From an uncultured Candidatus Binatia bacterium (GTDB lineage: Bacteria > Desulfobacterota > Binatia > UBA9968 > JAJDTQ01): DNA of 64,000 nucleotides. A program made the translations under genes and the position numbers. Shown here one piece after another: positions 1 to 64,000 of this stretch; the stretch's first letter is position 1; each line of letters begins with the position of its first letter. The stretch is taken from contig OZ219754.1 of assembly GCA_964291295.2 (NCBI GenBank), positions 2,912,001 through 2,976,000 of the forward strand. The letters are read 5' to 3'. The notes under the pieces were generated by a model. It saw only the letters and a list, made by a program, of their open reading frames with translations, was not told the DNA's origin and did not search any database.

Positions 1-141
1 CGTCCCGAATCTTCCCCTGTCGCACCGGATCAGCCCCGCGCCCGGAGTAAGGAAAGCTGAACAACTCCGAGTTCGCCGGAACTGAATCAACAGTATGCGA
101 GCAGCCCCCCCTGTCACGCCATCGCCTTTTTCGGACCTTCT

Positions 142-600
142 CTAGAGCTTGTCCAATTCGGCCAGCAGCTCCGAGTTGTCCGGGATACCGCCCTCGTAAA
201 TCCTGGAGTAGCGCACGCTCCCCTGCTTGTCGATGATGAAGACGGCCCTCTTGGGAAATCCCTGGGGGCGCAGGCAGTCGTACTGCTCGCAGACCGCCCC
301 ATGGGGAAAGAAGTCCGACAGCATCGGAAAGGTGATGCCGCCCATCTGCTCCGCGAACACCTTGTGTGCAAACACCGAATCCACACTCACGCTCAGAACC
401 TGAGCGTCTTTGGCTTCGAAGCTGGCCTTGTCAGCCTCGAAGTTGCTCAATTCCTGCTTTCAGCCGCCGGTGAAGTCCAGCGGATAGAACGCCAACACGA
501 CGTTCTTCCTGCCCGCATAATCGCTCAGGGACACCTTTTCGTCCCGGGACACCGGCAGGCTGAAGTCCGGGGCCTTTTCTCCCACTTCTGGCATTGCCAT
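142..600 (-). CDS. Selenocysteine-containing peroxiredoxin (AhpC/TSA family), 152 aa, Sec47
   Basis: ATG at 600 with SD AAAGGAG; reads [15 protein letters not shown]...[16 protein letters not shown](462..460)-KQELSNF and continues in frame into ORF 142..450; the TGA is at the peroxidatic Cys position of PxxxTxxC; conserved Arg in KRAVFIID. Confidence 0.9.
414..442 (-). promoter_or_regulatory. Putative bacterial SECIS hairpin
   Basis: mRNA CUUCGAGGCUG-ACAAGGC-CAGCUUCGAAG forms an 11-bp stem (one G-U) starting 17 nt after the UGA; flanking UGAGC/GCUCA can extend the stem. Confidence 0.7.
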
Positions 601-655
601 CAAACGATCTCCTTTCCAGGTTTCAGATTTTCCAACGCGTCACGGGGTACAGTGC

Positions 656-1219
656 CTAACATACTTTTCCCGCCTCATAAAGGCGTTCGAAGTCCCGCAG
701 CGCTTCCACCGTACTGGGAAAGGCGAGTTGGTCCCAAGGAATCAGCGCAAGCGGAAAGGCCTCCGCCTCGGTACTCTCGTCCCCGGCCGCGAGGGCTCCG
801 CCCACCACCTCCGCCCGGTAGACGATGATCACGTTGGGCGACCTCGGATACGAATAGACCCCCAGGAGCGAACGCGCCACCACCTCCAGATTGCTCTCCT
901 CCCGGGTTTCGCGGACCGCCGCCTCGGTAGTGCTCTCTCCCCGGTCCACGTAGCCGCCGGGAAAGACCCACTTCCCCATGGCCGGCTCGATGCCGCGGCG
1001 CACCAGCACCACGCCGCCCTCCAGCATGCAGATGGTGCCGGCCACCACCTTGGGGTCCTGGTAGAAGATGAAAGAACAGCACTCGCACACCAGCCGCCCG
1101 GGCTCATGGCTCTTGACCACCCGTTGCACCAGCAACCCGCCGCAACGGGGGCAGAAGCGGTAGCCGCCGCCCCCCGGCGCGTGGTGGTGCTGATGGTGGT
1201 GCTGATGGTGGGCTGCCAT
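656..1219 (-). CDS. NUDIX hydrolase with N-terminal His-rich tract and Zn ribbon
   Basis: HHQHHHQHHH, CPRCG...CECC, Nudix box GGYVDRGESTTEAAVRETREE; ATG overlaps the rluB stop. Confidence 0.9.
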   Translation of the reverse strand: MAAHHQHHHQHHHAPGGGGYRFCPRCGGLLVQRVVKSHEPGRLVCECCSFIFYQDPKVVAGTICMLEGGVVLVRRGIEPAMGKWVFPGGYVDRGESTTEAAVRETREESNLEVVARSLLGVYSYPRSPNVIIVYRAEVVGGALAAGDESTEAEAFPLALIPWDQLAFPSTVEALRDFERLYEAGKVC

Positions 1220-1971
1220 CAACCGCCCTGCTCCGCTGGGAGGTCCACCGTCCGTCTGAGCCGTGCCACCTCTCCCCGGGTCAAGGGGCGTATCTCACCC
1301 CGGCCCAGATGACCCAGGGCAATGGGGCCGAAGTGGCTTCTGACGAGCCGTTCCACAGTGTGGCCCACCGCTTCCACCATCCTGCGGACCTCCCGGTTCC
1401 GGCCTTCCCCCAGTTCGACCCGCAGCCACACCTTCTGCTTCAACCGCCGCAGGACCGCCACCTCCGCCGGCCGCGTCACCCCCTCCGGCAGCCTCACCCC
1501 CCGGCGCAGTCGATCCAGTTGCGCATCCGAGGGCATCCCGCTCAACTTGACCTCGTAGGTCTTGCGGACTCCGTAACGGGGATGGGTCAGGCGGTGGGCC
1601 ACGTCACCGTCGTTGGTCAGCAGCAACAGACCCGCCGTGGCGAAATCCAGCCGGCCCGCGGGAACGACACCCGGCGGATGATTCCCCGCGCGCAGGTAGT
1701 CGGCCACCGAGGGACGACCCTCCGTGTCCCGCATGGTGGTGATGACGCCGGTGGGCTTGTGGAACGCGAGATAGACCCGGGATGCCGCAGCCTGCACCAG
1801 CCGCCCGTTGACGCGAATGCTGTCCCGAGCGGCATCGGCGCGGCTCCCCAGTTCCTGGACGCGACGGCCGTTGACCGTCACGCGGCCCTGGACAATCCAG
1901 TGCTCCGCCTGGCGGCGCGAAGCCAGTCCGGCCTGGGCGATGATCCGTTGAAGGCGTTCGGTGTGCGTCAA
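1219..1971 (-). CDS. rluB: rRNA pseudouridine synthase RluB-like (S4 + RsuA domain)
   Basis: ERLQRIIAQAGLASRR S4 domain, GRLD catalytic motif, EGRNREVRRM; follows scpAB. Confidence 0.88.
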   Translation of the reverse strand: MTHTERLQRIIAQAGLASRRQAEHWIVQGRVTVNGRRVQELGSRADAARDSIRVNGRLVQAAASRVYLAFHKPTGVITTMRDTEGRPSVADYLRAGNHPPGVVPAGRLDFATAGLLLLTNDGDVAHRLTHPRYGVRKTYEVKLSGMPSDAQLDRLRRGVRLPEGVTRPAEVAVLRRLKQKVWLRVELGEGRNREVRRMVEAVGHTVERLVRSHFGPIALGHLGRGEIRPLTRGEVARLRRTVDLPAEQGG

Positions 1972-2588
1972 TCCGGCTTCTCCTCGCGGTTGACGGTGTC
2001 GCCTCGTTCCGGACCGGCATCCGGACGAGCCTCGGCGTCGGACGGATCGGTCTCACTCGGCGCCTGGGTCATCGCTTCCATCTCCCGCAGCGTCGGCAGG
2101 CTTTCCAGATCCTTGAGGTCGAAGGCCTCGAGGAAGTCGCGGGTGGTGCCGTAGAGAAAGGGTTTGCCGGCCACGTCCTTGCGGGCCACGATCCGTATCA
2201 TGCGCCGCTCCAGCAGCGTGGAAACCACGCCGTCCACATTGACGCCACGGATTTCCTCGATCTCCGCCCGGGTCACGGGCTGGCGGTACGCGATGATGGC
2301 GAGGGTTTCCAGATTCGCCCGGCTCATGCGCGCGGGGCGCACCGCGGTAAGGCGGCGCACGAATTCCGCATGCTCGCGGGGCGTCCTCAACTGGTAGCCG
2401 TTGGCCACCTCCGCAAGGCGCAGGCCCCGTCCCGTGCGCTCGTACTCCTGCTGCAATGCGCGCAGGGCGTCGGTGACGTCCTTGCGTGGTATCTCGCCCA
2501 CCGCGCTCCTCAGACGTTCCGCCGACACCGGGCCGTCCGCCGCCAGCAGGAGACTCTCGAGGATCGGCTCAAGGCGTTCACGCTCCAT
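1968..2588 (-). CDS. scpB: SMC-ScpAB subunit ScpB
   Basis: LETLAIIAYRQPVTRAEIEEIRGV; GKPFLYGTTRDFLEAF. Confidence 0.95.
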   Translation of the reverse strand: MERERLEPILESLLLAADGPVSAERLRSAVGEIPRKDVTDALRALQQEYERTGRGLRLAEVANGYQLRTPREHAEFVRRLTAVRPARMSRANLETLAIIAYRQPVTRAEIEEIRGVNVDGVVSTLLERRMIRIVARKDVAGKPFLYGTTRDFLEAFDLKDLESLPTLREMEAMTQAPSETDPSDAEARPDAGPERGDTVNREEKPD

Positions 2589-3351
2589 GGCGGCCCTCCG
2601 GCGAATCCACCATCATGGCCGCGTTGGCTTCGGACAGCGACAGCGTGGGCTCCATGACGATGGGACCCATGCGCTCCTCCTGAAATGCATGCACCGCGCG
2701 AATCCTGATGAGTTCCAGCAGCGCCAGGAACGTGACCACCACCTCCATTCTCGAGCGCGTCGCATCGAACAGGTCATGAAACCGCACGGACGACTTGCGG
2801 TGCAATTCGTCCAGGATGCGGGTCATGCGCTCCCGCACCGACACCGTCTCCTGCACCACCGTGTGCACGGACGGCCCCGGAACCCTCTCCAGCACCCGCT
2901 GCAAGGCCGACATCAGATCGAACACCGAAAGCTGCTCGAAACTCACATCCGTGGCCCGCTCGGGACGGTTGCGACGGACGAACACGTCCCGGTTCAGAAT
3001 CTCCCGCTCCTCCAGATCCCTGGCCGCGTTCTTGAAACGCTCGTACTCCAGCAGGCGGCGGACCAGCTCCTCCCGGGTGTCGCCGGCCTCCTCGCCATCC
3101 TCCTCCTCCTCGTCTTCTTCGTCGGGAGGCAGCAGCGTCCTTGACTTGATGTGCAGCAGGGTCGCGGCCATGACCAGATACTCGCCGGAAACGTCCAGGT
3201 TGAGGCCCTGCATCAACTCCAGGGTTTCGAGGTACTGTTCGGTGATGGTGGCGATGGGAATGTCGGCGATGCCGAGCTCGTTCTTCCTGATCAGATGGAG
3301 CAACAGGTCCAGCGGACCTTCGTAGATCTTCAGTTGAACGTGGAGTGCCAT
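2578..3351 (-). CDS. scpA: Segregation/condensation protein ScpA
   Basis: YEGPLDLLLHLI, EYLVMAATLLHIKSR, VVTFLALLEL; start MALHVQ at 3351 (ORF track is over-extended). Confidence 0.95.
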   Translation of the reverse strand: MALHVQLKIYEGPLDLLLHLIRKNELGIADIPIATITEQYLETLELMQGLNLDVSGEYLVMAATLLHIKSRTLLPPDEEDEEEEDGEEAGDTREELVRRLLEYERFKNAARDLEEREILNRDVFVRRNRPERATDVSFEQLSVFDLMSALQRVLERVPGPSVHTVVQETVSVRERMTRILDELHRKSSVRFHDLFDATRSRMEVVVTFLALLELIRIRAVHAFQEERMGPIVMEPTLSLSEANAAMMVDSPEGRHGA

Positions 3352-3362
3352 GCCGAAGGAGA

Positions 3363-4340
3363 CTACAGCGTCAACGCCGACCGCACCTCGCGCATGGTTG
3401 CCGCCGCCTGTTCGCCGGCCACCCGGTTGCCCTGGGCGAGGATGTCCCGTATCTCGTCCGGCCTGCGGTCGTAGTACGCCTTCCTTTCCCGGAACGGGGC
3501 AAGGTCGTCGACGACGTGCCGAATCATCACCTTCTTGCAGTCCAGGCAGCCGATGCCGGCGCTGCGGCATCCGTCGGACACCTCCCGGATCTCTTCCGGA
3601 GTGCAATAGATCTTGTGCAGGCTGAAGGCCGGACACTTCTCCGGCTCGCCCGGGTCGGTCCTCCGGGCGCGCGCCGGGTCCGTCACCATGCGACTCAGCT
3701 TGCGGTCGATGGTCTCCGGGGAATCCGACAACAGCACGGAGTTGCCGTAGCTCTTGCTCATCTTGCGTCCATCCACGCCCGGCAGCCGCCGGGTCTCCGT
3801 GAGCAGCGCCTCGGGTTCGGGGAACACCGGTCCGTAGAAGCCGTTGAAGCGCCGGACGATCTCCCGGGTCAACTCCACGTGGGGCACCTGGTCCACGCCC
3901 ACGGGAACCCGGTGGGCCTTGTACATGATGATGTCCGCCGCCTGCAGCACCGGATAGCCGAGAAAGCCGTAGGTGGAGAGATCGCGCTCCTTCAATTCGC
4001 GCAACTGCTCCTTGTAGGTCGGGTTCCGCTCCAGCCAGGAAACCGGCGTCAGCATGGACAGCAGCAGGTGAAGTTCGGCGTGCTCCTTGATGTCGGATTG
4101 CCGGAAGATCGTGCACCGCGCCGGGTCGAGGCCGACGCTGAGCCACTCCGCCACCATGGCGCCGGTGCCTTCCGAAATGCCGTCCGGAGACGGGTAGTCG
4201 GTGGTCAGGGCATGCCAGTCGGCGACGAAGAAGAAACAGCGGTAGTCCTGCTGCAGTGCGACCCAGTTGCGCAGCGCCCCGTGGAGGTGGCCCAAGTGAA
4301 GCAGCCCGGTGGGACGCGCCCCGCTTACGATGGTTTCCAT
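3363..4340 (-). CDS. trpS: Tryptophan--tRNA ligase
   Basis: SGARPTGLLHLGH (HIGH), YPVLQAADI, VGVDQVPH, KMSKS. Confidence 0.96.
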   Translation of the reverse strand: METIVSGARPTGLLHLGHLHGALRNWVALQQDYRCFFFVADWHALTTDYPSPDGISEGTGAMVAEWLSVGLDPARCTIFRQSDIKEHAELHLLLSMLTPVSWLERNPTYKEQLRELKERDLSTYGFLGYPVLQAADIIMYKAHRVPVGVDQVPHVELTREIVRRFNGFYGPVFPEPEALLTETRRLPGVDGRKMSKSYGNSVLLSDSPETIDRKLSRMVTDPARARRTDPGEPEKCPAFSLHKIYCTPEEIREVSDGCRSAGIGCLDCKKVMIRHVVDDLAPFRERKAYYDRRPDEIRDILAQGNRVAGEQAAATMREVRSALTL

Positions 4341-4635
4341 GGCATCGATCCTGTCGTCATCCGCCGAAACCGGCTTGGCACGGCGCGCCCCGCCGAAGGG
4401 CCCGTTGCTGAAAGCGTATGGCCGCATGGCCACCGGAAAGGATGGCCCTCGGAACCGGGAATGCCCCGATGGACCGTTGCCGCGGGAACACTTGAGGCAC
4501 GGAACTTTCTTAAGTGACGCACTCCGAAAACACAACACGACGCTCCCTGGTCCGCGCCCGCCCGGATTCCCGCGGGAACGGCGCGCGAACAGCGCTCCGG
4601 AGGGCTACGGACAGCGGGGCCGGGGTGCCGGCGTG

Positions 4636-5553
4636 TCAACGCCTGTCACCGGGCGTCTCCCGTGGATGGAACTGCCGGTGGACCTGCTTGACGCGGCTTC
4701 GGCTCACGTGCGTGTAGATCTGGGTGGTGGCGATGTCGGCATGCCCCAGCATCGACTGAACCGCGCGCAGGTCCGCCCCTCCCTCCAGCAGGTGGGTGGC
4801 GAAGGAATGGCGCAGGGTGTGCGGCGTGACACGGTGCGGCAATCCGGCCCGGCGGGCGTATCCGCGCAACAGCTTCCAGAATCCCTGGCGCGTGAGCGGC
4901 CCGCCGGAACGCGTGAGGAACACATGATCGCTGTAACCGCGGGTCAGGAAGCGCGGGCGCACCTCCCGCAGATACCGCTGCAGCCGGTCCCGCGCCCAAC
5001 GGCCGAAGGGAACCAGCCGGACCTTGGCTCCCTTGCCCCGGACCGTCAGATAGTTGCCCTCCAGATCCACCTGCTGCAGCTTGAGGGACACCAGTTCCGA
5101 GACCCGCAGTCCGCTGCCGTACAGCAACTCCAGCATCGCGCGGTCCCGGGCCCCCAGCGGTTTCGCCTCGTCGGGTTGATCCAGCAGTACGCGCATCTCC
5201 TCGCTGCCGAGGGTCTCGGGCAGGCGGCCCGTGGTGCCCCGGACCGAAAACTCGGGCACCGGATCGCTCGCGATCATCTCCTCCTTGAGCAGGAAGCGAT
5301 AGAACCGGCGCATGCTGCCCAACAGGCGCACGACGGACCGTTCGCTCAGCCGTTGCGCCCGGAGATGGGAGATGTAGGCGCGCAGGTCCGACGCGGCGGC
5401 CTCGCCCCAGGCGCGGACCTCCCGGGCGGAAAGGAACTCGGCCAGCCGGTTCAGGTCACGGCTGTAGGCCTCCAGGGTGTTGGCCCGCAAACCGCGTTCG
5501 ACAACCAGCGTCTCAAGGAAGAGGTCAACCGGCCGCGTCATCTCGTCCGTCAT
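4636..5553 (-). CDS. xerD: Tyrosine recombinase XerD
   Basis: ERGLRANTLEAYSRDL, LYGSGLRVSEL, HTLRHSFATHLL, LGHADIATTQIYTHV, HPR terminus; start at 5553 or 5541. Confidence 0.92.
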   Translation of the reverse strand: MTDEMTRPVDLFLETLVVERGLRANTLEAYSRDLNRLAEFLSAREVRAWGEAAASDLRAYISHLRAQRLSERSVVRLLGSMRRFYRFLLKEEMIASDPVPEFSVRGTTGRLPETLGSEEMRVLLDQPDEAKPLGARDRAMLELLYGSGLRVSELVSLKLQQVDLEGNYLTVRGKGAKVRLVPFGRWARDRLQRYLREVRPRFLTRGYSDHVFLTRSGGPLTRQGFWKLLRGYARRAGLPHRVTPHTLRHSFATHLLEGGADLRAVQSMLGHADIATTQIYTHVSRSRVKQVHRQFHPRETPGDRR

Positions 5554-8206
5554 CTTTCGGCTCCAATTCGCGATGGAGGCCATCGCTCAAGGCCTTGAGG
5601 CGCCCGCTGTCGAATACCTTCCCGCCCTCCTCGTCGGCGACATAGAAGACGTCCGCCACCCGGTCGACGTCGGTGGATATCTTGGCCAGATGAATGGCGA
5701 AGCCCAGTCTCGAGAGCAGGTAGGTGATGGTGAAGAGAACCCCCGGCCGATCCTGGGCGTAGACCTCGACCACGGTGAAGTCATCCGACGCGGCATTGTC
5801 CCAGCGAACATGGACGGACGCCTTCGGTGCGGGCCTGCGCCACCACGAAGGCCGTGACCGACCCACCCGCTCGGCCACATCCACCTTGCCCTTCAGAACC
5901 TGTTCCAGCAAGAGCTCCATGCGCGACCACTTCCCCGCATTCATGACCACCTCGGCCCTGCCCTGATGCGAGATCCGGAAGACGTCGAGAATGAGTCCGT
6001 CCCCGCGGGTATTGATGCGCGCGCTCAGCACGTTGAGTTCCATGGCGGCGAAGACGCCGGCGATGGCGGCGAACAGGCCGGGTTGGTCGCGCGCGCAGAT
6101 GGCGACCTCGCTGTGACCATGCTCGGGACGATGGCGCACCGCCGCCAGAAACGGCTCGTCACGGAGACGCCGCAACAGGCAGTAATGAAGCGGCATGTCT
6201 TCCTCCGGGGTGGTGAGGAAGTAGCGTTTGGGCATGGCTTCGACAAAATCCCGCCGCACCTCGCCGGCGGGATGCGCCGCACCGAGCTGCGCCAGCAGCC
6301 TCTCCTGTATGCGGCGCACTTTCAGATCCTGGTCCGGCCTCGTGTACTCACCCTTTTCGCGCTCTTCCAGAACCTCCAGCGTATGGTTGAAGAGTTCTTC
6401 CAGCAACGACCCCTTCCAATTATTCCACACGTCGGGCCCTACCGCCTTCATGTCCGCGTAGGTCAGGACGTAGAGGGACTTGAGGTTTTCCGCCGTACCC
6501 ATGGTGCCGGCCAGGTCCAGCACGGTCTTTTCGTCCCGGATGTCGCGGCGAAAGGCCGTGCCGGTAAGCGACAGATGGTGGAGCACGAGAAAAGCCAGCC
6601 GTTCCCGCTCGTCGACGTTGAGGCCCATGCGCCCGGCCACCTGCAGCGCCAGGACACGTCCCAACTCCGAGTGGCCGCCGCCCTGACCCTTGCCGATGTC
6701 GTGGAAGAGGATGCCCAGGATCACGATCTCCGGCCGTTCCACCTCCCGGGCCAGCTGTGACAGACGCGGCAGCGAGTCCTCGAACTCTCCCGACCGCAGG
6801 CGCTCGAACTCCCTGACCGCCCGCATCAGATGCTGGTCCACCGTGTAGATGTGGTACAGATCGTGCAGCGCCATGCAGTGGACCCGGCCGAACTCCGGTA
6901 TCAGGGCGTCCAGCACCCCGGCGCGATGCATCTCCTGCAGGGTCTCGTATATCCATTGGTTGCCGCGCAGGATGTCGAGGAACCCGCGGTTGGCCGCGGC
7001 CGATTCCGCCAGGCTACCCGCCAGGGTCTCGACCCAGGATCGGACCACCTCCCGGGAGTCCTCCCCCAGGTGCAGCCGGTGCTCCTGCAGGTCGGCAAAG
7101 AGAGCCAGGAGTTCCTCGGGACGACCGCGCATGCCGGGGGCCACCGCCAGGGCCCGGCCGGTGATGCGCACGCCGGGGCGCCCGGGCCGGGGCCGGGAGG
7201 GATCATGCTCCACCGCGCGGTGGATGACCAGCGACGACAGCCGGCTGACCTCCTGCGCGTGCCGGTAATAGGCGCGCATGAAGGTCTCCACCTGGCTCAA
7301 CGGCCCCTCCGCGTCGAAACCCAGCCCCCGCGCCGCCTGCTCCTGGGACTCGAAGGTCAGCCGGTCCTGATGCCGGCCCGCCAGGAAATGGAGCTCGTTG
7401 CGCGTGCGCCAGAGAAAGTCCCGCCCCCGTTCCAGGGCCGCCGTGTCCCGGGGCTCCAGCAGCCCCGTCCGCGGCAGGTCCGGGAGTCGGACGGCGCCGC
7501 ACTTGGCCCGGGCGACCCACATGGCCGCATGGATGTCGCGGAGACCCCCCTGCCCCTCCTTGACATCGGGTTCCAGCAGGAAGACGGACTCGCCGTGGCG
7601 CCGGTGCCGCTGACCGCGTTCGCTGACCTTGGCCGCCACGAACCGGTCGCGGCCGCTTCCGCCCAGCTGCCGCCGCACCACCTGCTCCAGTTCCGCAAAC
7701 AACTCCCTGTCGCCGCAGAGGTAACGCGCGTCCATCAGGGCGGTGCGGACAACCGGGTCGCGCCGGGCGTGGCGCGCGCACTCCGGCACCGTGCGGGTGG
7801 CGTGGCCCACGGTCAGACCCGCGTCCCACAGCGGATAGAGCAGGCGCCGGGCGACGAGCTCCACATGAGAGGCGGCCCGCCTGCCGTAAAGGAACAGAAG
7901 GTCGATGTCCGACCAGGGATTGAGCTCCCCGCGTCCGTAGCCTCCCTGGGCCACCACCGCGCAGCGTCCCGGCGTTGGCCCGGCTTCTCGCTCCGCCGCC
8001 TCGAACAGGCACCGCAAGACGCTATCGATCATCCCGCCGTGCGCCCGCACCACCGCCGCTCCCGACGCTCCGGAGCGATGGGACTCCAGCAGCAGCCGGC
8101 GCCCTTGGTGGAGAAAGGCGCGGACACCCTCTGCCGGAGGCGCACCCCGGACCTGCGCGTCCGCGAACTCGCACCAGAGCGCGTCCCCTAGCGCGGTTCC
8201 TTGCAT
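5525..8206 (-). CDS. glnD: [Protein-PII] uridylyltransferase/uridylyl-removing enzyme
   Basis: GGYGRGELNPWSDIDLL nucleotidyltransferase motif, HIYTVDQH and LFHDIGKG HD domain, two C-terminal ACT domains. Confidence 0.94.
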   Translation of the reverse strand: MQGTALGDALWCEFADAQVRGAPPAEGVRAFLHQGRRLLLESHRSGASGAAVVRAHGGMIDSVLRCLFEAAEREAGPTPGRCAVVAQGGYGRGELNPWSDIDLLFLYGRRAASHVELVARRLLYPLWDAGLTVGHATRTVPECARHARRDPVVRTALMDARYLCGDRELFAELEQVVRRQLGGSGRDRFVAAKVSERGQRHRRHGESVFLLEPDVKEGQGGLRDIHAAMWVARAKCGAVRLPDLPRTGLLEPRDTAALERGRDFLWRTRNELHFLAGRHQDRLTFESQEQAARGLGFDAEGPLSQVETFMRAYYRHAQEVSRLSSLVIHRAVEHDPSRPRPGRPGVRITGRALAVAPGMRGRPEELLALFADLQEHRLHLGEDSREVVRSWVETLAGSLAESAAANRGFLDILRGNQWIYETLQEMHRAGVLDALIPEFGRVHCMALHDLYHIYTVDQHLMRAVREFERLRSGEFEDSLPRLSQLAREVERPEIVILGILFHDIGKGQGGGHSELGRVLALQVAGRMGLNVDERERLAFLVLHHLSLTGTAFRRDIRDEKTVLDLAGTMGTAENLKSLYVLTYADMKAVGPDVWNNWKGSLLEELFNHTLEVLEEREKGEYTRPDQDLKVRRIQERLLAQLGAAHPAGEVRRDFVEAMPKRYFLTTPEEDMPLHYCLLRRLRDEPFLAAVRHRPEHGHSEVAICARDQPGLFAAIAGVFAAMELNVLSARINTRGDGLILDVFRISHQGRAEVVMNAGKWSRMELLLEQVLKGKVDVAERVGRSRPSWWRRPAPKASVHVRWDNAASDDFTVVEVYAQDRPGVLFTITYLLSRLGFAIHLAKISTDVDRVADVFYVADEEGGKVFDSGRLKALSDGLHRELEPKDDGRDDAAG

Positions 8207-9360
8207 TTCCCCTCCAGCGGCCGCAGCGGGCGGTCTCCCATCGTCCACGCCGCATCGGCGTAGTGCGTGATGCCGCGGAGCAGCCCCTCGGCGATGGCCC
8301 CCTGGAAGTCCGCGCGTTGCAGTGCCCGCGCCTCGCGGCGGTTGCTGACGAAGAACAACTCCGCCAGCGCCGCCGGCATTCGCGCCCCCATCAGCACATG
8401 GAACAGACCCTGCTTCGCTCCCAGGCTCCTGGCGCGCGGATACTGCGTCCGGGTCTTCCGCACCAGCGAGGACTGCAGGTCGCAAGCCAGTTTCCTGGAA
8501 TGGTCAAGGTACGCTTTCAGCTTGAGGTCGCTCAGCGTGATCTGCAGATCCATATCCTGGTCCGTCAGATGCCGGCGCGCGGTTCCGTTCTCCCGCGCGG
8601 CCAGCTTCTCGGCGGTTTCGTTCGTGGGTTTGCCCAGGTAGTATGTCTCCAGCCCGCCGGTGCGCCGATTGTGGCTGGCATTGGCGTGGATGGAAAGGAA
8701 CAGGTCGGCCTTCTCGGCGTTGGCCATGGCCGTGCGTGCCCTGAGCGGAATGAAGACATCCGCGTTTCGGGTAAGCAGCACATCCACCCCCATCCGGCGG
8801 CGGAGCTTCGGCGCCAGCTTCCTGGCCACCTCCAGCACCACATCCTTTTCCTTGAGGCCGCCCGCACCGACGGCGCCGGGATCCTTGCCGCCGTGTCCCG
8901 GGTCCAGCACGACCCTGCGAACCGCCAGTTCGCCGTTGATCTTCACCCCGCTCCGGGGCACCACGTCCACCATCACCCGGTGGGGATTCGACAACCGCAC
9001 CGCTTCGTGGCTGCCGGGGCGCTTGAGGTCGAGGGTGGCGCGCGCGACATCGGCCTTGAACTGGCCCAGCCGGACCCGGCGCACCAGAGGCCCCCCGACG
9101 TTGACGCTGCGCCGCCGGGTGCCCAGGCGGACCCCCTTGAAATCCAGATAGATGCGCGGCGGCAGCCCCTTCGCCGGAACCGCATCCAGGACATGACTCG
9201 TGAGTTTCACCCGGCCGGTCAGATCGAGAATCACCCGCGTATAGTTGGATGCGGGAAGAGACCGCACCCCGGTGAGGCGCACCGCGGGCGCCGCGGCCTG
9301 GACCTCCAACGCCGCGCCCGCGGCCCACGATGCAAGCAGCGCTGCCAGCAGAGGCGCCAA
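8188..9360 (-). CDS. N-acetylmuramoyl-L-alanine amidase (AMIN + Amidase_3)
   Basis: Signal peptide, VVLDPGHGGKDPGA, EK, FLSIHANA, ELFFVSN. Confidence 0.92.
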   Translation of the reverse strand: MAPLLAALLASWAAGAALEVQAAAPAVRLTGVRSLPASNYTRVILDLTGRVKLTSHVLDAVPAKGLPPRIYLDFKGVRLGTRRRSVNVGGPLVRRVRLGQFKADVARATLDLKRPGSHEAVRLSNPHRVMVDVVPRSGVKINGELAVRRVVLDPGHGGKDPGAVGAGGLKEKDVVLEVARKLAPKLRRRMGVDVLLTRNADVFIPLRARTAMANAEKADLFLSIHANASHNRRTGGLETYYLGKPTNETAEKLAARENGTARRHLTDQDMDLQITLSDLKLKAYLDHSRKLACDLQSSLVRKTRTQYPRARSLGAKQGLFHVLMGARMPAALAELFFVSNRREARALQRADFQGAIAEGLLRGITHYADAAWTMGDRPLRPLEGKCKEPR

Positions 9361-11958
<2,598 letters not shown>

Positions 11959-12023
11959 GTCATGCCTTGAGCGAGCATGGGATGCGGCGCCGGACGTCCG
12001 AGGCGGTTCGCCTGCGGTGTACG

Positions 12024-13616
12024 CTACACCTTGCGCCGCTGGCCCAGCAGATAGTCCACAAGCAGGTACTGTCCCAGACGGTCGGGTCGGGTATAGAAGG
12101 CACGCCCCTTGTTGAGGCGGGTCATCTCGTCCACGAAACCCTTCAGCACCGGACTGTCGTCCAGCATGAAGGTGTTGATGGTGATGCCCCGCCGGGTGAC
12201 CCGTTTCGCCTCCTTGAGGGTCTCCTCGGCCGCGCGCTGACTGATGCCGCCGAAGCTCAGCGGCCATTCGCAATAGAGCCGCCCCTGACGGCAGTAGGCC
12301 GTGGGCTGGCCGTCGGTGATGACGATGATCTGCTGATTGCGGGTCGAGTTCCGTTTCTTCAACAGGTCGATGGCGAGGTGGAGTCCATCCTGGAGGTTCG
12401 TGAAGGGGTCTCCCATGTTCCACGTCGCTTCCGGCAGATCCTTCGCCTTCAGTTCCACCGCCCGGGTGAAGAAACCGACGATGCCGAAATAGTCCTGGGG
12501 ATACCTGGAGCGGCACAGGGACTCCATGGCCAGAGCCACCTTCTTGGCCGCGGCGAACCGGCCGTCCCAGCTCATGGACCAGCTCATGTCCAGCAGCAGA
12601 ACCGTGGCGGCGCGGGTCGAGTACTGAGAGTCGAAGACCCTGAAGTCGCCCGGGTCGAGGCTCAACGGCAGCTTCGCCTCGCGCCGCAAGGCGGCTCGCA
12701 TCGTCTCGTTGAGATTCAGATTGAGGGAATCGCCGGACATGTAGGGCCTGCTCGACTCGGGCACGACCTCCCGGGAGCCGGGCCGGTCCATCTGATGCCG
12801 GCCGGCGGCGTCGCGGCCGAGCTGCCGGTAGATGTCCCGCAGTGCGATCTGACCGATCCGCCGGACGCCCCGCGGCGTCAACTCGAAGTGGTCGCCCTTG
12901 TCGGCGACATAACCGCCGTCCTCAAGGGACGACTCCAGCCGCAGGATCCCCTCGTAGTCCTCCCGCGCCTGCGCCCCCAGCAGGCTGTTCAGGAGGTCCA
13001 TGTTCACATCCCTGAGCTGACCGCCGGAAAGCTGACCCTCCAGACTCTGCAGCCTCTCCATCCGCTCCTGGAGTTCCGAGGCCTCCTCGAAGTTCAACGA
13101 TTCCTGACCCCTGAACAGGTTTCCCTCACGTCGAACATAGTTTTCGAGCCGGCGAATCCTGTCCAGCTGGGAGAGTATCTCCTCGAAATCCCTCTTTGCC
13201 TCCGGGTTCTCGAAATCGTAACCCGCCAACCGCTCGATGGCCTCGCTCAGACGGGGTGGAAGGTGCTGGAGGAACTCGTCCTTCTTCTCCGCCTGCACCC
13301 GGTCCGGGTGTTGCTGCAAGGTCTTGCGCTCGCTGGCGACCAGCTCCTGAAGCTTCTGCTGGACCTCGTCGAGTGCCGAGCGGATCTGGTACTGCTCGTA
13401 AATCCGCCGCTTTTCCCGGGCCACCTGCGACAGCAGGTCTTCGAGCCCGGCGATGCGCTCTTCGTCCTCTCCCATGCCGCGCTGCATCAGGCGGCGCATG
13501 GATTGTTGCAGATCCCCCGTCTCGTCAAGGTGTTCGTTCAATTGGTCGAACACCTCGTCCGGGCGCATGGACCTGTCCTGGATTCCGTTCCAGCGGCTGT
13601 AGCGAGCTTGGGTCAT
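12024..13616 (-). CDS. VWA domain protein, partner of adjacent AAA+ ATPase
   Basis: MIDAS DMSWSM, ITDGQPT; helical N-terminal region. Confidence 0.85.
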   Translation of the reverse strand: MTQARYSRWNGIQDRSMRPDEVFDQLNEHLDETGDLQQSMRRLMQRGMGEDEERIAGLEDLLSQVAREKRRIYEQYQIRSALDEVQQKLQELVASERKTLQQHPDRVQAEKKDEFLQHLPPRLSEAIERLAGYDFENPEAKRDFEEILSQLDRIRRLENYVRREGNLFRGQESLNFEEASELQERMERLQSLEGQLSGGQLRDVNMDLLNSLLGAQAREDYEGILRLESSLEDGGYVADKGDHFELTPRGVRRIGQIALRDIYRQLGRDAAGRHQMDRPGSREVVPESSRPYMSGDSLNLNLNETMRAALRREAKLPLSLDPGDFRVFDSQYSTRAATVLLLDMSWSMSWDGRFAAAKKVALAMESLCRSRYPQDYFGIVGFFTRAVELKAKDLPEATWNMGDPFTNLQDGLHLAIDLLKKRNSTRNQQIIVITDGQPTAYCRQGRLYCEWPLSFGGISQRAAEETLKEAKRVTRRGITINTFMLDDSPVLKGFVDEMTRLNKGRAFYTRPDRLGQYLLVDYLLGQRRKV

Positions 13617-13700
13617 GACCCGTGAAACGCGGTCGCCCGCTCCGGTGCGTACTTGGGCCCGAGCCGGCCCGAGAGCCCCCTCAAATGGCTTTCGGGGGGA

Positions 13701-15158
13701 TCACTTTCCGTAAGTGATTCGGCCACCTGTGGCTTCCTTGTTGAGCTTCTGGTGGAGATGCAGGCCTTCCAGCACCAACTCGGTGGCGGAGGCCAGGAAG
13801 CCGGGTGAATCCACGTCGCCCAGGGAACGGACGGCTTCCTGCAGACCCGGTATCTCCTTGATTCCCTCAAGGTAGTCCTCCGAGCGCATCTCATCGGAAA
13901 CCTCCACGCCCCAGCCCGCATTGAAATACTCCACGACGCTCTGGAGCGCGTTGACGTCGATGCGGGTGTCGAAGGTCTTGAGTATCGCGCGGTTCAACAG
14001 CCGCTCGATCAGTTCTTCCTCGTTCTTGTCCTCACCCACGTATTCCACCTCGATCTTTCCGCAGGTGGAGGGAAGCACCGCGTGGAGATCGCTCACCCGC
14101 GGCACGATGTCGGTCTCGCCCAACCGCAACGCCCGCTTCTCGGCGTTGCTGATCATGCTCTCGTAGTTGTTGATGCTGACCCGCACGCTGACGCCGGACG
14201 ACTGGTTTATCTCGCTCGAGTTGCGTGCCTCGAAAGTCAGTTGGCCAAGGACCTCCTTCATGAACTCCGGAATCGTCACCGCGTGGCTGCGGTGGTCCAG
14301 CGACGCCGACTCCTGCTCCATGATATCGATCTCGTGCTCCACCTCGCGGGGATAGTGGGTCCTGATCTGCACGTCGAAGCGGTCCTTCAAGGGAGTGATG
14401 ATACGGCCGCGGCTGGTGTAGTCCTCGGGGTTCGCGCTGGCCACGATGACCACATCAAGGGGAAGACGGACCTTGTACCCCTTGATCTGGACATCCTTCT
14501 CCTCCATCAGATTGAAAAGCCCGACCTGCACCTTTTCCGTCAGGTCCGGCAGCTCGTTGACGGCGAACACACCCCGGTTGGTGCGGGGAATCAGACCGTA
14601 GTGGATGGTCTCCTCGTCGGCCAGATAACGCCCCTCCGCCACCTTGATGGGATCGATCTCGCCAATGAGATCCGCTATGGAGACGTCCGGGGTCGCCAGC
14701 TTTTCGCCGTATCGTTGCTCCCGGCCGATCCACTCCACCTCCAGGTCGTCGCCTTTCTCGACCAGACGACGCCGGCACGGAGCGCAGATCACGCGGAACG
14801 GATCGCAGTTGACCTCGCAATCCTTCACCCTGGGAATCTTCTCGTCCAACAACATCGTGAGCCCGCGGATGATGCGCGACTTGGCCTGGCCCCGCTCCCC
14901 CAGAAAGACCATGTGGTGACCCGACAGGATCGCGTTCTCGATCTCCGGAATCACCGTCTCGTCGTAACCCACGATGCCCGGCAGGATCCGTTCCCCGGAC
15001 TTCAGAAGAGCCGTGAGATTGTTGCGCATCTCGTCGCGCACGGAGCGCACGACGATTCCGCTGCTTCGCAGTTCGCCCAGGGTGTTGATGGACTCCACGC
15101 CTATACCTCCCGCCAAGCCCTTTGATCCCATGGCTGTCCTGCCCGGAGCCTCACCCAT
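13701..15158 (-). CDS. AAA+ ATPase (Mg-chelatase ChlI/MoxR-related, Rv0958-like)
   Basis: Walker A variant GERGQAKS, Walker B variant FAVNELPDL, SANPEDY, PLKDRF; exact start uncertain. Confidence 0.83.
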   Translation of the reverse strand: MGEAPGRTAMGSKGLAGGIGVESINTLGELRSSGIVVRSVRDEMRNNLTALLKSGERILPGIVGYDETVIPEIENAILSGHHMVFLGERGQAKSRIIRGLTMLLDEKIPRVKDCEVNCDPFRVICAPCRRRLVEKGDDLEVEWIGREQRYGEKLATPDVSIADLIGEIDPIKVAEGRYLADEETIHYGLIPRTNRGVFAVNELPDLTEKVQVGLFNLMEEKDVQIKGYKVRLPLDVVIVASANPEDYTSRGRIITPLKDRFDVQIRTHYPREVEHEIDIMEQESASLDHRSHAVTIPEFMKEVLGQLTFEARNSSEINQSSGVSVRVSINNYESMISNAEKRALRLGETDIVPRVSDLHAVLPSTCGKIEVEYVGEDKNEEELIERLLNRAILKTFDTRIDVNALQSVVEYFNAGWGVEVSDEMRSEDYLEGIKEIPGLQEAVRSLGDVDSPGFLASATELVLEGLHLHQKLNKEATGGRITYGK

Positions 15159-15450
15159 CCTCGGCGGCCAGGCCCTGGTTGACCCGCAGGCGAAGCTCCT
15201 TGCCGACCTTGAAAAAAGGAACTCTCTTGGAGGACACGGACACGGTCTCGCCGGTCTTGGGGTTGCGGCCGTCCCGCGCCCGCCGGTGCTTGACCACGAA
15301 ACTGCCGAAACCCCGGATCTCGATACGCTCCTCCCGCTGCAGGGCGGCGACCAGGGAATCGAAGACGGTGTGGATGATCACCTCCGCATCAAGACGCGAC
15401 AGGTGGGGAAACCGGTCGTTGATTTCTTCGATCAGGTCTCGCTTTGTCAT
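15151..15450 (-). CDS. ihfB: Integration host factor beta subunit
   Basis: MTKRDLIE, IEIRGFGSF, GRNPKTGE, PFFKVGKELR; directly after rpsA. Confidence 0.92.
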   Translation of the reverse strand: MTKRDLIEEINDRFPHLSRLDAEVIIHTVFDSLVAALQREERIEIRGFGSFVVKHRRARDGRNPKTGETVSVSSKRVPFFKVGKELRLRVNQGLAAEDG

Positions 15451-15482
15451 GCAGTTCCCCGACACGCCGGGTCCGCGGCAAC

Positions 15483-17366
15483 CTAGGCCTTGTCCTTCTC
15501 GCGGTCCTGCGTGTCGGTCTCCGGGCGCGCTTCCCGGTCCAGCTTCAGTTCCTCATTCAGGATGGTCTCGAAAGAGAACCGGCCGGCCTCCTTTTCCCGC
15601 TCCAGATAGGTCTCCAGCTCCTCCCGTTCCTCCGACTTCTTGAGTGCCCGTATGCTGAGCCCGATCTTGTGTTCCTGAAGGTCGATGTTGACCACTTCGG
15701 CCTCCACCATGTCGCCCACCTGGTAGAGGCTCGATGGCTTGTCCACGTGCTCGGTGCTGAGTTGCGAGACATGGATCAGCCCTTCCACACCCTCGGCCAC
15801 GCGTACGAACAATCCGAAGTCGAGAACCCGGACGACCGGGCCGGTGACCCGGGAACCGGGCGGGTGTTCCTTGACCACGCGCTCCCAGGGGTCCAGGGTC
15901 AGCTGCTTCACTCCCAGCGAGAACCGCTCCACCTGCGGGTCGACGCCCAGCACCTTGGCCTCGACGACATCCCCCTTCTTGTAGAGTTCGGAGGGGTGCT
16001 TGATCTTCCTGGTCCAGTCCAGATCGGAAATGTGCACCAGCCCGTCGATGCCCTCTTCGATTCCGACGAAGACCCCGAAGTCCGTGATGTTCCGCACCGG
16101 ACCCTTGACGACGCTGCCCTCGGGATACTTCTCCTTCGCCAGGAACCATGGGTTCGGCAGCACCTGCCTCAGGCCCAGCGAGATGCGCCGGCGCCCCGGG
16201 TCCACGTTCAGGACCATGGCCTCCACGGTCTCTCCCACCTGGACCACCTTGGAGGGATGCGAGAGCTTCTTTGCCCAGGACATCTCCGACACGTGGATCA
16301 ATCCCTCCACCCCCTTCTCCAGCTCCACGAACGCGCCATAGTCGGTCAGCCCCACCACCTTGCCCGTGATCTTCGAATCGACCGGATACCGTTCCGACAC
16401 CGACTCCCAGGGATCCGGCGTGATCTGCTTCATTCCCAGGGAGATGCGCTCCCTGTCCTTGTCGAACTTGAGTACCACCACACGGAGAGTCTCACCCAGA
16501 CTCAACATGTCGCTCGGATGGTTGACGCGGCCCCACGACATGTCGGTGATGTGCAGGATGCCGTCGATGCCGCCGACGTCCACGAACGCCCCGTAATCGG
16601 TGATGTTCTTGACCACCCCCTCGAGAATGACCCCCTCTTCGAGAACCGCGAGGGTTTCCTTCTTGAGCACCTCCCGCTCCTTCTCGAGCAGCACCTTGCG
16701 CGACACCACCACGTTGTCGCGCATCCGGTTGTACTTGAGAATCGTGAAGCGGTCCCGCTTGCCCACGAACTGGTCGAGATTTCGGGTGGGCCGAATGTCC
16801 ACATGGGAGCCGGGAAGAAAACCGTCGACTCCGACGTCCACCTTGAAGCCGCCCTTGACCCGGGCGACGATGGTCCCCTCAATGGGCGTCATCTGCTCGT
16901 GCGCCTTCTCGATCCCGTCCCACACCTTGATGCTCTCGGCCTTCTGGCGCGACAGCACGATCTCGCCCCGATCCCCTTCGGGCGATTCGAAGAAGACGTC
17001 CACATCGTCGCCGAGCCCCACCCGGAGCTTTCCTTCGCGATCCTGGAACTCCTGAACCGGAATGCGGCCCTCGGTCTTGTAGCCCACGTCCACGACCACG
17101 TGGGTCGGGTTGATGTCAACGACCTTGCCGTTGACCACCCCCCCCGGCTTCACCGTCTGCAGACTCTTCTCGAACAGGGACTCGAAATCGTCCTCGGCAA
17201 CCGGATCCTGCTGGTCCCGCGGAGGCTCCCGGACCTCGGCGGTTTCCCGGACCTCAGCGGTTTCGTGGACCTCAGCGGTTTCGTGGACCTCGGCGGTCTC
17301 CCGAGCCTCCTGAGTCGCCTGGACCTGCGCCGTCTCCCCGCTCTTGTTTCCCTCGCCTTCCGTCAT
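15483..17366 (-). CDS. rpsA: 30S ribosomal protein S1
   Basis: Six S1 repeats (YGAFV, DGLVHISD etc.); cmk-rpsA-ihfB synteny. Confidence 0.97.
   Translation of the reverse strand: MTEGEGNKSGETAQVQATQEARETAEVHETAEVHETAEVRETAEVREPPRDQQDPVAEDDFESLFEKSLQTVKPGGVVNGKVVDINPTHVVVDVGYKTEGRIPVQEFQDREGKLRVGLGDDVDVFFESPEGDRGEIVLSRQKAESIKVWDGIEKAHEQMTPIEGTIVARVKGGFKVDVGVDGFLPGSHVDIRPTRNLDQFVGKRDRFTILKYNRMRDNVVVSRKVLLEKEREVLKKETLAVLEEGVILEGVVKNITDYGAFVDVGGIDGILHITDMSWGRVNHPSDMLSLGETLRVVVLKFDKDRERISLGMKQITPDPWESVSERYPVDSKITGKVVGLTDYGAFVELEKGVEGLIHVSEMSWAKKLSHPSKVVQVGETVEAMVLNVDPGRRRISLGLRQVLPNPWFLAKEKYPEGSVVKGPVRNITDFGVFVGIEEGIDGLVHISDLDWTRKIKHPSELYKKGDVVEAKVLGVDPQVERFSLGVKQLTLDPWERVVKEHPPGSRVTGPVVRVLDFGLFVRVAEGVEGLIHVSQLSTEHVDKPSSLYQVGDMVEAEVVNIDLQEHKIGLSIRALKKSEEREELETYLEREKEAGRFSFETILNEELKLDREARPETDTQDREKDKA
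17228..17299. repeat. 18-bp in-frame tandem repeat x4 (degenerate copies to ~17335) in the rpsA 5' region
   Basis: cccggacctcggcggttt / cccggacctcagcggttt / cgtggacctcagcggttt / cgtggacctcggcggtct, encoding ETAEV(H/R). Confidence 0.9.
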
Positions 17367-17384
17367 GAAACAGTTCTCCCATTC

Positions 17385-18050
17385 TCATTGGATTTCCTCA
17401 TTGGATTTCGCGTTCACTTGATCCAGTATCTTCTCGACCACGGTCGCCGCCGACAGCCGGGTGGAGTCGATGAGCACCGCATCCTCCGCCTTGCGCAAGG
17501 GCGCCAAGGAGCGCTCCCGATCCCGCCGGTCCCTGCGCATGACGTCGGCCAGCGTCTGCTCCAGCGTCAGCCCCGGATCCTTTCCGGCCATCTCCCTGAA
17601 ACGCCTGCGGGCGCGCGTTTCCGGTGAGGCGTCCAGGTAGACTTTCACCTCGGCGTCGGGGAATATCACGGTACCCATGTCGCGACCCTCGGCGACCACG
17701 CAGCCGCTGCGGCCCATGGAACGCTGCAAGTCGGCCATCCGCCGCCTGACGATGCCCATGCCCGAGACCCGGGACGCCATCTGCCCGACCTCGGGCGTAC
17801 GGATCGCGCCGCTCACGTCCGTACCGTCCAGCAGCACCGCTTCGCCGGCGCCAAGGTCCACGTCGGTACTTTCCAGAATCCCTTCCAGATCGTTCTCGTC
17901 GTCCGGGTCCGCTCCGCGGCACAGGACTTTCCATGCCAGTGCGCGGTACATGGCCCCGGTATCGATATAACGATATCCGAGACGCTCCGCCACGGCCCTG
18001 GCTACCGTACTCTTGCCGGCGCCGGCCGGACCGTCGATGGCCACGATCAA
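17385..18050 (-). CDS. cmk: Cytidylate kinase
   Basis: AIDGPAGAGKST, DTGAMYR, EGRDMGTVIFPDA. Confidence 0.96.
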   Translation of the reverse strand: MIVAIDGPAGAGKSTVARAVAERLGYRYIDTGAMYRALAWKVLCRGADPDDENDLEGILESTDVDLGAGEAVLLDGTDVSGAIRTPEVGQMASRVSGMGIVRRRMADLQRSMGRSGCVVAEGRDMGTVIFPDAEVKVYLDASPETRARRRFREMAGKDPGLTLEQTLADVMRRDRRDRERSLAPLRKAEDAVLIDSTRLSAATVVEKILDQVNAKSNEEIQ

Positions 18051-18061
18051 CTATCCTATCC

Positions 18062-19387
18062 TCACTTGGCATGAGGCACAACCGATGCCCCCTGCCCGGC
18101 GGTCCGCCAATTCCTTGTCTTCTCGAGACTTTCAAAAAAACCGGGGAACGATACCCGGACGCACGCTTCGTTCGACAGCGAGACCCCGCCCCGGGCCGAC
18201 AGGCCGGCGACCGCCAGCGCCATGGCCACGCGGTGGTCGCCGTGGCTCTCCACCGACGCGCCGCGGAGCTCTCCGGCACCCTCCACCCGCACATCATCGC
18301 CCCGGACGTCCATTCTCACGCCCATCTTCGAAAGCTCGCGGCTCATGGCGGCGATGCGGTCCGACTCCTTGAAGCGGAGCTCTCCGACGCCGCGAAACAG
18401 CGTGGTCCCCCGGGCCAGCGCCGCGGCCACGAACAGCACCGGATACTCGTCTATGGTGCGGGGCACGAAATCGGACCGGACCTCGATCCCCTCCAGTACG
18501 CCGCCTCTCACGCGCAAGTCGGCCACCGTCTCGCCGGCCTCTTCCCGGGTGCGGGTCACCTCGACGGCCGCGCCCATGGCTCGAAGCACATCGATGACGC
18601 CGCTGCGTGTCGGATTGCAGCCGACTCCCAGGATGGAGACGTCCGACCCCGGTACGGTGGCCGCGGCCACGGCGAGAAACGCCGCCGACGACAGGTCTCC
18701 CGGGACCCTGAGCCGTGTCCCCGAAAGCTCCTGCCCGCCCTTGACCCGCACCGCCCGGCCATCGCTCTCCACCCGGGCGCCGAAACCCCGAGCCATGATC
18801 TCGGTGTGGTCCCGGGACCGGCCAGGCTCCTCGAAGCGCGTCTCGCCCCGGGCCTGCAAACCCGCCAGCAGCACCGCCGACTTGACCTGGGCGCTGGCCA
18901 CCGAAGCGGCATAGTCGATGCCGTGGAGCCGCTGGCCATGAATCTTCAGCGGCGCGCGACCGTCCTGCCCGGTCACCCGGCCGCCCATGCGCGCCAGCGG
19001 CTCGATCACGCGCTCCATGGGACGGGTGCGAAGCGAGCCGTCGCCATCCAGCGTGACCTCGAAGGGGCGCCCCGCCAGGAGTCCCGCCAGCAAACGCATG
19101 GTGGTTCCGGAATTGCCGCAGTCGAGGATGCCCGGCGGCGGCCGCAATCCGTCCCAGCCGTTGCCGGTGATGCACAAGGTGTCGCCCTCGCGCCGAAACT
19201 CGACACCCATGCGCCGGAAGGCCGCCACCGTGCGGGAGTTGTCGGCCCCGCCGGACAGGTTGGCGATGCGCGTCTCGCCCCGGGCCACGGCCCCCATGAT
19301 GACGGCGCGATGGCCGATGGACTTGTCCCCCGGCACCTCAAGCTCCCCCTTGAGGGGATGCGAAGTCTGTTCCACCCGCACCGTCAT
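18062..19387 (-). CDS. aroA: 3-phosphoshikimate 1-carboxyvinyltransferase
   Basis: PGDKSIGHR, DCGNSGTTMRL, SAQVKSA, KESDRI, DHRVAM. Confidence 0.96.
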   Translation of the reverse strand: MTVRVEQTSHPLKGELEVPGDKSIGHRAVIMGAVARGETRIANLSGGADNSRTVAAFRRMGVEFRREGDTLCITGNGWDGLRPPPGILDCGNSGTTMRLLAGLLAGRPFEVTLDGDGSLRTRPMERVIEPLARMGGRVTGQDGRAPLKIHGQRLHGIDYAASVASAQVKSAVLLAGLQARGETRFEEPGRSRDHTEIMARGFGARVESDGRAVRVKGGQELSGTRLRVPGDLSSAAFLAVAAATVPGSDVSILGVGCNPTRSGVIDVLRAMGAAVEVTRTREEAGETVADLRVRGGVLEGIEVRSDFVPRTIDEYPVLFVAAALARGTTLFRGVGELRFKESDRIAAMSRELSKMGVRMDVRGDDVRVEGAGELRGASVESHGDHRVAMALAVAGLSARGGVSLSNEACVRVSFPGFFESLEKTRNWRTAGQGASVVPHAK

Positions 19388-19390
19388 GCG

Positions 19391-20245
19391 CTAGGCGATC
19401 CTTTTCCGGGTGGCCAGGGCGCGCTCGAACTCCCGTTCAAGCCGCGGCCCGTCGTTCCGGCGTATGCAGTCCATGAAGCGCTCGATTCCCCGGGCATGCT
19501 CCCGGAGCCCCTTGAGCACCGCCTCGCGGTTGAGAAGACAGATGTCGCGCCACAGCTCCGGACGGCCGCCCGCGATGCGGGTGGTGTCCCGGAACCCCGC
19601 ACCGCAGTACGCGGCCAGGTCCAGGGAATCCACCTTGCTGCGCTCCAGGGCGTTCACCAGCGCGGAGGCGGCCACGTGGGGCAGATGGCTCACCACGCCC
19701 AGAACCCGGTCGTGGAGCGCCGCGTCCATCAACTCGACCTTCGCTCCCACGCGCCGCCAGAAAGTCCGCAGCCTCTTGACGGCGGCGGGGTCGCTCCTGG
19801 CGGTCGGGGTGATGATGCAACGGCGGCGGGCGAACAGGTCCGCCCGGGCCGCATCCGGCCCCCATTGATCGCTGCCCGCAATGGGGTGGGCTCCGACGAA
19901 GGCCGGGCCCCCCTTCAGCAGTCGCTCCATGTCCGCCACGACTCGGCGTTTCACGCTGCCCACGTCGCTGACCAGGCACCTCCGATCAAGGCGCGGCCGA
20001 AACGACCGGGTCAGCGGCGCGATGGCGTTCACCGGCGTCGCCAGCACGAGAAGGTCCGTCTCCTCGGGAAAAGCCTGCGGGTCCAGGAAATAACGATCCA
20101 GGATGCCGATCTTCCTTGCCCGCCGCAGCGTCTTCCCGTTGCGCCCGTATCCCACCACCTGCTCCACCAACCCTCGTTCCCTGGCGGCCAATGCCAGGGA
20201 GCCGCCGATGAGCCCCACCCCCGCGATCACCATGGTGCGAAACAT
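19391..20245 (-). CDS. tyrA: Prephenate/arogenate dehydrogenase
   Basis: GVGLIGGS, DVGSVK, HPIAGS, SHLPH, GFRDTTRIA. Confidence 0.93.
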   Translation of the reverse strand: MFRTMVIAGVGLIGGSLALAARERGLVEQVVGYGRNGKTLRRARKIGILDRYFLDPQAFPEETDLLVLATPVNAIAPLTRSFRPRLDRRCLVSDVGSVKRRVVADMERLLKGGPAFVGAHPIAGSDQWGPDAARADLFARRRCIITPTARSDPAAVKRLRTFWRRVGAKVELMDAALHDRVLGVVSHLPHVAASALVNALERSKVDSLDLAAYCGAGFRDTTRIAGGRPELWRDICLLNREAVLKGLREHARGIERFMDCIRRNDGPRLEREFERALATRKRIA

Positions 20246-21348
20246 CAGCCGTCCCGGCCTCCTTCACGGACCTGCGCGAGGCAGTCCAGGAACTTCCGGT
20301 TTTCGTCCGGGGTCCCCACGGTCACCCGCACATGTTCGGGAAACTCCGGACCCACGGGCCGGACAATGACGCCCCGGCGCAACAGCGCCTCGAATACCCG
20401 GCCCGCCTCGCCGACCCGCACCAGGAGGAAGTTGGCATGACTCGGCACCCATTGGACCCCCAGGGCCGTCAGGCCCTCGGCCAGAAGGGCCAGACCCCGG
20501 CCGTTCCCCTCCACGCTCCGGCGCAGATGTTCCGTGTCTTCCACCGCCGCCGCGGCCGCCCACTGGGCGGCCGCATTGACGTTGAAGGGTTCCCGCACCT
20601 GGTTCATCATGGCCACGATGTCGGGGCGGGCGACGCCGTAGCCGATACGCAGGCCCGCGAGGCCGTGGACCTTGGAAAAGGTCCGGATGGTCAGGATCGC
20701 CCGGTCGTCCCGGTGGTCGTCGAGGGAATCGGGGTAGTCCGGGTCGGTGGCGTACTCGAAGTAGGCCTCGTCCGCCACCACCAGCACCTCCGGCCCCACC
20801 CGATCGAGAAAGGCCTCCCACTCTCGCCGCCGATAGATGGTGCCCGTGGGGTTGTTGGGGTTGGCCAGGAAGACGCAACGCGTCTCGGGCGTCAAGGCCC
20901 GGGCCATGGCGTCGAGATCGTAGCCGTAGTCCTTGAGCGGCACGGTGCGCGTCACCGCGCCGATGGCATCAAGGGCGAGGCCGTAGGCCACGAAGGTGCC
21001 CCGGGACAACAGCGCCTCGTCCCCGGGCCGCATGAACGTCCGTACCGCCATCTCGATGAGTTCGTTGGAGCCATTGCCGAAGATCAGCCGTCGGGGCTCC
21101 ACCCCGAGCCTGGCGGCCAGCGCATTGCGGAGATGGAAGCAGCCGCCGTCAGGGTAGCGGTGAAGCGCCTCCAGCCGTTCCCGCAACGCGGCCACGGCCA
21201 TGGGAGACGGACCCAGAGGGTTCTCGTTGGAGGCCAGCTTGGCCGACCCCTCAATGCCGTATTCCCGCTCCACCTCGTCAATGGGCTTGCCTGGCACGTA
21301 TGGCACGATGCGCCGGATGTGGTCCGGAACCTGATCGACGATACTCAT
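20245..21348 (-). CDS. hisC: Histidinol-phosphate/aromatic aminotransferase
   Basis: KLASNENPLG, GNGSNE, NPNNPTG, DEAY, RTFSKVHGLAGLRIGY. Confidence 0.93.
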   Translation of the reverse strand: MSIVDQVPDHIRRIVPYVPGKPIDEVEREYGIEGSAKLASNENPLGPSPMAVAALRERLEALHRYPDGGCFHLRNALAARLGVEPRRLIFGNGSNELIEMAVRTFMRPGDEALLSRGTFVAYGLALDAIGAVTRTVPLKDYGYDLDAMARALTPETRCVFLANPNNPTGTIYRRREWEAFLDRVGPEVLVVADEAYFEYATDPDYPDSLDDHRDDRAILTIRTFSKVHGLAGLRIGYGVARPDIVAMMNQVREPFNVNAAAQWAAAAAVEDTEHLRRSVEGNGRGLALLAEGLTALGVQWVPSHANFLLVRVGEAGRVFEALLRRGVIVRPVGPEFPEHVRVTVGTPDENRKFLDCLAQVREGGRDG

Positions 21349-21352
21349 GGAC

Positions 21353-22429
21353 TCATAGACTGCGGGGATAGGATCCGAGGACCTTCAGGGAGACGCAGCT
21401 CCTGGCCAGCTGGTTCAGCGCGCGCTTCACTAGGGGCTGTTCCTGATGACCTCTGAAATCGATGAAGAAGACATACTCCCATGCCTTCCGGCGCGAGGGA
21501 CGCGACTCGATCTTGGTGAGGTTGATACCATGCTTCGCGAAGGGCGCCAGCAGGTCGTGGAGCACGCCGACACGGTCCTTGGCGGCGAAGACGATGCTGG
21601 TCTTGTCCTCGCCGGTGGGCGACGGCGGGTCATCGCCGATGACGAAAAAACGCGTGATGTTGTCGTGATTGTCGGCGATGTTGGCTTCAAGGATCCTGAG
21701 CCCGTAGATATCGCCCGCCATGCGGCTGGCCACCGCCGCCGCGGTACGGTCCGAACCAGCCTCCCGGGCTGCCTGCGCCGTGCTCGAGACCTCTTCCACG
21801 GAGGCATCGGCGAAGTGGGCGGCGAGCCAGCGGCGGCATTGGCCCAGGGCGTGCGGATGGGAGAGAACACGCCGAACATCCCTGGCCCGACCCGACCGGG
21901 AAAGCAGGCAGAGCTCGATGTCGACGCTGACTTCGCCGCAGACCTGGACGTCGGAGTCCTGCAACAGATCCAGGGTGTGGGTCACCACCCCTTCGGTGGA
22001 GTTCTCCACCGGCACCACCCCGTAGTCGACATTGCCCGCGCTCACTTCCCGGAACACGTCGTCGATGGTGCGCTCGGGAGCGTAGCGCACGGTACTGCCG
22101 AAATGCCGCTGCGCAGCCATGTGGGTGAAGGTGGCCTCGGGGCCGAAGAACGCCACCCTCATGCGGGCCTCGATACCCCGGCAGGCCGACAACACCTCCC
22201 GGTACACGGCGCGAACCGACGCGTCGGGCAACGGCCCCGCGTTGGCGGCGGTGGCCTGCCGGTACACGGCGCGCTCCCGGCTCGCCACGTAGACAGCTTT
22301 TCCGGTGAGACTTTTCTGATGACCGATCTTCAGGGCAAGGGATGCCCTCTCGTTGAGAAGCGCTACAATCCTGGAATCAACCTGATCGATCCTTTTGCGG
22401 AGGGCATCTAGCGAGTCTCTGCGGCTCAA
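21353..22429 (-). CDS. pheA: Chorismate mutase/prephenate dehydratase
   Basis: LRKRIDQVD CM domain, PVENSTEG, NITRF, INLTKIESRP ACT domain. Confidence 0.95.
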   Translation of the reverse strand: MSRRDSLDALRKRIDQVDSRIVALLNERASLALKIGHQKSLTGKAVYVASRERAVYRQATAANAGPLPDASVRAVYREVLSACRGIEARMRVAFFGPEATFTHMAAQRHFGSTVRYAPERTIDDVFREVSAGNVDYGVVPVENSTEGVVTHTLDLLQDSDVQVCGEVSVDIELCLLSRSGRARDVRRVLSHPHALGQCRRWLAAHFADASVEEVSSTAQAAREAGSDRTAAAVASRMAGDIYGLRILEANIADNHDNITRFFVIGDDPPSPTGEDKTSIVFAAKDRVGVLHDLLAPFAKHGINLTKIESRPSRRKAWEYVFFIDFRGHQEQPLVKRALNQLARSCVSLKVLGSYPRSL

Positions 22430-22467
22430 TGAAAACCTCGAGGGGGATGGATTGGGACCGAAGGGCT

Positions 22468-22496
22468 ACGTTAGCCGAACGCCCGCGCAATTGCAA
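22468..22496 (-). promoter_or_regulatory. Putative sigma70 promoter of the pheA operon
   Basis: TTGCAA-17 nt-TAACGT on the minus strand. Confidence 0.5.
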
Positions 22497-22596
22497 CTCC
22501 GCGCCGCTGCGGCCGTTTATCCGCCCCCCGGCGGTCCGGAGGGCCGTCGAAGCCGGACCGGAATCATGGTAGTCTCCCCGGAACGACGGACCTCCG

Positions 22597-23484
22597 ATGC
22601 AGCAACAGACCCGGGCCTACCTGTACGCCGGCGCCACCGTGCTCTGCTGGTCCACCGCGGCGGCGGCGTTCAAGCTCTCCCTCCGCCACCTGGAACCCCA
22701 CCTTCTGGTGTTCTGTGCATCGGTGGTTTCCACCGCCGTGCTGTTCGGCATCACTGCGGCCACCGGCCGTCTCGGCCAGCTCCGGGAATGGCGCGCCGGC
22801 GACCTTGGCGTTTCCCTTGGCCTGGGTTTCCTGAACCCCTTCCTCTACTACCTCGTCCTCTTCACGGCCTACGAACTCCTGCCCGCTCAGACGGCACTGA
22901 CGCTCAATTTCACTTGGCCCATGGTGCTGGCGCTGTTCTCCATCCTCATGCTCCGGCAGCCCATCCGCGCCGGCGCCATCGGCGCCATGGCCATCAGCTT
23001 CTCCGGGATGGTCCTCATCGCCGCCCGGGGCGACCCGCCGGGACTCGACCTCGTCAACCCGCAGGGGGTGGCTCTGGCGCTCGGGAGCACCCTGGTATGG
23101 ACGCTGTACTGGATCTGCGGGGTCCGAGACGACCGCGACCCGGTGACCCGACTGCTGCTCAATTTCGCGTTCGGCTGCGTTTTCTCGGGCGGTTACCTGT
23201 GGCTTGCGGGCGGTCTGGAGACCGGTCTGGAGACACCGGGTGCGCCGGGCCTGGCGGGGGCGGCCCATATCGGCCTCTTCGAAATGGGCCTTGCGTACGT
23301 CACCTGGCTTCAGGCCCTGAAGCTCTCCCGCACCACCGCGCACGTGGCCCAGCTGATCTACCTGACACCCTTCCTCTCGCTGCTGGTGATCCGGCTGGTG
23401 GTGGGAGAGCCCATCCAGCCCGGCACCGTGGCGGGACTGGTGCTCATCGTCGGCGGTATCGCGCTGCAGCGGCGGACGGGCTGA
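22597..23484 (+). CDS. DMT/EamA family transporter
   Basis: About 10 hydrophobic segments, two EamA-like halves, YLTPFLS. Confidence 0.88.
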   Translation: MQQQTRAYLYAGATVLCWSTAAAAFKLSLRHLEPHLLVFCASVVSTAVLFGITAATGRLGQLREWRAGDLGVSLGLGFLNPFLYYLVLFTAYELLPAQTALTLNFTWPMVLALFSILMLRQPIRAGAIGAMAISFSGMVLIAARGDPPGLDLVNPQGVALALGSTLVWTLYWICGVRDDRDPVTRLLLNFAFGCVFSGGYLWLAGGLETGLETPGAPGLAGAAHIGLFEMGLAYVTWLQALKLSRTTAHVAQLIYLTPFLSLLVIRLVVGEPIQPGTVAGLVLIVGGIALQRRTG

Positions 23485-23561
23485 CCCGCAGGCAAGGGTC
23501 CGCTTCGTCAACGGGAACGACAGCGGGCTGGCCGCGCCGACCCGCGGGCGGCGTCCATCCG

Positions 23562-24929
23562 TCAGCCCGTCAGACGGCTCATGAGCCGACGCGCCCTTTC
23601 CACCGCGCCCGGCTCGATGGAAAGGGTCGCGGCGAAATCGCCCAGGGGCCGGGTGGCGTCGATGCCCATCTTCGCCGTAACGGCATCGGTGGCCGAGGGG
23701 TCCAGCAGCGTGCCCATGGCCTCGTCAACGATGAAAACGTCGCGGTCGGCCTGCATCCGGGTGGCCATGGCCCACAGCACCTGCTCTTCGTCGAATACAT
23801 CGATGTCCGCGTCCACCACCACCACCAGCTTGACGTAGTGGTCCGCCCCCAGCACGCTGAAGATGGCCTGCTTGGCCTGTCCTTCCGCGGTCTTTCTCAG
23901 GGAGACATAACAGTGGAAGCTGCCGATGCCCGACCGCACCGGCACGTGCACCGCCTTGAGATTGGGAATGGTCTTCCCCAGCACGTGGGTGAACTCCACT
24001 TCCCGGGGCATGGACAGGCAACGGCAGTGCTCCAGGCTGTCGCCGCCGTTGATATCCTGGTAGACGGCCCCGTTGCGGTAGTGCAACGCCGTGGCCTCGA
24101 ACACGTTCTCGGTGCTCCGGCTCGAGGCGTAGCCGGTGAACTCGCCGAACGGCCCCTCCTTCTCCCGCACGTCCTTGAGGATCCGCCCCTCGATGACGAC
24201 CTCCGACCACCGCGGCACGTCGACGTCCACGGTGGCACAGCGCGTCAACTCCAACGGTTCTCCCAGAAGCCCGCCCTGAAGCGCGAACTTCTCCGTTCCC
24301 GCCGGCGGCAGCGTCAATGCCCCCAGTGAGACCAGCGGGTGCACACCGATGCAGACCGCGGCCTCCAGGGACTCCCCCTTCTCCTCGGCGCGCCGGAAGT
24401 ACTCGAACATGCGCCGCCGGGAATGGAGGCTGACCCCCAGCTTGCGCGGCCCCTTGAGCTGCATTCGATGGAACCCCACCGTACGCATGCCGGACTGTGG
24501 ATCCCGCGCCACCACCAGCCCGGCGGTCACATAGGGGCCGCCGTCCTGCTCGAAATGGGTCAGCACCGGGAGTCGTCCCAAGTCCACCGATTCACCCAGC
24601 AGGGTGTTTTCCTGGAACGGGGCGTCTTTCAACACCGCGGGCCGCATGGGCTGCTGGATCCGCTCCCTGAACTCGTTCACCAGCCCTTCCTCCGGCGTGC
24701 CGAAGATCCAGGCCAGTCGCGGGCGGTGCGCCAGCACGTTGGCCGCCACGGTGAAGTCACTCCCGGTGATGTTCCGGAATATCACCACCGGACAGGACGG
24801 CAGCCGTTCAGCCTCCATCACCAGAGCAGTGGCCTCGAACTCCCGGGACACCGGCTCCCCGACTTCGAGCCACTGCTCCGGACACGCTTCCTTCAATCGC
24901 TTCAGGAAACCCTGCAGATCCTGTGGCAC
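23562..24929 (-). CDS. UbiD family prFMN-dependent (de)carboxylase
   Basis: GFHRMQ, EGPFGEFTGY, VVVDADIDVFD, WAMATR, KMGIDAT. Confidence 0.93.
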   Translation of the reverse strand: MPQDLQGFLKRLKEACPEQWLEVGEPVSREFEATALVMEAERLPSCPVVIFRNITGSDFTVAANVLAHRPRLAWIFGTPEEGLVNEFRERIQQPMRPAVLKDAPFQENTLLGESVDLGRLPVLTHFEQDGGPYVTAGLVVARDPQSGMRTVGFHRMQLKGPRKLGVSLHSRRRMFEYFRRAEEKGESLEAAVCIGVHPLVSLGALTLPPAGTEKFALQGGLLGEPLELTRCATVDVDVPRWSEVVIEGRILKDVREKEGPFGEFTGYASSRSTENVFEATALHYRNGAVYQDINGGDSLEHCRCLSMPREVEFTHVLGKTIPNLKAVHVPVRSGIGSFHCYVSLRKTAEGQAKQAIFSVLGADHYVKLVVVVDADIDVFDEEQVLWAMATRMQADRDVFIVDEAMGTLLDPSATDAVTAKMGIDATRPLGDFAATLSIEPGAVERARRLMSRLTG

Positions 24930-24947
24930 TCGATTCTCCTCGACGAG

Positions 24948-26177
24948 TCAGGTGAACCTCTCGGCCACCGCCTCGATGTTGCAGTCGAGAGGCTCGGGCG
25001 GATCGACGGCCCGCAGCGCGGCATCGACGTCCTTGAGGCCGTGGCCCGTGGACAGGACGACGACGCGCTCCGCCGGCGAGATGTCGCCCCGTTCCACGAG
25101 TCTCACCAGCGCGGCAACCGCGGCCGCTGCCGCGGGCTCGGCGAACAGGCCGGTGGTGCCGCCCAGAAGCCGCATGGCTTCCAGGATCTCGCCGTCCGAT
25201 ACGCTCACCGCGACCCCGCCGGAGGCCCGTAGATCCTGCACCGCCATGACCCCGTTGCGCGGCAACGCCACGCGGATGCTGTCGGCCAGGGTCTCCTCGG
25301 CGCCCGGCCGTATGGTCCCGTCGCCGTCGAAGGCCTGCTTGATGGCCTGCGAACCCTCGGCCTGGGCCGCCACCAGCCGCGGCAGCCGCGAGGTCCACCC
25401 CAGTCGTCGAAGGTCCGTGAAACCCTTCCAGACGCCGCTCAGGATACAGCCGTCGCCGGTGGCGACAATGACCGTGTCCGGCGGCTCCCAGCCCAACTGC
25501 TCGGCAATCTCCAGCGCCGCGGTCTTCTTGCCCTCCACGGTGTAGGGGTTGTAGCCGGTGTTGCGGTTGTACCACCGGAAGCGTTCGCCGGCCTCGACGC
25601 ACAGGCTGAAGGCGCGGGAATAGCTGCCGCGGATGGAAAGAACGTCCGCGCCGAAGATCAGGAGTTGCGCCACCTTGGCCCGGGGCGCGGTTTCGGGCAC
25701 GAAGATGTGACAGCGCAGCCCCAGGGCGGCCGAGAGGCAGGCCAGCGACGCGCCGGCGTTGCCGGTGGAGGCAGTGGCAAACTCCCGGCGGCCCAGTTCC
25801 ATCCCCTTGAGCAGCACCACGGAACTGGCCCGGTCCTTCAGGGAGGCGGAGGGGTTGGCGGTATCGTCCTTGATCCAGAGCCGTTCCAGACCCAGCGCCC
25901 GTCTCAGGCCTGGCACCGGGCACAGCGGCGTGGCTCCCACCGCCAGCGGGAACTCCACCGCGTCCGCCGCCAGCGGCAGCAACGGCAGGTAGCGCCAATG
26001 GTCCCGGAATGGCGCCGCGGCCAGCGCGCCGCGGCTCGCCGAAGCGCGCATCCGCTCGTAGTCGTAGGAAACCCTAAGAGTCCCCAACTCGCCGCAGGCC
26101 GGGCAACCGTACCGGTCCGGACCCTCCCGCCAGGCGGCGCCGCACAGGACGCAGGTCAGGTTTTCCGGCAGGGGCAT
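24948..26177 (-). CDS. Threonine synthase-like PLP enzyme with N-terminal Zn ribbon
   Basis: CxxC...CxxC, NPSASLKDR (PLP Lys), ASTGNAG, EGKKT, TGHGLKD. Confidence 0.85.
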   Translation of the reverse strand: MPLPENLTCVLCGAAWREGPDRYGCPACGELGTLRVSYDYERMRASASRGALAAAPFRDHWRYLPLLPLAADAVEFPLAVGATPLCPVPGLRRALGLERLWIKDDTANPSASLKDRASSVVLLKGMELGRREFATASTGNAGASLACLSAALGLRCHIFVPETAPRAKVAQLLIFGADVLSIRGSYSRAFSLCVEAGERFRWYNRNTGYNPYTVEGKKTAALEIAEQLGWEPPDTVIVATGDGCILSGVWKGFTDLRRLGWTSRLPRLVAAQAEGSQAIKQAFDGDGTIRPGAEETLADSIRVALPRNGVMAVQDLRASGGVAVSVSDGEILEAMRLLGGTTGLFAEPAAAAAVAALVRLVERGDISPAERVVVLSTGHGLKDVDAALRAVDPPEPLDCNIEAVAERFT

Positions 26178-26201
26178 CGCGGGGAGTGGCGGCGGGCCCG
26201 G

Positions 26202-27236
26202 CTACCGCACCACATGGAGGTTGCGGCGCGCCAGCCTGGCGCGGTCCTCCTCGCTCACGGGATGTGCGCGGTCGGGGATCTCCACGGCCGGCTCCCTGCC
26301 GAACAGCGGCGTGGAAAAGTAACGCATGCCGGTGTCGTTGATCAGGGTCACGATCATCTTCGTGGACGGCAACGCCGCCGACAGCCGGTTGGCTGCGGCA
26401 ACGTTGCAGCCCGACGAGATGCCGCACAGCACGCCTTCTTCGCGCGCCAGGCGCCGGGCCATGGCGATGGAGTCCTCCGACGAGACCGTCACCACCCCGT
26501 CGACCCAGTCCAGGTCCAGATTCTCCGGGATGAAACCGTCGCCGATGCCCTCGATGGCGTGCGGCCCCCAGGTTCCGCCCGACAGGATCGGACACTCGGC
26601 GGGCTCCACGGCGTAGACCTTCGCATTCGAGTTCCGCTCCTTGAGATACCGGCCGACGCCGGACACGGTACCGCCGCTGCCCTGGGAAGCCACGAACACG
26701 TCCACCTGGCCGCCGGTCTGCTGCCATATCTCCGGACCCGTGGTCTCGTAGTGCGCCGCGATGTTGTCCCGGTTGGAGAACTGGCCGGGCTCCCAGTAAC
26801 GATCCGGCTCGGCGCGCTTGAGTTCCTCCACCTTCTCCAGACACAAATCCACGTCGCTCTCCGCTCCCGGGGTCAGCACCAGTTCCGCGCCATAGGCGCG
26901 CATGGTGGCCTTGCGCTCCTCGCTCATGCCCTCGGGCATGACGATCACCACCGGATAGCCGCAAACCGCGCCGATCATGGCGGTGGCGATGCCGGTGCTG
27001 CCGGTGGAGGCCTCCAGGAGGGTCATGCCGGGCTTGAGATCGCCGCGCTCCTCCGCGCTTCGGACCATGCGGCGCAGGATCCGGTCCTTGAGACTCGACG
27101 AGGGGTTCATGAACTCGAGCTTGCCGCACAACGTCTGGGGTCCGGCCGCCACCTTGCGAAGCCGCAGCAGCGGCGTCAACCCCGCCGTCTCGGTGATGTC
27201 CTCCGCGATCCGTCCACGCGCGGCCCAATCCGTCAT
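26202..27236 (-). CDS. Cysteine synthase/cystathionine beta-synthase-like PLP enzyme
   Basis: KLEFMNPSSSLKDR, GSGGT, HAIEGIG, GISSG, DTGMRYFSTPLF. Confidence 0.87.
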   Translation of the reverse strand: MTDWAARGRIAEDITETAGLTPLLRLRKVAAGPQTLCGKLEFMNPSSSLKDRILRRMVRSAEERGDLKPGMTLLEASTGSTGIATAMIGAVCGYPVVIVMPEGMSEERKATMRAYGAELVLTPGAESDVDLCLEKVEELKRAEPDRYWEPGQFSNRDNIAAHYETTGPEIWQQTGGQVDVFVASQGSGGTVSGVGRYLKERNSNAKVYAVEPAECPILSGGTWGPHAIEGIGDGFIPENLDLDWVDGVVTVSSEDSIAMARRLAREEGVLCGISSGCNVAAANRLSAALPSTKMIVTLINDTGMRYFSTPLFGREPAVEIPDRAHPVSEEDRARLARRNLHVVR

Positions 27237-27271
27237 GGCTGTCCTCTCCGATCCGACACGAGGCCGCCCGG

Positions 27272-28144
27272 TCAAAGACCCAGCATGGCCCTGGGATTGT
27301 CGATGATGAGCTTCTCCACGTTCCTGGGCGAGACGCCCTTCTCGTAGAGGCCCTGGGCGTAGAGCCACAGCGCCTCCGGCGGCAAGGGGTTGTGAGACTG
27401 GCCGGTATCGCTCATGACCACGCAGTTGTCGAAGCCCATGGAGTCCATGATGCCCTTGGTGAACTCCAGGTTCACATAGGCCCACATGGGCGAGATGGTG
27501 CAGTAGCCGAACTCGCCGATGGCGCCGTAGCGCATCATCTGCTTCAGGAAATCGAGGTTCATGCCCGCGGGCACGCGAAAGTAGGGATGGGTGATCAGGA
27601 TCTTCCGGACCCCCCGCTCGTGGGCCGCCTTCACCAGCAGCTCGATCTCTCCCAGGGAGAGATGCGCGGTCCCCAGGATGGCGTCGTACTTGGCGATGAG
27701 TTCCAGCACCACCAGGGCCTCGTCCACCACCTTTCCGTCCTTGACCGCCGAGATGGGCTCCCCCCAGACGAAATCCGAACCGCTGGTCTGGGTGTCGTAG
27801 CTGCCCCGGGCGCCGTGGACCTCCACGTGGTGCGCCGCGTCGATGGTGGGCATCCAGATCTCCTTGGCTCCCAGCCGTAGCCCCACCTCGGCCGCCGCCG
27901 GATTGATGCCGCCCACGAACTGGTTCATCACCACGCCGCCGAAGACCTTGATGTCGGGAAACTCCTTCTGAATGAGCCAGGCGCGGCTGACCGTGCTCTC
28001 ATGGTGGCACTTCAGCACGATGGCCGCCATGCCCGCCTCCGCGGCCGCCTGCACGGCCTGACGGTCGTCCACCCGCCGCTGGAAAACGCAGGGATAGGAG
28101 TGGACGTGCAGGTCCACGGCACCGTCGAGTTTCATGAACTCCAT
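27272..28144 (-). CDS. DUF6282-like amidohydrolase/PHP-type metalloprotein
   Basis: DLHVHSYP, LKCHH, WMPT, GTAHLS, ITHP, SDTGQ, NPRAML. Confidence 0.75.
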   Translation of the reverse strand: MEFMKLDGAVDLHVHSYPCVFQRRVDDRQAVQAAAEAGMAAIVLKCHHESTVSRAWLIQKEFPDIKVFGGVVMNQFVGGINPAAAEVGLRLGAKEIWMPTIDAAHHVEVHGARGSYDTQTSGSDFVWGEPISAVKDGKVVDEALVVLELIAKYDAILGTAHLSLGEIELLVKAAHERGVRKILITHPYFRVPAGMNLDFLKQMMRYGAIGEFGYCTISPMWAYVNLEFTKGIMDSMGFDNCVVMSDTGQSHNPLPPEALWLYAQGLYEKGVSPRNVEKLIIDNPRAMLGL

Positions 28145-28164
28145 GGGTCTCCTCCAGCCTGCCT

Positions 28165-28854
28165 TCAGTCCATGCCCACCAGCCCCACGCCCAGCGCCCG
28201 CCCCACCGCTTCGAGGGCGGCCTCGTTGCTGGTCACGATGGGCAGGTCGTAGGCATCCTTCAGGCGCGGCAGCGCCGCCACCGCCTGATAGTTGGTGCAA
28301 GAGATGAACAGTGCATCCACCGGCGGTCTGGCGCCCAGCTTCTCGCGGGCGAAGGCCAGTATCTCCGGCGGTTCCACCAGCGCCAACTCGAAGTTGACGC
28401 GGATGCCCATGCCGTGGATCGCCACCACTTCGATGCCGCCCTCCTCCACGCTGGCCTTGATACGGCTGTTCAACTCCTCGACATAGGGCGTCACCACGGC
28501 CACACGCCGGACCTTCAGCGACGCCAGCCGGCGCCGCACCGACTCGATGACACTGAGGGTGGGTTTGCCGGCAACTTCCGAGATCCGGCGGCACAACTCG
28601 GCATCGCCGGCGTTGCCCCGGAGCGCGCCGGCGCTGGTGCAGCCGAACACCATCAAGTCCGGGCGGGCCGTGGCCACGTCGGCGGCCGCGGACAGGCAGT
28701 GATCGTCGAGCATGGCCTCCTCGCCCCGGACCGTGGTGGCCTCCATGTACATGCGGCCCGTATGGACCGTGACCGACGCCGGCAGGTGACGGTAGAAGTC
28801 CACTTCCATGACGGTGTTCGACGAAGGGATGAGCAATCCGATCCGATGACCCAA
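28165..28854 (-). CDS. Asp/Glu racemase family (maleate isomerase/arylmalonate decarboxylase-like)
   Basis: IGLLIPSSNTVME, GCTS, TPY, SCTN, TSN. Confidence 0.87.
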   Translation of the reverse strand: MGHRIGLLIPSSNTVMEVDFYRHLPASVTVHTGRMYMEATTVRGEEAMLDDHCLSAAADVATARPDLMVFGCTSAGALRGNAGDAELCRRISEVAGKPTLSVIESVRRRLASLKVRRVAVVTPYVEELNSRIKASVEEGGIEVVAIHGMGIRVNFELALVEPPEILAFAREKLGARPPVDALFISCTNYQAVAALPRLKDAYDLPIVTSNEAALEAVGRALGVGLVGMD

Positions 28855-28887
28855 TCCGTTACCTCCCTCTACGTCCCTCGCAGGGCG

Positions 28888-29901
28888 TCAGTCGTCATCG
28901 AACTCGCCCCGGGCCCTGGCCTCCTGGATGGCGAAGAAGACCCGCTCCGGGGTGATGGGCGTCTCGGTGATGCGGATGCCGATGGCGTCGTCGATGGCGT
29001 TCAGAATGGCCGGGGTGGTGGGGATCGTGGCGGGCTCGGCGACCCCCTTGGCGCCGAACGGCCCCCGGGGGTCCGGCACCTCCACGATCTCGCACTCGAT
29101 GTCCGGCACGTCCATGGCGGTGGGTACCAGATAGAACGCCAGCGACGACGTGCGCGGCACGCCGTTCTCCAGGATATGCTGCTCGTAGAGACCGTAGCCC
29201 AGGCCCATGGCGGCGCCGCCCTCGATCTGTCCTTCCACCGCCGCCGGGTTGATGGCCTTGCCCGCGTCCGTGGCCGAAACCAGCCTGACCAGACGCACGC
29301 GCCCGGTCTCGGTATCCACCTCCACCTCCGCCAACTGGGTTGCCCAGCCGTAGGTGGCGTAAGCGTCGCCCTGGGAAGTCTCCGGATCCACGTCGGCGGT
29401 GGTGTTGTCGTGCCAGCCCCAGGCCGCCGACCGCCGGCCGTGGAAATGGAGCTGCTGGGCCACCTTGCCCACCGACACCATGGGGCGGTCGCTGCCGACC
29501 TCGCACACCTCGCCGCGGCTCACGTGAAGGTTCTCCCTGGGACACTCCAGCATGCGCGAGGCCATGTCCAGGAGCTGCGCGCGCAGTTCCCCGGCCGCCC
29601 GCTGTACCGCCACCCCCTGCACGAAGGTGGCGCGGCTGCCCGAGGTGGGCCCGGCGTCCGGCGTGCTGCCGGTATCCGCCGCCACCACGCGAATCTGCTC
29701 CGGCTCGATGCCAAGCTCCTCCGCCGCCACCTGGGTCACCACGGTCATGACCCCCTGGCCCATGTCACAGGCCCCGGAGTAGATGGTGGTGGTGCCGTCC
29801 TCGGCCATCTCGATCTCGGCCGAGCCGATGTCGGCCCGGCTGAAGCCGTAGCCGATACCGTAATACATGGAGCCGATGCCCAGGCCTCTTCTTGTCGCCA
29901 T
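28888..29901 (-). CDS. Molybdenum hydroxylase Moco-binding medium subunit (NdhM-like)
   Basis: DMGQG, TSGSR, EGQIEGG, GAKGVAEP (catalytic Glu). Confidence 0.9.
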   Translation of the reverse strand: MATRRGLGIGSMYYGIGYGFSRADIGSAEIEMAEDGTTTIYSGACDMGQGVMTVVTQVAAEELGIEPEQIRVVAADTGSTPDAGPTSGSRATFVQGVAVQRAAGELRAQLLDMASRMLECPRENLHVSRGEVCEVGSDRPMVSVGKVAQQLHFHGRRSAAWGWHDNTTADVDPETSQGDAYATYGWATQLAEVEVDTETGRVRLVRLVSATDAGKAINPAAVEGQIEGGAAMGLGYGLYEQHILENGVPRTSSLAFYLVPTAMDVPDIECEIVEVPDPRGPFGAKGVAEPATIPTTPAILNAIDDAIGIRITETPITPERVFFAIQEARARGEFDDD

Positions 29902-29920
29902 GATCGCCCGGCCGCGCCCT

Positions 29921-31234
29921 TCAGGAGGCGGCCCGAGCCCGCCTGAACCGCAGGTCATGTGCGTCCATGTAGTCCTCGATGCGCCGCAGCGTCGCTTCGA
30001 TGCCGCAGCCTTCGTTCATCAACTGTCCGGTGGAGGAAGCCAGCCCCGGCCTGAGGCAGTTCTTCAAGCGGAACTCCAGCGGCGACATGCCCAGCCGGTG
30101 GGCCAGCTGGTCCATCTGGGACTCGTGGGCCACGGCCGCCTGCATCACCCCGAAGCCGCGCATGGCCCCGGAGACCAGATTGTTGGTGTAGAGCGTATAG
30201 GTGTCCACCCGGATGTTCGGCACTTCGTAGGGACCGGTGGCGTGGATGCCCGCCTTCTTGACCACGTAGGCGCCCAGCGAAACCCCCGCGCCCGTGTCGC
30301 CGTAGATGTCGCCGTCCAGGAAGGCCAGCCGGCCGTCGGCGCGGGCGCCGGTGCGGAAGTTCATGGCCATGGGGTGGCGCTTGGTGTTGGCGACGAGGGA
30401 CTCCTCGCGGCTGTAGACCAGGCGCACCGGCCGGTGCGTCCTGAGCGCCAGCAGGCCGGCGTGGATCTCCACGGTGATGTCGTCCTTGCGGCCGAAGCCG
30501 CCGCCGATGGGTGCCTGGATCACCCGGACCCTGTTCATGGCAAGGCCCAGGGCCGGCGCGATCTGGCGGCGGTCCCGGTACGGGTACTGGGTGCCCGCCA
30601 GGATGTGCAGCACGCCGGAGGGATCCACATGGGCCAGTCCCGCCTCCGGCTCCATGGGAACGTGATCCATGCGATGGGTGTGGTAGGTGTTCTCCACGAC
30701 CACGTCCGCCTCCCGCATGCCCCGCTCCAGATCACCCTTGCGCACGGTGGTGTGCTGGAACACGTTGCCGCCCTCGTGGATCGAAGGCGCCGTCCGGTCC
30801 AGGGCATCCGCGTAGGTGAGAATCGGCCGCAGCGGCTCCAGGTCCACCTTGATCTTCGCCAGCGCCTCCTCGGCCGCTTCTTCGTCCTCCGCCGCCACCA
30901 GGGCCAGGGCATCGCCCGCCGACCGCACCTTGTCGTCCGCCAGCACCTGCTGGTCGAGCACGGCCAGTCCGTAGCGGTTGGTGCCGGGCACGTCCGCGGC
31001 CGTGAGCACGGCGGCCACACCGGGCGTCCGGGCGGCCTCCCTGGTGTCGATGTGGCGGATCACCGCGTGGGGCGTACCCGCCCACAGGATCCGGGCGTGG
31101 AGCATGCCCGGCACCACCATGTCGCCCACGTACTCGGTGGCGCCCAACGCCTTCTCCAGCGCGTCGGGCCTGGTGACGTTCCTGCCGATCCAGTGATGCG
31201 GGCGGTCCGCCGCCCCGGAAGTCCCCTGGCTCAT
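29921..31234 (-). CDS. Molybdenum hydroxylase Moco-binding large subunit (NdhL-like)
   Basis: TQYP, GGGFGRK, KRHP, GAMRGFG; start MSQGT at 31234. Confidence 0.9.
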   Translation of the reverse strand: MSQGTSGAADRPHHWIGRNVTRPDALEKALGATEYVGDMVVPGMLHARILWAGTPHAVIRHIDTREAARTPGVAAVLTAADVPGTNRYGLAVLDQQVLADDKVRSAGDALALVAAEDEEAAEEALAKIKVDLEPLRPILTYADALDRTAPSIHEGGNVFQHTTVRKGDLERGMREADVVVENTYHTHRMDHVPMEPEAGLAHVDPSGVLHILAGTQYPYRDRRQIAPALGLAMNRVRVIQAPIGGGFGRKDDITVEIHAGLLALRTHRPVRLVYSREESLVANTKRHPMAMNFRTGARADGRLAFLDGDIYGDTGAGVSLGAYVVKKAGIHATGPYEVPNIRVDTYTLYTNNLVSGAMRGFGVMQAAVAHESQMDQLAHRLGMSPLEFRLKNCLRPGLASSTGQLMNEGCGIEATLRRIEDYMDAHDLRFRRARAAS

Positions 31235-31710
31235 CTCCCCTCGCTCGTGATCTCTTCGGCGGCCGCGCGCACGGCCTTGACGATCTTGCCGTATCCCGTG
31301 CAACGGCATAGGTTCCCGGAGATGGCGAAACGGATCTCGTCGTCCGTGGGGTCGGGGTTGTCGCGCAGCAGCGCCCAGGCGCTCATGATCATCCCCGGCG
31401 TGCAGTAACCGCACTGTATGCCGCCCTGCGCCACCATCTGCCGCTGCAAGGGATGGGGCCGGCCCTCTTCGGCCAAGGCTTCGATGGTCACCACCTCCCG
31501 GTCCACCGCGTCGGGAAACAGCACCAGGCAGGACACCACCGGCCGGCCGTCGAGGAGAACCGTGCACGACCCGCACTCGGCCTCGTTGCAGCCCTTCTTG
31601 CTGCCGGTCAGACGAAGGTTGTCGCGCAGTACGTCCAGCAGGGACTGATGGGGTTCGGCTTCGGTTTCCCGGACGCCGCCGTTCACCCGCAGACGGTAGC
31701 GCCGCTTCAT
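31231..31710 (-). CDS. Molybdenum hydroxylase 2Fe-2S subunit
   Basis: GCNEAECGSCTV, QCGYCTPG, GNLCRCTGY. Confidence 0.95.
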   Translation of the reverse strand: MKRRYRLRVNGGVRETEAEPHQSLLDVLRDNLRLTGSKKGCNEAECGSCTVLLDGRPVVSCLVLFPDAVDREVVTIEALAEEGRPHPLQRQMVAQGGIQCGYCTPGMIMSAWALLRDNPDPTDDEIRFAISGNLCRCTGYGKIVKAVRAAAEEITSEGR

Positions 31711-32600
31711 GCCGTCGCCGCCCGCCCGTCCGCCCGGGCCCTTTCCACCGCCTGTCGCAGCACGCGCCGCACCAGTATCCGCGCCAGCTCCCTGCGGTAG
31801 GCCGCCGACCCGCGAATGTCATCGATGGGGCAACACGCTTCCATCGCCGCGGTCCCGGCCCACTCCAGGCGTTCCGGGCTCGGCTCCCTGTCCAGCACCA
31901 GCTCCTCCGCCTTCAGAGCCCGAATGGGCGTGGGCGCCACCGCGCCCAGGGCGATGCGCACCGCCCTCACCCTTTCCCGGGCCGAATCCAGCGTCACGGA
32001 GGCGGCGGCGCTGGCTATGGCGATGTCCATGGCCGACCGCGGCGTGAACCGCTCGAAGGCATCGCCGGTGAACGGTTCCGGTTCCGGCACCTCCACCGCC
32101 AGGAGCAACCCGCCGGCACCCAGCACCGACGCCCCCGGACCTTGAAAAAAGTTCTCCACCGATACGGTCTCCCGTCGGGATTCATGGCCCCACAGGGTTA
32201 TCGTGGCCCCCAGCGCCATGAGCGGCGGCGCCGTATCCGCCGACGGCGAAGCATTGCACAGGTTGCCGCCGACGCTGGCCATGTTCCTCAACTGCGGCGA
32301 ACCCACCACCCGGAGCGCCTCGCGGATCGAGGGAAAGCGCCGGCCCACGGCCGCGGACGTTTCCAGATCCCGCATGGGCGTGCAGGCCCTCACCTGGAGC
32401 CCCTTGCCGGGCGCGCATTCCCAGCCCGAAAGCCCCGGTATCCGTTTCAGATTCACCAGCCCCTCGGCGCGGACCACCCGACGGCGCAACTGTATGACGA
32501 TATCCGTACCGCCGGCAAGCGCCCGGCGCGCGCCTTTTCCCTCCCGCAACAACTCGCTCGCTTCCCGCAGGGAGGTGGGCTCGAAATAGTCAAAGCGCAT
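31707..32600 (-). CDS. Molybdenum hydroxylase FAD-binding subunit
   Basis: YFEPTSL, AGGTD, RNMASVGGNLCNASPSAD, PIDDIRGSAAYR. Confidence 0.94.
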   Translation of the reverse strand: MRFDYFEPTSLREASELLREGKGARRALAGGTDIVIQLRRRVVRAEGLVNLKRIPGLSGWECAPGKGLQVRACTPMRDLETSAAVGRRFPSIREALRVVGSPQLRNMASVGGNLCNASPSADTAPPLMALGATITLWGHESRRETVSVENFFQGPGASVLGAGGLLLAVEVPEPEPFTGDAFERFTPRSAMDIAIASAAASVTLDSARERVRAVRIALGAVAPTPIRALKAEELVLDREPSPERLEWAGTAAMEACCPIDDIRGSAAYRRELARILVRRVLRQAVERARADGRAATA

Positions 32601-32631
32601 GCGTGGTGCTTCCGTTCGACCCGGCTCCGGT

Positions 32632-33573
32632 TCAGGTCAGCCTGGGAATTACCTCCGAGGCGATCATCTCCAACTGCTCGAACTGGTAGCGGTAGGGGAT
32701 CAGGATGATCCGGTGCACACCCGCGTCGACATGGGCCTGGAGCTGCTCCACGCACTGGTCCGCGGTGCCCCGAATCGCGTGCTCGATGGTCGAGTCGCTC
32801 CACTTGGCGATGTCCCATTCGGTGGAGAGCCAGTGCCGCATGGGTCCGTCCGCCGCTTCCCTGGAGGGACCCACGTAAATGGCCAACTGGTTGGTGGCGG
32901 TGAGCTTCGACGGGTCGCGTCCGGCCTCGTCCGCCGCCGCCAGGACCTTGGCCCAGCTCCTGGCGAAACCCTCGGGCGTATAGAAGTAGGTCAGCCAGCC
33001 GTCTCCCTTCCGCCCCGCCCGGCGCAGCACCCGATCGATGTAGCCGCCGATGAGGATGGGCGGATGGGGCTTCTGAATCGGCTTGGGCAGCAGCACCGCC
33101 GAGCGCAGGTCCAATTCGTCCACCTGCGTGGTCACCCGATCCTCGGTCCACAGCCGCACCAGCAGATCCAGATTGCGCTCGAAGATGCGGCCCCGGTCCT
33201 TGAAGGAGATGCCGACGGCATCGAACTCCCGGGCGTACCAGCCGGAGGCGACCCCCAGCAGCAGGCGTCCGTTGGAGATCCGGTCCAGACTGCCCAGCAC
33301 CTTCGCCGCCACCACCGGGTTGCGCAACGGCAGCACCATCACGCCGGTCCCCAGCCGGATGCTCCGGGTGCGCGCCGCAATGGCGGTGAGAACGGTCAAG
33401 GAGTCCAGCACCGGGAAGCTCGGGTCGACCCCCAGAAGGATATGGTCCCAGGCCCAGAGGGACTCGAAACCCAGCTCCTCGGCGCGCCGGGAATAACCTA
33501 TCAAACCGTCCACGTCCGGTGTCTCCCCCGGACCGACGAAATTGCGAATGGCGACTCCAAAACGTACCGACAT
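32632..33573 (-). CDS. LLM-class (luciferase-like) flavin/F420-dependent oxidoreductase
   Basis: AEELGFESLWAWDH, LGTGV, RNPVVAAK, PPILIGG. Confidence 0.9.
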   Translation of the reverse strand: MSVRFGVAIRNFVGPGETPDVDGLIGYSRRAEELGFESLWAWDHILLGVDPSFPVLDSLTVLTAIAARTRSIRLGTGVMVLPLRNPVVAAKVLGSLDRISNGRLLLGVASGWYAREFDAVGISFKDRGRIFERNLDLLVRLWTEDRVTTQVDELDLRSAVLLPKPIQKPHPPILIGGYIDRVLRRAGRKGDGWLTYFYTPEGFARSWAKVLAAADEAGRDPSKLTATNQLAIYVGPSREAADGPMRHWLSTEWDIAKWSDSTIEHAIRGTADQCVEQLQAHVDAGVHRIILIPYRYQFEQLEMIASEVIPRLT

Positions 33574-33593
33574 TTATCCAGGCCCCTCAGGTT

Positions 33594-34367
33594 TCACGCA
33601 CGGCCCTGACCCAGAAAACTCCTCTCCGGGTCGATGCTCCGCAAAGTTTCCAACTCTTCCTCGCTGGGCGGCTCGGTGACCGTCGGGCGATCGGGCACGG
33701 ACAATTCGAACCCGGTGTTGTCCAGCACCTGCTGCACGGTGACGCCCGGGTTGAGGCTCTCCAGCCGCAGCCGGCGCGTCTCGTCGTCGAACACCAGCGT
33801 GCCCAGGTGGGTCACGATACGGCTGACGGTGCCGAACAGGAGCCCCGCCTCGCGGCGGGCATCTCCGCCCGACAGGAATCCCGGACTGGTGACGAAGTCC
33901 ACCCGCGGCACGAATCGGCGCCGTTCGTGCATGGTCACCACCATGACCCTGCGGCACAGCGAGATGATGTCGTTGGCCCCGCCGCTGCCCGGCAGACGGA
34001 CCTTGGGCCGCTGATAGCTGCCGATGACACTGGAGTTGAGGTTGCCATGACAGTCGATCTGCGCGCCGCCGACGAAACCCACATCAAGGAAACCCCGCTG
34101 GGCGAACAGGAACGTGTCGGTGATGCCCGGCAGCATCTGCGCCCGGGGCGCGGTACGCATCTCGTTGGTGGAGTATGGCAACCGGCCCGGAACCATCCTG
34201 GGACCCAGGCTGCCCCCCTCCACCACGATGACGAGCTGAGGGGCGCGGGTCTTCTGCGCCAGCACGGCGGACACCAGCGGCACGCCCACGCCGGCGAACA
34301 CCGAGGTCACGCCCGCAAGCTGGCGGGAAGCGATCACCGCCAGAAGCTCGGTGGCCGAGCAGTTCAT
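33594..34367 (-). CDS. Family I CoA-transferase beta subunit (glutaconate CoA-transferase-like)
   Basis: VVEGG (catalytic Glu region), GGAQIDCHGNLN, LPGSGGANDI, VDFVTSPG. Confidence 0.88.
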   Translation of the reverse strand: MNCSATELLAVIASRQLAGVTSVFAGVGVPLVSAVLAQKTRAPQLVIVVEGGSLGPRMVPGRLPYSTNEMRTAPRAQMLPGITDTFLFAQRGFLDVGFVGGAQIDCHGNLNSSVIGSYQRPKVRLPGSGGANDIISLCRRVMVVTMHERRRFVPRVDFVTSPGFLSGGDARREAGLLFGTVSRIVTHLGTLVFDDETRRLRLESLNPGVTVQQVLDNTGFELSVPDRPTVTEPPSEEELETLRSIDPERSFLGQGRA

Positions 34368-35320
34368 CCCGGCCCCAGCAATTCCTCGGCACAGCGTCGC
34401 TGCCGCGCCAGCGCCTCTTCGCCGAACAGCGCCAGGTAGGCCTCGTGACCCGGAACACCGTAGACGTAGCGGTCGAGATAGTCGTGGATGGCGCCGGTAC
34501 CGCGCGCCCTGACGGCGTCGGTGTAGGCCTCGAAATGGGCGAAGTCGGCTTCGTACAAGCCGTAGCACTCGTGCGGGAAGGAGCCGTAGGGCGTCTCCAC
34601 CACCGCATCCACCACCAGTCCCGGAATCACCGTGCGGTCCGGCCGGCGGCGAACCTCCTCCTCGGCAATGATCTCCTCGGCGGTGACGATGACCGTGGCG
34701 GCGGCCTTGGCGATATCCGCGTCCATGTGCGGATAGCCGTCGATCTGGCAGTTGCCGAAACGGTCGGCCCGATGCACGTGGATCAGCGCCACCTCGGGGA
34801 ACAGGGCCGGCACGAGACAAAGGGTCTCTCCCGTGAACGGGCATTTCATGGTCCGGGTGTCGGTGACCTCCATGAGGTCCGAACCCAGCATGGTCAGGGT
34901 GGGCAGGAACGGGATGCCCATGGCACCGGCCCGGTAACGGAGTCCGAGCCCCAGATGGCTCCACTCCTCGAACCGGATGCGCCCTCCTTCCACCTCTTCG
35001 CGAAGCTTGAGGGAAAGCCCCCAAGGGAGCGCGATGTCGAACCAGCTCGTCATCAGCGCGTCCACGGCCTTGGCGGCCATGAACAACTCGCCCTCGTAGC
35101 ACATGAGGTTCCGGGAAAGGGTCAGGCCGCGTCTTTGCTGGCGCAACACCTCCATCAGCGCAGCCAGCGGGCTGCGCGAGAAGAGACATCCGCCGATGGC
35201 GATGTGGTCGCCGTCCCGAACCCGCCCAACGGCTTGCTCCAGGGTCGTGAGCTTCTCACCGGTGTACTGGGGCTTGGCCTCAAGCCGGCGGCGCGCCTCG
35301 ACGAAATCGGCGGATTTCAT
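34364..35320 (-). CDS. Family I CoA-transferase alpha subunit
   Basis: IAIGG, AGAMGIPFLP, ALIHVHRADRFGN, PYGSFP. Confidence 0.88.
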   Translation of the reverse strand: MKSADFVEARRRLEAKPQYTGEKLTTLEQAVGRVRDGDHIAIGGCLFSRSPLAALMEVLRQQRRGLTLSRNLMCYEGELFMAAKAVDALMTSWFDIALPWGLSLKLREEVEGGRIRFEEWSHLGLGLRYRAGAMGIPFLPTLTMLGSDLMEVTDTRTMKCPFTGETLCLVPALFPEVALIHVHRADRFGNCQIDGYPHMDADIAKAAATVIVTAEEIIAEEEVRRRPDRTVIPGLVVDAVVETPYGSFPHECYGLYEADFAHFEAYTDAVRARGTGAIHDYLDRYVYGVPGHEAYLALFGEEALARQRRCAEELLGPG

Positions 35321-35409
35321 CAGGACACGAGTCCTCTTTCCGGGCCTTGTTCCGGGCGGCCCCGATGGTGGTCAGGGCCGCATGTGGCGGGTGCCGTCAT
35401 GCTCCAAGG

Positions 35410-35438
35410 CTGCTAACATCAAAGCCCGGTGCGGTCAA
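35410..35438 (-). promoter_or_regulatory. Possible promoter of the catabolic operon
   Basis: TTGACC-17 nt-TAGCAG; weak -10, overlaps the miaA stop. Confidence 0.3.
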
Positions 35439-36367
35439 CTCCCGCTCCGGCCAAGGAAGCGGCGGCACATTTCGTGGATGGCATCGACCCGGACCGGATG
35501 CAACCAGTGGAGGTCCGGCTGGGCGCGAAACCAGGTGAGTTGGCGCTTGGCCAGTCGGCGGGTGGCCTGCTGCATCGAAGACAACGCTTCCGCCTGGCTC
35601 AAACGCCCCATGAGGCACTGAACCGCCTGGCGATAGCCGACGCTGCGCATGCTGCGCAGAGCCGGCCCATAGCCCCCATCGAGAAGCCCCCGGACCTCGT
35701 CCAGCAACCCCTCCGCCATCATGCGTTGGCAACGGGCATCAATGCCGGCGTACAACTCCGGGCGCGGCCGCTCGAGTCCCAGTCCCAGCACGTCGAAGGG
35801 CCGGTCGCCGAACCCGTGCTCGCGCTGCCACTGGCTCAATCGCCTGCCGGTGCCGTGGAACACCTCCAGCGCGCGCACGATGCGGACCCGGTCCCGGCGG
35901 TGAATCCGCGCCGCCGCCTCCGGGTCCACCTGTCTCAGGCGCTCGAAAAGAGCCTCCGGACCCTGTTCCGCCGCGGAGCGCCGGAGCTCGGCCCGCAATA
36001 CCGGATTCGGCGCCGGCCCGGCGAACAGACCCCGGGTCAGCGCCTTCACGTAGAGTCCGGTGCCCCCCGCCACCAGCACGCCGCGCCCCCGGGCCCAGAC
36101 CCCCTGGATGGCCTCCAGCGCCAGTTCCCTGAACCGCGCGACGTGGAACTCCTCGTCCGGGTCGACGACGTCGAGCAGGTGATGCGGCCGCCGCCGTCGT
36201 TGCGCCGGCGTCGGCTTGGCCGTCCCGATGTCCATGGTACGGTACACCTGCATCGAGTCGGCGCTCACGATCTCGAGGTCGAGGCGCTCCGCGAGGACCA
36301 GCGCCGCCTCGGTCTTGCCGACCCCGGTGGGGCCCACGAGCAACAGGATCCTCGGTCTGGTGTTCAC
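35435..36367 (-). CDS. miaA: tRNA dimethylallyltransferase
   Basis: GPTGVGKT, DSMQVYR, GGTGLY, AKRQLTWF; follows mutL; GTG start approximate. Confidence 0.94.
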   Translation of the reverse strand: MNTRPRILLLVGPTGVGKTEAALVLAERLDLEIVSADSMQVYRTMDIGTAKPTPAQRRRRPHHLLDVVDPDEEFHVARFRELALEAIQGVWARGRGVLVAGGTGLYVKALTRGLFAGPAPNPVLRAELRRSAAEQGPEALFERLRQVDPEAAARIHRRDRVRIVRALEVFHGTGRRLSQWQREHGFGDRPFDVLGLGLERPRPELYAGIDARCQRMMAEGLLDEVRGLLDGGYGPALRSMRSVGYRQAVQCLMGRLSQAEALSSMQQATRRLAKRQLTWFRAQPDLHWLHPVRVDAIHEMCRRFLGRSGS

Positions 36368-36522
36368 GGAGTTGGCATCCACGGAGCCGGCGGCCGGTGC
36401 GGCCGTTTCACACGATGATCCGGGGGTCTTCCCGAGGGCGGCCAGGCGCGCCGCCCGCACCCGCCCGTCTCCGGCGGCAGAAAGCCTGCGCATCGCGTCA
36501 TGCGAAGCAGCCGGACAAGACC

Positions 36523-38283
36523 TCAGGCGCGCCGGAACAGATGCTCGAGTTGGCTGCGGCTGAACCGGACCATCACGGGCCGGCCGTGAGGACACTGAGT
36601 GGCGAACTCGGTCTCGTCGAGCTGCCGGAGAAGCGCCTCCATTTCCTCCCGTCTGAGTATCCGGCTGGCGCGGATCACGCTGTGGCAGGCAATGCTCATG
36701 AGACGCTGCTGATAGCCGTCGTGCAGCTCCGCGGACCGACCCGTTTCGGCAAACTCGCTGATCATGGCCCGCACCGCGTCGCGGTAGTCGCCTTCGGCCA
36801 GCAGGGCCGGCACCGTCCTCAGCGAGAAGGTGTTGCGACCGAAGGGCTCCAGGGTGAAGCCGGCCTTCTCGAGGACGCCGAGCCGCTCCTCCAGGACCAG
36901 GGCCTCGGTGACGGGAAGTTCGAGGAGCTGGGGCATCAGCAGTTCCTGCCGCTCGATGCGTCCCGCGTCGATGTCCGCGCGCATTCGCTGGAAGGCGACC
37001 CGCTCGTGCGCCGCGTGCTGGTCCACAAGGACCATGCCGGGTTCGCCATGACAAAGGATGTAACAGCCCAACACCTGCCCCACGACGGTGAGCGACGAGA
37101 AATTTCCCGGCGCGCCTTCGGCGCCCGATCGGAGGCCGCCGGGTCTGTTCGCATCCGGAAGCGCGGCGCGCGGCGTCAGGGAGAGGTTCGGGAGCATGGA
37201 CGCGCCCCGGTACGCCGCCTCCGGCTCGCGCACCCCGGCCGGCGGCGGCGTTGCCGGGTGCCCGGGCCGGCTGTCCGGCGCTGCCGGTTCCCCCCCCTGG
37301 GCGGCCGCCTTCAGGGCACCGCGCACCGCGGCCAGTACCGTCTCGTAGAGCTCATGCTGGCGCCGGAACCGCACCTCCGTCTTGGCCGGATGCACATTCA
37401 CGTCCACAAGTCGGTGCGGCAGATCCAGATAGAGAACGGCGGCGGGAAAACGTCCCTTCATGAGCAGCGTGTCGTAGGCCTTCAGCATCGCGTGCATCAG
37501 GAGCTTGTCCCGCACGAAGCGCCGGTTGACGAAGGTAACCATATAGCGGGAGTTGCCGAAGGACGTGGGCGCCTGACTCGCGAAGCCCTCGCACCGCAGG
37601 TGCTCCCGGGTCAGGGAGAAGGGCGCGAGGTCGCGGCCGGCGTCGCCGAAGACCTGCCGCACCCGGTCCTGGAGCCTTGTGGTCGCGGCATAGTCCGCAA
37701 GCCTCCTGGCGCCGTGATGGAGCCGGAAATGCACCGATGGATGCGCCAGTGCCGTGCGGTTCAGGACATCGCTGACGTACTTGATCTCCGTCCGCGGAGC
37801 CTTCATGAACTTGAGCCTGGCCGGGACATGATGGAACAGGTCGCGCACCTCGACGGTGGTCCCCGCAGGGCAACCGGCGGCGGCCGGACTCCCCTTGCGA
37901 CCGTTCTCGACCCGGAACCGGCAGCCGATTTCCTGGGTAGCCGGACGCGACACCATCTCCACGGCCGCCACCGAGGCGATGCTTGGCAGCGCCTCGCCCC
38001 GGAAGCCCATGGTGGCGATCTCCGCCAGATCCGCCTCGCTCCGGATCTTGCTGGTGGAATGGCGCTCGAAGGCCCGGGGCAACTCCTCCCGGGCCACGCC
38101 CTCACCATCGTCGCTGACCCTGATGAGAGACGTGCCGTTGCCCTCCACCAGCACGGATATCTCGCCGGCCCCGGCGTCGAGGGCGTTGTCCATCAACTCC
38201 TGCACCACCGACGCCGGCCGTTCCACCACCTCGCCGGCGGCGATGCGATCGATCAGATTGTCCGGCAGTATCGCGATCGTCAT
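36523..38283 (-). CDS. mutL: DNA mismatch repair endonuclease MutL
   Basis: IAAGEVVERPASVV, GFRGEAL, DQHAAHER, ACH, CPHGRP. Confidence 0.97.
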   Translation of the reverse strand: MTIAILPDNLIDRIAAGEVVERPASVVQELMDNALDAGAGEISVLVEGNGTSLIRVSDDGEGVAREELPRAFERHSTSKIRSEADLAEIATMGFRGEALPSIASVAAVEMVSRPATQEIGCRFRVENGRKGSPAAAGCPAGTTVEVRDLFHHVPARLKFMKAPRTEIKYVSDVLNRTALAHPSVHFRLHHGARRLADYAATTRLQDRVRQVFGDAGRDLAPFSLTREHLRCEGFASQAPTSFGNSRYMVTFVNRRFVRDKLLMHAMLKAYDTLLMKGRFPAAVLYLDLPHRLVDVNVHPAKTEVRFRRQHELYETVLAAVRGALKAAAQGGEPAAPDSRPGHPATPPPAGVREPEAAYRGASMLPNLSLTPRAALPDANRPGGLRSGAEGAPGNFSSLTVVGQVLGCYILCHGEPGMVLVDQHAAHERVAFQRMRADIDAGRIERQELLMPQLLELPVTEALVLEERLGVLEKAGFTLEPFGRNTFSLRTVPALLAEGDYRDAVRAMISEFAETGRSAELHDGYQQRLMSIACHSVIRASRILRREEMEALLRQLDETEFATQCPHGRPVMVRFSRSQLEHLFRRA

Positions 38284-38300
38284 GAAACCCTCGTCCCTGA

Positions 38301-38330
38301 AGACTAATCCACGAGGTTCGCACCCGTCAA
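38301..38330 (-). promoter_or_regulatory. Putative sigma70 promoter of mutL-miaA
   Basis: TTGACG-18 nt-TAGTCT. Confidence 0.5.
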
Positions 38331-38347
38331 CGCGCCGGCGGGGCCTG

Positions 38348-38377
38348 TTGACACCCCGAACCCGCGCTGGATAAGGT
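38348..38377 (+). promoter_or_regulatory. Putative sigma70 promoter of the DUF151-PDZ gene (possibly leaderless)
   Basis: TTGACA-18 nt-TAAGGT, ATG 7 nt downstream, no SD. Confidence 0.5.
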
Positions 38378-38384
38378 CGGCTCC

Positions 38385-39221
38385 ATGGACGCTCCCTTCC
38401 CGGCAGTCCCGGCGCGGCGGCGACGCGCGCTCGGGGCCGCATTCCGGTGGCTGTGGTTCGGAGCCTGCCTTTGGCTCCCCCTGCAGGCCGCCGCCGCCCC
38501 GGACGTCCTCATGGAGGTGCGGCGGATCGTCATCGATCCCACCAGCCGGACACCGGTGGTGATCCTCAAGGGGGGCGGCCGGCTGCTGCCCATCTGGATC
38601 GGCAAGGCCGAGGCCTCGTCCATCGCCCGCGCCATCGAGGGACAACAGATGCCCCGGCCCGATACCCACGACCTGGTGCGAAATCTCCTGGAAGGACTGG
38701 AGGCGGTGCTGGAACGGGTGACGATCACTGAACTGCGGGAAGGGACCTATTTCGCGGTCATCGGTCTCAAGGCCGGCCGGCAGCGGATTCCCATCGATTC
38801 GCGTCCCAGCGACGCCATCGCCGTGGCGCTGCGCACGGGCGCGCCGATCTACGCGACGCCCCAGGTGCTGGAACAGGGCGTGCGCCTCGACGCCCCCGCG
38901 CTCCGGCACGGCAGCGGCGTCACGCGCACAATGGGCCTGCATCTGCAGGACCTCACCGCCGAACTGGGCAAGCTGTTCGCCACACGACTGCGGGAAGGCG
39001 TGCTGATTGCCCACGTGGACAGCGACGGTGCCGCCTCCGGACAGGGCTTCCGGCGTGGGGACGTCATCGTCCGGATGAACGGAAAGCCGGTCCGCAATAC
39101 GCGCGAACTGGAGGCCCTCCTGGCCTCGCGCCCGGGAGCCGGCCGGCACACCTTCCACATACAAAGAGACGGCGGGCCCGTCACCATCGTCGTGGACCCG
39201 CCGTCTCAAGGACCGCGTTGA
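38385..39221 (+). CDS. Bifunctional nuclease (DUF151) domain + C-terminal PDZ, with putative signal peptide
   Basis: LPIWIGKAEA, RPDTHDL, IDSRPSDAIAVALR; PDZ-like MGLHLQDLT...GVLIAHV...GFRRGDVIVRMNG; basic-hydrophobic-AAA N-terminus. Confidence 0.82.
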   Translation: MDAPFPAVPARRRRALGAAFRWLWFGACLWLPLQAAAAPDVLMEVRRIVIDPTSRTPVVILKGGGRLLPIWIGKAEASSIARAIEGQQMPRPDTHDLVRNLLEGLEAVLERVTITELREGTYFAVIGLKAGRQRIPIDSRPSDAIAVALRTGAPIYATPQVLEQGVRLDAPALRHGSGVTRTMGLHLQDLTAELGKLFATRLREGVLIAHVDSDGAASGQGFRRGDVIVRMNGKPVRNTRELEALLASRPGAGRHTFHIQRDGGPVTIVVDPPSQGPR

Positions 39222-39239
39222 TGTTTCAGGCCGAGAGGC

Positions 39240-40679
39240 TCAACCCGCGCCGTTGCCGTTGAACAGTACCTTGCCCCACTTCCTGGCCGTGGCGTCGAGC
39301 ACCTCCGGACTGGACTCCGCCACCGGCGGGAACTCGCTCATCCACTCGTAGGGACGGCACGCGTCGATGATGGCGCGGGAGTTGAAGCCCTTCTTCGTGG
39401 GGTGCACGATGGGGTCGAGGGGGCCGCTCCAGGCGCGCCGGATGATGTCGATGTCGCCATCCGGATCAGAGCGCGTCGCCAGGGCCCAGATCACGTCATC
39501 GGTGTTGGAGGGGTCAATGTCGTCGTCCACGACAATGACGTAGCGGCCGAGGTAGGCGCCCGCGTGGCACTGGGAAGCCACCACCGCGGCCTGGCGCGCG
39601 TGTCCCGGGTAGCGCTGCTTGATGGAGACCACCATGACCAGACGGCTGCCGCCAGCCACCATCAGCCAGACACCCCTGACATCGGGAACGCCGGCTTTCT
39701 CCATCTCGTCCCAGATGAGCGCCGAACGCAGGTACGACCGGTACCAGCCGAGCTCGGCCGGCGGCCTTCCCGGAGGCGAGCCGAGGATGATGGGGTCGTT
39801 CCGATGGTACAGGCGCTTGATCTTCACGATGGGCTCGTTCCGCTCCGCGCTGGCATAGTAGCCGGTCCACTCGCCGAACGGGCCCTCGACACGATCCTCG
39901 CCGAAGATCACGTCGCCCTCCACCACGATCTCGGCATTGGCCGGAACCATCAACCCGGAGTACGGCGCCTTGACCACCTCCAGGGGCTCTCCGCGAATAC
40001 CCCCCAGGAAGTCGTACTCGGGCACGCCGTAGGGCACCTCGATGCTTCCGCCCAGGAAGACCAGCGGGTCATGCCCGAAGGACATGGCCATCTTGAAGGA
40101 CTCGCCGGTCTGCTGGTACTTGTCCCGGTGGATCCGGCCGTGCTTGCCCGGAGAGATGTAGAAGCCCACGGTGTCGGAATCGTGGACCATGACCCGATAC
40201 GTGCCCCAGTTGGTCCAGCCTTCGTCCCGGTCCGCGGTGATGTCGATGCTGCCGGTGCCGATGTAGCGGCCGCCGTCCCGCTCGTGCCAGCGGGGCGTGG
40301 GGAACTTGAGCAGATCAATGTCGCCCTCTTCGAAAACGTTCTCGAACAGCGGGCCGTCCTTCAGCACCTTGGCGGGGACAGGCTTGATCTTCCTGTAATG
40401 CTCGCGCCACGTGTTGACGAACTCCATCTTGCTGTCGCCCGGGGGCAGGTTCAGAGTCAAGCCGATACGCTTCCGCGAACTCAGCGAGTTGGACAGGACG
40501 CGGTAGCCCTTGGGGTGGTCCTTGATCTCGTCGAACAGCACCGCGGGGCCGTCTTCCCTGCGCATCACCATCTCGGTAATGGCGCCGATCTCAAGATCCC
40601 AGTCGCAGCCCCTCAGGGTCTTGAGCTCCCCCATCGCATTCGCCTTGTCGATCCACTCGCGGCAATCATTGAATTCCAT
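39240..40679 (-). CDS. UbiD family prFMN-dependent (de)carboxylase
   Basis: DGGRYIGTG, WGTYR, EGPFGEWTGYY, VDDDIDP, WALATR. Confidence 0.93.
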   Translation of the reverse strand: MEFNDCREWIDKANAMGELKTLRGCDWDLEIGAITEMVMRREDGPAVLFDEIKDHPKGYRVLSNSLSSRKRIGLTLNLPPGDSKMEFVNTWREHYRKIKPVPAKVLKDGPLFENVFEEGDIDLLKFPTPRWHERDGGRYIGTGSIDITADRDEGWTNWGTYRVMVHDSDTVGFYISPGKHGRIHRDKYQQTGESFKMAMSFGHDPLVFLGGSIEVPYGVPEYDFLGGIRGEPLEVVKAPYSGLMVPANAEIVVEGDVIFGEDRVEGPFGEWTGYYASAERNEPIVKIKRLYHRNDPIILGSPPGRPPAELGWYRSYLRSALIWDEMEKAGVPDVRGVWLMVAGGSRLVMVVSIKQRYPGHARQAAVVASQCHAGAYLGRYVIVVDDDIDPSNTDDVIWALATRSDPDGDIDIIRRAWSGPLDPIVHPTKKGFNSRAIIDACRPYEWMSEFPPVAESSPEVLDATARKWGKVLFNGNGAG

Positions 40680-40728
40680 CGTTACCTCCGCTCGGTATGC
40701 ATTCCATCTGCCGTGCTTTCGGGACGTG

Positions 40729-41118
40729 TCAGGTCTTCTGGTACATGCCTCGCCCCATGCGCCTGATCCGGCCATCCTTGGACCACCGTACCACTACCTG
40801 CCGGAGATAGGCCCTGGGCTTCTCGCTCGCCGTCTTGTTGGCGCCCACGGTGTCGAGAGTGAACTCCTTCGGCAAGGTGTCGAAAATCGCGTTCCAGTCG
40901 ATCATGGCGCCGCGAGGCCCCCGTCTCTGCACCTGTCCGGAGCGGGCGGGCCGGCCGCGCCGGCGGCGCGGTTCTCGACCTCCATCCAGCATGTCGTAGA
41001 TGATCTCATGCCGCTTGATATCGTCCCGGAGCGTGGCCACCCGCGCGGTGGCCGCCGCCAGTTCCTTCTTCAACAGATCGATCTGCTGCCTGACACTTAC
41101 CTTCAGAGCCAAGGCCAT
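40729..41118 (-). CDS. Small basic putative DNA-binding protein (coiled coil + AT-hook + winged-helix-like C-terminus)
   Basis: Strong SD AAGGAGG; heptad N-terminus; RRRRGRPAR; C-terminal GRIRRMGRGMY. Confidence 0.7.
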   Translation of the reverse strand: MALALKVSVRQQIDLLKKELAAATARVATLRDDIKRHEIIYDMLDGGREPRRRRGRPARSGQVQRRGPRGAMIDWNAIFDTLPKEFTLDTVGANKTASEKPRAYLRQVVVRWSKDGRIRRMGRGMYQKT

Positions 41119-41271
41119 CTTTCCTCCTTGCTTCCCCCTTGCTTGAGCAATGCCATCCTAGTTAGCACGCCATTTCACAAATCACAATTGGCAAATCATC
41201 GCGACTCCATCGATTGCATCCACCCATGGACCCGTGATGGACTCCTTCGTGATCCACTCCATGCCAACGGC

Positions 41272-41300
41272 TTCGCAAATGCCGATCCCTGTGATATCAT
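41272..41300 (+). promoter_or_regulatory. Putative sigma70 promoter of rpmB
   Basis: TTCGCA-17 nt-TATCAT with extended TG. Confidence 0.55.
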
Positions 41301-41395
41301 CCCCGAATTGAAGTCGAACGTGCAGTCACGTGCAGTCGAACGCGGCCTCGCCAGCGGTGAGGCCGAACCCATCGAAAGGACTCGGGACGGCAGCC

Positions 41396-41587
41396 ATGGC
41401 CAGAAAATGCTCCATCTGCGGCAAGGGACCCGCCGTCGGGAACAACGTCAGCCACGCCAACAACAAGACCCGCCGCCGCTGGCTGCCGAACCTCCAGCAG
41501 GTTCGAGCACGGCTGAACGGCGCCGTCCGGCGCATACGCGTCTGTACCCGGTGTCTGCGCTCCGGCAAGGTCGAAAAGGTCGCGTGA
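41396..41587 (+). CDS. rpmB: 50S ribosomal protein L28 (Cys-containing form)
   Basis: [10 protein letters not shown]...[20 protein letters not shown]...CTRCLRSG. Confidence 0.96.
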
Positions 41588-41619
41588 GTTCGCATCCGGC
41601 CGGCACCGGAAACGACCCC

Positions 41620-43824
41620 TTACACCTGCACCCGATTCGCCTGGTACACTCCCTTCACGCTGGAGATGCCCGCCAGCACCCGCCGCAGTTGATCGGAGCT
41701 TCCGATCATGATCTCGAACGTGTTGACTGCCTTGTCGTCGAACGTGCGTATGTGCGCGCGAGCGATGTTGACGCCCGCATCCGATATGACCGAACTGATG
41801 GCCGCCAGCAGGCCGGGCTTGTCCGCGCAGTTCACCTCGATCTTCACCGCCCGGGGCATCTTCACGTCCTCCGACCAGTTCACCTCCACCCTTCTCCCGG
41901 GATCGGCCTCGAGTCCCGTGGGACAGTGCGCCACGTGCACGGTCACGCCCCGCCGGCGGGTGATGATCCCGGCGATCTTCTCGCCGGGCAGTGGATGGCA
42001 GCAGCGTGCGAAGCGCACCAGCACGTCCTTGATGCCCTTGACCCGCACTCCCCGGTCCCGTGAGCCGACCAGCCGGAAGAGCCGTTCGAGACCGCCTTCG
42101 AACTGCTTCTTGTCGTCCTTGAGCTCCTCCGCCGGCAGCAGCCTGGCCAGGATCTGGCGCGGCATCAGCTTGCCGTAGCCGACGCTGGCCAGGAGCCCCT
42201 CCTCGTTCCGGACCCCGAGTTCCTTCCCCAGCGTGTCGATGCGCCCCTCATCCTGGAGATGCGGGTAGTTCAATCCGTGGCGGCCAAAGTCGCCTTCGAG
42301 AATCTCCCGCCCCAGCGCCACGCTCCGCTCCCGCTGCTGCGACGCCATCCACGCCCGGATCCGGGACTTGGCCCGGGGGGTCTTGGCCACCTTCAGCCAG
42401 TCCCGGCTCGGCGTCTGCTCCTGCGTGGTGATGATCTCCACCGTATCGCCACTCCTGAGGATGTACTTGAAGGGCACCAGCCGGCCGTTCACGCGCGCAC
42501 CCGAGCAGTGCTGCCCGATGTCGGAGTGGATCCGGTAAGCGAAATCGACGACCGTCGCGGCCTTGGGAAAGACCTGCAGGTCGCCTTTGGGCGTGAAGAC
42601 GTAGAGTTCGTCCGGGAACAGGTCCTCCTTGATGCTGTGGAGGAACTCCTGCGGGTCGGACAGGTTCTGCTGCCATTCGAGGAGCTGCCGCAGCCATGCG
42701 AACCGCTGCATGTCCGTCACCTGCAGATCCTTGCCCTTCTTGTAGCGCCAATGGGAGGCGATCCCCTCCTCGGCCACCCGGTGCATCTCCTGGGTGCGAA
42801 TCTGTATCTCGATGCGCTGGGCGTTGGGGCCGATGACGGTGGTGTGCAGCGACTGGTACATGTTGGGCTTGGCCAGCGCGATGTAGTCCTTGAACCGCCC
42901 CGGCACCGGCCGCCACTTGGAATGGACCACGCCCAGGGACTCGTAACACTCCCGAACCGTGTCCACCACGATGCGGAAGGCCACGAGGTCGTAGACCTGC
43001 CCGAAGTCCAGGCTCTGGATCTCCATCTTCTTGAAGATGCTGTAGAAGTGCTTGGGCCGGCCGCTCACTTCGGCGTCGATGCCCTCTTCCGCCAGCGCCT
43101 TGCCGAGCCGCGTGATGACGTCCTTGGTGTACTTCTCCCGGTGCTTCTTCTTCTGAGCCACATCGCCCTTGAGCTGTGCGTAGACCTCCGGGCTCAGGTG
43201 CTTGAGGGCCAGATCCTCGAGTTCGCTCTTGATCCAGTAGATCCCCAGCCGGTGAGCGATGGGAGCGTAGATGTCCAGGGTCTCCTGGGCGATGCGCCGC
43301 TGCTTCTCCGCCGACAGATACTGCAGCGTGCGCATGTTGTGGGTACGGTCGGCCAGCTTGATCAGGACCACGCGGATGTCCTTGGCCATGGCCAGGATCA
43401 TCTTCCGGAAATTCTCGGCCTGCTTCTCCTCGTGGCTGGTGAAATCGACGCGGCTCAACTTGGTGACGCCGTCCACCAGGGCCGCGACTTCCTCGCCGAA
43501 GGTCTTCTCGATCTCCGGCAGCGTGGTCAGGGTGTCCTCGACGGTGTCGTGCAGCAGCCCGCCGATAATGCTGGGAAGGTCCAGCTTCAGGTCCGCCAGC
43601 ACCTCGGCCACGGCCACCGGATGGACCAGATAGGGCTCGCCGGACAACCGCCTCTGGCCATCGTGCACCGCCGACGAAAACCGGTACGCCTCGCGCAACT
43701 GGCCGACGTCGGCCCCCGGCTGGTACCGCAGCACCTTTTCCGCCAGATCGTTGAGGGCGCTGTCGGGTCCGGCGCCCCTGGCCCGGCGCCGGGGTCTTAC
43801 CGCGGTCTCGGGATGTACCTGCAA
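41620..43824 (-). CDS. rel: Bifunctional (p)ppGpp synthetase/hydrolase Rel
   Basis: HD motif LHDTVED, RFKDY, YQSLHT, TGS, CC and ACT domains. Confidence 0.95.
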   Translation of the reverse strand: MQVHPETAVRPRRRARGAGPDSALNDLAEKVLRYQPGADVGQLREAYRFSSAVHDGQRRLSGEPYLVHPVAVAEVLADLKLDLPSIIGGLLHDTVEDTLTTLPEIEKTFGEEVAALVDGVTKLSRVDFTSHEEKQAENFRKMILAMAKDIRVVLIKLADRTHNMRTLQYLSAEKQRRIAQETLDIYAPIAHRLGIYWIKSELEDLALKHLSPEVYAQLKGDVAQKKKHREKYTKDVITRLGKALAEEGIDAEVSGRPKHFYSIFKKMEIQSLDFGQVYDLVAFRIVVDTVRECYESLGVVHSKWRPVPGRFKDYIALAKPNMYQSLHTTVIGPNAQRIEIQIRTQEMHRVAEEGIASHWRYKKGKDLQVTDMQRFAWLRQLLEWQQNLSDPQEFLHSIKEDLFPDELYVFTPKGDLQVFPKAATVVDFAYRIHSDIGQHCSGARVNGRLVPFKYILRSGDTVEIITTQEQTPSRDWLKVAKTPRAKSRIRAWMASQQRERSVALGREILEGDFGRHGLNYPHLQDEGRIDTLGKELGVRNEEGLLASVGYGKLMPRQILARLLPAEELKDDKKQFEGGLERLFRLVGSRDRGVRVKGIKDVLVRFARCCHPLPGEKIAGIITRRRGVTVHVAHCPTGLEADPGRRVEVNWSEDVKMPRAVKIEVNCADKPGLLAAISSVISDAGVNIARAHIRTFDDKAVNTFEIMIGSSDQLRRVLAGISSVKGVYQANRVQV

Positions 43825-44420
43825 ATCTTGAGCCTTTCAGCGGCAATGATGGCGGCCAGCCGCGTCACCGCGTCCTTCACGTCACGGTTGACGATGACGT
43901 AATCATACCCCTGAATCTCCTGAATTTCATGCCGTGCGTTGTGCCAGCGCTGCGCGATGGTCGCGCGCGCGTCCGTGCCCCGGCGGGCCAGGCGGCGACG
44001 CAGTTCGTCGAGCGACGGCGGCAACACGAACGTCGCCACGGCGCTGGCGAAGTGCTGCTTGATCTGACGCGCCCCCTGGACATCGATGTCCAGCAACACG
44101 TCCCGGCCGCGCCGCAACTGGCTTTCGAGCAACCGGCGGGGGGTGCCGTACAGTTGCCCGTGCACCTCGGCCCATTCGGCGAAGGCTCCGGTCGCAAGCC
44201 GCCGCCGAAAGACCGCCTCCGTCACGAAGTGATAGTCCTTGCCCGGCGCCTCCCCGACCCGGGGCGGCCGCGTCGTGCAGGACACGGACAGGCTCATCTC
44301 CGGATAGATGCTCAGGACCTTTCGGGTCAATGTCGTCTTGCCCGCCCCCGAAGGCGCCGAGACGATGAAAACGATGCCGGAACGGCGTCTGCTGGCAAAG
44401 CTGCGGATGGAGACTGTCAT
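43797..44420 (-). CDS. gmk: Guanylate kinase
   Basis: SAPSGAGKTT, TTRPPRVGE, YGT, DIDVQGA. Confidence 0.95.
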   Translation of the reverse strand: MTVSIRSFASRRRSGIVFIVSAPSGAGKTTLTRKVLSIYPEMSLSVSCTTRPPRVGEAPGKDYHFVTEAVFRRRLATGAFAEWAEVHGQLYGTPRRLLESQLRRGRDVLLDIDVQGARQIKQHFASAVATFVLPPSLDELRRRLARRGTDARATIAQRWHNARHEIQEIQGYDYVIVNRDVKDAVTRLAAIIAAERLKICRYIPRPR

Positions 44421-45247
44421 TCGACGTTCTGGACTTGTTCGCGAATCTTCTCCACGCTTTCCTTGCCCTCCAGCACCACCCGGATCACGTCGAGCTGCGG
44501 CGCCTTGGCGCCCACGGTGGTGAGTTCGCGCTGCACCTCCTGGAGCAGGAAGTCGATCTTTTTCCCCACCGGCTCCCGTTCGCGCATCAAGCCGGCGAGG
44601 GCTTCCACGTGGCTGCCCAGCCGGACCACTTCCTCGTTGATGCTGCCCTTGAAGGAACCGCCGCCGGCATCGCCGCCGCTGTTGGCGCCCTGTTCCTGAA
44701 GCCGCTGGTCGATGACTGCGGCGCGACGCCCCAGACGCCGGGCCACGCGAGTCAGCAGACGTGCCTCCGCCACCATGTTGCGCTTGAGGTTGCGGCCCTC
44801 CCGGTCCCGTGACCGGGTGAGATGGGTCAGAGCCGCCTGCAGCGCCCGCAGCACCAGCTCCTTCTCGCTTCCCTCGATCTGCTCCGGTTCCTTGAACTGA
44901 AACAGGTCCGGCAGGCGCGGCAGCAGTTGAAGATCCACGTCTCCCTGCAGGCCGAAGCGTTTCTTGATGCCTTGCAGGGCCTCGCAGTACTGCGCCACGA
45001 GGGTGTCGTCCACCTCCAGCCGGCAGCCGCGCCCCTTGAGCGGCGTACGCTCGACAAAGACGTCCGTACGGCCCCGATGGACCTTCGTCCGCGTCTGTTC
45101 GCGCAACTCGCCCTCGAGGCTCATGTAGAGCCTGGGGACCCGCAGATGCACGTCCGCATGCCGGTGGTTGACGCTGCGGATCTGTACGGAAACCTTGACC
45201 TGCCTGTCCTGGCGTATGGCCTGGCCATAACCGGTCATGCTTCTCAT
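44417..45247 (-). CDS. yicC: YicC/YloC family endoribonuclease
   Basis: MRSMTGYG, SVNHR, GKKIDFLLQE, EKIREQVQNVE. Confidence 0.92.
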   Translation of the reverse strand: MRSMTGYGQAIRQDRQVKVSVQIRSVNHRHADVHLRVPRLYMSLEGELREQTRTKVHRGRTDVFVERTPLKGRGCRLEVDDTLVAQYCEALQGIKKRFGLQGDVDLQLLPRLPDLFQFKEPEQIEGSEKELVLRALQAALTHLTRSRDREGRNLKRNMVAEARLLTRVARRLGRRAAVIDQRLQEQGANSGGDAGGGSFKGSINEEVVRLGSHVEALAGLMREREPVGKKIDFLLQEVQRELTTVGAKAPQLDVIRVVLEGKESVEKIREQVQNVE

Positions 45248-45288
45248 GCGCCCTTCGCTTCCTTCAAGAAATCTTCACACCACTCGCG

Positions 45289-47976
45289 CTATGGCGCCTG
45301 CAAGGCCTGGAGCGACTGCTCGAGCTGACGCAGGGCGTCGCCGAAGCCGGCCCAGTCGCCGGCCTTGAGACGTTCCATGGAACGCCGGTAATGCTGGAGG
45401 GCCTGAGTCCGAAGATCGCCCCCGGCTTCCGGCACCGCCACGGTCCGCACCGCCGGGGCGGCCGCCGCCGGATCCTCGGCGGCGTCGCCGAAGAGCTCGT
45501 TCAGAGCGTCCTCGAGATTGTCCCGCATGGCGATGCGGTTGCCGAACACGGTGACCACCCGCTTGAGCTCGGGCAACGACCCCTGCTCCGCGGCCAGATA
45601 GAGGGACTGGACGTACAGCAGCGAGTCCTGGATGGGAATGGCCAGCAGGCTGCCGCGGATCACCTGCGAACCGCGCTGGCCCCACAGGCTCAACTGCTGC
45701 GAGATGTAGGCGTCCTGATCGATGCGGGCATCGATCTGATTGGGGCCGTAGATGAGCTTGGCCTTGGGGAAGTTGAGCGCCAGCAGCTTGCCGTAGTGCG
45801 TGCCGTCGCTGCGGGCGGCGAGCCATGCCCGCATGTTGTCGCGGTTGTTGGGAGTGAACGGCAGGAGCAGCACGAACTCCTCCCTGGCCTCCCCGGGCAG
45901 ACGCATGATGGTGTAGTAGGGCTCCATCTCCCGGTCTTCCTCGCCCACCTTTCTGAAGGGGATGCTCAGGAGGTCTTCCTTGTTGTAGAAGACCTGCGGA
46001 TCCCGCATGTGATAGGTCGCGTACATCCGCGCCTGCACCTTGAAGAGGTCCTGTGGATAGCGGACATGGGAACGCAGCGCCTCCGGCATCGCCGCCATCG
46101 GCTTGAACAGCCCCGGAAATCCGTTGGCGTAGGCCTTCACCACCGGATCCACGGCATCGGCGATGTAGAAGTCCACGGTGCCGTTGTAGGCGTCCACCAC
46201 CGTCTTCACCGAATTGCGGATATAGTTGCCGACCCCCTCGGTGGGCTCGGAATACGGATAGCGTTCCGACGTGGTGTAACCGTCGACAATCCAGAAGAGC
46301 CGCCCGTCGGGGGTCACGACGAGATAGGGGTCCTCGTCGAAATCGAGAAACGGCGCCAGCTTCCGGATCCGGTCCTGGATCCTGCGGTGGTAGAGAATGC
46401 GGCTCTCCGGCGTGATGTCGTTGGAAAGGGAGATCCGCAACGTGGCAAAGCGGGCCGAATAGAGAAGCTTGCGCCAGAACGACTGCAGCGGCACCCCTCC
46501 CGTACCGTCGTAGGTGGTGTAGATGTTTCGATCCCCGGCCGGATAGTCCAGCTCCTGGGCCAGCGTCTTCACGAACACGTAGTCGTTGGCCACCTCGCCG
46601 TAGTAGATTCCCGGACGGGTCACCTTGATGAAACCGTCGGACACCGGCGGGATGTCCTTGACGAAGAACTCGGGCAGCCCCTCCTTGCTGATCTGGTTCA
46701 CCGGGCTGTACACCACCCCGTAGCCGTGGGTGTACACCAGATGTTCGTTGATCCAGATGCGGCTGGGAAGCTGTTCGTGGGAGAGTTCGCGGGCCGAGAG
46801 CATCACCTGCCGGTAGCTCCCGTCGATCTTGTAGCGGTCCGTGTCCACATCGAGGAACTCGTAGTAGGTGCGGATCTGCTGAAGCTGCGCGTAGGTCGAC
46901 AGCAGCGGCTCGTAGTTCCACAGCCGGATGTTCTTGACCGTGGCATCGTTCTGCCTGAGGTCGTCCGCGGTCAGCATCTCGTCGACCGGAAACTCCTGGG
47001 CGTCCACCCGGTCGAGGCCGTAGGCGTGCCGCGTGGAGCGGATATTGCGCTGGATATAAGGCGTCTCCGCCACCAGCTCGTTGGGCACGACGTGAAACTG
47101 CTGCAGGAACGAGGGGTAGGCATACAGTCCCACCAGATGGACCGCGGCCAGGGAGCCCAGCCCGATCACGAGATACCTGAGCCCGACCCACCGCATCTGC
47201 AACAGGCAGAGGAGGGACACGGCGGCCGCCACCACCGCCAGCACCCGCAGCGCCGGAAGCCTGGCGTGTATGTCCGTGTAGCCGGCGCCGAACACGACGC
47301 CGGCCTGCGAGTAGAGCAGCTTGTAGGCATCGAGCAGATAGCCGCCGCACTGGACCAGCAGCAACAGGGCCAGCAGCACCGACAGGTGGACCTTGGCGGA
47401 GCGGTGCACGAACAGGCCGTTCTCCGAGTACTGGATGCCGCCGTAAAGGAAATAGATGAACGAACTCGCCACCAGCATCAGTCCCAGCGACACCAGAAAC
47501 CACCGGTAGAGCGCCTCCAGCGCGGGCAGACGGAAGATGTAGAAACCGATGTCCTTGCCCAGCAGCGGTTCCTGGATGCCGAACGGAAGGCCGTTGAAGT
47601 ACAGCAGCGCGGACTCCCAGTGCATGGCCGCCTGGGGCGCGGCCAGGAAGCCCAGCACCAGCGCCACGGGCAGCAGCAGGCGCCGGATCAAAGGATCCAG
47701 ATCTTCCGGACCCGGAACCTCCGGATTCCGGCTCTGGAGCGGCACCACGCCGTCCCGAAGCCGGGCCGCGAGCTTGATGTTGACGTAGAAGAGCGCGAAG
47801 AAGAGCAGCCCCGAGATCACCCCCAGCAGCACCTTGATCCACAGGGTCTTGGTGAACACGCCGGCATAGCCGATCTCCCGGAACCAGAGATAGTCGGTAA
47901 AGAGATAGATGGCCTCGCCCACGAGCGAGAACAGCAGAAACGCGCCAAGCGCGATCAAGCCGATGGATTTTCTCAT
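45289..47976 (-). CDS. UPF0182 family membrane protein
   Basis: WFREIGY, DIGFYIFRLP, NIRLW, YTHGYG, NYIRNSVK. Confidence 0.9.
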   Translation of the reverse strand: MRKSIGLIALGAFLLFSLVGEAIYLFTDYLWFREIGYAGVFTKTLWIKVLLGVISGLLFFALFYVNIKLAARLRDGVVPLQSRNPEVPGPEDLDPLIRRLLLPVALVLGFLAAPQAAMHWESALLYFNGLPFGIQEPLLGKDIGFYIFRLPALEALYRWFLVSLGLMLVASSFIYFLYGGIQYSENGLFVHRSAKVHLSVLLALLLLVQCGGYLLDAYKLLYSQAGVVFGAGYTDIHARLPALRVLAVVAAAVSLLCLLQMRWVGLRYLVIGLGSLAAVHLVGLYAYPSFLQQFHVVPNELVAETPYIQRNIRSTRHAYGLDRVDAQEFPVDEMLTADDLRQNDATVKNIRLWNYEPLLSTYAQLQQIRTYYEFLDVDTDRYKIDGSYRQVMLSARELSHEQLPSRIWINEHLVYTHGYGVVYSPVNQISKEGLPEFFVKDIPPVSDGFIKVTRPGIYYGEVANDYVFVKTLAQELDYPAGDRNIYTTYDGTGGVPLQSFWRKLLYSARFATLRISLSNDITPESRILYHRRIQDRIRKLAPFLDFDEDPYLVVTPDGRLFWIVDGYTTSERYPYSEPTEGVGNYIRNSVKTVVDAYNGTVDFYIADAVDPVVKAYANGFPGLFKPMAAMPEALRSHVRYPQDLFKVQARMYATYHMRDPQVFYNKEDLLSIPFRKVGEEDREMEPYYTIMRLPGEAREEFVLLLPFTPNNRDNMRAWLAARSDGTHYGKLLALNFPKAKLIYGPNQIDARIDQDAYISQQLSLWGQRGSQVIRGSLLAIPIQDSLLYVQSLYLAAEQGSLPELKRVVTVFGNRIAMRDNLEDALNELFGDAAEDPAAAAPAVRTVAVPEAGGDLRTQALQHYRRSMERLKAGDWAGFGDALRQLEQSLQALQAP

Positions 47977-48001
47977 GGAATCCGGATCCTTTTCGGGTGC
48001 C

Positions 48002-49651
48002 TCAGGAGAGCGCGCCCTTGTGGGAATACTCGATCTCCGCGCTGGTGATGATCTCCAGCAACGCCGCCCGCCCCTCCTCGGTGGCCCGCCGGGCCCGCAC
48101 GATGGCCGGACCCACCTGGCCGGGTTCTTCCACCCGCTCGGCCCAACCCCCCATGGCCCGGGCCATGTCGGCGTAGTGGCCGCCCAGATCCCGGGTGCCG
48201 TAAAGCTCGTGCGACAACGCCATGTGACGCGTCTCCACCGCCATGGTGGCGTTGTTGAGCACCACGGTCAGGATCGGGATATTGCAGCGCACCGCCGTCT
48301 CGAAGTCCAGCCCGGTCATGCCGAAGGCGGCATCGCCCATGAAGTTCACCACGAACTTCTCCGGTGCCGCCAGCTTGGCCCCCAGATTCAGCCCCAGGCC
48401 GGTGCCCAGCCCGTGGGACTTGCCCCATCCCAGGTAGGAGCGCGGACCCGCGGACCGGTAGAACGGCATGAGCTGGTCCCGGGGGCTGCCGGAATCGTGG
48501 GTCACGATGGCTTCCGCCGGATCCACGGCGTTGACGAACTCCGAGACGACCCGATAGGGATTGATGGGCACCGCGTCGGAGGTGAGCTTCGCGTTCCAGT
48601 CCCGCAACCACGCCGCGCGCATCGCGGCGATCTCCGCCGCGGGGGAGCGGTCGCTCCTGCACTTGCCGTTCAGGAGCTCCCTGACGGCGGCGATGAACTG
48701 CCGCAGGACGAGCCTGGCGTCGCCGATGACCGGAAAGTCGACGTCGTAGTTCTTGCCGATGTCGATGGGATCGTCTGTTGCCTGGATGAGCGTCTTGCCC
48801 GCCGGGATGGGCGCGGTCATGGAGTGTCGGGTCAGGCTTGTGCCCACCGCGAAGACCAGGTCGGCCTTTTTCAGAAAGTGGTAGACCGGCCGGTTCATGA
48901 CCCCGGACGCGCTCCCCAGCGACAGCGGGTGCGTCTCGGGAAACGCGCTCTTGCCGCCCATGGTGGTGACCACGGGAATGCAGGCAAGCTCCGCCAGCTC
49001 CAGCAACTCGGGTGCCGCCTCGGCATAAAGCACCCCTTGGCCGGCATGGATCACCGGACCCCGGGCTTCGAGCAACGCCCGGGCCGCCGCCATGACGTCC
49101 GCCGGGTCCGCTTCCCCCACCGCCGCCTTCACCGGCCGGTACGCTTCGATGACGCCGGCACCCACCTGCTCTTCCGCCACATCCGCCGGTATCTCCACCA
49201 TCACCGGACCCGGACGCCCCATCCTGAGCCTCGCGAAGGCCCGCCGCATGGTATCGACGACCCGGTCCGCCGTGGTGACCTGCTCCACGAACTTGGTCAC
49301 GGGAGCGTAGTTCCGGAGCGCGCTGAACTGGGGAAACACGCCGTCCCGTTCGCGGCTGTGGCCCAGCGGCAGCAGCAGCACCGGCACGGCGTCGGAAAAG
49401 GCCGTGGCCACTCCCGCATAGGCATTCTCGGCACCGGGGCCGAACTGCATGGCGAACACGCCTGGCGGCCTGCCGTTGGTCACCCTGCTGTAGCCGTCGG
49501 CGATCCCCACCCCCACCCGTTCCTGGCGGCAGATGATCGGCCGAATGCCGGCTTCGGCGGCCGCCTCGATGAGGTTCGTGGTCGGGAAGGCGCTCAGGTA
49601 CGGGATTCCCTCACGCTTCAGGATGCGGGCGATGACGTCCACCGTTCTCAT
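48002..49651 (-). CDS. Thiamine pyrophosphate-dependent enzyme (acetolactate synthase-like)
   Basis: RQERVGVGIADG, GPGAEN, GDAAFG...LNN ThDP motif. Confidence 0.88.
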   Translation of the reverse strand: MRTVDVIARILKREGIPYLSAFPTTNLIEAAAEAGIRPIICRQERVGVGIADGYSRVTNGRPPGVFAMQFGPGAENAYAGVATAFSDAVPVLLLPLGHSRERDGVFPQFSALRNYAPVTKFVEQVTTADRVVDTMRRAFARLRMGRPGPVMVEIPADVAEEQVGAGVIEAYRPVKAAVGEADPADVMAAARALLEARGPVIHAGQGVLYAEAAPELLELAELACIPVVTTMGGKSAFPETHPLSLGSASGVMNRPVYHFLKKADLVFAVGTSLTRHSMTAPIPAGKTLIQATDDPIDIGKNYDVDFPVIGDARLVLRQFIAAVRELLNGKCRSDRSPAAEIAAMRAAWLRDWNAKLTSDAVPINPYRVVSEFVNAVDPAEAIVTHDSGSPRDQLMPFYRSAGPRSYLGWGKSHGLGTGLGLNLGAKLAAPEKFVVNFMGDAAFGMTGLDFETAVRCNIPILTVVLNNATMAVETRHMALSHELYGTRDLGGHYADMARAMGGWAERVEEPGQVGPAIVRARRATEEGRAALLEIITSAEIEYSHKGALS

Positions 49652-50397
49652 GGCACCGGCGGCTCCCCTCTGCCCGCACCGCGCACCGGCAAGGCGAAAT
49701 CGCGGCAAAGGGCGTCCCAGGTGCCGAGTTCGGCCAAGGTGCGCAAGGTGTTCAGGGTCGGCGGGATGATGGCCATGCGTCCCCGTTCGGACCGCCGCAC
49801 GCCCTCCTCGGGAGTGACCCAGAGGCTCTCCGTCACCTCTTCCGACACGTCCAGGGGCACCTGCCCCTCCGGCAGCGGGGCCAGGAAGAACCGGGTATCG
49901 AACCGCATCGCATAGTGCTCGGGAGTGACCCGGTGATGGAAGTAGACGGGGCTCCCGACGTCGCAGTAGAGCCCTTCCGACGCCAGCAGCTCGGGAAAGC
50001 TCACCGCGCCGTTCCACACGGACTCGCGCCGGGCCACCACCCGTTCCCGGGCGTCCTCCGCCATCACGGCGCTCCCTTTCTCGTCCACGCACAGCAGCAC
50101 GCCCACCTCCTCGTACAATTCCCGGACCGCGGCCACCCAGTGGCCGAAGGCGTCCTCGGCGCTCAACTCGTCTCCCAGCCGTGCGCGCGCATCCGCGGGC
50201 GACAGGCCGCGGCACAGTTCCCGCATGGCGGGGGCGGCGTCGGCACGCTTGACGCTGCCCCCGGGAAAGACGAAGAAGCCGCCCAGAAAACGCATTTCCC
50301 GCGGCCGCCGCGTCATGCAGATCTCGAAGGCGCCGTCTCCCGACGGGCGTACCAGTACGAGGGTGGAGGCTCTCCTGGGAATGGCTTTTTCCCGCAT
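49648..50397 (-). CDS. NUDIX hydrolase (NUDT19-like)
   Basis: VFPGG, AVRELYEEVG, RFDTRFF, PPT. Confidence 0.85.
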   Translation of the reverse strand: MREKAIPRRASTLVLVRPSGDGAFEICMTRRPREMRFLGGFFVFPGGSVKRADAAPAMRELCRGLSPADARARLGDELSAEDAFGHWVAAVRELYEEVGVLLCVDEKGSAVMAEDARERVVARRESVWNGAVSFPELLASEGLYCDVGSPVYFHHRVTPEHYAMRFDTRFFLAPLPEGQVPLDVSEEVTESLWVTPEEGVRRSERGRMAIIPPTLNTLRTLAELGTWDALCRDFALPVRGAGRGEPPVP

Positions 50398-50403
50398 GGA
50401 ATC

Positions 50404-51036
50404 TCAGCGCCCGGCAGGCTGACCCCGAAGCTTCGCCACCAGGGACTCGTAGGAGGTCCGGTTGATCACGCGACTGAACTGCGCACGATAGTTGTTGACC
50501 ACGCTGACATTCTCGACGACCACGTCATAGATGCGCCATTCGGCCGTGTCACCGACGCGGTGGAGGCGGTAGGCGACGTCGAACCGGCGTCCTTCATCGT
50601 CCACGATCCGGGTATCGACCCGGGCGAAGCGCCCGTCGATCTCTTCACCGACGACATGCACGCGCTGGCCCTTGTACGCGGAGATGCGGCTCGCGTACGT
50701 CCGTTCCAGGAAGCGGGTAAAGATCCGGACGAACTCCTGGCGCTGTTCCGGAGTGCGGCGGCGCCAGTGGGCGCCCAGCGACCGCCGGGCCATCTCGGGA
50801 AAGTCGAAGAGCGGCAGGATGCTTGCCCGGAGGCGTTCGGACTTCGTGCGATCTTCAAGCTTCGAGTCACCGAGTATGGAGACGCCGAGCCGCAGCGCCT
50901 TCTCGATTTCACGCGCCGGACCGTCCGCCGCCGCCGCCATGGAGCCGGAACCACCCGCCACCAGCAGGAATGCGCAGAGCCACAACCGCCCGGAGCCCCA
51001 GCCTGCAGTGATTTTCTGCGCGAATCTCCGTCTCAT
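50404..51036 (-). CDS. mlaC: MlaC/Ttg2D phospholipid-binding periplasmic protein
   Basis: FDFPEMARRSLG, WRIYDVVVENVSVVNNYRAQF; signal peptide; start 51036-51066. Confidence 0.85.
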   Translation of the reverse strand: MRRRFAQKITAGWGSGRLWLCAFLLVAGGSGSMAAAADGPAREIEKALRLGVSILGDSKLEDRTKSERLRASILPLFDFPEMARRSLGAHWRRRTPEQRQEFVRIFTRFLERTYASRISAYKGQRVHVVGEEIDGRFARVDTRIVDDEGRRFDVAYRLHRVGDTAEWRIYDVVVENVSVVNNYRAQFSRVINRTSYESLVAKLRGQPAGR

Positions 51037-51074
51037 GACATTCCGCCTCACAACATTCCGCCTCATGACATTCC
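51032..51074. repeat. 15-bp tandem repeat x3 at the mlaC start
   Basis: ctcatgacattccgc / ctcacaacattccgc / ctcatgacattcc. Confidence 0.85.
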
Positions 51075-51083
51075 AAGCGAACC

Positions 51084-51112
51084 AATCTACGCAATAATCA
51101 CGGGGAATCCAA
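51084..51112 (-). promoter_or_regulatory. Putative sigma70 promoter of mlaC
   Basis: TTGGAT-17 nt-TAGATT. Confidence 0.4.
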
Positions 51113-51135
51113 ACAAGGCGCGCCCCCGGACCGCC

Positions 51136-51933
51136 TCAGGCAAGCCGCACGGCCTTGGAGAAGTCGTAGTCGGACGGCAGGTCGGCCTCGAAATCCCAAG
51201 CCACTCGGGGGCCGCTCTCCCCGCCGCCCAGGTGTTGCTGGAGAAACCGGAACAACAGCATCCAGGCCGCCTCGGCGGCTTCCGGACGGTAGCGCCCGGG
51301 CATGGTGTCGTTGAGCCAGCCGTGGGGAGCACCCCGGAAAATGCGGATGGAGTAGCTCTTCCAGGCCTCCTCCAGCGCGTTCCGGAAACGCCGCACGTCC
51401 GGCACCGAAATGATGTGGTCGCTGTCGCCGAAGACCCCCAGTACGGGGCAGGACAACCGCCTGATGAACTCTCCCACCGGCGTCGGGCGCTCTTCGTGGG
51501 GCTCCCAGTCCCGCTGGTAGATCCCGCCGTAGAACACCACGGCACACCGAAGGTCGTCCCGGTGGGCGGCCGCCAGCAGCGGTTGCCGTCCCGTCTGGCA
51601 TACGCCCATCACCGCCATGCGGCCGGCGTCCACGAAGTCCTGCCCGCGCAGGCAGGTCATGCACGCGTCGAGGTCGGCCAGCGCCTCGTCGTCACGGATG
51701 CCGACACCCACCTCACCGCGAGCCAGGGCTTCCCGGTCCCCGGTGAATCGCGAGAACATGTCGGGAGCCAGCGCCACATAGCCGTTCCCGGCCAGCCGCT
51801 CGGCAATGTCGGTGGTGTGCGGCACGATGCCATAGCGCTCGTGGAGCTGGATCACCGCCGGCCACCGGCCGCTTCCCGACGGTCTTGCCAGGTAACCCTT
51901 CCTGCCCGCCGCGAACTCGATCTCCGCAATCAT
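51136..51933 (-). CDS. Dienelactone hydrolase family protein
   Basis: HERYG, GYVALAPD, GVCQTG nucleophile, GDSD, GAPHGW. Confidence 0.87.
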   Translation of the reverse strand: MIAEIEFAAGRKGYLARPSGSGRWPAVIQLHERYGIVPHTTDIAERLAGNGYVALAPDMFSRFTGDREALARGEVGVGIRDDEALADLDACMTCLRGQDFVDAGRMAVMGVCQTGRQPLLAAAHRDDLRCAVVFYGGIYQRDWEPHEERPTPVGEFIRRLSCPVLGVFGDSDHIISVPDVRRFRNALEEAWKSYSIRIFRGAPHGWLNDTMPGRYRPEAAEAAWMLLFRFLQQHLGGGESGPRVAWDFEADLPSDYDFSKAVRLA

Positions 51934-52079
51934 GCCCGACCCTCCTTCATGGACCTCATGGTGTGCGCACGCAAAGCGTCCGGTCTGAACCGTATCAAAT
52001 CGGACCCGGCGAAGCGACGAAAGGCGCGACCCCCAGGCTGGCCTGTCCGGTGCTTTCACGCTAGTCTGGAACACCACCC

Positions 52080-53153
52080 GTGCCGAAGATCACCCACATC
52101 GAAGCGCGCGCCCTGAACGCGCCCCTCAAGGCTCCCTTCACCATTGCCGGAGCGCGGCTGGACGCGGTGCGCAACGTCGCCGTGCGGCTTGACCTGGCCG
52201 GTGGCGCCAGCGGCTGGGGGGAGATCCCGATCCTGCCGGCGGTGACGCCGGAAGACCAGCCCGCCGCCTTGGCCGCGTCCCGGCGGGCGGCGCAGGCATG
52301 GACCGGCCGGGACGCCCTGCGCTGGCGGCCGCTGCTGAAGGAGCTCTGCCGCCTGCTTCCGGACACGCCGACGGTCAGGGCCGGCATGGAGATGGCGCTG
52401 TTCGACGCCCTGGCGCGCCAATGGAACATTCCCCTCTTCGCATTCTTTGGCGGCGCCGCCGATCACGTCGTCACCGACATCACCATCCCCATGTGCGGGC
52501 CGGAAGAAGCCCGCAGGCTTGCGGCCGCGTACCGCGGGCTCGGATTCACCACCCTGAAAACCAAGGTCGGAGCCGATCCGGACGCCGACATCGAACGCGT
52601 CGCGGCCATCCGCGCAGGTCACCCGACCAGCGACCTCATCCTCGACGCCAACGGCGGCTACAACGTGACCCGGACCCTGGCGGTGCTGCGGACCCTTCGC
52701 CGCAAGGGACTGGAACCGGCCCTGCTGGAGCAGCCGGTGCCGCGGGAGGACCGGGACGGCCAGGCCCGCCTGGTGCGCGAAGCCGGCGTTCCGGTGGCCG
52801 CGGACGAATCCTGCCGCTCGTCCGAGGACGCCGCCGGCATCGCCCGGGATCGCCTGGCTCACGTGATCAACATCAAGCTGGCCAAGTGCGGCGTGGCCCA
52901 GGCCCTGGAGATCATCGCCATCGCCCGGGCGGCGGGCCTCGGACTCATGATCGGCGGCATGGTGGAGACGCGGCTGGCCATGGGCTTCAGCGCGCACCTG
53001 GCGGCGGGCACCGGCGCCTTCCGGTGGATCGACCTCGACACCCCCATGCTGCTGGCCGAGGATCCGGTGCGCCACGGCTACACGGTCGACGGACCGCGCT
53101 ACCAGCTCGGCCACATCACCGCCGGCCACGGCAGCGAGCCGACAGGATGGTAG
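52080..53153 (+). CDS. Dipeptide (L-Ala-D/L-Glu) epimerase, enolase superfamily
   Basis: KTKVG, DANGG, EQP, ADES, NIKLAKCG, DLD. Confidence 0.88.
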   Translation: MPKITHIEARALNAPLKAPFTIAGARLDAVRNVAVRLDLAGGASGWGEIPILPAVTPEDQPAALAASRRAAQAWTGRDALRWRPLLKELCRLLPDTPTVRAGMEMALFDALARQWNIPLFAFFGGAADHVVTDITIPMCGPEEARRLAAAYRGLGFTTLKTKVGADPDADIERVAAIRAGHPTSDLILDANGGYNVTRTLAVLRTLRRKGLEPALLEQPVPREDRDGQARLVREAGVPVAADESCRSSEDAAGIARDRLAHVINIKLAKCGVAQALEIIAIARAAGLGLMIGGMVETRLAMGFSAHLAAGTGAFRWIDLDTPMLLAEDPVRHGYTVDGPRYQLGHITAGHGSEPTGW

Positions 53154-53245
53154 AACCGCCCCGGTGATGGCGACGCCCTGGAGACGGCGGCGGTGTGCCG
53201 GCACGTTCTGACCGGCCCGCAACCGCAGAGTGACAGGGAGCGCGC

Positions 53246-54196
53246 TCAAGTGCCGGAACGGGTCACGCCGAGGCTTCGGAGCCGGGCCATGAGAAGCTCC
53301 GGCGCCATGGGCCGGCGCAGGAGTTCCCGCACGCCCTCGCCGGCCTCGCCAGGCTCGGCTGCCCGGGCCAGGAGGGTCGCCAGCGGCACCTCCGTCCGCG
53401 CCCATTGCCGCACGGGATAGAGCGCATCAATGGCCGCGACCCGCAGATCATACGGTTCTCTGAATGCGGCGGTGGCGGCGATGAACGCCCGGACCGTTTC
53501 GGCAAGCGCGTCTTCCCCGGGCGATCCCTCTCCGACGCCATGCCGGATCGCGGTCGAGGAGTGGTCCCTGAGCCCGGCGGCGAGCGCCAGCGGTTGAACC
53601 CGGTCCCGGTAAGGGGCGTTCCCGGGGCGCTCCAGCAACGCATACAATTCGCCGGCGCCCCACTCCCCCCGGTTGGCGGCCACCAGCCTTGCCTGGGCGA
53701 ACAGCCCATCCAGTGCCCGGTCGCGGTCGTCGTAGTATTTCCCATCGAAAATCTGGAGCACCTTGTCCATGCCCACGATGACCCAGAGTTCCGCCGCCCG
53801 GCCGAAGCTCGCCCGGAACGCCGGCGCCTGCTCGGAGTAGAGGCCGCGGTTCACCACCGCCACCGCGGCCCATGGGTGGGCGCACGCGAGCAGCGACAGC
53901 AGCAGCAGGCGGTCCTCGCGGCACAGGCCTTCCACCCGCTCCTTGTCGACGATGACGCTGCTCAGGGAGTAGACGACATGATCCAGATCGAAACGGCGCC
54001 GGGCGGCGCCGGCGAGATCGGTATGGGCAAGGGTGGGCGGATTGAAGGAGCCCGGAAGGATGCCGACCCGGCCACCTTCGATACGGTGCGGGCCGGCCAC
54101 CAGGACGGCGGCCGGCACCGGAGCAGCCTCAACGGCCGCCAGCGCCTCGCGGAAGCCGAAGAGGCGCCCGAGGTCGTGAAAGTCCTGCTGCGACAA
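53246..54196 (-). CDS. Nicotinate/nicotinamide-nucleotide adenylyltransferase-like protein
   Basis: GSFNPPTLAH, VGMDK, SSTAIR. Confidence 0.75.
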   Translation of the reverse strand: MSQQDFHDLGRLFGFREALAAVEAAPVPAAVLVAGPHRIEGGRVGILPGSFNPPTLAHTDLAGAARRRFDLDHVVYSLSSVIVDKERVEGLCREDRLLLLSLLACAHPWAAVAVVNRGLYSEQAPAFRASFGRAAELWVIVGMDKVLQIFDGKYYDDRDRALDGLFAQARLVAANRGEWGAGELYALLERPGNAPYRDRVQPLALAAGLRDHSSTAIRHGVGEGSPGEDALAETVRAFIAATAAFREPYDLRVAAIDALYPVRQWARTEVPLATLLARAAEPGEAGEGVRELLRRPMAPELLMARLRSLGVTRSGT

Positions 54197-54202
54197 GCTC
54201 TC

Positions 54203-54349
54203 CTATTTCCAGATTGCGGGACTGTCTTCCTCGGGGAAACAGGCATCGCAGAAGGGGCAGTGAAACTCCATGCCCGAGCCCAGCATGTGTGGGTTCACCA
54301 CGAACTTTCCATTGCATTTCGGACACGTCACCTCGACAGCCTGACCCAT
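54203..54349 (-). CDS. 48-aa Zn-ribbon protein
   Basis: SD AAAGGAG; CPKC...CPFC; lies between UbiD and the NadD-like gene. Confidence 0.75.
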   Translation of the reverse strand: MGQAVEVTCPKCNGKFVVNPHMLGSGMEFHCPFCDACFPEEDSPAIWK

Positions 54350-54383
54350 GAAGGTCTCCTTTCCGCCGGTTCTGCTCGAACGC

Positions 54384-55829
54384 CTACGACCAGTAGGTCG
54401 TCCGATCAATGGGGATGTGCGAAAGGATCTCGCCGGGAATGAAATCCTCGACCTTGATCCGGCTCATGGCCTCGTCCGGAACCTTGGACACCGGCGAGAA
54501 CGGCCGGTCCAGCGGACGCGTGGCGTCGACGATCATCCCTGAGGTCTTGATCTCGTCCACCAGGGACGGATCCAGGAAGTTGCCGCGGAAGAGCGGTTTC
54601 AGGATCGACACCTGGCGGTGGGGCTGCACGCGCGTGGCCAGGGCCCACAGGATGTCCGTGGGATCGTACACGTTGATGTCCTCGTCGAAGACGAAGACGT
54701 TCTTGGTGTGGTCGAAGGTCAGGGCCGCGGCCGCCGCCCGTCCCGGATCGCCTTCCGACAGCTTGTTCATGGAGATGAAGACGTTGTAGTGGGCATGCCG
54801 GCCCATCTTGCAGACCGCTCGCACCCCGGGCACGGCCTCGCGGCAGCGGCGCAGATAGGCGCCCTCGCGCGGCAGATCCATCCACGGCTTGTCGCCCTCG
54901 GGCGTGATGATGGACTGGAACATGGCACCCCGGCGCCAGCTCATGGCGGTAACCTTGTACTCCACGCAGGTGGTGTAGCGCTGCGGCCCGAGATAGCCCG
55001 GGGCCTCGCCGAAGGGACCTTCCACCACCCGCTTGTTGGGTTGAAGCAGTCCCTCGATGACCACCTCCGCGTCCGCCGGGATCAGGAAGTTGTCGCCCCA
55101 GGTGGAGGACGGCGTGAGCCGCAGCGGCTCCTGCATGTAACCGCCGATGATGTCGAACTCGCTCACCTCGAACGGGCCGCTGTAGCACGCGCCCATGTGG
55201 TAGGTCGGGTGGTGCCCCAGCACCGTGGCCACGGGACACTCCATGTTGTTGTCCTCGTAGTCCTTGAATATCTTCCACAGGTGGCGCGGCGAGGCGTACA
55301 GCGCCGTGCTCCGGGGCGACTTGACCTCCATCCGGTGGTACGAGCAGTTGTAGATGCCGGACTGCCGCTCCTTTGTGATGGTGGACATGACGATGTAGGG
55401 ACCGCCGTCCATGTAGTGATGACGCATCACCGGGATCTGGTAGATGTCCACGTCCTTGCCGGTCTGCACGTTCTGCATGACCGGTGCCTGGTCGCGCTCG
55501 ATGACGACCGGCTCCAGACGGTGCTCCTCGCGTTCCAGGCAGACGTCGGTCATGGCCTCCCGGCTCGTGTCCCGGTCCAGACCGAGAGCCACCTGGGTCT
55601 TGCCCTGGGAGATCTCGCAGTTCATGGTCAGCTTGATGTCCGACGGTTGACCGTGGAGGTTCAACGGGTTGTCGAAGACCAGGATCGGGAACTTCCGCTG
55701 TTCGTCAAGGTGCTTGATGAGCGCGCTCACGTCGTAGTGAGCCGGATCCACCTGCTTGGTCACGTGGACCACCTCGTTGGGGATCTCCCGCCGGCAGTCT
55801 TCCAGAAACGATCCCAGGCTCTTGGGCAT
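54384..55829 (-). CDS. UbiD family prFMN-dependent (de)carboxylase
   Basis: DGGPYI, SYHRME, EGPFGEAPGY, DEDINVYD, WALATR. Confidence 0.92.
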   Translation of the reverse strand: MPKSLGSFLEDCRREIPNEVVHVTKQVDPAHYDVSALIKHLDEQRKFPILVFDNPLNLHGQPSDIKLTMNCEISQGKTQVALGLDRDTSREAMTDVCLEREEHRLEPVVIERDQAPVMQNVQTGKDVDIYQIPVMRHHYMDGGPYIVMSTITKERQSGIYNCSYHRMEVKSPRSTALYASPRHLWKIFKDYEDNNMECPVATVLGHHPTYHMGACYSGPFEVSEFDIIGGYMQEPLRLTPSSTWGDNFLIPADAEVVIEGLLQPNKRVVEGPFGEAPGYLGPQRYTTCVEYKVTAMSWRRGAMFQSIITPEGDKPWMDLPREGAYLRRCREAVPGVRAVCKMGRHAHYNVFISMNKLSEGDPGRAAAAALTFDHTKNVFVFDEDINVYDPTDILWALATRVQPHRQVSILKPLFRGNFLDPSLVDEIKTSGMIVDATRPLDRPFSPVSKVPDEAMSRIKVEDFIPGEILSHIPIDRTTYWS

Positions 55830-55863
55830 GTGTCACCTCTTTCGCGATGTACTGGAGGCTCGG

Positions 55864-55929
55864 TGTCGGATTTTCCGAACTCTGTCCGAACTCTGTGCCG
55901 GTCTGTGTCTCCCTGTCGGATTGTCCGAA
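55864..55929. promoter_or_regulatory. Two palindromic operator-like sites TGTCGGATT(T/G)TCCGAA
   Basis: At 55864-55879 and 55914-55929, exactly 50 bp apart; TCGGA-N3-TCCGA inverted repeat. Confidence 0.6.
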
Positions 55930-56053
55930 GATTCCGGGTTCTTAGCCGAAGCACCGAAGGTTGTCAAACCGGCCCCAGGGGCGGAGAATTGCAGTTGACA
56001 GGCGCGATCCAGCCGAAATACAACGACACAGGATCAAGCCCGGGAAGGAGCCC

Positions 56054-57127
56054 ATGATGAACCGACGTCGTGCAAGCCTTGCAGCCATGATCATTGCCTG
56101 GAGCCTCGCCCCCGGCACCGCGGCGGCCACCGTTTCGTTCGAGGGGAAGACCGTCGCCATTCTGATCCCCTACTCCGTTGGCGGCGCCGCCGACATCATG
56201 GCCCGCCAGATGCTGCCGTTCATCGGCAGACAGATCCCCGGGAACCCCACCACCATCATCAAGAACATGCCCGGGGGCGGCGGCATCGTGGGCGAGAACT
56301 GGGTCTACAATTCCGCCCCCGCCGACGGCACCATCATCGGTCAGTTCTCGACCTCGGTCACCGACACCATCTTCAAGCCCGCCAAGGTCAAGTTCGAACT
56401 GGACAAGCTTCAGTGGCTGGGCGGGGTGCGTGAGACCACCGTCACCTTCGTCAGCAGGGACCTCGGCATCACCAGGGGTGCGGAGATGGCAGGCCTCGGG
56501 AAGAAGATATTCTTCGGCACCACGTCGATCCAGAGCCCGCGCTCCATGATCCCGCGGCTGTTCCTGAAGATCCTGGGCCAGGACCACAGGCTGGTGACCG
56601 GCTACGGCAGCAGCGGCGACATGCGCGCGGCCATCCGACGGGGCGAGCTGAACATGACCAATGACAGCCAGAGCGGCTACTTCGCCGCGGTGCTGCCCAT
56701 GGTCGAGGACGGCGCGGTGGTGCCCGTCGCCCAGGAAGGCACCGTCCAGGACGGCAGGATCGTCCGTGATCCGCGCCTGCCGGACCTGCCCACCTATTAC
56801 GAGATCGTCCTGAAGCTCAAGGGTGAATCCATCAGGAAGGAGCCCGACTACCGCGCCATGGAGCTGCTGGCCTACCTCGGCGGCGTCCGGCGCGGCTGGG
56901 TCTACGCGGCGCGAGTTCCCGGGGACGTCTTCGACACCATGGCGGCGAGCTTCGACCGATTCCTGAAGGACAAGGAGATGATCGCCCATTTCAGAAAAGC
57001 CATCGGCTTCCGGCTCGTATCCCTGAACGCGCCCCAGGCCCGGGCCATCATCGACAAGGTGGTGGAGATCCGGAAGCGCGACCCCGAAGCCCTGGAGATC
57101 CTGAAGGCGATGGCGCAGAAGCCCTGA
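56054..57127 (+). CDS. tctC: Tripartite tricarboxylate transporter substrate-binding protein (TctC/Bug)
   Basis: Signal peptide, PYSVGGAADIMAR, NMPGGGG, DGTIIG. Confidence 0.85.
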   Translation: MMNRRRASLAAMIIAWSLAPGTAAATVSFEGKTVAILIPYSVGGAADIMARQMLPFIGRQIPGNPTTIIKNMPGGGGIVGENWVYNSAPADGTIIGQFSTSVTDTIFKPAKVKFELDKLQWLGGVRETTVTFVSRDLGITRGAEMAGLGKKIFFGTTSIQSPRSMIPRLFLKILGQDHRLVTGYGSSGDMRAAIRRGELNMTNDSQSGYFAAVLPMVEDGAVVPVAQEGTVQDGRIVRDPRLPDLPTYYEIVLKLKGESIRKEPDYRAMELLAYLGGVRRGWVYAARVPGDVFDTMAASFDRFLKDKEMIAHFRKAIGFRLVSLNAPQARAIIDKVVEIRKRDPEALEILKAMAQKP

Positions 57128-57160
57128 CCACGGCCACCGGACCGCCGCACTGGCTTCGCC

Positions 57161-58762
57161 GTGACCCTCCAACGCAGCCTGGGCGGGTTCATCCTGCTCG
57201 CGGTCCTCGCGGCGTGGCTCTTTCTGGCCCAGGGGCAGGCCGGGAAGATCGGCACCGCCTCCCTCGAAGGCCTTCTCCGGGTGTTCTCCTGGCCCGCCTT
57301 CGGCTACCTGCTGCTGGGCAACGCCATCGGCTTCGCCGTGGGCATGCTGCCGGGTCTCGGCGGGCCTGTCACCATGGCCCTCATGCTCGGGTTCGCGTTC
57401 CAGCTCGGGATGGACGCGGTGGAGGCCTTCTCCTTCCTGCTCGGGATGATGGCCGTGACCGCCACCACGGGCGACATCACCTCCATCCTGTTCGGCATCC
57501 CCGGCGAGGGGTCCACCGCCTCCACCATCGTCGAAGGCCACCCCCTGGCCAAGAAAGGAGAGGCCGGACGGGCCTTGGGCGCATCGCTCATGAGTTCGCT
57601 GATGGGGGCGATCATCGGCGCCGGCGCCATCGCCGTGGCCATTCCCGTCGTCACCCCGCTGGTGCTGGCTCTGGGCACCCCGGAGTTCTTCATGCTCACC
57701 ATCGCCGGGGTGACGTTCGTGGGCGCGCTGAGCGGCGGCAGCGTGGTCAAGGGGCTGGCCGCGGGCGGCCTGGGGTTCCTCTTCTCGCTGGTGGGGCTGG
57801 ACATGCAGACCGCCACCGAGCGCTACACCTTCGGCTTCATGTACCTGTGGGGCGGCGGGGAGACGGGCGGTGCCGGCATCGGCCTGGTGCCGGCCACGGT
57901 GGGGCTTTTCGCCATTCCGGAGATCATCGATCTGGCCACCAAGGGCGGCAGCATCGCCCAGGCCCGGGTCGGCCGCCTGGGCGGCGTGCTCCAGGGGGTC
58001 AAGGACGCGCTGAGACACGGGTGGCTGGTAGCGCGGTGCAGCGCCATGGGCACCTGTATCGGCATCATCCCGGGCATGGGCGGACCCGTGTCCCAGTGGG
58101 TGGCCTACGCTCTGGCGATGCGATCCTCGGGCAGGCAGGACCAGGTCGGGACCGGCGTCATCGAGGGCGTGCTGGGCCCGGGGGCGGCAAACAATTCGAC
58201 GCTGGGCGGCGCGCTCATCCCCACCATCGCCTTCGGCATCCCGGGCAACGTCACCACCGCCATCCTGCTGGGGGCGTTCCTCGTCCTGGGCCTGCGTCCC
58301 GGCACCACCATGCTGACCCGGGATCTGGACGTCACGTTCTCGCTGGTGTGGGTACTGGTGGTCTCCAATATCATCACGGTGTCGGTCTGTTTTCTCTTTC
58401 TGAACCAACTGGCCCGGCTCACGCGTATCCGGGGAACGCTGCTGATACCGCCGCTCCTGCTGTTCATCTATCTCGGCTCCTACACCCACACCCACAGTTT
58501 CGGCGACATCCTCGTCACGCTGTTCTTCGGCGCCCTGGGCTGGCTCATGGTGGTGTTCGACTGGTCCCGGCCGGCGCTCCTGCTGGGGCTGGTGCTGGGC
58601 CGGCTGGCCGACAACTACCTGTGGATCACCTACTCGCGCTACGATTTCGGCTTCATCACGCGACCCGGAGTGCTCATCATCCTGTGCGTCATCCTGGCCA
58701 GCATCTTCTATCCGGTGGTGAGCGACCGCCTGCGCCGCCGCGCCCCGGAGGCGAACTCATGA
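57161..58762 (+). CDS. tctA: Tripartite tricarboxylate transporter permease TctA
   Basis: GMLPGLGG, ILFGIPG, GIIPGMGG, AANNS, FGIPGN. Confidence 0.92.
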   Translation: MTLQRSLGGFILLAVLAAWLFLAQGQAGKIGTASLEGLLRVFSWPAFGYLLLGNAIGFAVGMLPGLGGPVTMALMLGFAFQLGMDAVEAFSFLLGMMAVTATTGDITSILFGIPGEGSTASTIVEGHPLAKKGEAGRALGASLMSSLMGAIIGAGAIAVAIPVVTPLVLALGTPEFFMLTIAGVTFVGALSGGSVVKGLAAGGLGFLFSLVGLDMQTATERYTFGFMYLWGGGETGGAGIGLVPATVGLFAIPEIIDLATKGGSIAQARVGRLGGVLQGVKDALRHGWLVARCSAMGTCIGIIPGMGGPVSQWVAYALAMRSSGRQDQVGTGVIEGVLGPGAANNSTLGGALIPTIAFGIPGNVTTAILLGAFLVLGLRPGTTMLTRDLDVTFSLVWVLVVSNIITVSVCFLFLNQLARLTRIRGTLLIPPLLLFIYLGSYTHTHSFGDILVTLFFGALGWLMVVFDWSRPALLLGLVLGRLADNYLWITYSRYDFGFITRPGVLIILCVILASIFYPVVSDRLRRRAPEANS

Positions 58763-59322
58763 GCTTCCGCCGTTATTCGACAGCCTTCACCGGGGCGCTG
58801 TTCCTGCTCGCCGCCTGGGCGCTATGGGAAGCCCGCGCGTGGGACATCCAGGCAAGCCTCATGGTCTGGCTCATCGGCGTGCCCACCGCGGCGCTGCTGG
58901 CACTGCAACTCGTGCGGGAACTCGCCGGACGGGCCGACGCGACCGCCGCCAGGGGCGGCGCGCCAAACCCCGTGGACGCGGCCACCGCTCGCCGCACTGC
59001 CGAGACCGTGGATGCGGCCGCGGAACGGCGCCGCACCGCGAGCATCATTGGCTGGATCCTCGGCTTCGCCGCGGCGCTCTGGCTGGCGGGTTTTCAGTTC
59101 GGCATCGGGCTGGCGACGTGGCTCTACCTCAGGCGCGCGGGCGAGCGCTGGCTCACCGTCATCACCATCACGGTCGCAGTGCTGGCCGGCGTCGTGCTGG
59201 TGTTCGACTGCGGCATGCACATCTTCTTCGCCGAGGGCAGGCTCTTTGCCTGGACCGGGCTCCGCACGAGCCCGCTCTTCGCCAGCTTCTGCCACCAGGT
59301 CACCAGCCCGTTCAAGGGGTGA
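58759..59322 (+). CDS. tctB: Tripartite tricarboxylate transporter small subunit TctB
   Basis: Four to five TM segments; ATG overlaps the tctA stop. Confidence 0.78.
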   Translation: MSFRRYSTAFTGALFLLAAWALWEARAWDIQASLMVWLIGVPTAALLALQLVRELAGRADATAARGGAPNPVDAATARRTAETVDAAAERRRTASIIGWILGFAAALWLAGFQFGIGLATWLYLRRAGERWLTVITITVAVLAGVVLVFDCGMHIFFAEGRLFAWTGLRTSPLFASFCHQVTSPFKG

Positions 59323-59413
59323 CCTCCACGGCCGCCCCTGGCACTGGCGCTCCCTCTCGCTGCAACGACGGAAGGAGTGGACGGGAGGACAGGCTTCAGG
59401 CAGGTGAGGGCGG

Positions 59414-60502
59414 CTACAATCCGTAGAGCGTCCGGGCGTTGTCGCTCAGGATCTTCCGCTTCTGCTCGTCCGAGATGGCGTCATTGCCGTTGAAGATGGT
59501 GAAGGCGTCCACCTCGCTCGAGGCGTCGGTATGGCCGTAGTCGGTGCCGATGACGATGTTGTCATCCCCCGCGTACTTCAGCACGTAAGGGAAGTCGTCG
59601 TCGGTCTGGGCCGACACGTAGATGTGGAAGGCCTTCATGGGATTCTCGGGATATTCCGCTGTTCCGGACCTCCGGATGGTCTCGTTCACCACCCACGGAA
59701 CCCACTGGGCAGAGGACTCGATGAAACCCCAGCGAAGCTTGGGAAACACCTTGGGCACTTCGCTCATCATCAGCGTGAAGCAGGTGGAGACCGTGGGAAT
59801 GCGGAACACCGGGAGCCCGCCGCCGCTGTCATAACGCGGCCGGAACTGGGTCGCCAGCCGGGGGCTGCCGTTGGCGATATGAATGCCCATCATCATGTCG
59901 AGGCGCTGGGCCTCGTCGAAGATCGGGTAGAAGTACGGGTCCACCAGGTGCCGGTCGCCCTCGAAGGGACGGAGGCAGACGCCCACCGCGCCATTCTCCC
60001 GGCTGAAGCGGACCTGCTCCAGGGCCTCGCTCATGGTCATGGCGGGGACCACGCAGACCCAGCGGAGACGGCCGCCGCCCTGCTTCCACACGTCCGCCAT
60101 CCAGCGGTTCCAGCTCGCGCACAGGGCGACCTCGGCGTCGGCGTGTTCCGTCACCTGCTCGATCCACAGCGTGTTGTACATGACCTGGACATCAATGCCG
60201 AGCTTGTCCAGGTGATCGAGCCGCAACTGGACGTCGCGCAACTCGCGCGCGTCCTGAGGCGTCTGCATCTGCCGTCCGGCCTTGGCCGAGACTTCGTCGA
60301 GTTGCTGCTCGCTCAACGTACTGAAACGGAAGCCCAGCACTTTTCCGTCCAGAACCCAGTACTGGGTCGTCGAGTCCTCGGAAGCGGCGAAAAGCTTCGG
60401 GCGGAACTTCTTCTCCGAAGCATCCAGATAGTCCCACGTGTGCTCCGTCTCCACCACATGGGCATCCGCATCCACTACGATTTCGGTTCCGTTGAAGGTC
60501 AT
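59414..60502 (-). CDS. Amidohydrolase_2 family protein
   Basis: DADAHVVE, GIH, FIES, GTDYGH, ILSDNARTLYGL. Confidence 0.9.
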   Translation of the reverse strand: MTFNGTEIVVDADAHVVETEHTWDYLDASEKKFRPKLFAASEDSTTQYWVLDGKVLGFRFSTLSEQQLDEVSAKAGRQMQTPQDARELRDVQLRLDHLDKLGIDVQVMYNTLWIEQVTEHADAEVALCASWNRWMADVWKQGGGRLRWVCVVPAMTMSEALEQVRFSRENGAVGVCLRPFEGDRHLVDPYFYPIFDEAQRLDMMMGIHIANGSPRLATQFRPRYDSGGGLPVFRIPTVSTCFTLMMSEVPKVFPKLRWGFIESSAQWVPWVVNETIRRSGTAEYPENPMKAFHIYVSAQTDDDFPYVLKYAGDDNIVIGTDYGHTDASSEVDAFTIFNGNDAISDEQKRKILSDNARTLYGL

Positions 60503-60540
60503 GTCCGTTCTCCTTTCGCCGGCGGCCTGTCGCCTCATGC

Positions 60541-60669
60541 GATGCCGTAATGGGGTTGTCGCTCAGGGGCTGTCGCTCAGAACCTTCCGCCCGGATTCGT
60601 CCTCCACCTCGGCGTCCGCCCTGAACCGGATCTGGCGTCCACCACCAGCGGTTGCCCGTTTCATGTCAC
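60541..60669 (-). pseudogene. Collapsed remnant of an amidohydrolase paralog
   Basis: GTG-T-*-NGQPLVVDA matches MTFNGTEIVVDA and is joined to xIRFRADAEVEDESGRKVLSD, matching FTIFNGNDAISDEQKRKILSD of the downstream gene. Confidence 0.7.
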
Positions 60670-61026
60670 GATTTGTTTCCCTGACGGATTTCGCCTAGAC
60701 TCGTTCCCATCTTCACTCCCCGCACACCCGTATCTAGTAGCGAACCATGGATTCAGGTGTCAAGAAGTGCGCGGGGTCGCGCGGCTGTCCGACGGACGAG
60801 ACGCGCACGCGGCAAGCCGTGCGAAACACTCCAGCCACCCTCCTGATCGTTCTGGCGCGGGCGCTCGTCCCGACCGTCATCGTCGGCGCTTCCAGAGCGT
60901 GGAACCGGGAACGGCGCGCCGCCATCGCCGAAAACGCCGGTATCGCCCCGGCCCCCGGGCGCAACGCGTTCAGGCTTCCCTCCATCCGACACGGCACGGG
61001 TCCGACGGCAGGATGACGGATCACCC

Positions 61027-61884
61027 ATGTCGCCGCAATTCCTCGCCTTGGTAACATCGTTCTTCTACGCGGGCTGCTTTCTAGCCACCCGGCGGGGGCT
61101 GCTGTACTCCACTCCAGCCACGGCCGCCTATGTGGCGTTGGCCGTCAACAGCACGATCCTGTGGGCGATCGTCTTCCTGACCGGCGGCATCCCCGCCGTC
61201 CCCCGGGTGGCCACCGCCTGCTTCGTGGCGGCGGGCCTGATCCAGCTTGGCACGCGCCTGTTCGCCTACCACGGCGTGGCCCGCCTCGGTGCCAGCGTCA
61301 CCAGCACCGTCCAGTCCACCAACCCGGTGTTCGGCACCGCCCTGGCGGTCCTCTTCCTGCACGAGACGGTGACGCCGCTCCTGCTCTTCGGCACCGGCTC
61401 GGTGGTACTCGGCATCATTCTGCTTTCGTGGAAGCCGCAGCAGCAGACCTGGCGGGCCCGGGATCTGGTCTTCCCCTTTGCCGCCGCCCTCACCGCCGGG
61501 GTGAACCACCCGATTCGCCGCTACGGGCTGGCCTTCGCCAACCAGCCACTCTTTCTCAGCGCGGTGATGGGGCTTGCCGCGCTGAGCCCCATGTTGTGCA
61601 ACCTCGCAAATCCGCGCGTCCGGAAAACCATCGTGCTCCACCGCCGCGCCATGCCCTACTTTCTGGCCACCGGAGTCTTCGAGGCCGTGGGCATCTGGTC
61701 GCTGGTATCGGCGCTGGGCATCGGCAACGTGGTGGTGGTGGGCCCCATCGTGTGCGTCGCGCCCCTCTGGGTGCTGCTGGGCACCCTGCTTTTCTCCCGC
61801 GACGTCGAGCGGGTGAACCTCCAGACCGGCATTGCCACCCTGTTCGTCATCACCGGAATCGTCGCCGTCTACCTGCAGGGCTGA
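61027..61884 (+). CDS. DMT/EamA family transporter
   Basis: About 10 TM segments, two EamA halves (NPVFGTALAVLFLHE; PLWVLLG..ERV). Confidence 0.87.
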   Translation: MSPQFLALVTSFFYAGCFLATRRGLLYSTPATAAYVALAVNSTILWAIVFLTGGIPAVPRVATACFVAAGLIQLGTRLFAYHGVARLGASVTSTVQSTNPVFGTALAVLFLHETVTPLLLFGTGSVVLGIILLSWKPQQQTWRARDLVFPFAAALTAGVNHPIRRYGLAFANQPLFLSAVMGLAALSPMLCNLANPRVRKTIVLHRRAMPYFLATGVFEAVGIWSLVSALGIGNVVVVGPIVCVAPLWVLLGTLLFSRDVERVNLQTGIATLFVITGIVAVYLQG

Positions 61885-62114
61885 TTTTCTTGTCGGCCGG
61901 GTGACCCGCGTGCGGTGATGGCGGCCCGGGCCATCTCTTTTCGATGTCGTGGCCGGCCGGCCACGGCGGGACTGCCGGCACTCCGGACGCTGAAGTGGGA
62001 GGCGAGGTCGAACCCGCTGAACGGGCCGGCCCTGGAGGTTCCGGAACAGAGGCTCGATCAGGCTCCCTCAGGAAGGCCGCCGGCGGTCCGGACGTGCTTC
62101 CCGTGAAGCGGCCT

Positions 62115-64000
62115 TCAGGGAACGACGGTCTCCGCCATCTCCCGGTAACGGCAGAATGCGTTCGCCAGCCGCATTTGCCGGGGGGTTCGACATTCCGGCT
62201 CGAACAGCGCCGGGTTTGCCAACAGAACGCTGACGCAGCGGGCACGTGAAGTTGCCACATTGAGACGGTTGAGGCTGTAGAGAAACTCCATTCCATGCGG
62301 TGCGTCCCTCGGCGCGGAGGTTGCCATCGAATAGATGACGAGAGGCGCCTCCTGGCCTTGAAACTTGTCCACGGTGCCGATGCGGGCTCCGGGCAACCGC
62401 TCCCGCAGTGCAAAGACCTGCGCGTTGCAAGGTGCGATGATCCGTATGTCTTCCAGTCCCAAAGCACGTTCGTCGCCGTTCCTGTCAAGCCATGTCGCAC
62501 GCTCCTCCATCAGTGTTCTTACAAGGGTGCGAACCCTGTCCGCTTCTTCAGGTGACGCGGTCTGGTTGCCGTCATGAGCGACCGGCAGCCAGCGCAGCCC
62601 GCTGCCCTGGACGAGGCCGCCGGAGAGGATGCGCTGGTTTTCGAGGCCGGGTCGGGAATGCAACCGACCCTCGTAGAACACCTCACTCGTGAATGCGCAT
62701 ATGTCCGGATGCAGTCTCCATGTCTGTTCCAGAAACAGCCCACGATCGGCCTCGATGGTCGGCCGCCCGCCCAGCAGATGATCCAGGGCCGAGACGGCCG
62801 TGCCGTCGGGATGGCCGCCTTGTATCGGCTGTTCCAGTTGCTGCGGATCACCGACAAGCACGAGTGCGGCCGCGGCCAGGGAAACGGCAAGCACGTTGGC
62901 CAGCGACATCTGCGCCGCTTCGTCCACGAACAACACGTCGACCGTGTTGCGAGCTTCGCGACGCGCCCAGAGCCATGCCGTGCCGCCCGCGACCTGGCAG
63001 TCCCTCCGCAACGCCCTGAAGACCTCCCCGTTCGTGGTCACAAAGCGCAAGCGATCCAGATCCGGTTCTCTTGCAGGCGATTTTTGTACCGCTGTCAGAT
63101 CCGTTCCGCTCTCTTCGGCCGCCCTCACCACTTCGTCGAGCAGATTGCGAATGACCTTGTGGCTGTTCGCCGTAATGCCGACTCTGGCACCCGCGCCGAC
63201 CAGAGCACAAATCATCCGCGCGCCCGTGAAGGTCTTGCCGGCACCCGGAGGCCCCTGGATCGGCAGCACGCCGCCTTCGAGAAGCGGCGCGATTCGCAGG
63301 GCTGCGTCGACGGTCGATTCTCCGTCACGTTGCAGAGCGGCACCGCCGATACGCGGCCGCCGCCTCAGCAACAGGTCGCGCGCCACCTGCCGGCCCTTGC
63401 CGCCTTCAATACCGTTCGCCGCGACATGCTCCCCGATGCCGGCGAGCGACTCCGCGAGGACCCTGGCCTTCACCACCTCGTGGGAAAAAACCGCGGCTGG
63501 ATGCCGGTCTGTACGGTCTGCACGCTTGCTGATGTCAACGGTGCGGTCCTCGACAGATATCGCCTCCAACGTGCCGATTTCCTCCCCGCCTGCGCTCATC
63601 AGCCTTTTGCCGCCGCGCAGATCGGTTTCCTGTGCGGGGAAGCGATAGCGATGCACCGGCGCCTTCCGAGTACCCCCGACCGCCTTCACAAACTCGAGGT
63701 CGGCGACGGCGCGGCGCTCGTCGATCAGGTCGTCCGCGGACAGATCGCTCAAACGGAAATATTCCCACCAGACGGATTTGTCCTCGCGCCGGTGCCAATC
63801 CGCGATGTTCGCCAACAGCCACCGTGCCTGCTGCCCGGCGGTCCGGTTGCCGGCATCCACCGGCACGTCTCCGGTCAGCCGTTCCGTCAGAGCGTTCAAG
63901 CGTTCCTGCCAGGCGCTGATGGCTGCGCTGGGATCGCCGTTCCCGGACCCGGGCCTCGCTATCCGAACCCCGGACCGGATCTGTTGGTTCCGCACGCTTT
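62115..64000 (-). CDS. SF1 DNA2/NAM7-type helicase, probably C-terminal part of a TM0106-type nuclease-helicase (5' end outside window)
   Basis: QGPPGAGKT, DEAAQ, LVGDPQQL, TVDKFQGQE, NRLNVATSRAR; WHRREDKSVWWEYF linker; frame open to the window edge. Confidence 0.85.
   Translation of the reverse strand, partial: SVRNQQIRSGVRIARPGSGNGDPSAAISAWQERLNALTERLTGDVPVDAGNRTAGQQARWLLANIADWHRREDKSVWWEYFRLSDLSADDLIDERRAVADLEFVKAVGGTRKAPVHRYRFPAQETDLRGGKRLMSAGGEEIGTLEAISVEDRTVDISKRADRTDRHPAAVFSHEVVKARVLAESLAGIGEHVAANGIEGGKGRQVARDLLLRRRPRIGGAALQRDGESTVDAALRIAPLLEGGVLPIQGPPGAGKTFTGARMICALVGAGARVGITANSHKVIRNLLDEVVRAAEESGTDLTAVQKSPAREPDLDRLRFVTTNGEVFRALRRDCQVAGGTAWLWARREARNTVDVLFVDEAAQMSLANVLAVSLAAAALVLVGDPQQLEQPIQGGHPDGTAVSALDHLLGGRPTIEADRGLFLEQTWRLHPDICAFTSEVFYEGRLHSRPGLENQRILSGGLVQGSGLRWLPVAHDGNQTASPEEADRVRTLVRTLMEERATWLDRNGDERALGLEDIRIIAPCNAQVFALRERLPGARIGTVDKFQGQEAPLVIYSMATSAPRDAPHGMEFLYSLNRLNVATSRARCVSVLLANPALFEPECRTPRQMRLANAFCRYREMAETVVP

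Follow-up and report, generated by a model that had tools for sequence, protein, structure and literature searches.

The window analysed here, a stretch of 64,000 nucleotides (64 kb) of Candidatus Binatia DNA, carries close to its first letter a gene for an AhpE-type peroxiredoxin (Prx) on the minus strand (142..600). When TGA is translated as selenocysteine (Sec, U), the gene is one frame of 152 codons followed by a TAG stop, and its sole interruption is the TGA at 462-460, codon 47. Translation table 11 gives two ORFs in the Prx frame and no others, one of 47 residues (460..603) and one of 102 residues that begins at a TTG (142..450). The truncated 102-residue ORF had been pointed out by an earlier reading of the letters alone (the sequence-only reading), which placed the true start at an ATG at position 600 behind a Shine-Dalgarno sequence. 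This is borne out: a Shine-Dalgarno-like AAGGAG (609..614, minus strand) stands 8 nt before the ATG at 600-598, a purine-rich GGAG-type box occurs at the equivalent place in all six related loci inspected, and the alignment of the loci has MAMP as the protein start in the relatives too. No match to a sigma-70-type promoter was seen in positions 1-2200 of the window. Two same-strand genes, for a pseudouridine synthase and a Nudix hydrolase, precede the Prx gene across a gap of 55 nt, and the order is identical in L001, one of the related loci described below. The Nudix hydrolase immediately upstream (656-1222, minus strand) is rich in His at its N-terminus (MMAAHHQHHHQHHH...) and carries a zinc-ribbon motif, and its orthologue in L001 has a Pfam Zn_ribbon_Nudix match.

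The rest of the window holds housekeeping genes and genes for catabolism of the aromatic and purine type (trpS, glnD, mutS, mutL, rpsA, relA, aroA, UbiD paralogues and an XDH-like enzyme). The three UbiD-family decarboxylase paralogues (23562-24929, 39240-40775 and 54384-55829, all minus strand) have near them an arylmalonate-decarboxylase-like gene (28168-28854), a TctA transporter (57161-58759) and a mandelate-racemase-like gene (52080-53150), and together these suggest an aromatic-acid catabolic neighbourhood. Two minus-strand ORFs that overlap in different frames (28888-29955 and 29921-31819) share the XDH-like molybdopterin large subunit between them, the N-terminal part covering model positions 1-400 and the C-terminal part positions 430-760 or so; either the subunit is split by nature, or a frameshift or an error of assembly has broken it. 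A tyrosine recombinase of the XerC/D-like kind (Phage_integrase plus a SAM-like N-domain; 4639-5583, minus strand) adjoins scpA/scpB and trpS. The stretch of about 1.2 kb at 53200-54440 has long ORFs on both strands, with no Pfam match.

With Cys substituted for U, the Prx protein matches Pfam AhpC-TSA (PF00578) over residues 6-131 at 7.4e-38 (129.7 bits against a cut-off of 26), a match that spans the TGA, and Pfam Redoxin at 2.9e-18. Among solved structures the nearest are chains of Mycobacterium tuberculosis AhpE (8.5e-30 to 1.2e-28), and the next family follows at 4e-23. The top seven PDB sequences are AhpE-type; six are Rv2238c/MT2298 and the seventh, 4xih, is labelled only “AhpC/TSA family protein”. 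The protein thus appears to belong to an AhpE-like branch, closer to AhpE than to Prx1, BCP or Tpx, as judged by PDB matches and not by a curated AhpE profile. Residues 1-138 align with AhpE (Rv2238c; PDB 1XVW, 1XXU, 4X0X and 5ID2; E-value 8.5e-30), which is of the same length class and shares the FTGxC context and the active-site Arg. The differences are that AhpE has Cys in place of Sec, and S and V in place of C104 and C109 of the window protein. AhpE works by a 1-Cys, mycoredoxin-dependent mechanism.

The active-site motif is present in full. Codon 47 sits in the context P40-x3-T44-x2-U47, and R118 (codon at 247..249, minus strand), the conserved active-site Arg of peroxiredoxins, is Arg in all 120 of the best relatives (of 1139). 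In the alignment with AhpE, U47 falls on the catalytic Cys of FTGIC and R118 on the Arg of ...ANRGTFVVD. The UGA codon (460..462, minus strand) is therefore in frame exactly at the peroxidatic Cys of PxxxTxxC, as the sequence-only reading had it, and the Cys/Sec pairing that it proposed to look for in AhpC/TSA homologues is there, with U47 opposite the Cys of AhpE and opposite Cys in 47 of the 120 best relatives of 1139. We predict that the codon is read as Sec.

The wider setting is the Sec-peroxiredoxin family (PF00578, TxxU), with which the window protein shares the AhpC/TSA fold, a peroxidatic Sec position in PxxxTxxU, and an in-frame UGA followed by a hairpin inside the coding sequence. 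A Sec-containing peroxiredoxin was reportedly first shown in Eubacterium acidaminophilum, by Sohling and colleagues in 2001. Sec-peroxiredoxins are listed among the bacterial selenoprotein families in two papers (PMC1794560, PMC13188914). Of the NCBIfam models, that of the selenoprotein PrxU (NF040737) comes nearest, yet the score of 83.9 bits is below the cut-off of 270 and places the protein outside the PrxU equivalog. It differs from PrxU in length too (152 residues against a model of 233 positions), and represents a short AhpE-like branch whose hosts are uncultured Candidatus Binatia.

Searching public genome contigs with the Prx yielded 40 loci (L001-L040). Thirty-eight are Binatia-type, being on contigs titled Candidatus Binatia or on MAGs titled Deltaproteobacteria, Syntrophobacterales or Thermodesulfobacteriota, and their proteins are 71-89% identical to that of the window. 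The remaining two are L039, from a Sphingomonadaceae MAG (44% identity, FTGGU context), and L040, a BCP-type protein with Cys. TGA occupies codon 47 in the window, in all 38 Binatia-type loci and in L039, that is, in 39/39 loci with the FTGG context; DNA identity to the window among these TGA-bearing loci is 65-89%. The sequence-only reading had itself named the result that would count against it, close relatives with TGC or TGT and no conserved hairpin; what we found is that every one of the 38 Binatia-type loci retains both the TGA and the hairpin. In an alignment of 39 Binatia-type sequences (the 38 loci and the window), which was also used for codon conservation, codon positions 1/2/3 have mean entropies of 0.29/0.20/1.04 bits before the TGA and 0.29/0.24/0.91 bits after it. 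Low entropy at positions 1 and 2 with high entropy at position 3 on both sides indicates that the two halves are under protein-level selection in a single frame. The UGA is the only break in the gene, and it is conserved throughout a clade of Candidatus Binatia genomes, as are both coding flanks and the two hairpins described next.

The first hairpin (414..442, minus strand; hairpin 1), our candidate SECIS element, has a stem of 10-11 bp, a loop of 7-9 nt and a distance of 27-28 nt from UGA to loop. The sequence-only reading described an 11-bp stem-loop starting 17 nt past the UGA, and this is what the window contains: an 11-bp stem that begins after a 17-nt spacer and closes on the 7-nt loop ACAAGGC, which starts 28 nt after the UGA. 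Folded by itself, the hairpin has an energy of -16.5 kcal/mol (z = -4.6; 1 of 200 shuffles equally stable). The fold of the 400-460 region that had been proposed as a check came out less clearly, the 81-nt stretch standing out only slightly against its shuffles (z = -2.1; 6 of 200). An RNAalifold consensus of 35 sequences gives two hairpins, the first with 10 pairs and a 9-nt loop that has an invariant G in first place and begins 27 nt after the UGA; the loop sequence is otherwise variable among the relatives. Across the alignment 97.4% of the cells of hairpin 1 are paired. Five of its pairs vary on one side only, each time to another standard pair such as G-U, and one pair is changed on both sides, in five sequences. 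For the two-hairpin structure, pairing drops from 98.5% to 17.5-42.3% when the 3′ partner is slid by 1-3 columns, a control that favours structures derived from the same sequences. Covariation over the whole structure is weak, its score being reached by 8 of 500 shuffles and the count of doubly changed pairs by 482 of 500.

The published bSECIS model calls for a loop of 3-9 nt, a stem of 4-16 bp, a G in loop position 1 or 2, a distance of 16-37 nt from the UGA and a minimum free energy of at most -7.5 kcal/mol (PMC13188914). By these rules the consensus form of hairpin 1 conforms (10-bp stem, 9-nt loop, G first, 27 nt, -16.5 kcal/mol), while the window's own 11-bp form fails the G rule, ACAAGGC having no G in its first two loop positions. 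The protein sequence may bear the mark of the structure. The 5′ arm of hairpin 1 is made by codons 54-55, which read [F/L]E in 16 of the 17 Sec-type proteins that cover them against 1 of 47 Cys-type proteins, most of which have Y-x; the amino acid sequence seems to have been bent to form the stem. In L039, a single sequence whose fold was read by eye, a hairpin stands at the position equivalent to hairpin 1, with its loop 23 nt after the UGA, and the downstream region as a whole folds no better than shuffles (z = +0.59).

The second hairpin (389..407, minus strand; hairpin 2) had escaped the sequence-only reading. It has the form ACGCUCAG-GUN-CUGAGCGU, a perfect 8-bp stem around a loop that starts with G-U (loop type CAGGUNCUG) and lies 60 nt from the UGA. 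Across all 39 Binatia-type sequences, the window included, it is invariant save for the loop N and one C/U position, where the variant, found in 2 of the 39, retains a G-U pair. In codons 65-67 and 70 no position varies among the 39/39 sequences (zero entropy, third positions included), against a gene-wide mean of 0.94 bits at third positions. We considered whether the hairpin is a repeated genomic element and rejected the idea, as the motif occurs once per locus in 38/38 Binatia-type loci and once in the window. The plus-strand copy at 389-407 scores as terminator-like (the stem and then CTTTGGCTTC); such a terminator would be antisense inside the Prx gene, and the score is probably meaningless. 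In L039 an equivalent of hairpin 2 was not seen in the corresponding region of that one sequence, again with the fold read by eye.

The loop of hairpin 2 fits the bSECIS pattern N1-G-[G|U]-N-N2, and the hairpin obeys all the rules of the model save that of spacing (60 nt against 16-37 nt). The closest likeness is to the SECIS element of Escherichia coli fdhF (L042), also a hairpin inside the ORF after the UGA with G-U in its loop; the apex is CA-GGUC-UG in fdhF (CAGGUCUG) and CA-GGUNC-UG in hairpin 2. The two differ in that the fdhF loop starts 18 nt after the UGA and the loop of hairpin 2 after 60 nt, a stretch that takes in another hairpin of 29 nt, and in that the 8-bp stem of hairpin 2 is perfect, in contrast to that of the fdhF SECIS. 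In the latter a bulged U has a role.

The proposal that the stem-loop after the UGA is a SECIS element therefore stands in part: the hairpin is conserved and its consensus form fits the bSECIS model, but it may not be the whole SECIS or the part that binds SelB, as an invariant hairpin 2 follows it. On balance, hairpin 1 seems to us the likelier SECIS, whether alone or as one member of a tandem element. A bolder scheme, which we consider doubtful, is that hairpin 2 is the SelB-binding site, brought into range by hairpin 1 acting as a structured spacer; this would make a tandem-hairpin class of bSECIS lying outside the 16-37 nt range, coupled to a Sec...CxxxxC mechanism that is undescribed for AhpE-type enzymes.

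We conclude that the product of the gene at 142-600 on the minus strand is an AhpE-type peroxiredoxin of 152 residues with Sec at the peroxidatic position, specified by the UGA at 462-460, and we put the probability of this at about 0.87. The stop codon by itself, and nothing more, might suggest a nonsense mutation, a pseudogene or a sequencing error in one genome. This is already refuted by the recurrence of the TGA on 39 separate public contigs (38 Binatia-type loci and the Sphingomonadaceae locus L039) and by the purifying selection on both sides of it, and we give it practically no credence. A split gene, in which translation truly ends at the UGA and two separate products arise, an N-terminal peptide of 46 residues and a C-terminal protein of about 100, is what the gene callers report. 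In a protein search, from which the best 120 of 1139 relatives with E ≤ 0.001 were compared, 68 of the 120 begin past the Sec site and are fragments of 83-105 residues (72-88% identity over the part covered). Their predicted starts, however, are scattered over query residues 51, 58, 68, 69 and 71, and codon 51, the TTG start of the 102-residue ORF in the window, is TTG in 19, CTG in 10 and CTA in 7 of the 39 aligned sequences; being CTG or CTA, which are not starts, in 17/39, it provides no conserved start for a second half. The second piece would moreover be without the entire PxxxTxxC active site, and the Pfam domain runs unbroken over the TGA. We regard separate products as highly improbable. 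The fragments are better explained by a catalytic residue encoded by a stop codon, on account of which gene callers cut the gene short. That annotation pipelines would truncate the gene had been foreseen; they do so in the 68 relatives above, and a further 5 of the 120 best relatives (of 1139) run the full length and show W in its place (P0003-P0006 and P0060). The W in these five records points to short contigs translated with a table in which TGA is Trp. Cys is at the site in the remaining 47 (of the best 120 of 1139), at 44-54% identity, and among the matches listed all relatives above 54% identity are without a Cys codon there. P0060 stands somewhat apart, with a TPVW context and neither C104 nor C109, and looks like a second, independent Sec-type lineage among AhpE-like proteins.

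The alternative that comes nearest to competing, though we still think it quite unlikely, is read-through without selenium, in which a near-cognate or suppressor tRNA decodes the UGA as Cys, Trp or another residue, the hairpins merely slow termination, and the product is an ordinary thiol peroxiredoxin or an inactive one. In its favour, no Sec machinery was seen in the window or the loci as scanned. ARAGORN found no tRNA gene in the 64-kb window or in the 40 loci, Rfam at the gathering threshold gave no match over the whole window, and the SelA, SelB and SelD families were absent from the window ORFs scanned with NCBIfam (41) and Pfam (66) and from the 13 ORFs of L001 scanned, 9 of them in its flanks. 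The NCBIfam set was made up of 39 of 49 ORFs picked by codon-position GC and two added ones, leaving out the Prx fragment and nine ORFs that resemble antisense shadows; the Pfam follow-up took 61 gap ORFs of at least 90 residues in all frames and 5 ORFs with no NCBIfam match. The absence of Sec genes from the window is weak evidence, since 64 kb is about 1.5% of the related chromosomes of 4-5.7 Mb. The W in the JGI records might also be cited in favour of read-through, but it reflects no more than the table with which those contigs were translated. Against read-through, TGA serves as a genuine stop more often than any other codon in the window, ending 23 of the 32 genes that have family matches, which also rules out a reassignment of TGA in the genetic code. 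A scan for in-frame TGA junctions with coding-like flanks (codon-position GC, or GC3, filter at a relaxed threshold) found 15 in the window, all of which were tested with Pfam; in one of the 15, that of the Prx, a domain lies across the junction, and the other 14 are ordinary gene ends. With TGA as the usual stop and a domain spanning the Prx junction alone, we read this as the standard code with site-specific recoding. Furthermore, the catalytic codon is TGA and not TGC or TGT in 39/39 loci, which is hard to explain if Cys is meant. The position of the UGA, the Cys-containing homologues and the model-conforming hairpin make up the standard signature of a bacterial selenoprotein (PMC13188914). 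We infer that Sec is the residue inserted. The wider suggestion that the organism uses selenium would follow from this, the Prx gene being the single pointer to it in the DNA analysed.

The Sec-type proteins have two further features in common that could bear on catalysis. Codons 104-109 (274..291, minus strand) read C-E-Q-Y-D-C, and in the comparison of the 120 best relatives of 1139 the two Cys are specific to the Sec lineage: of 73 Sec-type proteins, 67 have C104 and 70 have C109, whereas among 47 Cys-type proteins C104 occurs in 2 and C109 in none. They may be a pair of resolving cysteines, a pattern that is confounded with common descent. We suggest the following course for the gene and its product. 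A ribosome that reaches the UGA would not terminate; the downstream mRNA structure, which could be hairpin 1 (442-414), hairpin 2 (407-389) or both in tandem, would recruit SelB·GTP·Sec-tRNA(Sec), and Sec would be inserted. By analogy with the chemistry of the family, the selenolate of U47, held in the PxxxTxxU pocket with Arg118, would attack the peroxide and become a selenenic acid. More speculatively, this would probably be resolved by Cys109, by Cys104 or by an external thiol and then re-reduced.

Sec-peroxiredoxins are textbook bacterial selenoproteins and the scientific gain is accordingly modest. The kind has been known since 2001; what is new is the AhpE-like branch, the host range in Binatia and the unusually rigid second hairpin. 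Our literature search found no paper whose main text brings Binatia or Binatota into connection with selenocysteine or selenoproteins (of two matches, the one inspected has the term in its reference list alone), and nothing relevant on AhpE with selenocysteine among papers judged mostly by title and the start of the abstract; nor did it turn up biochemical work on the protein. The genome list of the BSepDB survey includes 11 Desulfobacterota_B/Binatia genomes, among them the genome behind L032.

In the records examined, the whole clade carries a mis-annotated antioxidant enzyme, either as a fragment of 83-105 residues (two NCBI records name it “redoxin domain-containing protein”) or with Trp at the active site. 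With the annotation corrected, Candidatus Binatia (Desulfobacterota_B) would join the lineages that bear selenoproteins. The conserved pair of hairpins is a feature that merits specialist attention and, if the distal hairpin is functional, the models used to search for SECIS elements would need a wider spacing rule.

Follow-up and report, generated by a model that had tools for sequence, protein, structure and literature searches.

A twelve-gene operon in a genome of the Binatia probably specifies the oxygen-independent breakdown of an N-heteroaromatic carboxylic acid, a reading to which we give a probability of about 0.6. The operon occupies positions 23562-35320 on the minus strand of the window (the whole stretch of 64,000 nucleotides that was analysed), with all genes co-oriented. 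From the first gene to the last, followed by a neighbouring transporter gene, the features are:

34364-35320, minus strand: CoA-transferase alpha subunit, GctA-like (Pfam CoA_trans), the operon's first gene
33594-34367, minus strand: CoA-transferase beta subunit, GctB-like (Pfam CoA_trans), with a 4-nt overlap between its start and the stop of alpha
32632-33573, minus strand: LLM (luciferase-like) oxidoreductase, F420-dependent subfamily (Pfam Bac_luciferase; TIGR03619)
31707-32600, minus strand: Mo-hydroxylase FAD subunit, F (Pfam FAD_binding_5, CO_deh_flav_C)
31231-31710, minus strand: Mo-hydroxylase [2Fe-2S] subunit, S (Pfam Fer2, Fer2_2), with a 4-nt overlap on each side
29921-31234, minus strand: Mo-hydroxylase large subunit, N-terminal half, L (Pfam Ald_Xan_dh_C, MoCoBD_1)
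28888-29901, minus strand: Mo-hydroxylase large subunit, C-terminal half, M (Pfam MoCoBD_2)
28165-28854, minus strand: two-cysteine racemase/isomerase, Asp/Glu-racemase superfamily (Pfam 'Amdase'; TTG start)
27272-28144, minus strand: DUF6282 metal-dependent hydrolase (Pfam DUF6282, 220.5 bits)
26202-27236, minus strand: CysK-family PLP enzyme, an extra paralog (TIGR01139)
24948-26177, minus strand: threonine-synthase-family (ThrC-like) PLP enzyme, a dedicated paralog (PALP; N-terminal Cys-rich segment)
23562-24929, minus strand: UbiD-family (prFMN) decarboxylase, HmfF-like (Pfam UbiD_N, UbiD, UbiD_C), the operon's last gene
22597-23484, plus strand: EamA/DMT transporter (Pfam EamA), convergent to the operon

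The junctions measure, in this order, -4, 20, 31, -4, -4, 19, 33, 20, 35, 24, and 18 nt, lengths that depend on the start codons picked from the listing of open reading frames and ribosome-binding sites. Three of them are 4-nt overlaps, and AAGAGGA precedes the ATG of the alpha subunit. An earlier note on this DNA had described twelve co-oriented genes, overlapping or separated by about 35 nt or less, and a convergent EamA gene; the twelve were found exactly at the positions given there, and EamA is indeed convergent. The families that it named agreed with Pfam for 13 of the 13 proteins (the twelve and EamA). The gene arrangement is far beyond chance. Since a consensus scan for promoters and terminators gave nothing exceeding shuffled expectation, we infer co-transcription of the twelve genes from spacing and synteny only. 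The stop codons of UbiD and EamA are 77 nt apart. At 9 of the 24 loci from the same genus, a gene 68-76% identical to EamA lies convergently on the downstream side; at the others none was found in the 10-kb flank. It is possible that this transporter carries the substrate or the product.

The Mo-hydroxylase belongs to the family named before, and is much nearer to the nicotinate dehydrogenase (Ndh) of Eubacterium barkeri than the earlier note had implied. The best solved match of the L subunit is NdhL (3HRD_A, 374.4 bits; runner-up 205 bits) and that of the M subunit is NdhM (3HRD_B, 239.7 bits; next 174.8 bits), and the L/M split is common to both enzymes. The catalytic Glu motif FGAKGVAEP is retained in the M subunit, whereas its N-terminal motif YGIGYGFSRAD is unlike NdhM. 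When pocket positions were mapped via bovine xanthine oxidase, the L subunit had Asp at the Glu802 site (Leu in Ndh) and Lys at the Arg880 site (Arg in Ndh), and the cluster family had Tyr or Phe at the Phe1009 site (Asn in Ndh). These three differences are kept throughout the cluster family, together with a GF-x-R-x-D motif that is absent from Ndh. Because of these pocket residues, the likeness to Ndh does not fix the type of ring that is hydroxylated.

The racemase/isomerase matched arylmalonate decarboxylase at 56 bits and, at 55 bits, maleate isomerase. The description "two-Cys" fits it: among 46 aligned homologs, 43 have Cys72 (in GCTS) and 44 have Cys186 (in SCTN). No model in the NCBIfam scan matched the DUF6282 protein, nor did any solved chain match it by sequence, enamidase included. 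Its AlphaFold model (pLDDT 93.0) is that of an amidohydrolase TIM barrel. Foldseek placed this model among the amidohydrolase-superfamily lactonases and dihydroorotases, with a putative 2-pyrone-4,6-dicarboxylate hydrolase ranked first and lactonases next. Furthermore, all 25 sequences compared keep the His/Asp ligands H13, H15, H161, H186, and D246. We propose that DUF6282 is the ring-opening enzyme.

The CoA-transferase subunits are nearest to glutaconate CoA-transferase among solved structures (alpha, 1POI_A, 143.1 bits; beta, 1POI_B, 141.9 bits). The Glu of VIVVEGG in the beta subunit aligns with that of IIVESG in GctB, which we take to be the catalytic residue. Where the Gct-like pair is missing, other CoA enzymes stand in its place (class III CoA-transferases in locus L031, an AMP-ligase in L036), and the CoA-activation step therefore looks conserved. 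The LLM protein scored 205.7 bits against TIGR03619 (cut-off 166.9), and cofD, exceeding its own cut-off, is present in the same genome. LLM always accompanies the CoA-transferase pair and is not seated in the slot between the racemase and DUF6282. This slot holds a PreA-like DHO_dh plus Fer4 enzyme in 11 loci; L037 and L041 have an SdhA-like flavoprotein there, together with a Fer2_3 subunit. We read this as non-orthologous replacement, three unrelated families filling one redox step. The Bacillota PreA-like reductase scored 300.5 bits on NF006183, slightly below the cut-off of 335, and PreT was not found adjacent to its gene.

The CysK and ThrC of the operon are additional paralogs; the housekeeping copies score higher and lie elsewhere in the genome. 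The operon CysK reached 358.9 bits against TIGR01139 (cut-off 350.95), whereas another genomic copy reached 435.8 bits. The ThrC-like protein stayed under the cut-off of NF006050 (287.1 bits against 303). Cluster-linked ThrCs fall into a single group across Binatota, Chloroflexota, and Bacillota (support 94/98), separate from the five other ThrC-family paralogs of the genome. The best solved match of UbiD is 6H6V (299.1 bits), which is HmfF of P. thermopropionicum (PMC8988006).

A search for conservation of the cluster, as the earlier note had suggested, showed that the genes are co-conserved. A DUF6282 ortholog with 95-98% identity is found in 26 of 27 other same-genus genomes, and the complete twelve-gene set is present, with its order kept, in 18 of the 24 same-genus loci, although these loci, being related, amount to a single lineage. 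Outside the genus, in Chloroflexota, Bacillota, and Actinomycetota, the conserved core is limited to the Mo-hydroxylase, the racemase/isomerase, a reductase, and DUF6282. Of the outside loci, 31 have DUF6282 flanked by 5 kb or more in each direction. The racemase is present in 26 of these, at least one of the Mo subunits L and M in 25, and racemase and Mo subunit together in 23; the 5 and 6 loci in which they are respectively missing count against the proposed route. CoA-transferase with LLM, CysK/ThrC, and UbiD are accessory modules that are variably present (CtfAB plus LLM in 12, ThrC in 16, CysK in 13, and UbiD in 7 of 53 outside loci). The twelve-gene form in the window is the shortest variant seen. 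Most genomes of the genus have 13-16 genes, including one for an ornithine-cyclodeaminase/mu-crystallin enzyme. A tail module of the genus, which the operon in the window lacks, adds a chlorohydrolase/aminohydrolase-family enzyme (567.3 bits; cut-off 416) and an Amidohydro_2 protein.

The logic of the proposed pathway, "hydroxylate, reduce, hydrolyse," is modelled on the nicotinate fermentation of E. barkeri. We infer each step, and also the class "N-heterocyclic carboxylate" that the earlier note had put forward, from family chemistry. In an accessory feeder step, the HmfF-like UbiD would strip one carboxyl from a dicarboxylated precursor. The Mo-hydroxylase would place a water-derived oxygen beside the ring nitrogen, giving a lactam, and a reductase would saturate a ring C=C bond; the candidate in the window is the F420-type LLM, and in other phyla the PreA-like or SdhAB-like enzymes. 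The lactam might then be opened by DUF6282. The two-cysteine enzyme could racemise the new stereocentre alpha to the carboxylate, or convert a cis-enedioate to the trans form. The ThrC-like and CysK-like enzymes would take nitrogen from the amino-acid intermediate, and the Gct-like pair would activate the resulting C5/C6 dicarboxylate with CoA for beta-oxidation-type metabolism. It should be mentioned that the usual targets of characterised F420-dependent LLM enzymes are alcohols, C=O, or C=N groups, not ring C=C, so that LLM may not be the ring reductase. In that case the Binatia version would be without one. LLM also co-varies with the CoA-transferase, not with the reductase slot, and CysK lacks a clear role in the scheme. 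These points count against this pathway.

As to the substrate, we lean tentatively toward pyridine-2-carboxylates (picolinate, with dipicolinate entering via UbiD), which would lead to an alpha-amino or alpha-oxo dicarboxylate and which are weakly favoured over nicotinate or pyrimidine acids. A 2-carboxylate ring is hinted at by the sequence similarity of UbiD to furan-2,5-dicarboxylate decarboxylase, by the ornithine-cyclodeaminase/mu-crystallin enzyme of the longer variants, by insertions within the operon of one genus member (L029), namely a gene of the D-glutamate-cyclase family and a TRAP transporter, and by the lack of any decarbamoylase family among the annotated recurrent neighbours.

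A variant of the nicotinate/6-hydroxynicotinate pathway of E. barkeri or Azorhizobium caulinodans seems unlikely. DUF6282 would here replace enamidase, LLM would replace 6-hydroxynicotinate reductase, and the CoA-transferase would act on glutarate or a 2-substituted glutarate. The closeness of L and M to NdhL and NdhM, with their rare split, speaks for this, and the glutaconate-type CoA-transferase suits the branch through glutarate in Azorhizobium. However, the three pocket positions and the GF-x-R-x-D motif are unlike Ndh, and the downstream families of E. barkeri (B12 mutase, PrpF-type isomerase, aconitase-type dehydratase, lyase) are absent from the operon. In that route ammonia is freed spontaneously, which leaves two PLP enzymes and an amino-acid-type racemase without a role. 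Moreover, a search of the 99% complete genome did not find yqeB, which marks selenium-dependent Mo-hydroxylases.

It is likewise unlikely that the substrate is a diazine, namely a pyrimidine carboxylate of the orotate or iso-orotate type or another oxo-pyrimidine, degraded by a longer form of the reductive pyrimidine pathway, in which the Mo-hydroxylase would be joined by a PreA-like reductase, by DUF6282 acting like a dihydropyrimidinase or dihydroorotase, and by a hydantoin-type racemase. The acidic residue at the Glu802 site, the PreA-like reductase of Bacillota, and the NCS1 permeases of some loci suit such a ring equally well as a pyridine, and this counts against our preferred substrate. 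Dihydroorotases are among the Foldseek matches, the loci L045, L050, L051, and L053 have PucR-type regulators flanking the cluster, an NCS1 cytosine/uracil/allantoin-type permease adjoins it in L053, and the tail module offers two further hydrolase-like proteins. Nevertheless, a pyrimidine ring needs a decarbamoylase, carbamoyltransferase, or ureidopropionase, and none recurs among the annotated neighbours. The PreA-like gene lacks an adjoining PreT, it is not evident what the glutaconate-type CoA-transferase would do with C3/C4 products, and the tail module is missing from the window's operon.

Quite improbably, the operon might represent no single pathway, but three unrelated modules (CoA-transferase plus LLM; Mo-hydroxylase, racemase, and DUF6282; CysK, ThrC, and UbiD) brought into one transcription unit in this genus. 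The varied combinations outside the genus would agree with this, as would the mobile elements and foreign genes tolerated between operon genes in L003, L005, L007, and L029, where the other genes are retained. Against it, each module adjoins DUF6282 in more than one phylum, the cluster-linked ThrCs group apart from the paralogs, better-scoring housekeeping CysK and ThrC exist elsewhere, and the tight spacing with three overlaps argues for coupled expression. An O or S heterocycle (furan- or thiophene-carboxylates), with DUF6282 as a lactonase or thiolactonase and CysK capturing released sulfide, is very improbable: the HmfF-like UbiD, the Foldseek order of DUF6282, a CysK slightly above the cysteine synthase A cut-off, and the CoA step, Mo-hydroxylase, and UbiD enzyme of the furoate pathway fit it, but the closest solved relative of the Mo-hydroxylase acts on an N-heterocycle, the PucR regulators and NCS1 or amino-acid-type transporters indicate nitrogen compounds, the racemase and ThrC-like enzyme have no role on the products, and most cross-phylum versions lack UbiD and CysK.

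Returning to the N-heteroaromatic route, we compared it with known systems. The gene combination was in no paper found by our literature searches, and these searches and the family scans gave no characterised pathway matching the set; this and the co-conservation support the interpretation of the earlier note. In E. barkeri, Alhapel et al. in 2006 reportedly described NdhFSLM, 6-hydroxynicotinate reductase, and enamidase, followed by a B12-dependent lower pathway. The operon resembles this cluster in its four-subunit Mo-hydroxylase and in the order of chemistry: hydroxylation beside N, ring reduction, and lactam opening by a metal hydrolase. It differs in the pocket residues, in its DUF6282 hydrolase, in a reductase from another family, in the absent lower-pathway families, in that the selenium marker yqeB was not found, and in the added racemase, CysK, ThrC, UbiD, and Gct-like CoA-transferase. 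The available part of a review also gives four subunits for Ndh (PMC10331938).

The 2,8-dioxopurine pathway of gut anaerobes, in the available part of its report, has a Mo-hydroxylase nearest to selenium-dependent nicotinate dehydrogenases, the ring reductase YgfK, the hydrolases SsnA and HyuA, and the PLP enzyme YgeX (bioRxiv 10.1101/2025.04.24.650524). As described there, it shares the oxygen-independent logic proposed for the operon: a Mo-hydroxylase and a reductase act on the ring, amidohydrolases open it, and a PLP enzyme of fold type II frees ammonia at the end. Its reductase and hydrolase families are wholly different from those of the operon, however; the operon lacks the carbamoyltransferase, carbamate kinase, and M20 amidase, and that part of the report places no racemase, DUF6282, UbiD, or CoA-transferase in the pathway. 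Two further systems compared are reductive pyrimidine catabolism, with PreA/PreT dihydropyrimidine dehydrogenase, dihydropyrimidinase, and beta-ureidopropionase, and clostridial orotate fermentation. In Bacillota versions of the cluster, a PreA-like reductase is likewise the direct neighbour of a ring opener with the amidohydrolase fold and of a hydantoin-type racemase, but the clusters lack PreT and decarbamoylase and add a Mo-hydroxylase, and the window has F420-type LLM and CoA-transferase instead of a PreA-like gene.

The furfural/HMF pathway of Cupriavidus basilensis comprises the HmfABC Mo-hydroxylase, HmfD CoA ligase, HmfE, HmfF (UbiD), and HmfG (UbiX); the ubiX of our genome, by contrast, lies outside the operon. 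The lumazine cluster of Cupriavidus sp. LA-1, as far as its report is available, has a Mo-hydroxylase, a prFMN-dependent UbiD, and an amidase-signature isomerase (PMC12391406). Both systems thus share with the operon a Mo-hydroxylase and a prFMN-dependent decarboxylase acting on a heteroaromatic acid, whereas DUF6282, the racemase, PLP enzymes, and F420-type LLM do not appear in them, to the extent that the sources describe them. Finally, the available text on the aerobic dipicolinate (dip) cluster of Alcaligenes faecalis JQ135 gives an O2-dependent monooxygenase, DipD, as the first enzyme and a GntR repressor, and states that molybdenum cofactor genes are not needed (PMC11472048). The gene content described there is unrelated to that of the operon, but its substrate, a pyridine dicarboxylate, is one candidate for the operon as well.

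The genes lie on the minus strand between 23562 and 35320 and, judged by spacing and synteny, seem to form one operon. Their positions, from an ORF listing with inspection of the start codons, are as follows.

Genes of the operon, in reading order, and the adjacent transporter gene (positions in the window)
34364-35320, minus strand, CoA-transferase alpha subunit (ctfA)
33594-34367, minus strand, CoA-transferase beta subunit (ctfB)
32632-33573, minus strand, luciferase-like oxidoreductase (LLM)
31707-32600, minus strand, Mo-hydroxylase subunit F
31231-31710, minus strand, Mo-hydroxylase subunit S
29921-31234, minus strand, Mo-hydroxylase subunit L
28888-29901, minus strand, Mo-hydroxylase subunit M
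28165-28854, minus strand, racemase/isomerase
27272-28144, minus strand, DUF6282 protein
26202-27236, minus strand, CysK-like enzyme
24948-26177, minus strand, ThrC-like enzyme
23562-24929, minus strand, UbiD
22597-23484, convergent to the operon, EamA transporter, ending 77 nt from the UbiD stop codon

The junctions from ctfA to UbiD measure -4, 20, 31, -4, -4, 19, 33, 20, 35, 24, and 18 nt. This arrangement agrees with the earlier note, which had described twelve co-oriented genes with overlaps or gaps of about 35 nt or less and a convergent EamA transporter. The families that it had named were also returned by Pfam for all 13 proteins, i.e., the twelve operon products and EamA. The operon is preceded by miaA and mutL and followed by aromatic amino acid biosynthesis genes. 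The composition is even across the region, with no GC anomaly over the operon, and the one promoter-like and five terminator-like sites found in a scan are not above the level of shuffled sequences. For riboswitches, no Rfam family reached the threshold anywhere in the 64-kb window, and a 251-base stretch spanning the operon start gave none even at E values up to 1. In 15 related loci, the sole Rfam match was a tRNA-Sec, and no riboswitch was found. It should be mentioned that a second UbiD gene is also present in the window (e.g., 39240-40775) and that the genome as a whole is rich in catabolic paralogs: tblastn (E ≤ 1e-8, query coverage of at least 50%) located 27 UbiD, 28 Mo-hydroxylase large-subunit, at least 52 Amidohydro_2, 24 LLM, and 17 ornithine-cyclodeaminase-family places.

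The genome holding the window (G000; 3.70 Mb, 99.13% complete) shares the DUF6282 gene with its genus. An ortholog with 95-98% identity is found in 26 of 27 other genomes of the genus and in none of 33 genomes from other genera of the same order; only 4 of 300 sampled other genomes of the phylum gave a match, at 39-54% identity. Around DUF6282 relatives, 77 loci (L numbers) were fetched, 24 from the same genus and 53 from elsewhere; the 24 are kin and are counted as one lineage. A search for cluster conservation, as proposed in the earlier note, found the genes to be co-conserved, the complete twelve-gene set being present in unchanged order in 18 of the 24 loci. In L008, L013, and L029, the last one or two genes fall outside the stored stretch owing to a contig end or insertion; L005 carries a 4-kb insertion, and an insertion bearing an integrase interrupts the set in L003 and L007. 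The tyrosine-recombinase integrase of L003 (2726-4012) occupies the expected place of ctfAB, and that of L007 (8695-9900) lies immediately upstream of DUF6282, with the eight upstream genes absent from the 10-kb flank. In L029, from a sponge-associated member of the genus, an insertion between CysK and ThrC (9296-16680) contains a LysR regulator, a D-glutamate-cyclase-family gene, TRAP DctP and DctM, and a large Ig-domain protein; an Ig-domain protein alone is inserted at this position in L006 and L010.

Past UbiD, most same-genus loci (within L001-L040) add one to four genes, namely a second UbiD, an Amidohydro_2 protein, an ornithine-cyclodeaminase/mu-crystallin enzyme, and a chlorohydrolase-family aminohydrolase. 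Intermediate tails with only one or two added genes are seen in L005, L007, L011, and L017. None of the four stands beside the window's operon, and their best matches elsewhere in the genome are just 33-53% identical. The twelve-gene form is therefore the shortest operon variant seen.

The 53 outside loci belong to Chloroflexota, Bacillota, Actinomycetota, and a few other MAGs. Counts were made on the 31 of them that keep at least 5 kb on either side of DUF6282, with genes called by a simple ORF picker, part of the neighbor families annotated, and all numbers bounded by the 10-kb flanks and contig ends. The racemase occurs in 26 of the 31 and the Mo-hydroxylase L or M subunit in 25, both together in 23; the ThrC-like gene (11/31) and the set of ctfA, ctfB, and LLM (9/31) are less frequent. 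Among all 53, UbiD was found in 7 and CysK in 13.

What surrounds the DUF6282 gene, the racemase, and the Mo-hydroxylase differs from locus to locus. A PreA-like enzyme, with a DHO_dh domain and 4Fe-4S clusters (300.5 bits against a cut-off of 335 for NF006183), is present in 11 loci, Bacillota among them. Its gene is directly upstream of DUF6282 in the four loci scanned for this, including L036, L045, and L051, and comes after the racemase in the latter two. In the Chloroflexota loci L037 and L041, a succinate-dehydrogenase-like flavoprotein with a small Fe-S subunit takes its place; this pair is also found nearby in L031-L033, L054, and L073. The LLM always accompanies the CoA-transferase pair, in the Binatia genus, Dehalococcoidia, and Actinomycetota. 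Loci lacking the Gct-like pair have class III CoA-transferases (L031) or an AMP-ligase (L036) instead. In our reading, the Mo-hydroxylase, racemase, and DUF6282 are a fixed trio, and the redox step and the CoA-activation step around them have been replaced non-orthologously. Three enzyme families that are unrelated to one another apparently serve for one redox step. In one MAG (L025:2716-5368), a component B pair of the glycine/sarcosine/betaine/D-proline-reductase type (GrdB-like and GrdE/G-like) occupies, immediately upstream of the Mo-hydroxylase genes, the place that the CoA-transferase and LLM have in other loci.

PucR-type regulators flank the cluster in L045, L050, L051, and L053, and the neighboring transporters vary among ABC, TRAP, NCS1, and lactate-permease types. 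In L020 (770-4300), the tRNA-Sec, a tyrosine-recombinase integrase, and an IS1595 transposase lie ahead of the cluster. This context, together with the DUF6282 identity of 80-83% between the Binatia genus and Dehalococcoidia or Anaerolineae, points to horizontal spread of the cluster.

The DUF6282 protein has no sequence match to any solved chain and no NCBIfam model. Its structure model (pLDDT 93.0) is a (beta/alpha)8 barrel of eight strand-helix units, and Foldseek aligned it with amidohydrolase-superfamily lactonases, a putative pyrone-dicarboxylate hydrolase, and dihydroorotases (E values of 7e-8 to 2e-6, TM of about 0.6). The ligand pattern of amidohydrolases, in which strand 1 is followed by HxH, strands 5 and 6 by a His each, and strand 8 by an Asp, is represented here by H13, H15, H161, H186, and D246, which are invariant in 25 of 25 sequences. 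The barrel and these ligands bear out the earlier assignment as a metallohydrolase, at the level of prediction.

The Mo-hydroxylase shares the architecture of nicotinate dehydrogenase (Ndh) of Eubacterium barkeri, a four-subunit enzyme in which the Mo-binding part is divided between L (about 425 aa) and M (about 330 aa). In the window, F, S, L, and M are of 297, 159, 437, and 337 aa, respectively. The best solved match is NdhL (3HRD_A) for L, with 374.4 bits and the next at 205, and NdhM (3HRD_B) for M, with 239.7 bits and the next at 174.8. The active-site Gln and Glu motifs are retained. The pocket, however, is different. Three positions were mapped via alignments to Glu802, Arg880, and Phe1009 of bovine xanthine oxidase, which we take, from that enzyme, to be specificity-setting. 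They are Asp, Lys, and Tyr in the window enzyme, whereas Ndh has Leu, Arg, and Asn; a GF-S-R-A-D stretch of the window enzyme is also absent from Ndh. Within the cluster family, K-D-D, V-x-K-K, and G-[YF]-G-F-x-R-x-D are conserved, and these pocket residues are common to the enzymes that go with the cluster in Binatia, Chloroflexota, and Bacillota. In Actinomycetota, the enzyme is fused and more distant in type, and it has Glu at the Glu802 site. A selenium-dependent active site as in Ndh is disfavored, since yqeB (TIGR03309), a marker of selenium-dependent Mo-hydroxylases that belongs to the YqeB/YqeC trait for maturing the selenium cofactor, had no match in the 99.13% complete genome.

In the racemase, C72 is conserved in 43 and C186 in 44 of 46 sequences, in keeping with the two-Cys racemase/isomerase of the earlier note. 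The protein scores 86.7 bits on NF052327 (cut-off 225). Amdase proper has a single catalytic Cys, the first Cys of the racemase pair being replaced. As both catalytic-type cysteines are kept here, an Amdase-type decarboxylase is ruled out, and the enzyme is predicted to be a two-thiol racemase or cis-trans isomerase. Its weak resemblance to maleate isomerase (54.7 bits) is the sole likeness of the operon to nic-pathway families.

The CoA-transferase subunits are nearest to glutaconate CoA-transferase (1POI_A, 143.1 bits; 1POI_B, 141.9 bits). The Glu of VVEGG in the beta subunit aligns with that of IIVESG in GctB, presumably the catalytic Glu. With alpha and beta subunits and this residue retained, the pair fits class I of the glutaconate type. 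A role as decarboxylase or ring hydrolase, as in the solved relatives 5MZW and 6CO6, is less likely because of the retained Glu and because class III CoA-transferases or an AMP-ligase substitute in other loci. The LLM passes the F420-dependent subfamily model TIGR03619 (205.7 bits, cut-off 166.9), and the genome has cofD for F420 biosynthesis (315.3 bits, cut-off 257.45); the enzyme is therefore putatively of the F420-dependent type. UbiD, with three UbiD domains in Pfam, is nearest to 6H6V (299.1 bits; Escherichia coli UbiD, 164.9), which is HmfF, the furan-2,5-dicarboxylate decarboxylase of P. thermopropionicum (PMC8988006). It seems to belong to an HmfF-like branch of the family, and ubiX is encoded in the genome (232.7 bits).

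The two PLP enzymes seem to be distinct from housekeeping ones. The CysK-like enzyme passes the cysteine synthase A model TIGR01139 narrowly (358.9 bits, cut-off 350.95), whereas another copy in the genome scores 435.8; the cluster enzyme co-occurs with DUF6282 in Chloroflexota, with 69-78% identity. The best model of the ThrC-like enzyme, NF006050, gives 287.1 bits, under the cut-off of 303. Five other ThrC-family paralogs are present in the genome, one scoring 285.9 on TIGR00260 versus 183.9 for the cluster copy and another 558.6 on NF006050. In a tree, the ThrC copies linked to the cluster in Binatota, Chloroflexota, and Bacillota make up one group (15 rows, support 94/98) apart from these five. 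The better-scoring paralogs and the separate group rule out a housekeeping threonine synthase. Taken together with the better CysK elsewhere, they indicate from sequence comparison that the ThrC-like enzyme is dedicated to the cluster and that the CysK-like enzyme is putatively so.

The paralog best on TIGR00260 lies in a row of ThiF-like, ThrC-like, ThiS-like, and CysM-like genes (G000:C1:2323687-2327600, stored as L078:7687-11577), resembling sulfur-carrier-protein-dependent cysteine or homocysteine synthesis. Further paralogs stand in catabolic-looking rows on the same contig (L079:5219-12458 and L080:7165-12469). One row combines ThrC with a PrpF-family isomerase, a polysaccharide-deacetylase-family protein, UbiD, and an AMP-ligase, and the other with two LLMs, a TRAP transporter, and an M24 peptidase of the creatinase/ectoine-hydrolase-like kind. 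In this lineage, ThrC-like enzymes may play a broader part in catabolism.

Nicotinate fermentation by E. barkeri proceeds by hydroxylation, ring reduction, and lactam opening. By analogy, the gene set would fit this scheme and that of the gut purine pathway. The Mo-hydroxylase would convert the C-H beside a ring nitrogen to a lactam, the reductase would remove aromaticity, and the metal hydrolase would open the lactam. The racemase might then act on a stereocenter alpha to the carboxylate or on a cis double bond from ring opening, the PLP enzymes might release nitrogen from an amino-acid intermediate, and the Gct-like transferase might activate a C5/C6 dicarboxylate. Dicarboxylated precursors would enter through UbiD. 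The LLM is the weakest link of this scheme; as it co-varies with the CoA-transferase, it may instead be a lower-pathway dehydrogenase.

As to the substrate, pyridine-2-carboxylates such as picolinate and dipicolinate are weakly preferred, on four points that are hints. The opened ring would be an alpha-amino or alpha-oxo dicarboxylate, a product that would give the racemase, PLP enzymes, and Gct-like transferase something to act on; UbiD resembles an enzyme removing the carboxyl beside the heteroatom of a symmetric dicarboxylate; longer operon variants add a mu-crystallin-type enzyme; and the operon of L029 has the inserted D-glutamate-cyclase-family gene and TRAP transporter. The PreA-like reductase, the acidic residue in the Mo-hydroxylase pocket, and an NCS1 permease in L053 hint at a pyrimidine-type ring, but no recurrent decarbamoylase is seen among the annotated neighbors. 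Nicotinate is suggested by the similarity to Ndh; the different pocket, the absence of all lower-pathway families from the operon, and the presence of amino-acid-type enzymes speak against it.

Dipicolinate is the main small molecule of bacterial spores. We give a probability of roughly one in five that the operon encodes the missing oxygen-independent route for pyridine-2-carboxylates, from dipicolinate via picolinate and 6-hydroxypicolinate to a 2-amino or 2-oxo C6 dicarboxylate. The HmfF-like UbiD would convert dipicolinate to picolinate, the Ndh-like Mo-hydroxylase would form 6-hydroxypicolinate, and the reductase and DUF6282 would turn the ring into the C6 dicarboxylate, to be handled by the racemase, PLP enzymes, and Gct-like CoA-transferase. 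If this is true, the native activity of HmfF-type enzymes in spore-forming Bacillota would be the decarboxylation of dipicolinate, and lactam hydrolase would be the first function of DUF6282. More generally, the context offers this family, which has no described function and is named in no paper of the searched literature (subscription journals thinly covered), a first role that can be tested, namely hydrolytic ring opening in a pathway begun by a Mo-hydroxylase. The substrates under consideration (picolinate, dipicolinate, nicotinate, and pyrimidine acids) arise widely from the breakdown of cofactors and spores, and dipicolinate is described, in the introduction of PMC11472048, as a very large pool of which the fate is little known. 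Cultured carriers exist, to judge by their record titles (Moorella naiadis AZ13.I, L054; Moorellaceae bacterium AZ2, L045; and Syntrophaceticus schinkii Sp3, L043), which makes a bench test feasible.

In the searched literature, with subscription journals thinly covered, this gene combination is not described. Papers on 6-hydroxynicotinate reductase or enamidase contain no such cluster by title and abstract, F420 together with 6-hydroxynicotinate gave nothing, and nothing matching the cluster was found for dipicolinate, isonicotinate, or pyridine-dicarboxylate/UbiD.

The E. barkeri cluster includes enamidase, 2-(hydroxymethyl)glutarate dehydrogenase and dehydratase, a B12 mutase, methylitaconate isomerase, and dimethylmalate dehydratase and lyase; the aerobic nic pathway consists of NicAB, NicC, NicX, NicD, NicF, and NicE. 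Among the Pfam matches of the twelve genes, neither the enamidase and lower-pathway families of the former nor the NicC flavin monooxygenase, NicX Fe(II) dioxygenase, deformylase, and maleamate amidase families of the latter are found. The earlier statement that the combination is not the aerobic nic pathway, the E. barkeri fermentation, or purine catabolism thus holds, the last as far as the accessible part of the 2,8-dioxopurine work goes (10.1101/2025.04.24.650524). The cluster likewise differs from the aerobic dip cluster (PMC11472048) and the lumazine cluster (PMC12391406), as these are described in the portions available. If real, the pathway would be an uncharacterized one present in several phyla, and bacteria of soil, groundwater, and sponges would share a logic so far known from nicotinate fermentation in E. 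barkeri and from the purine pathway of the gut.
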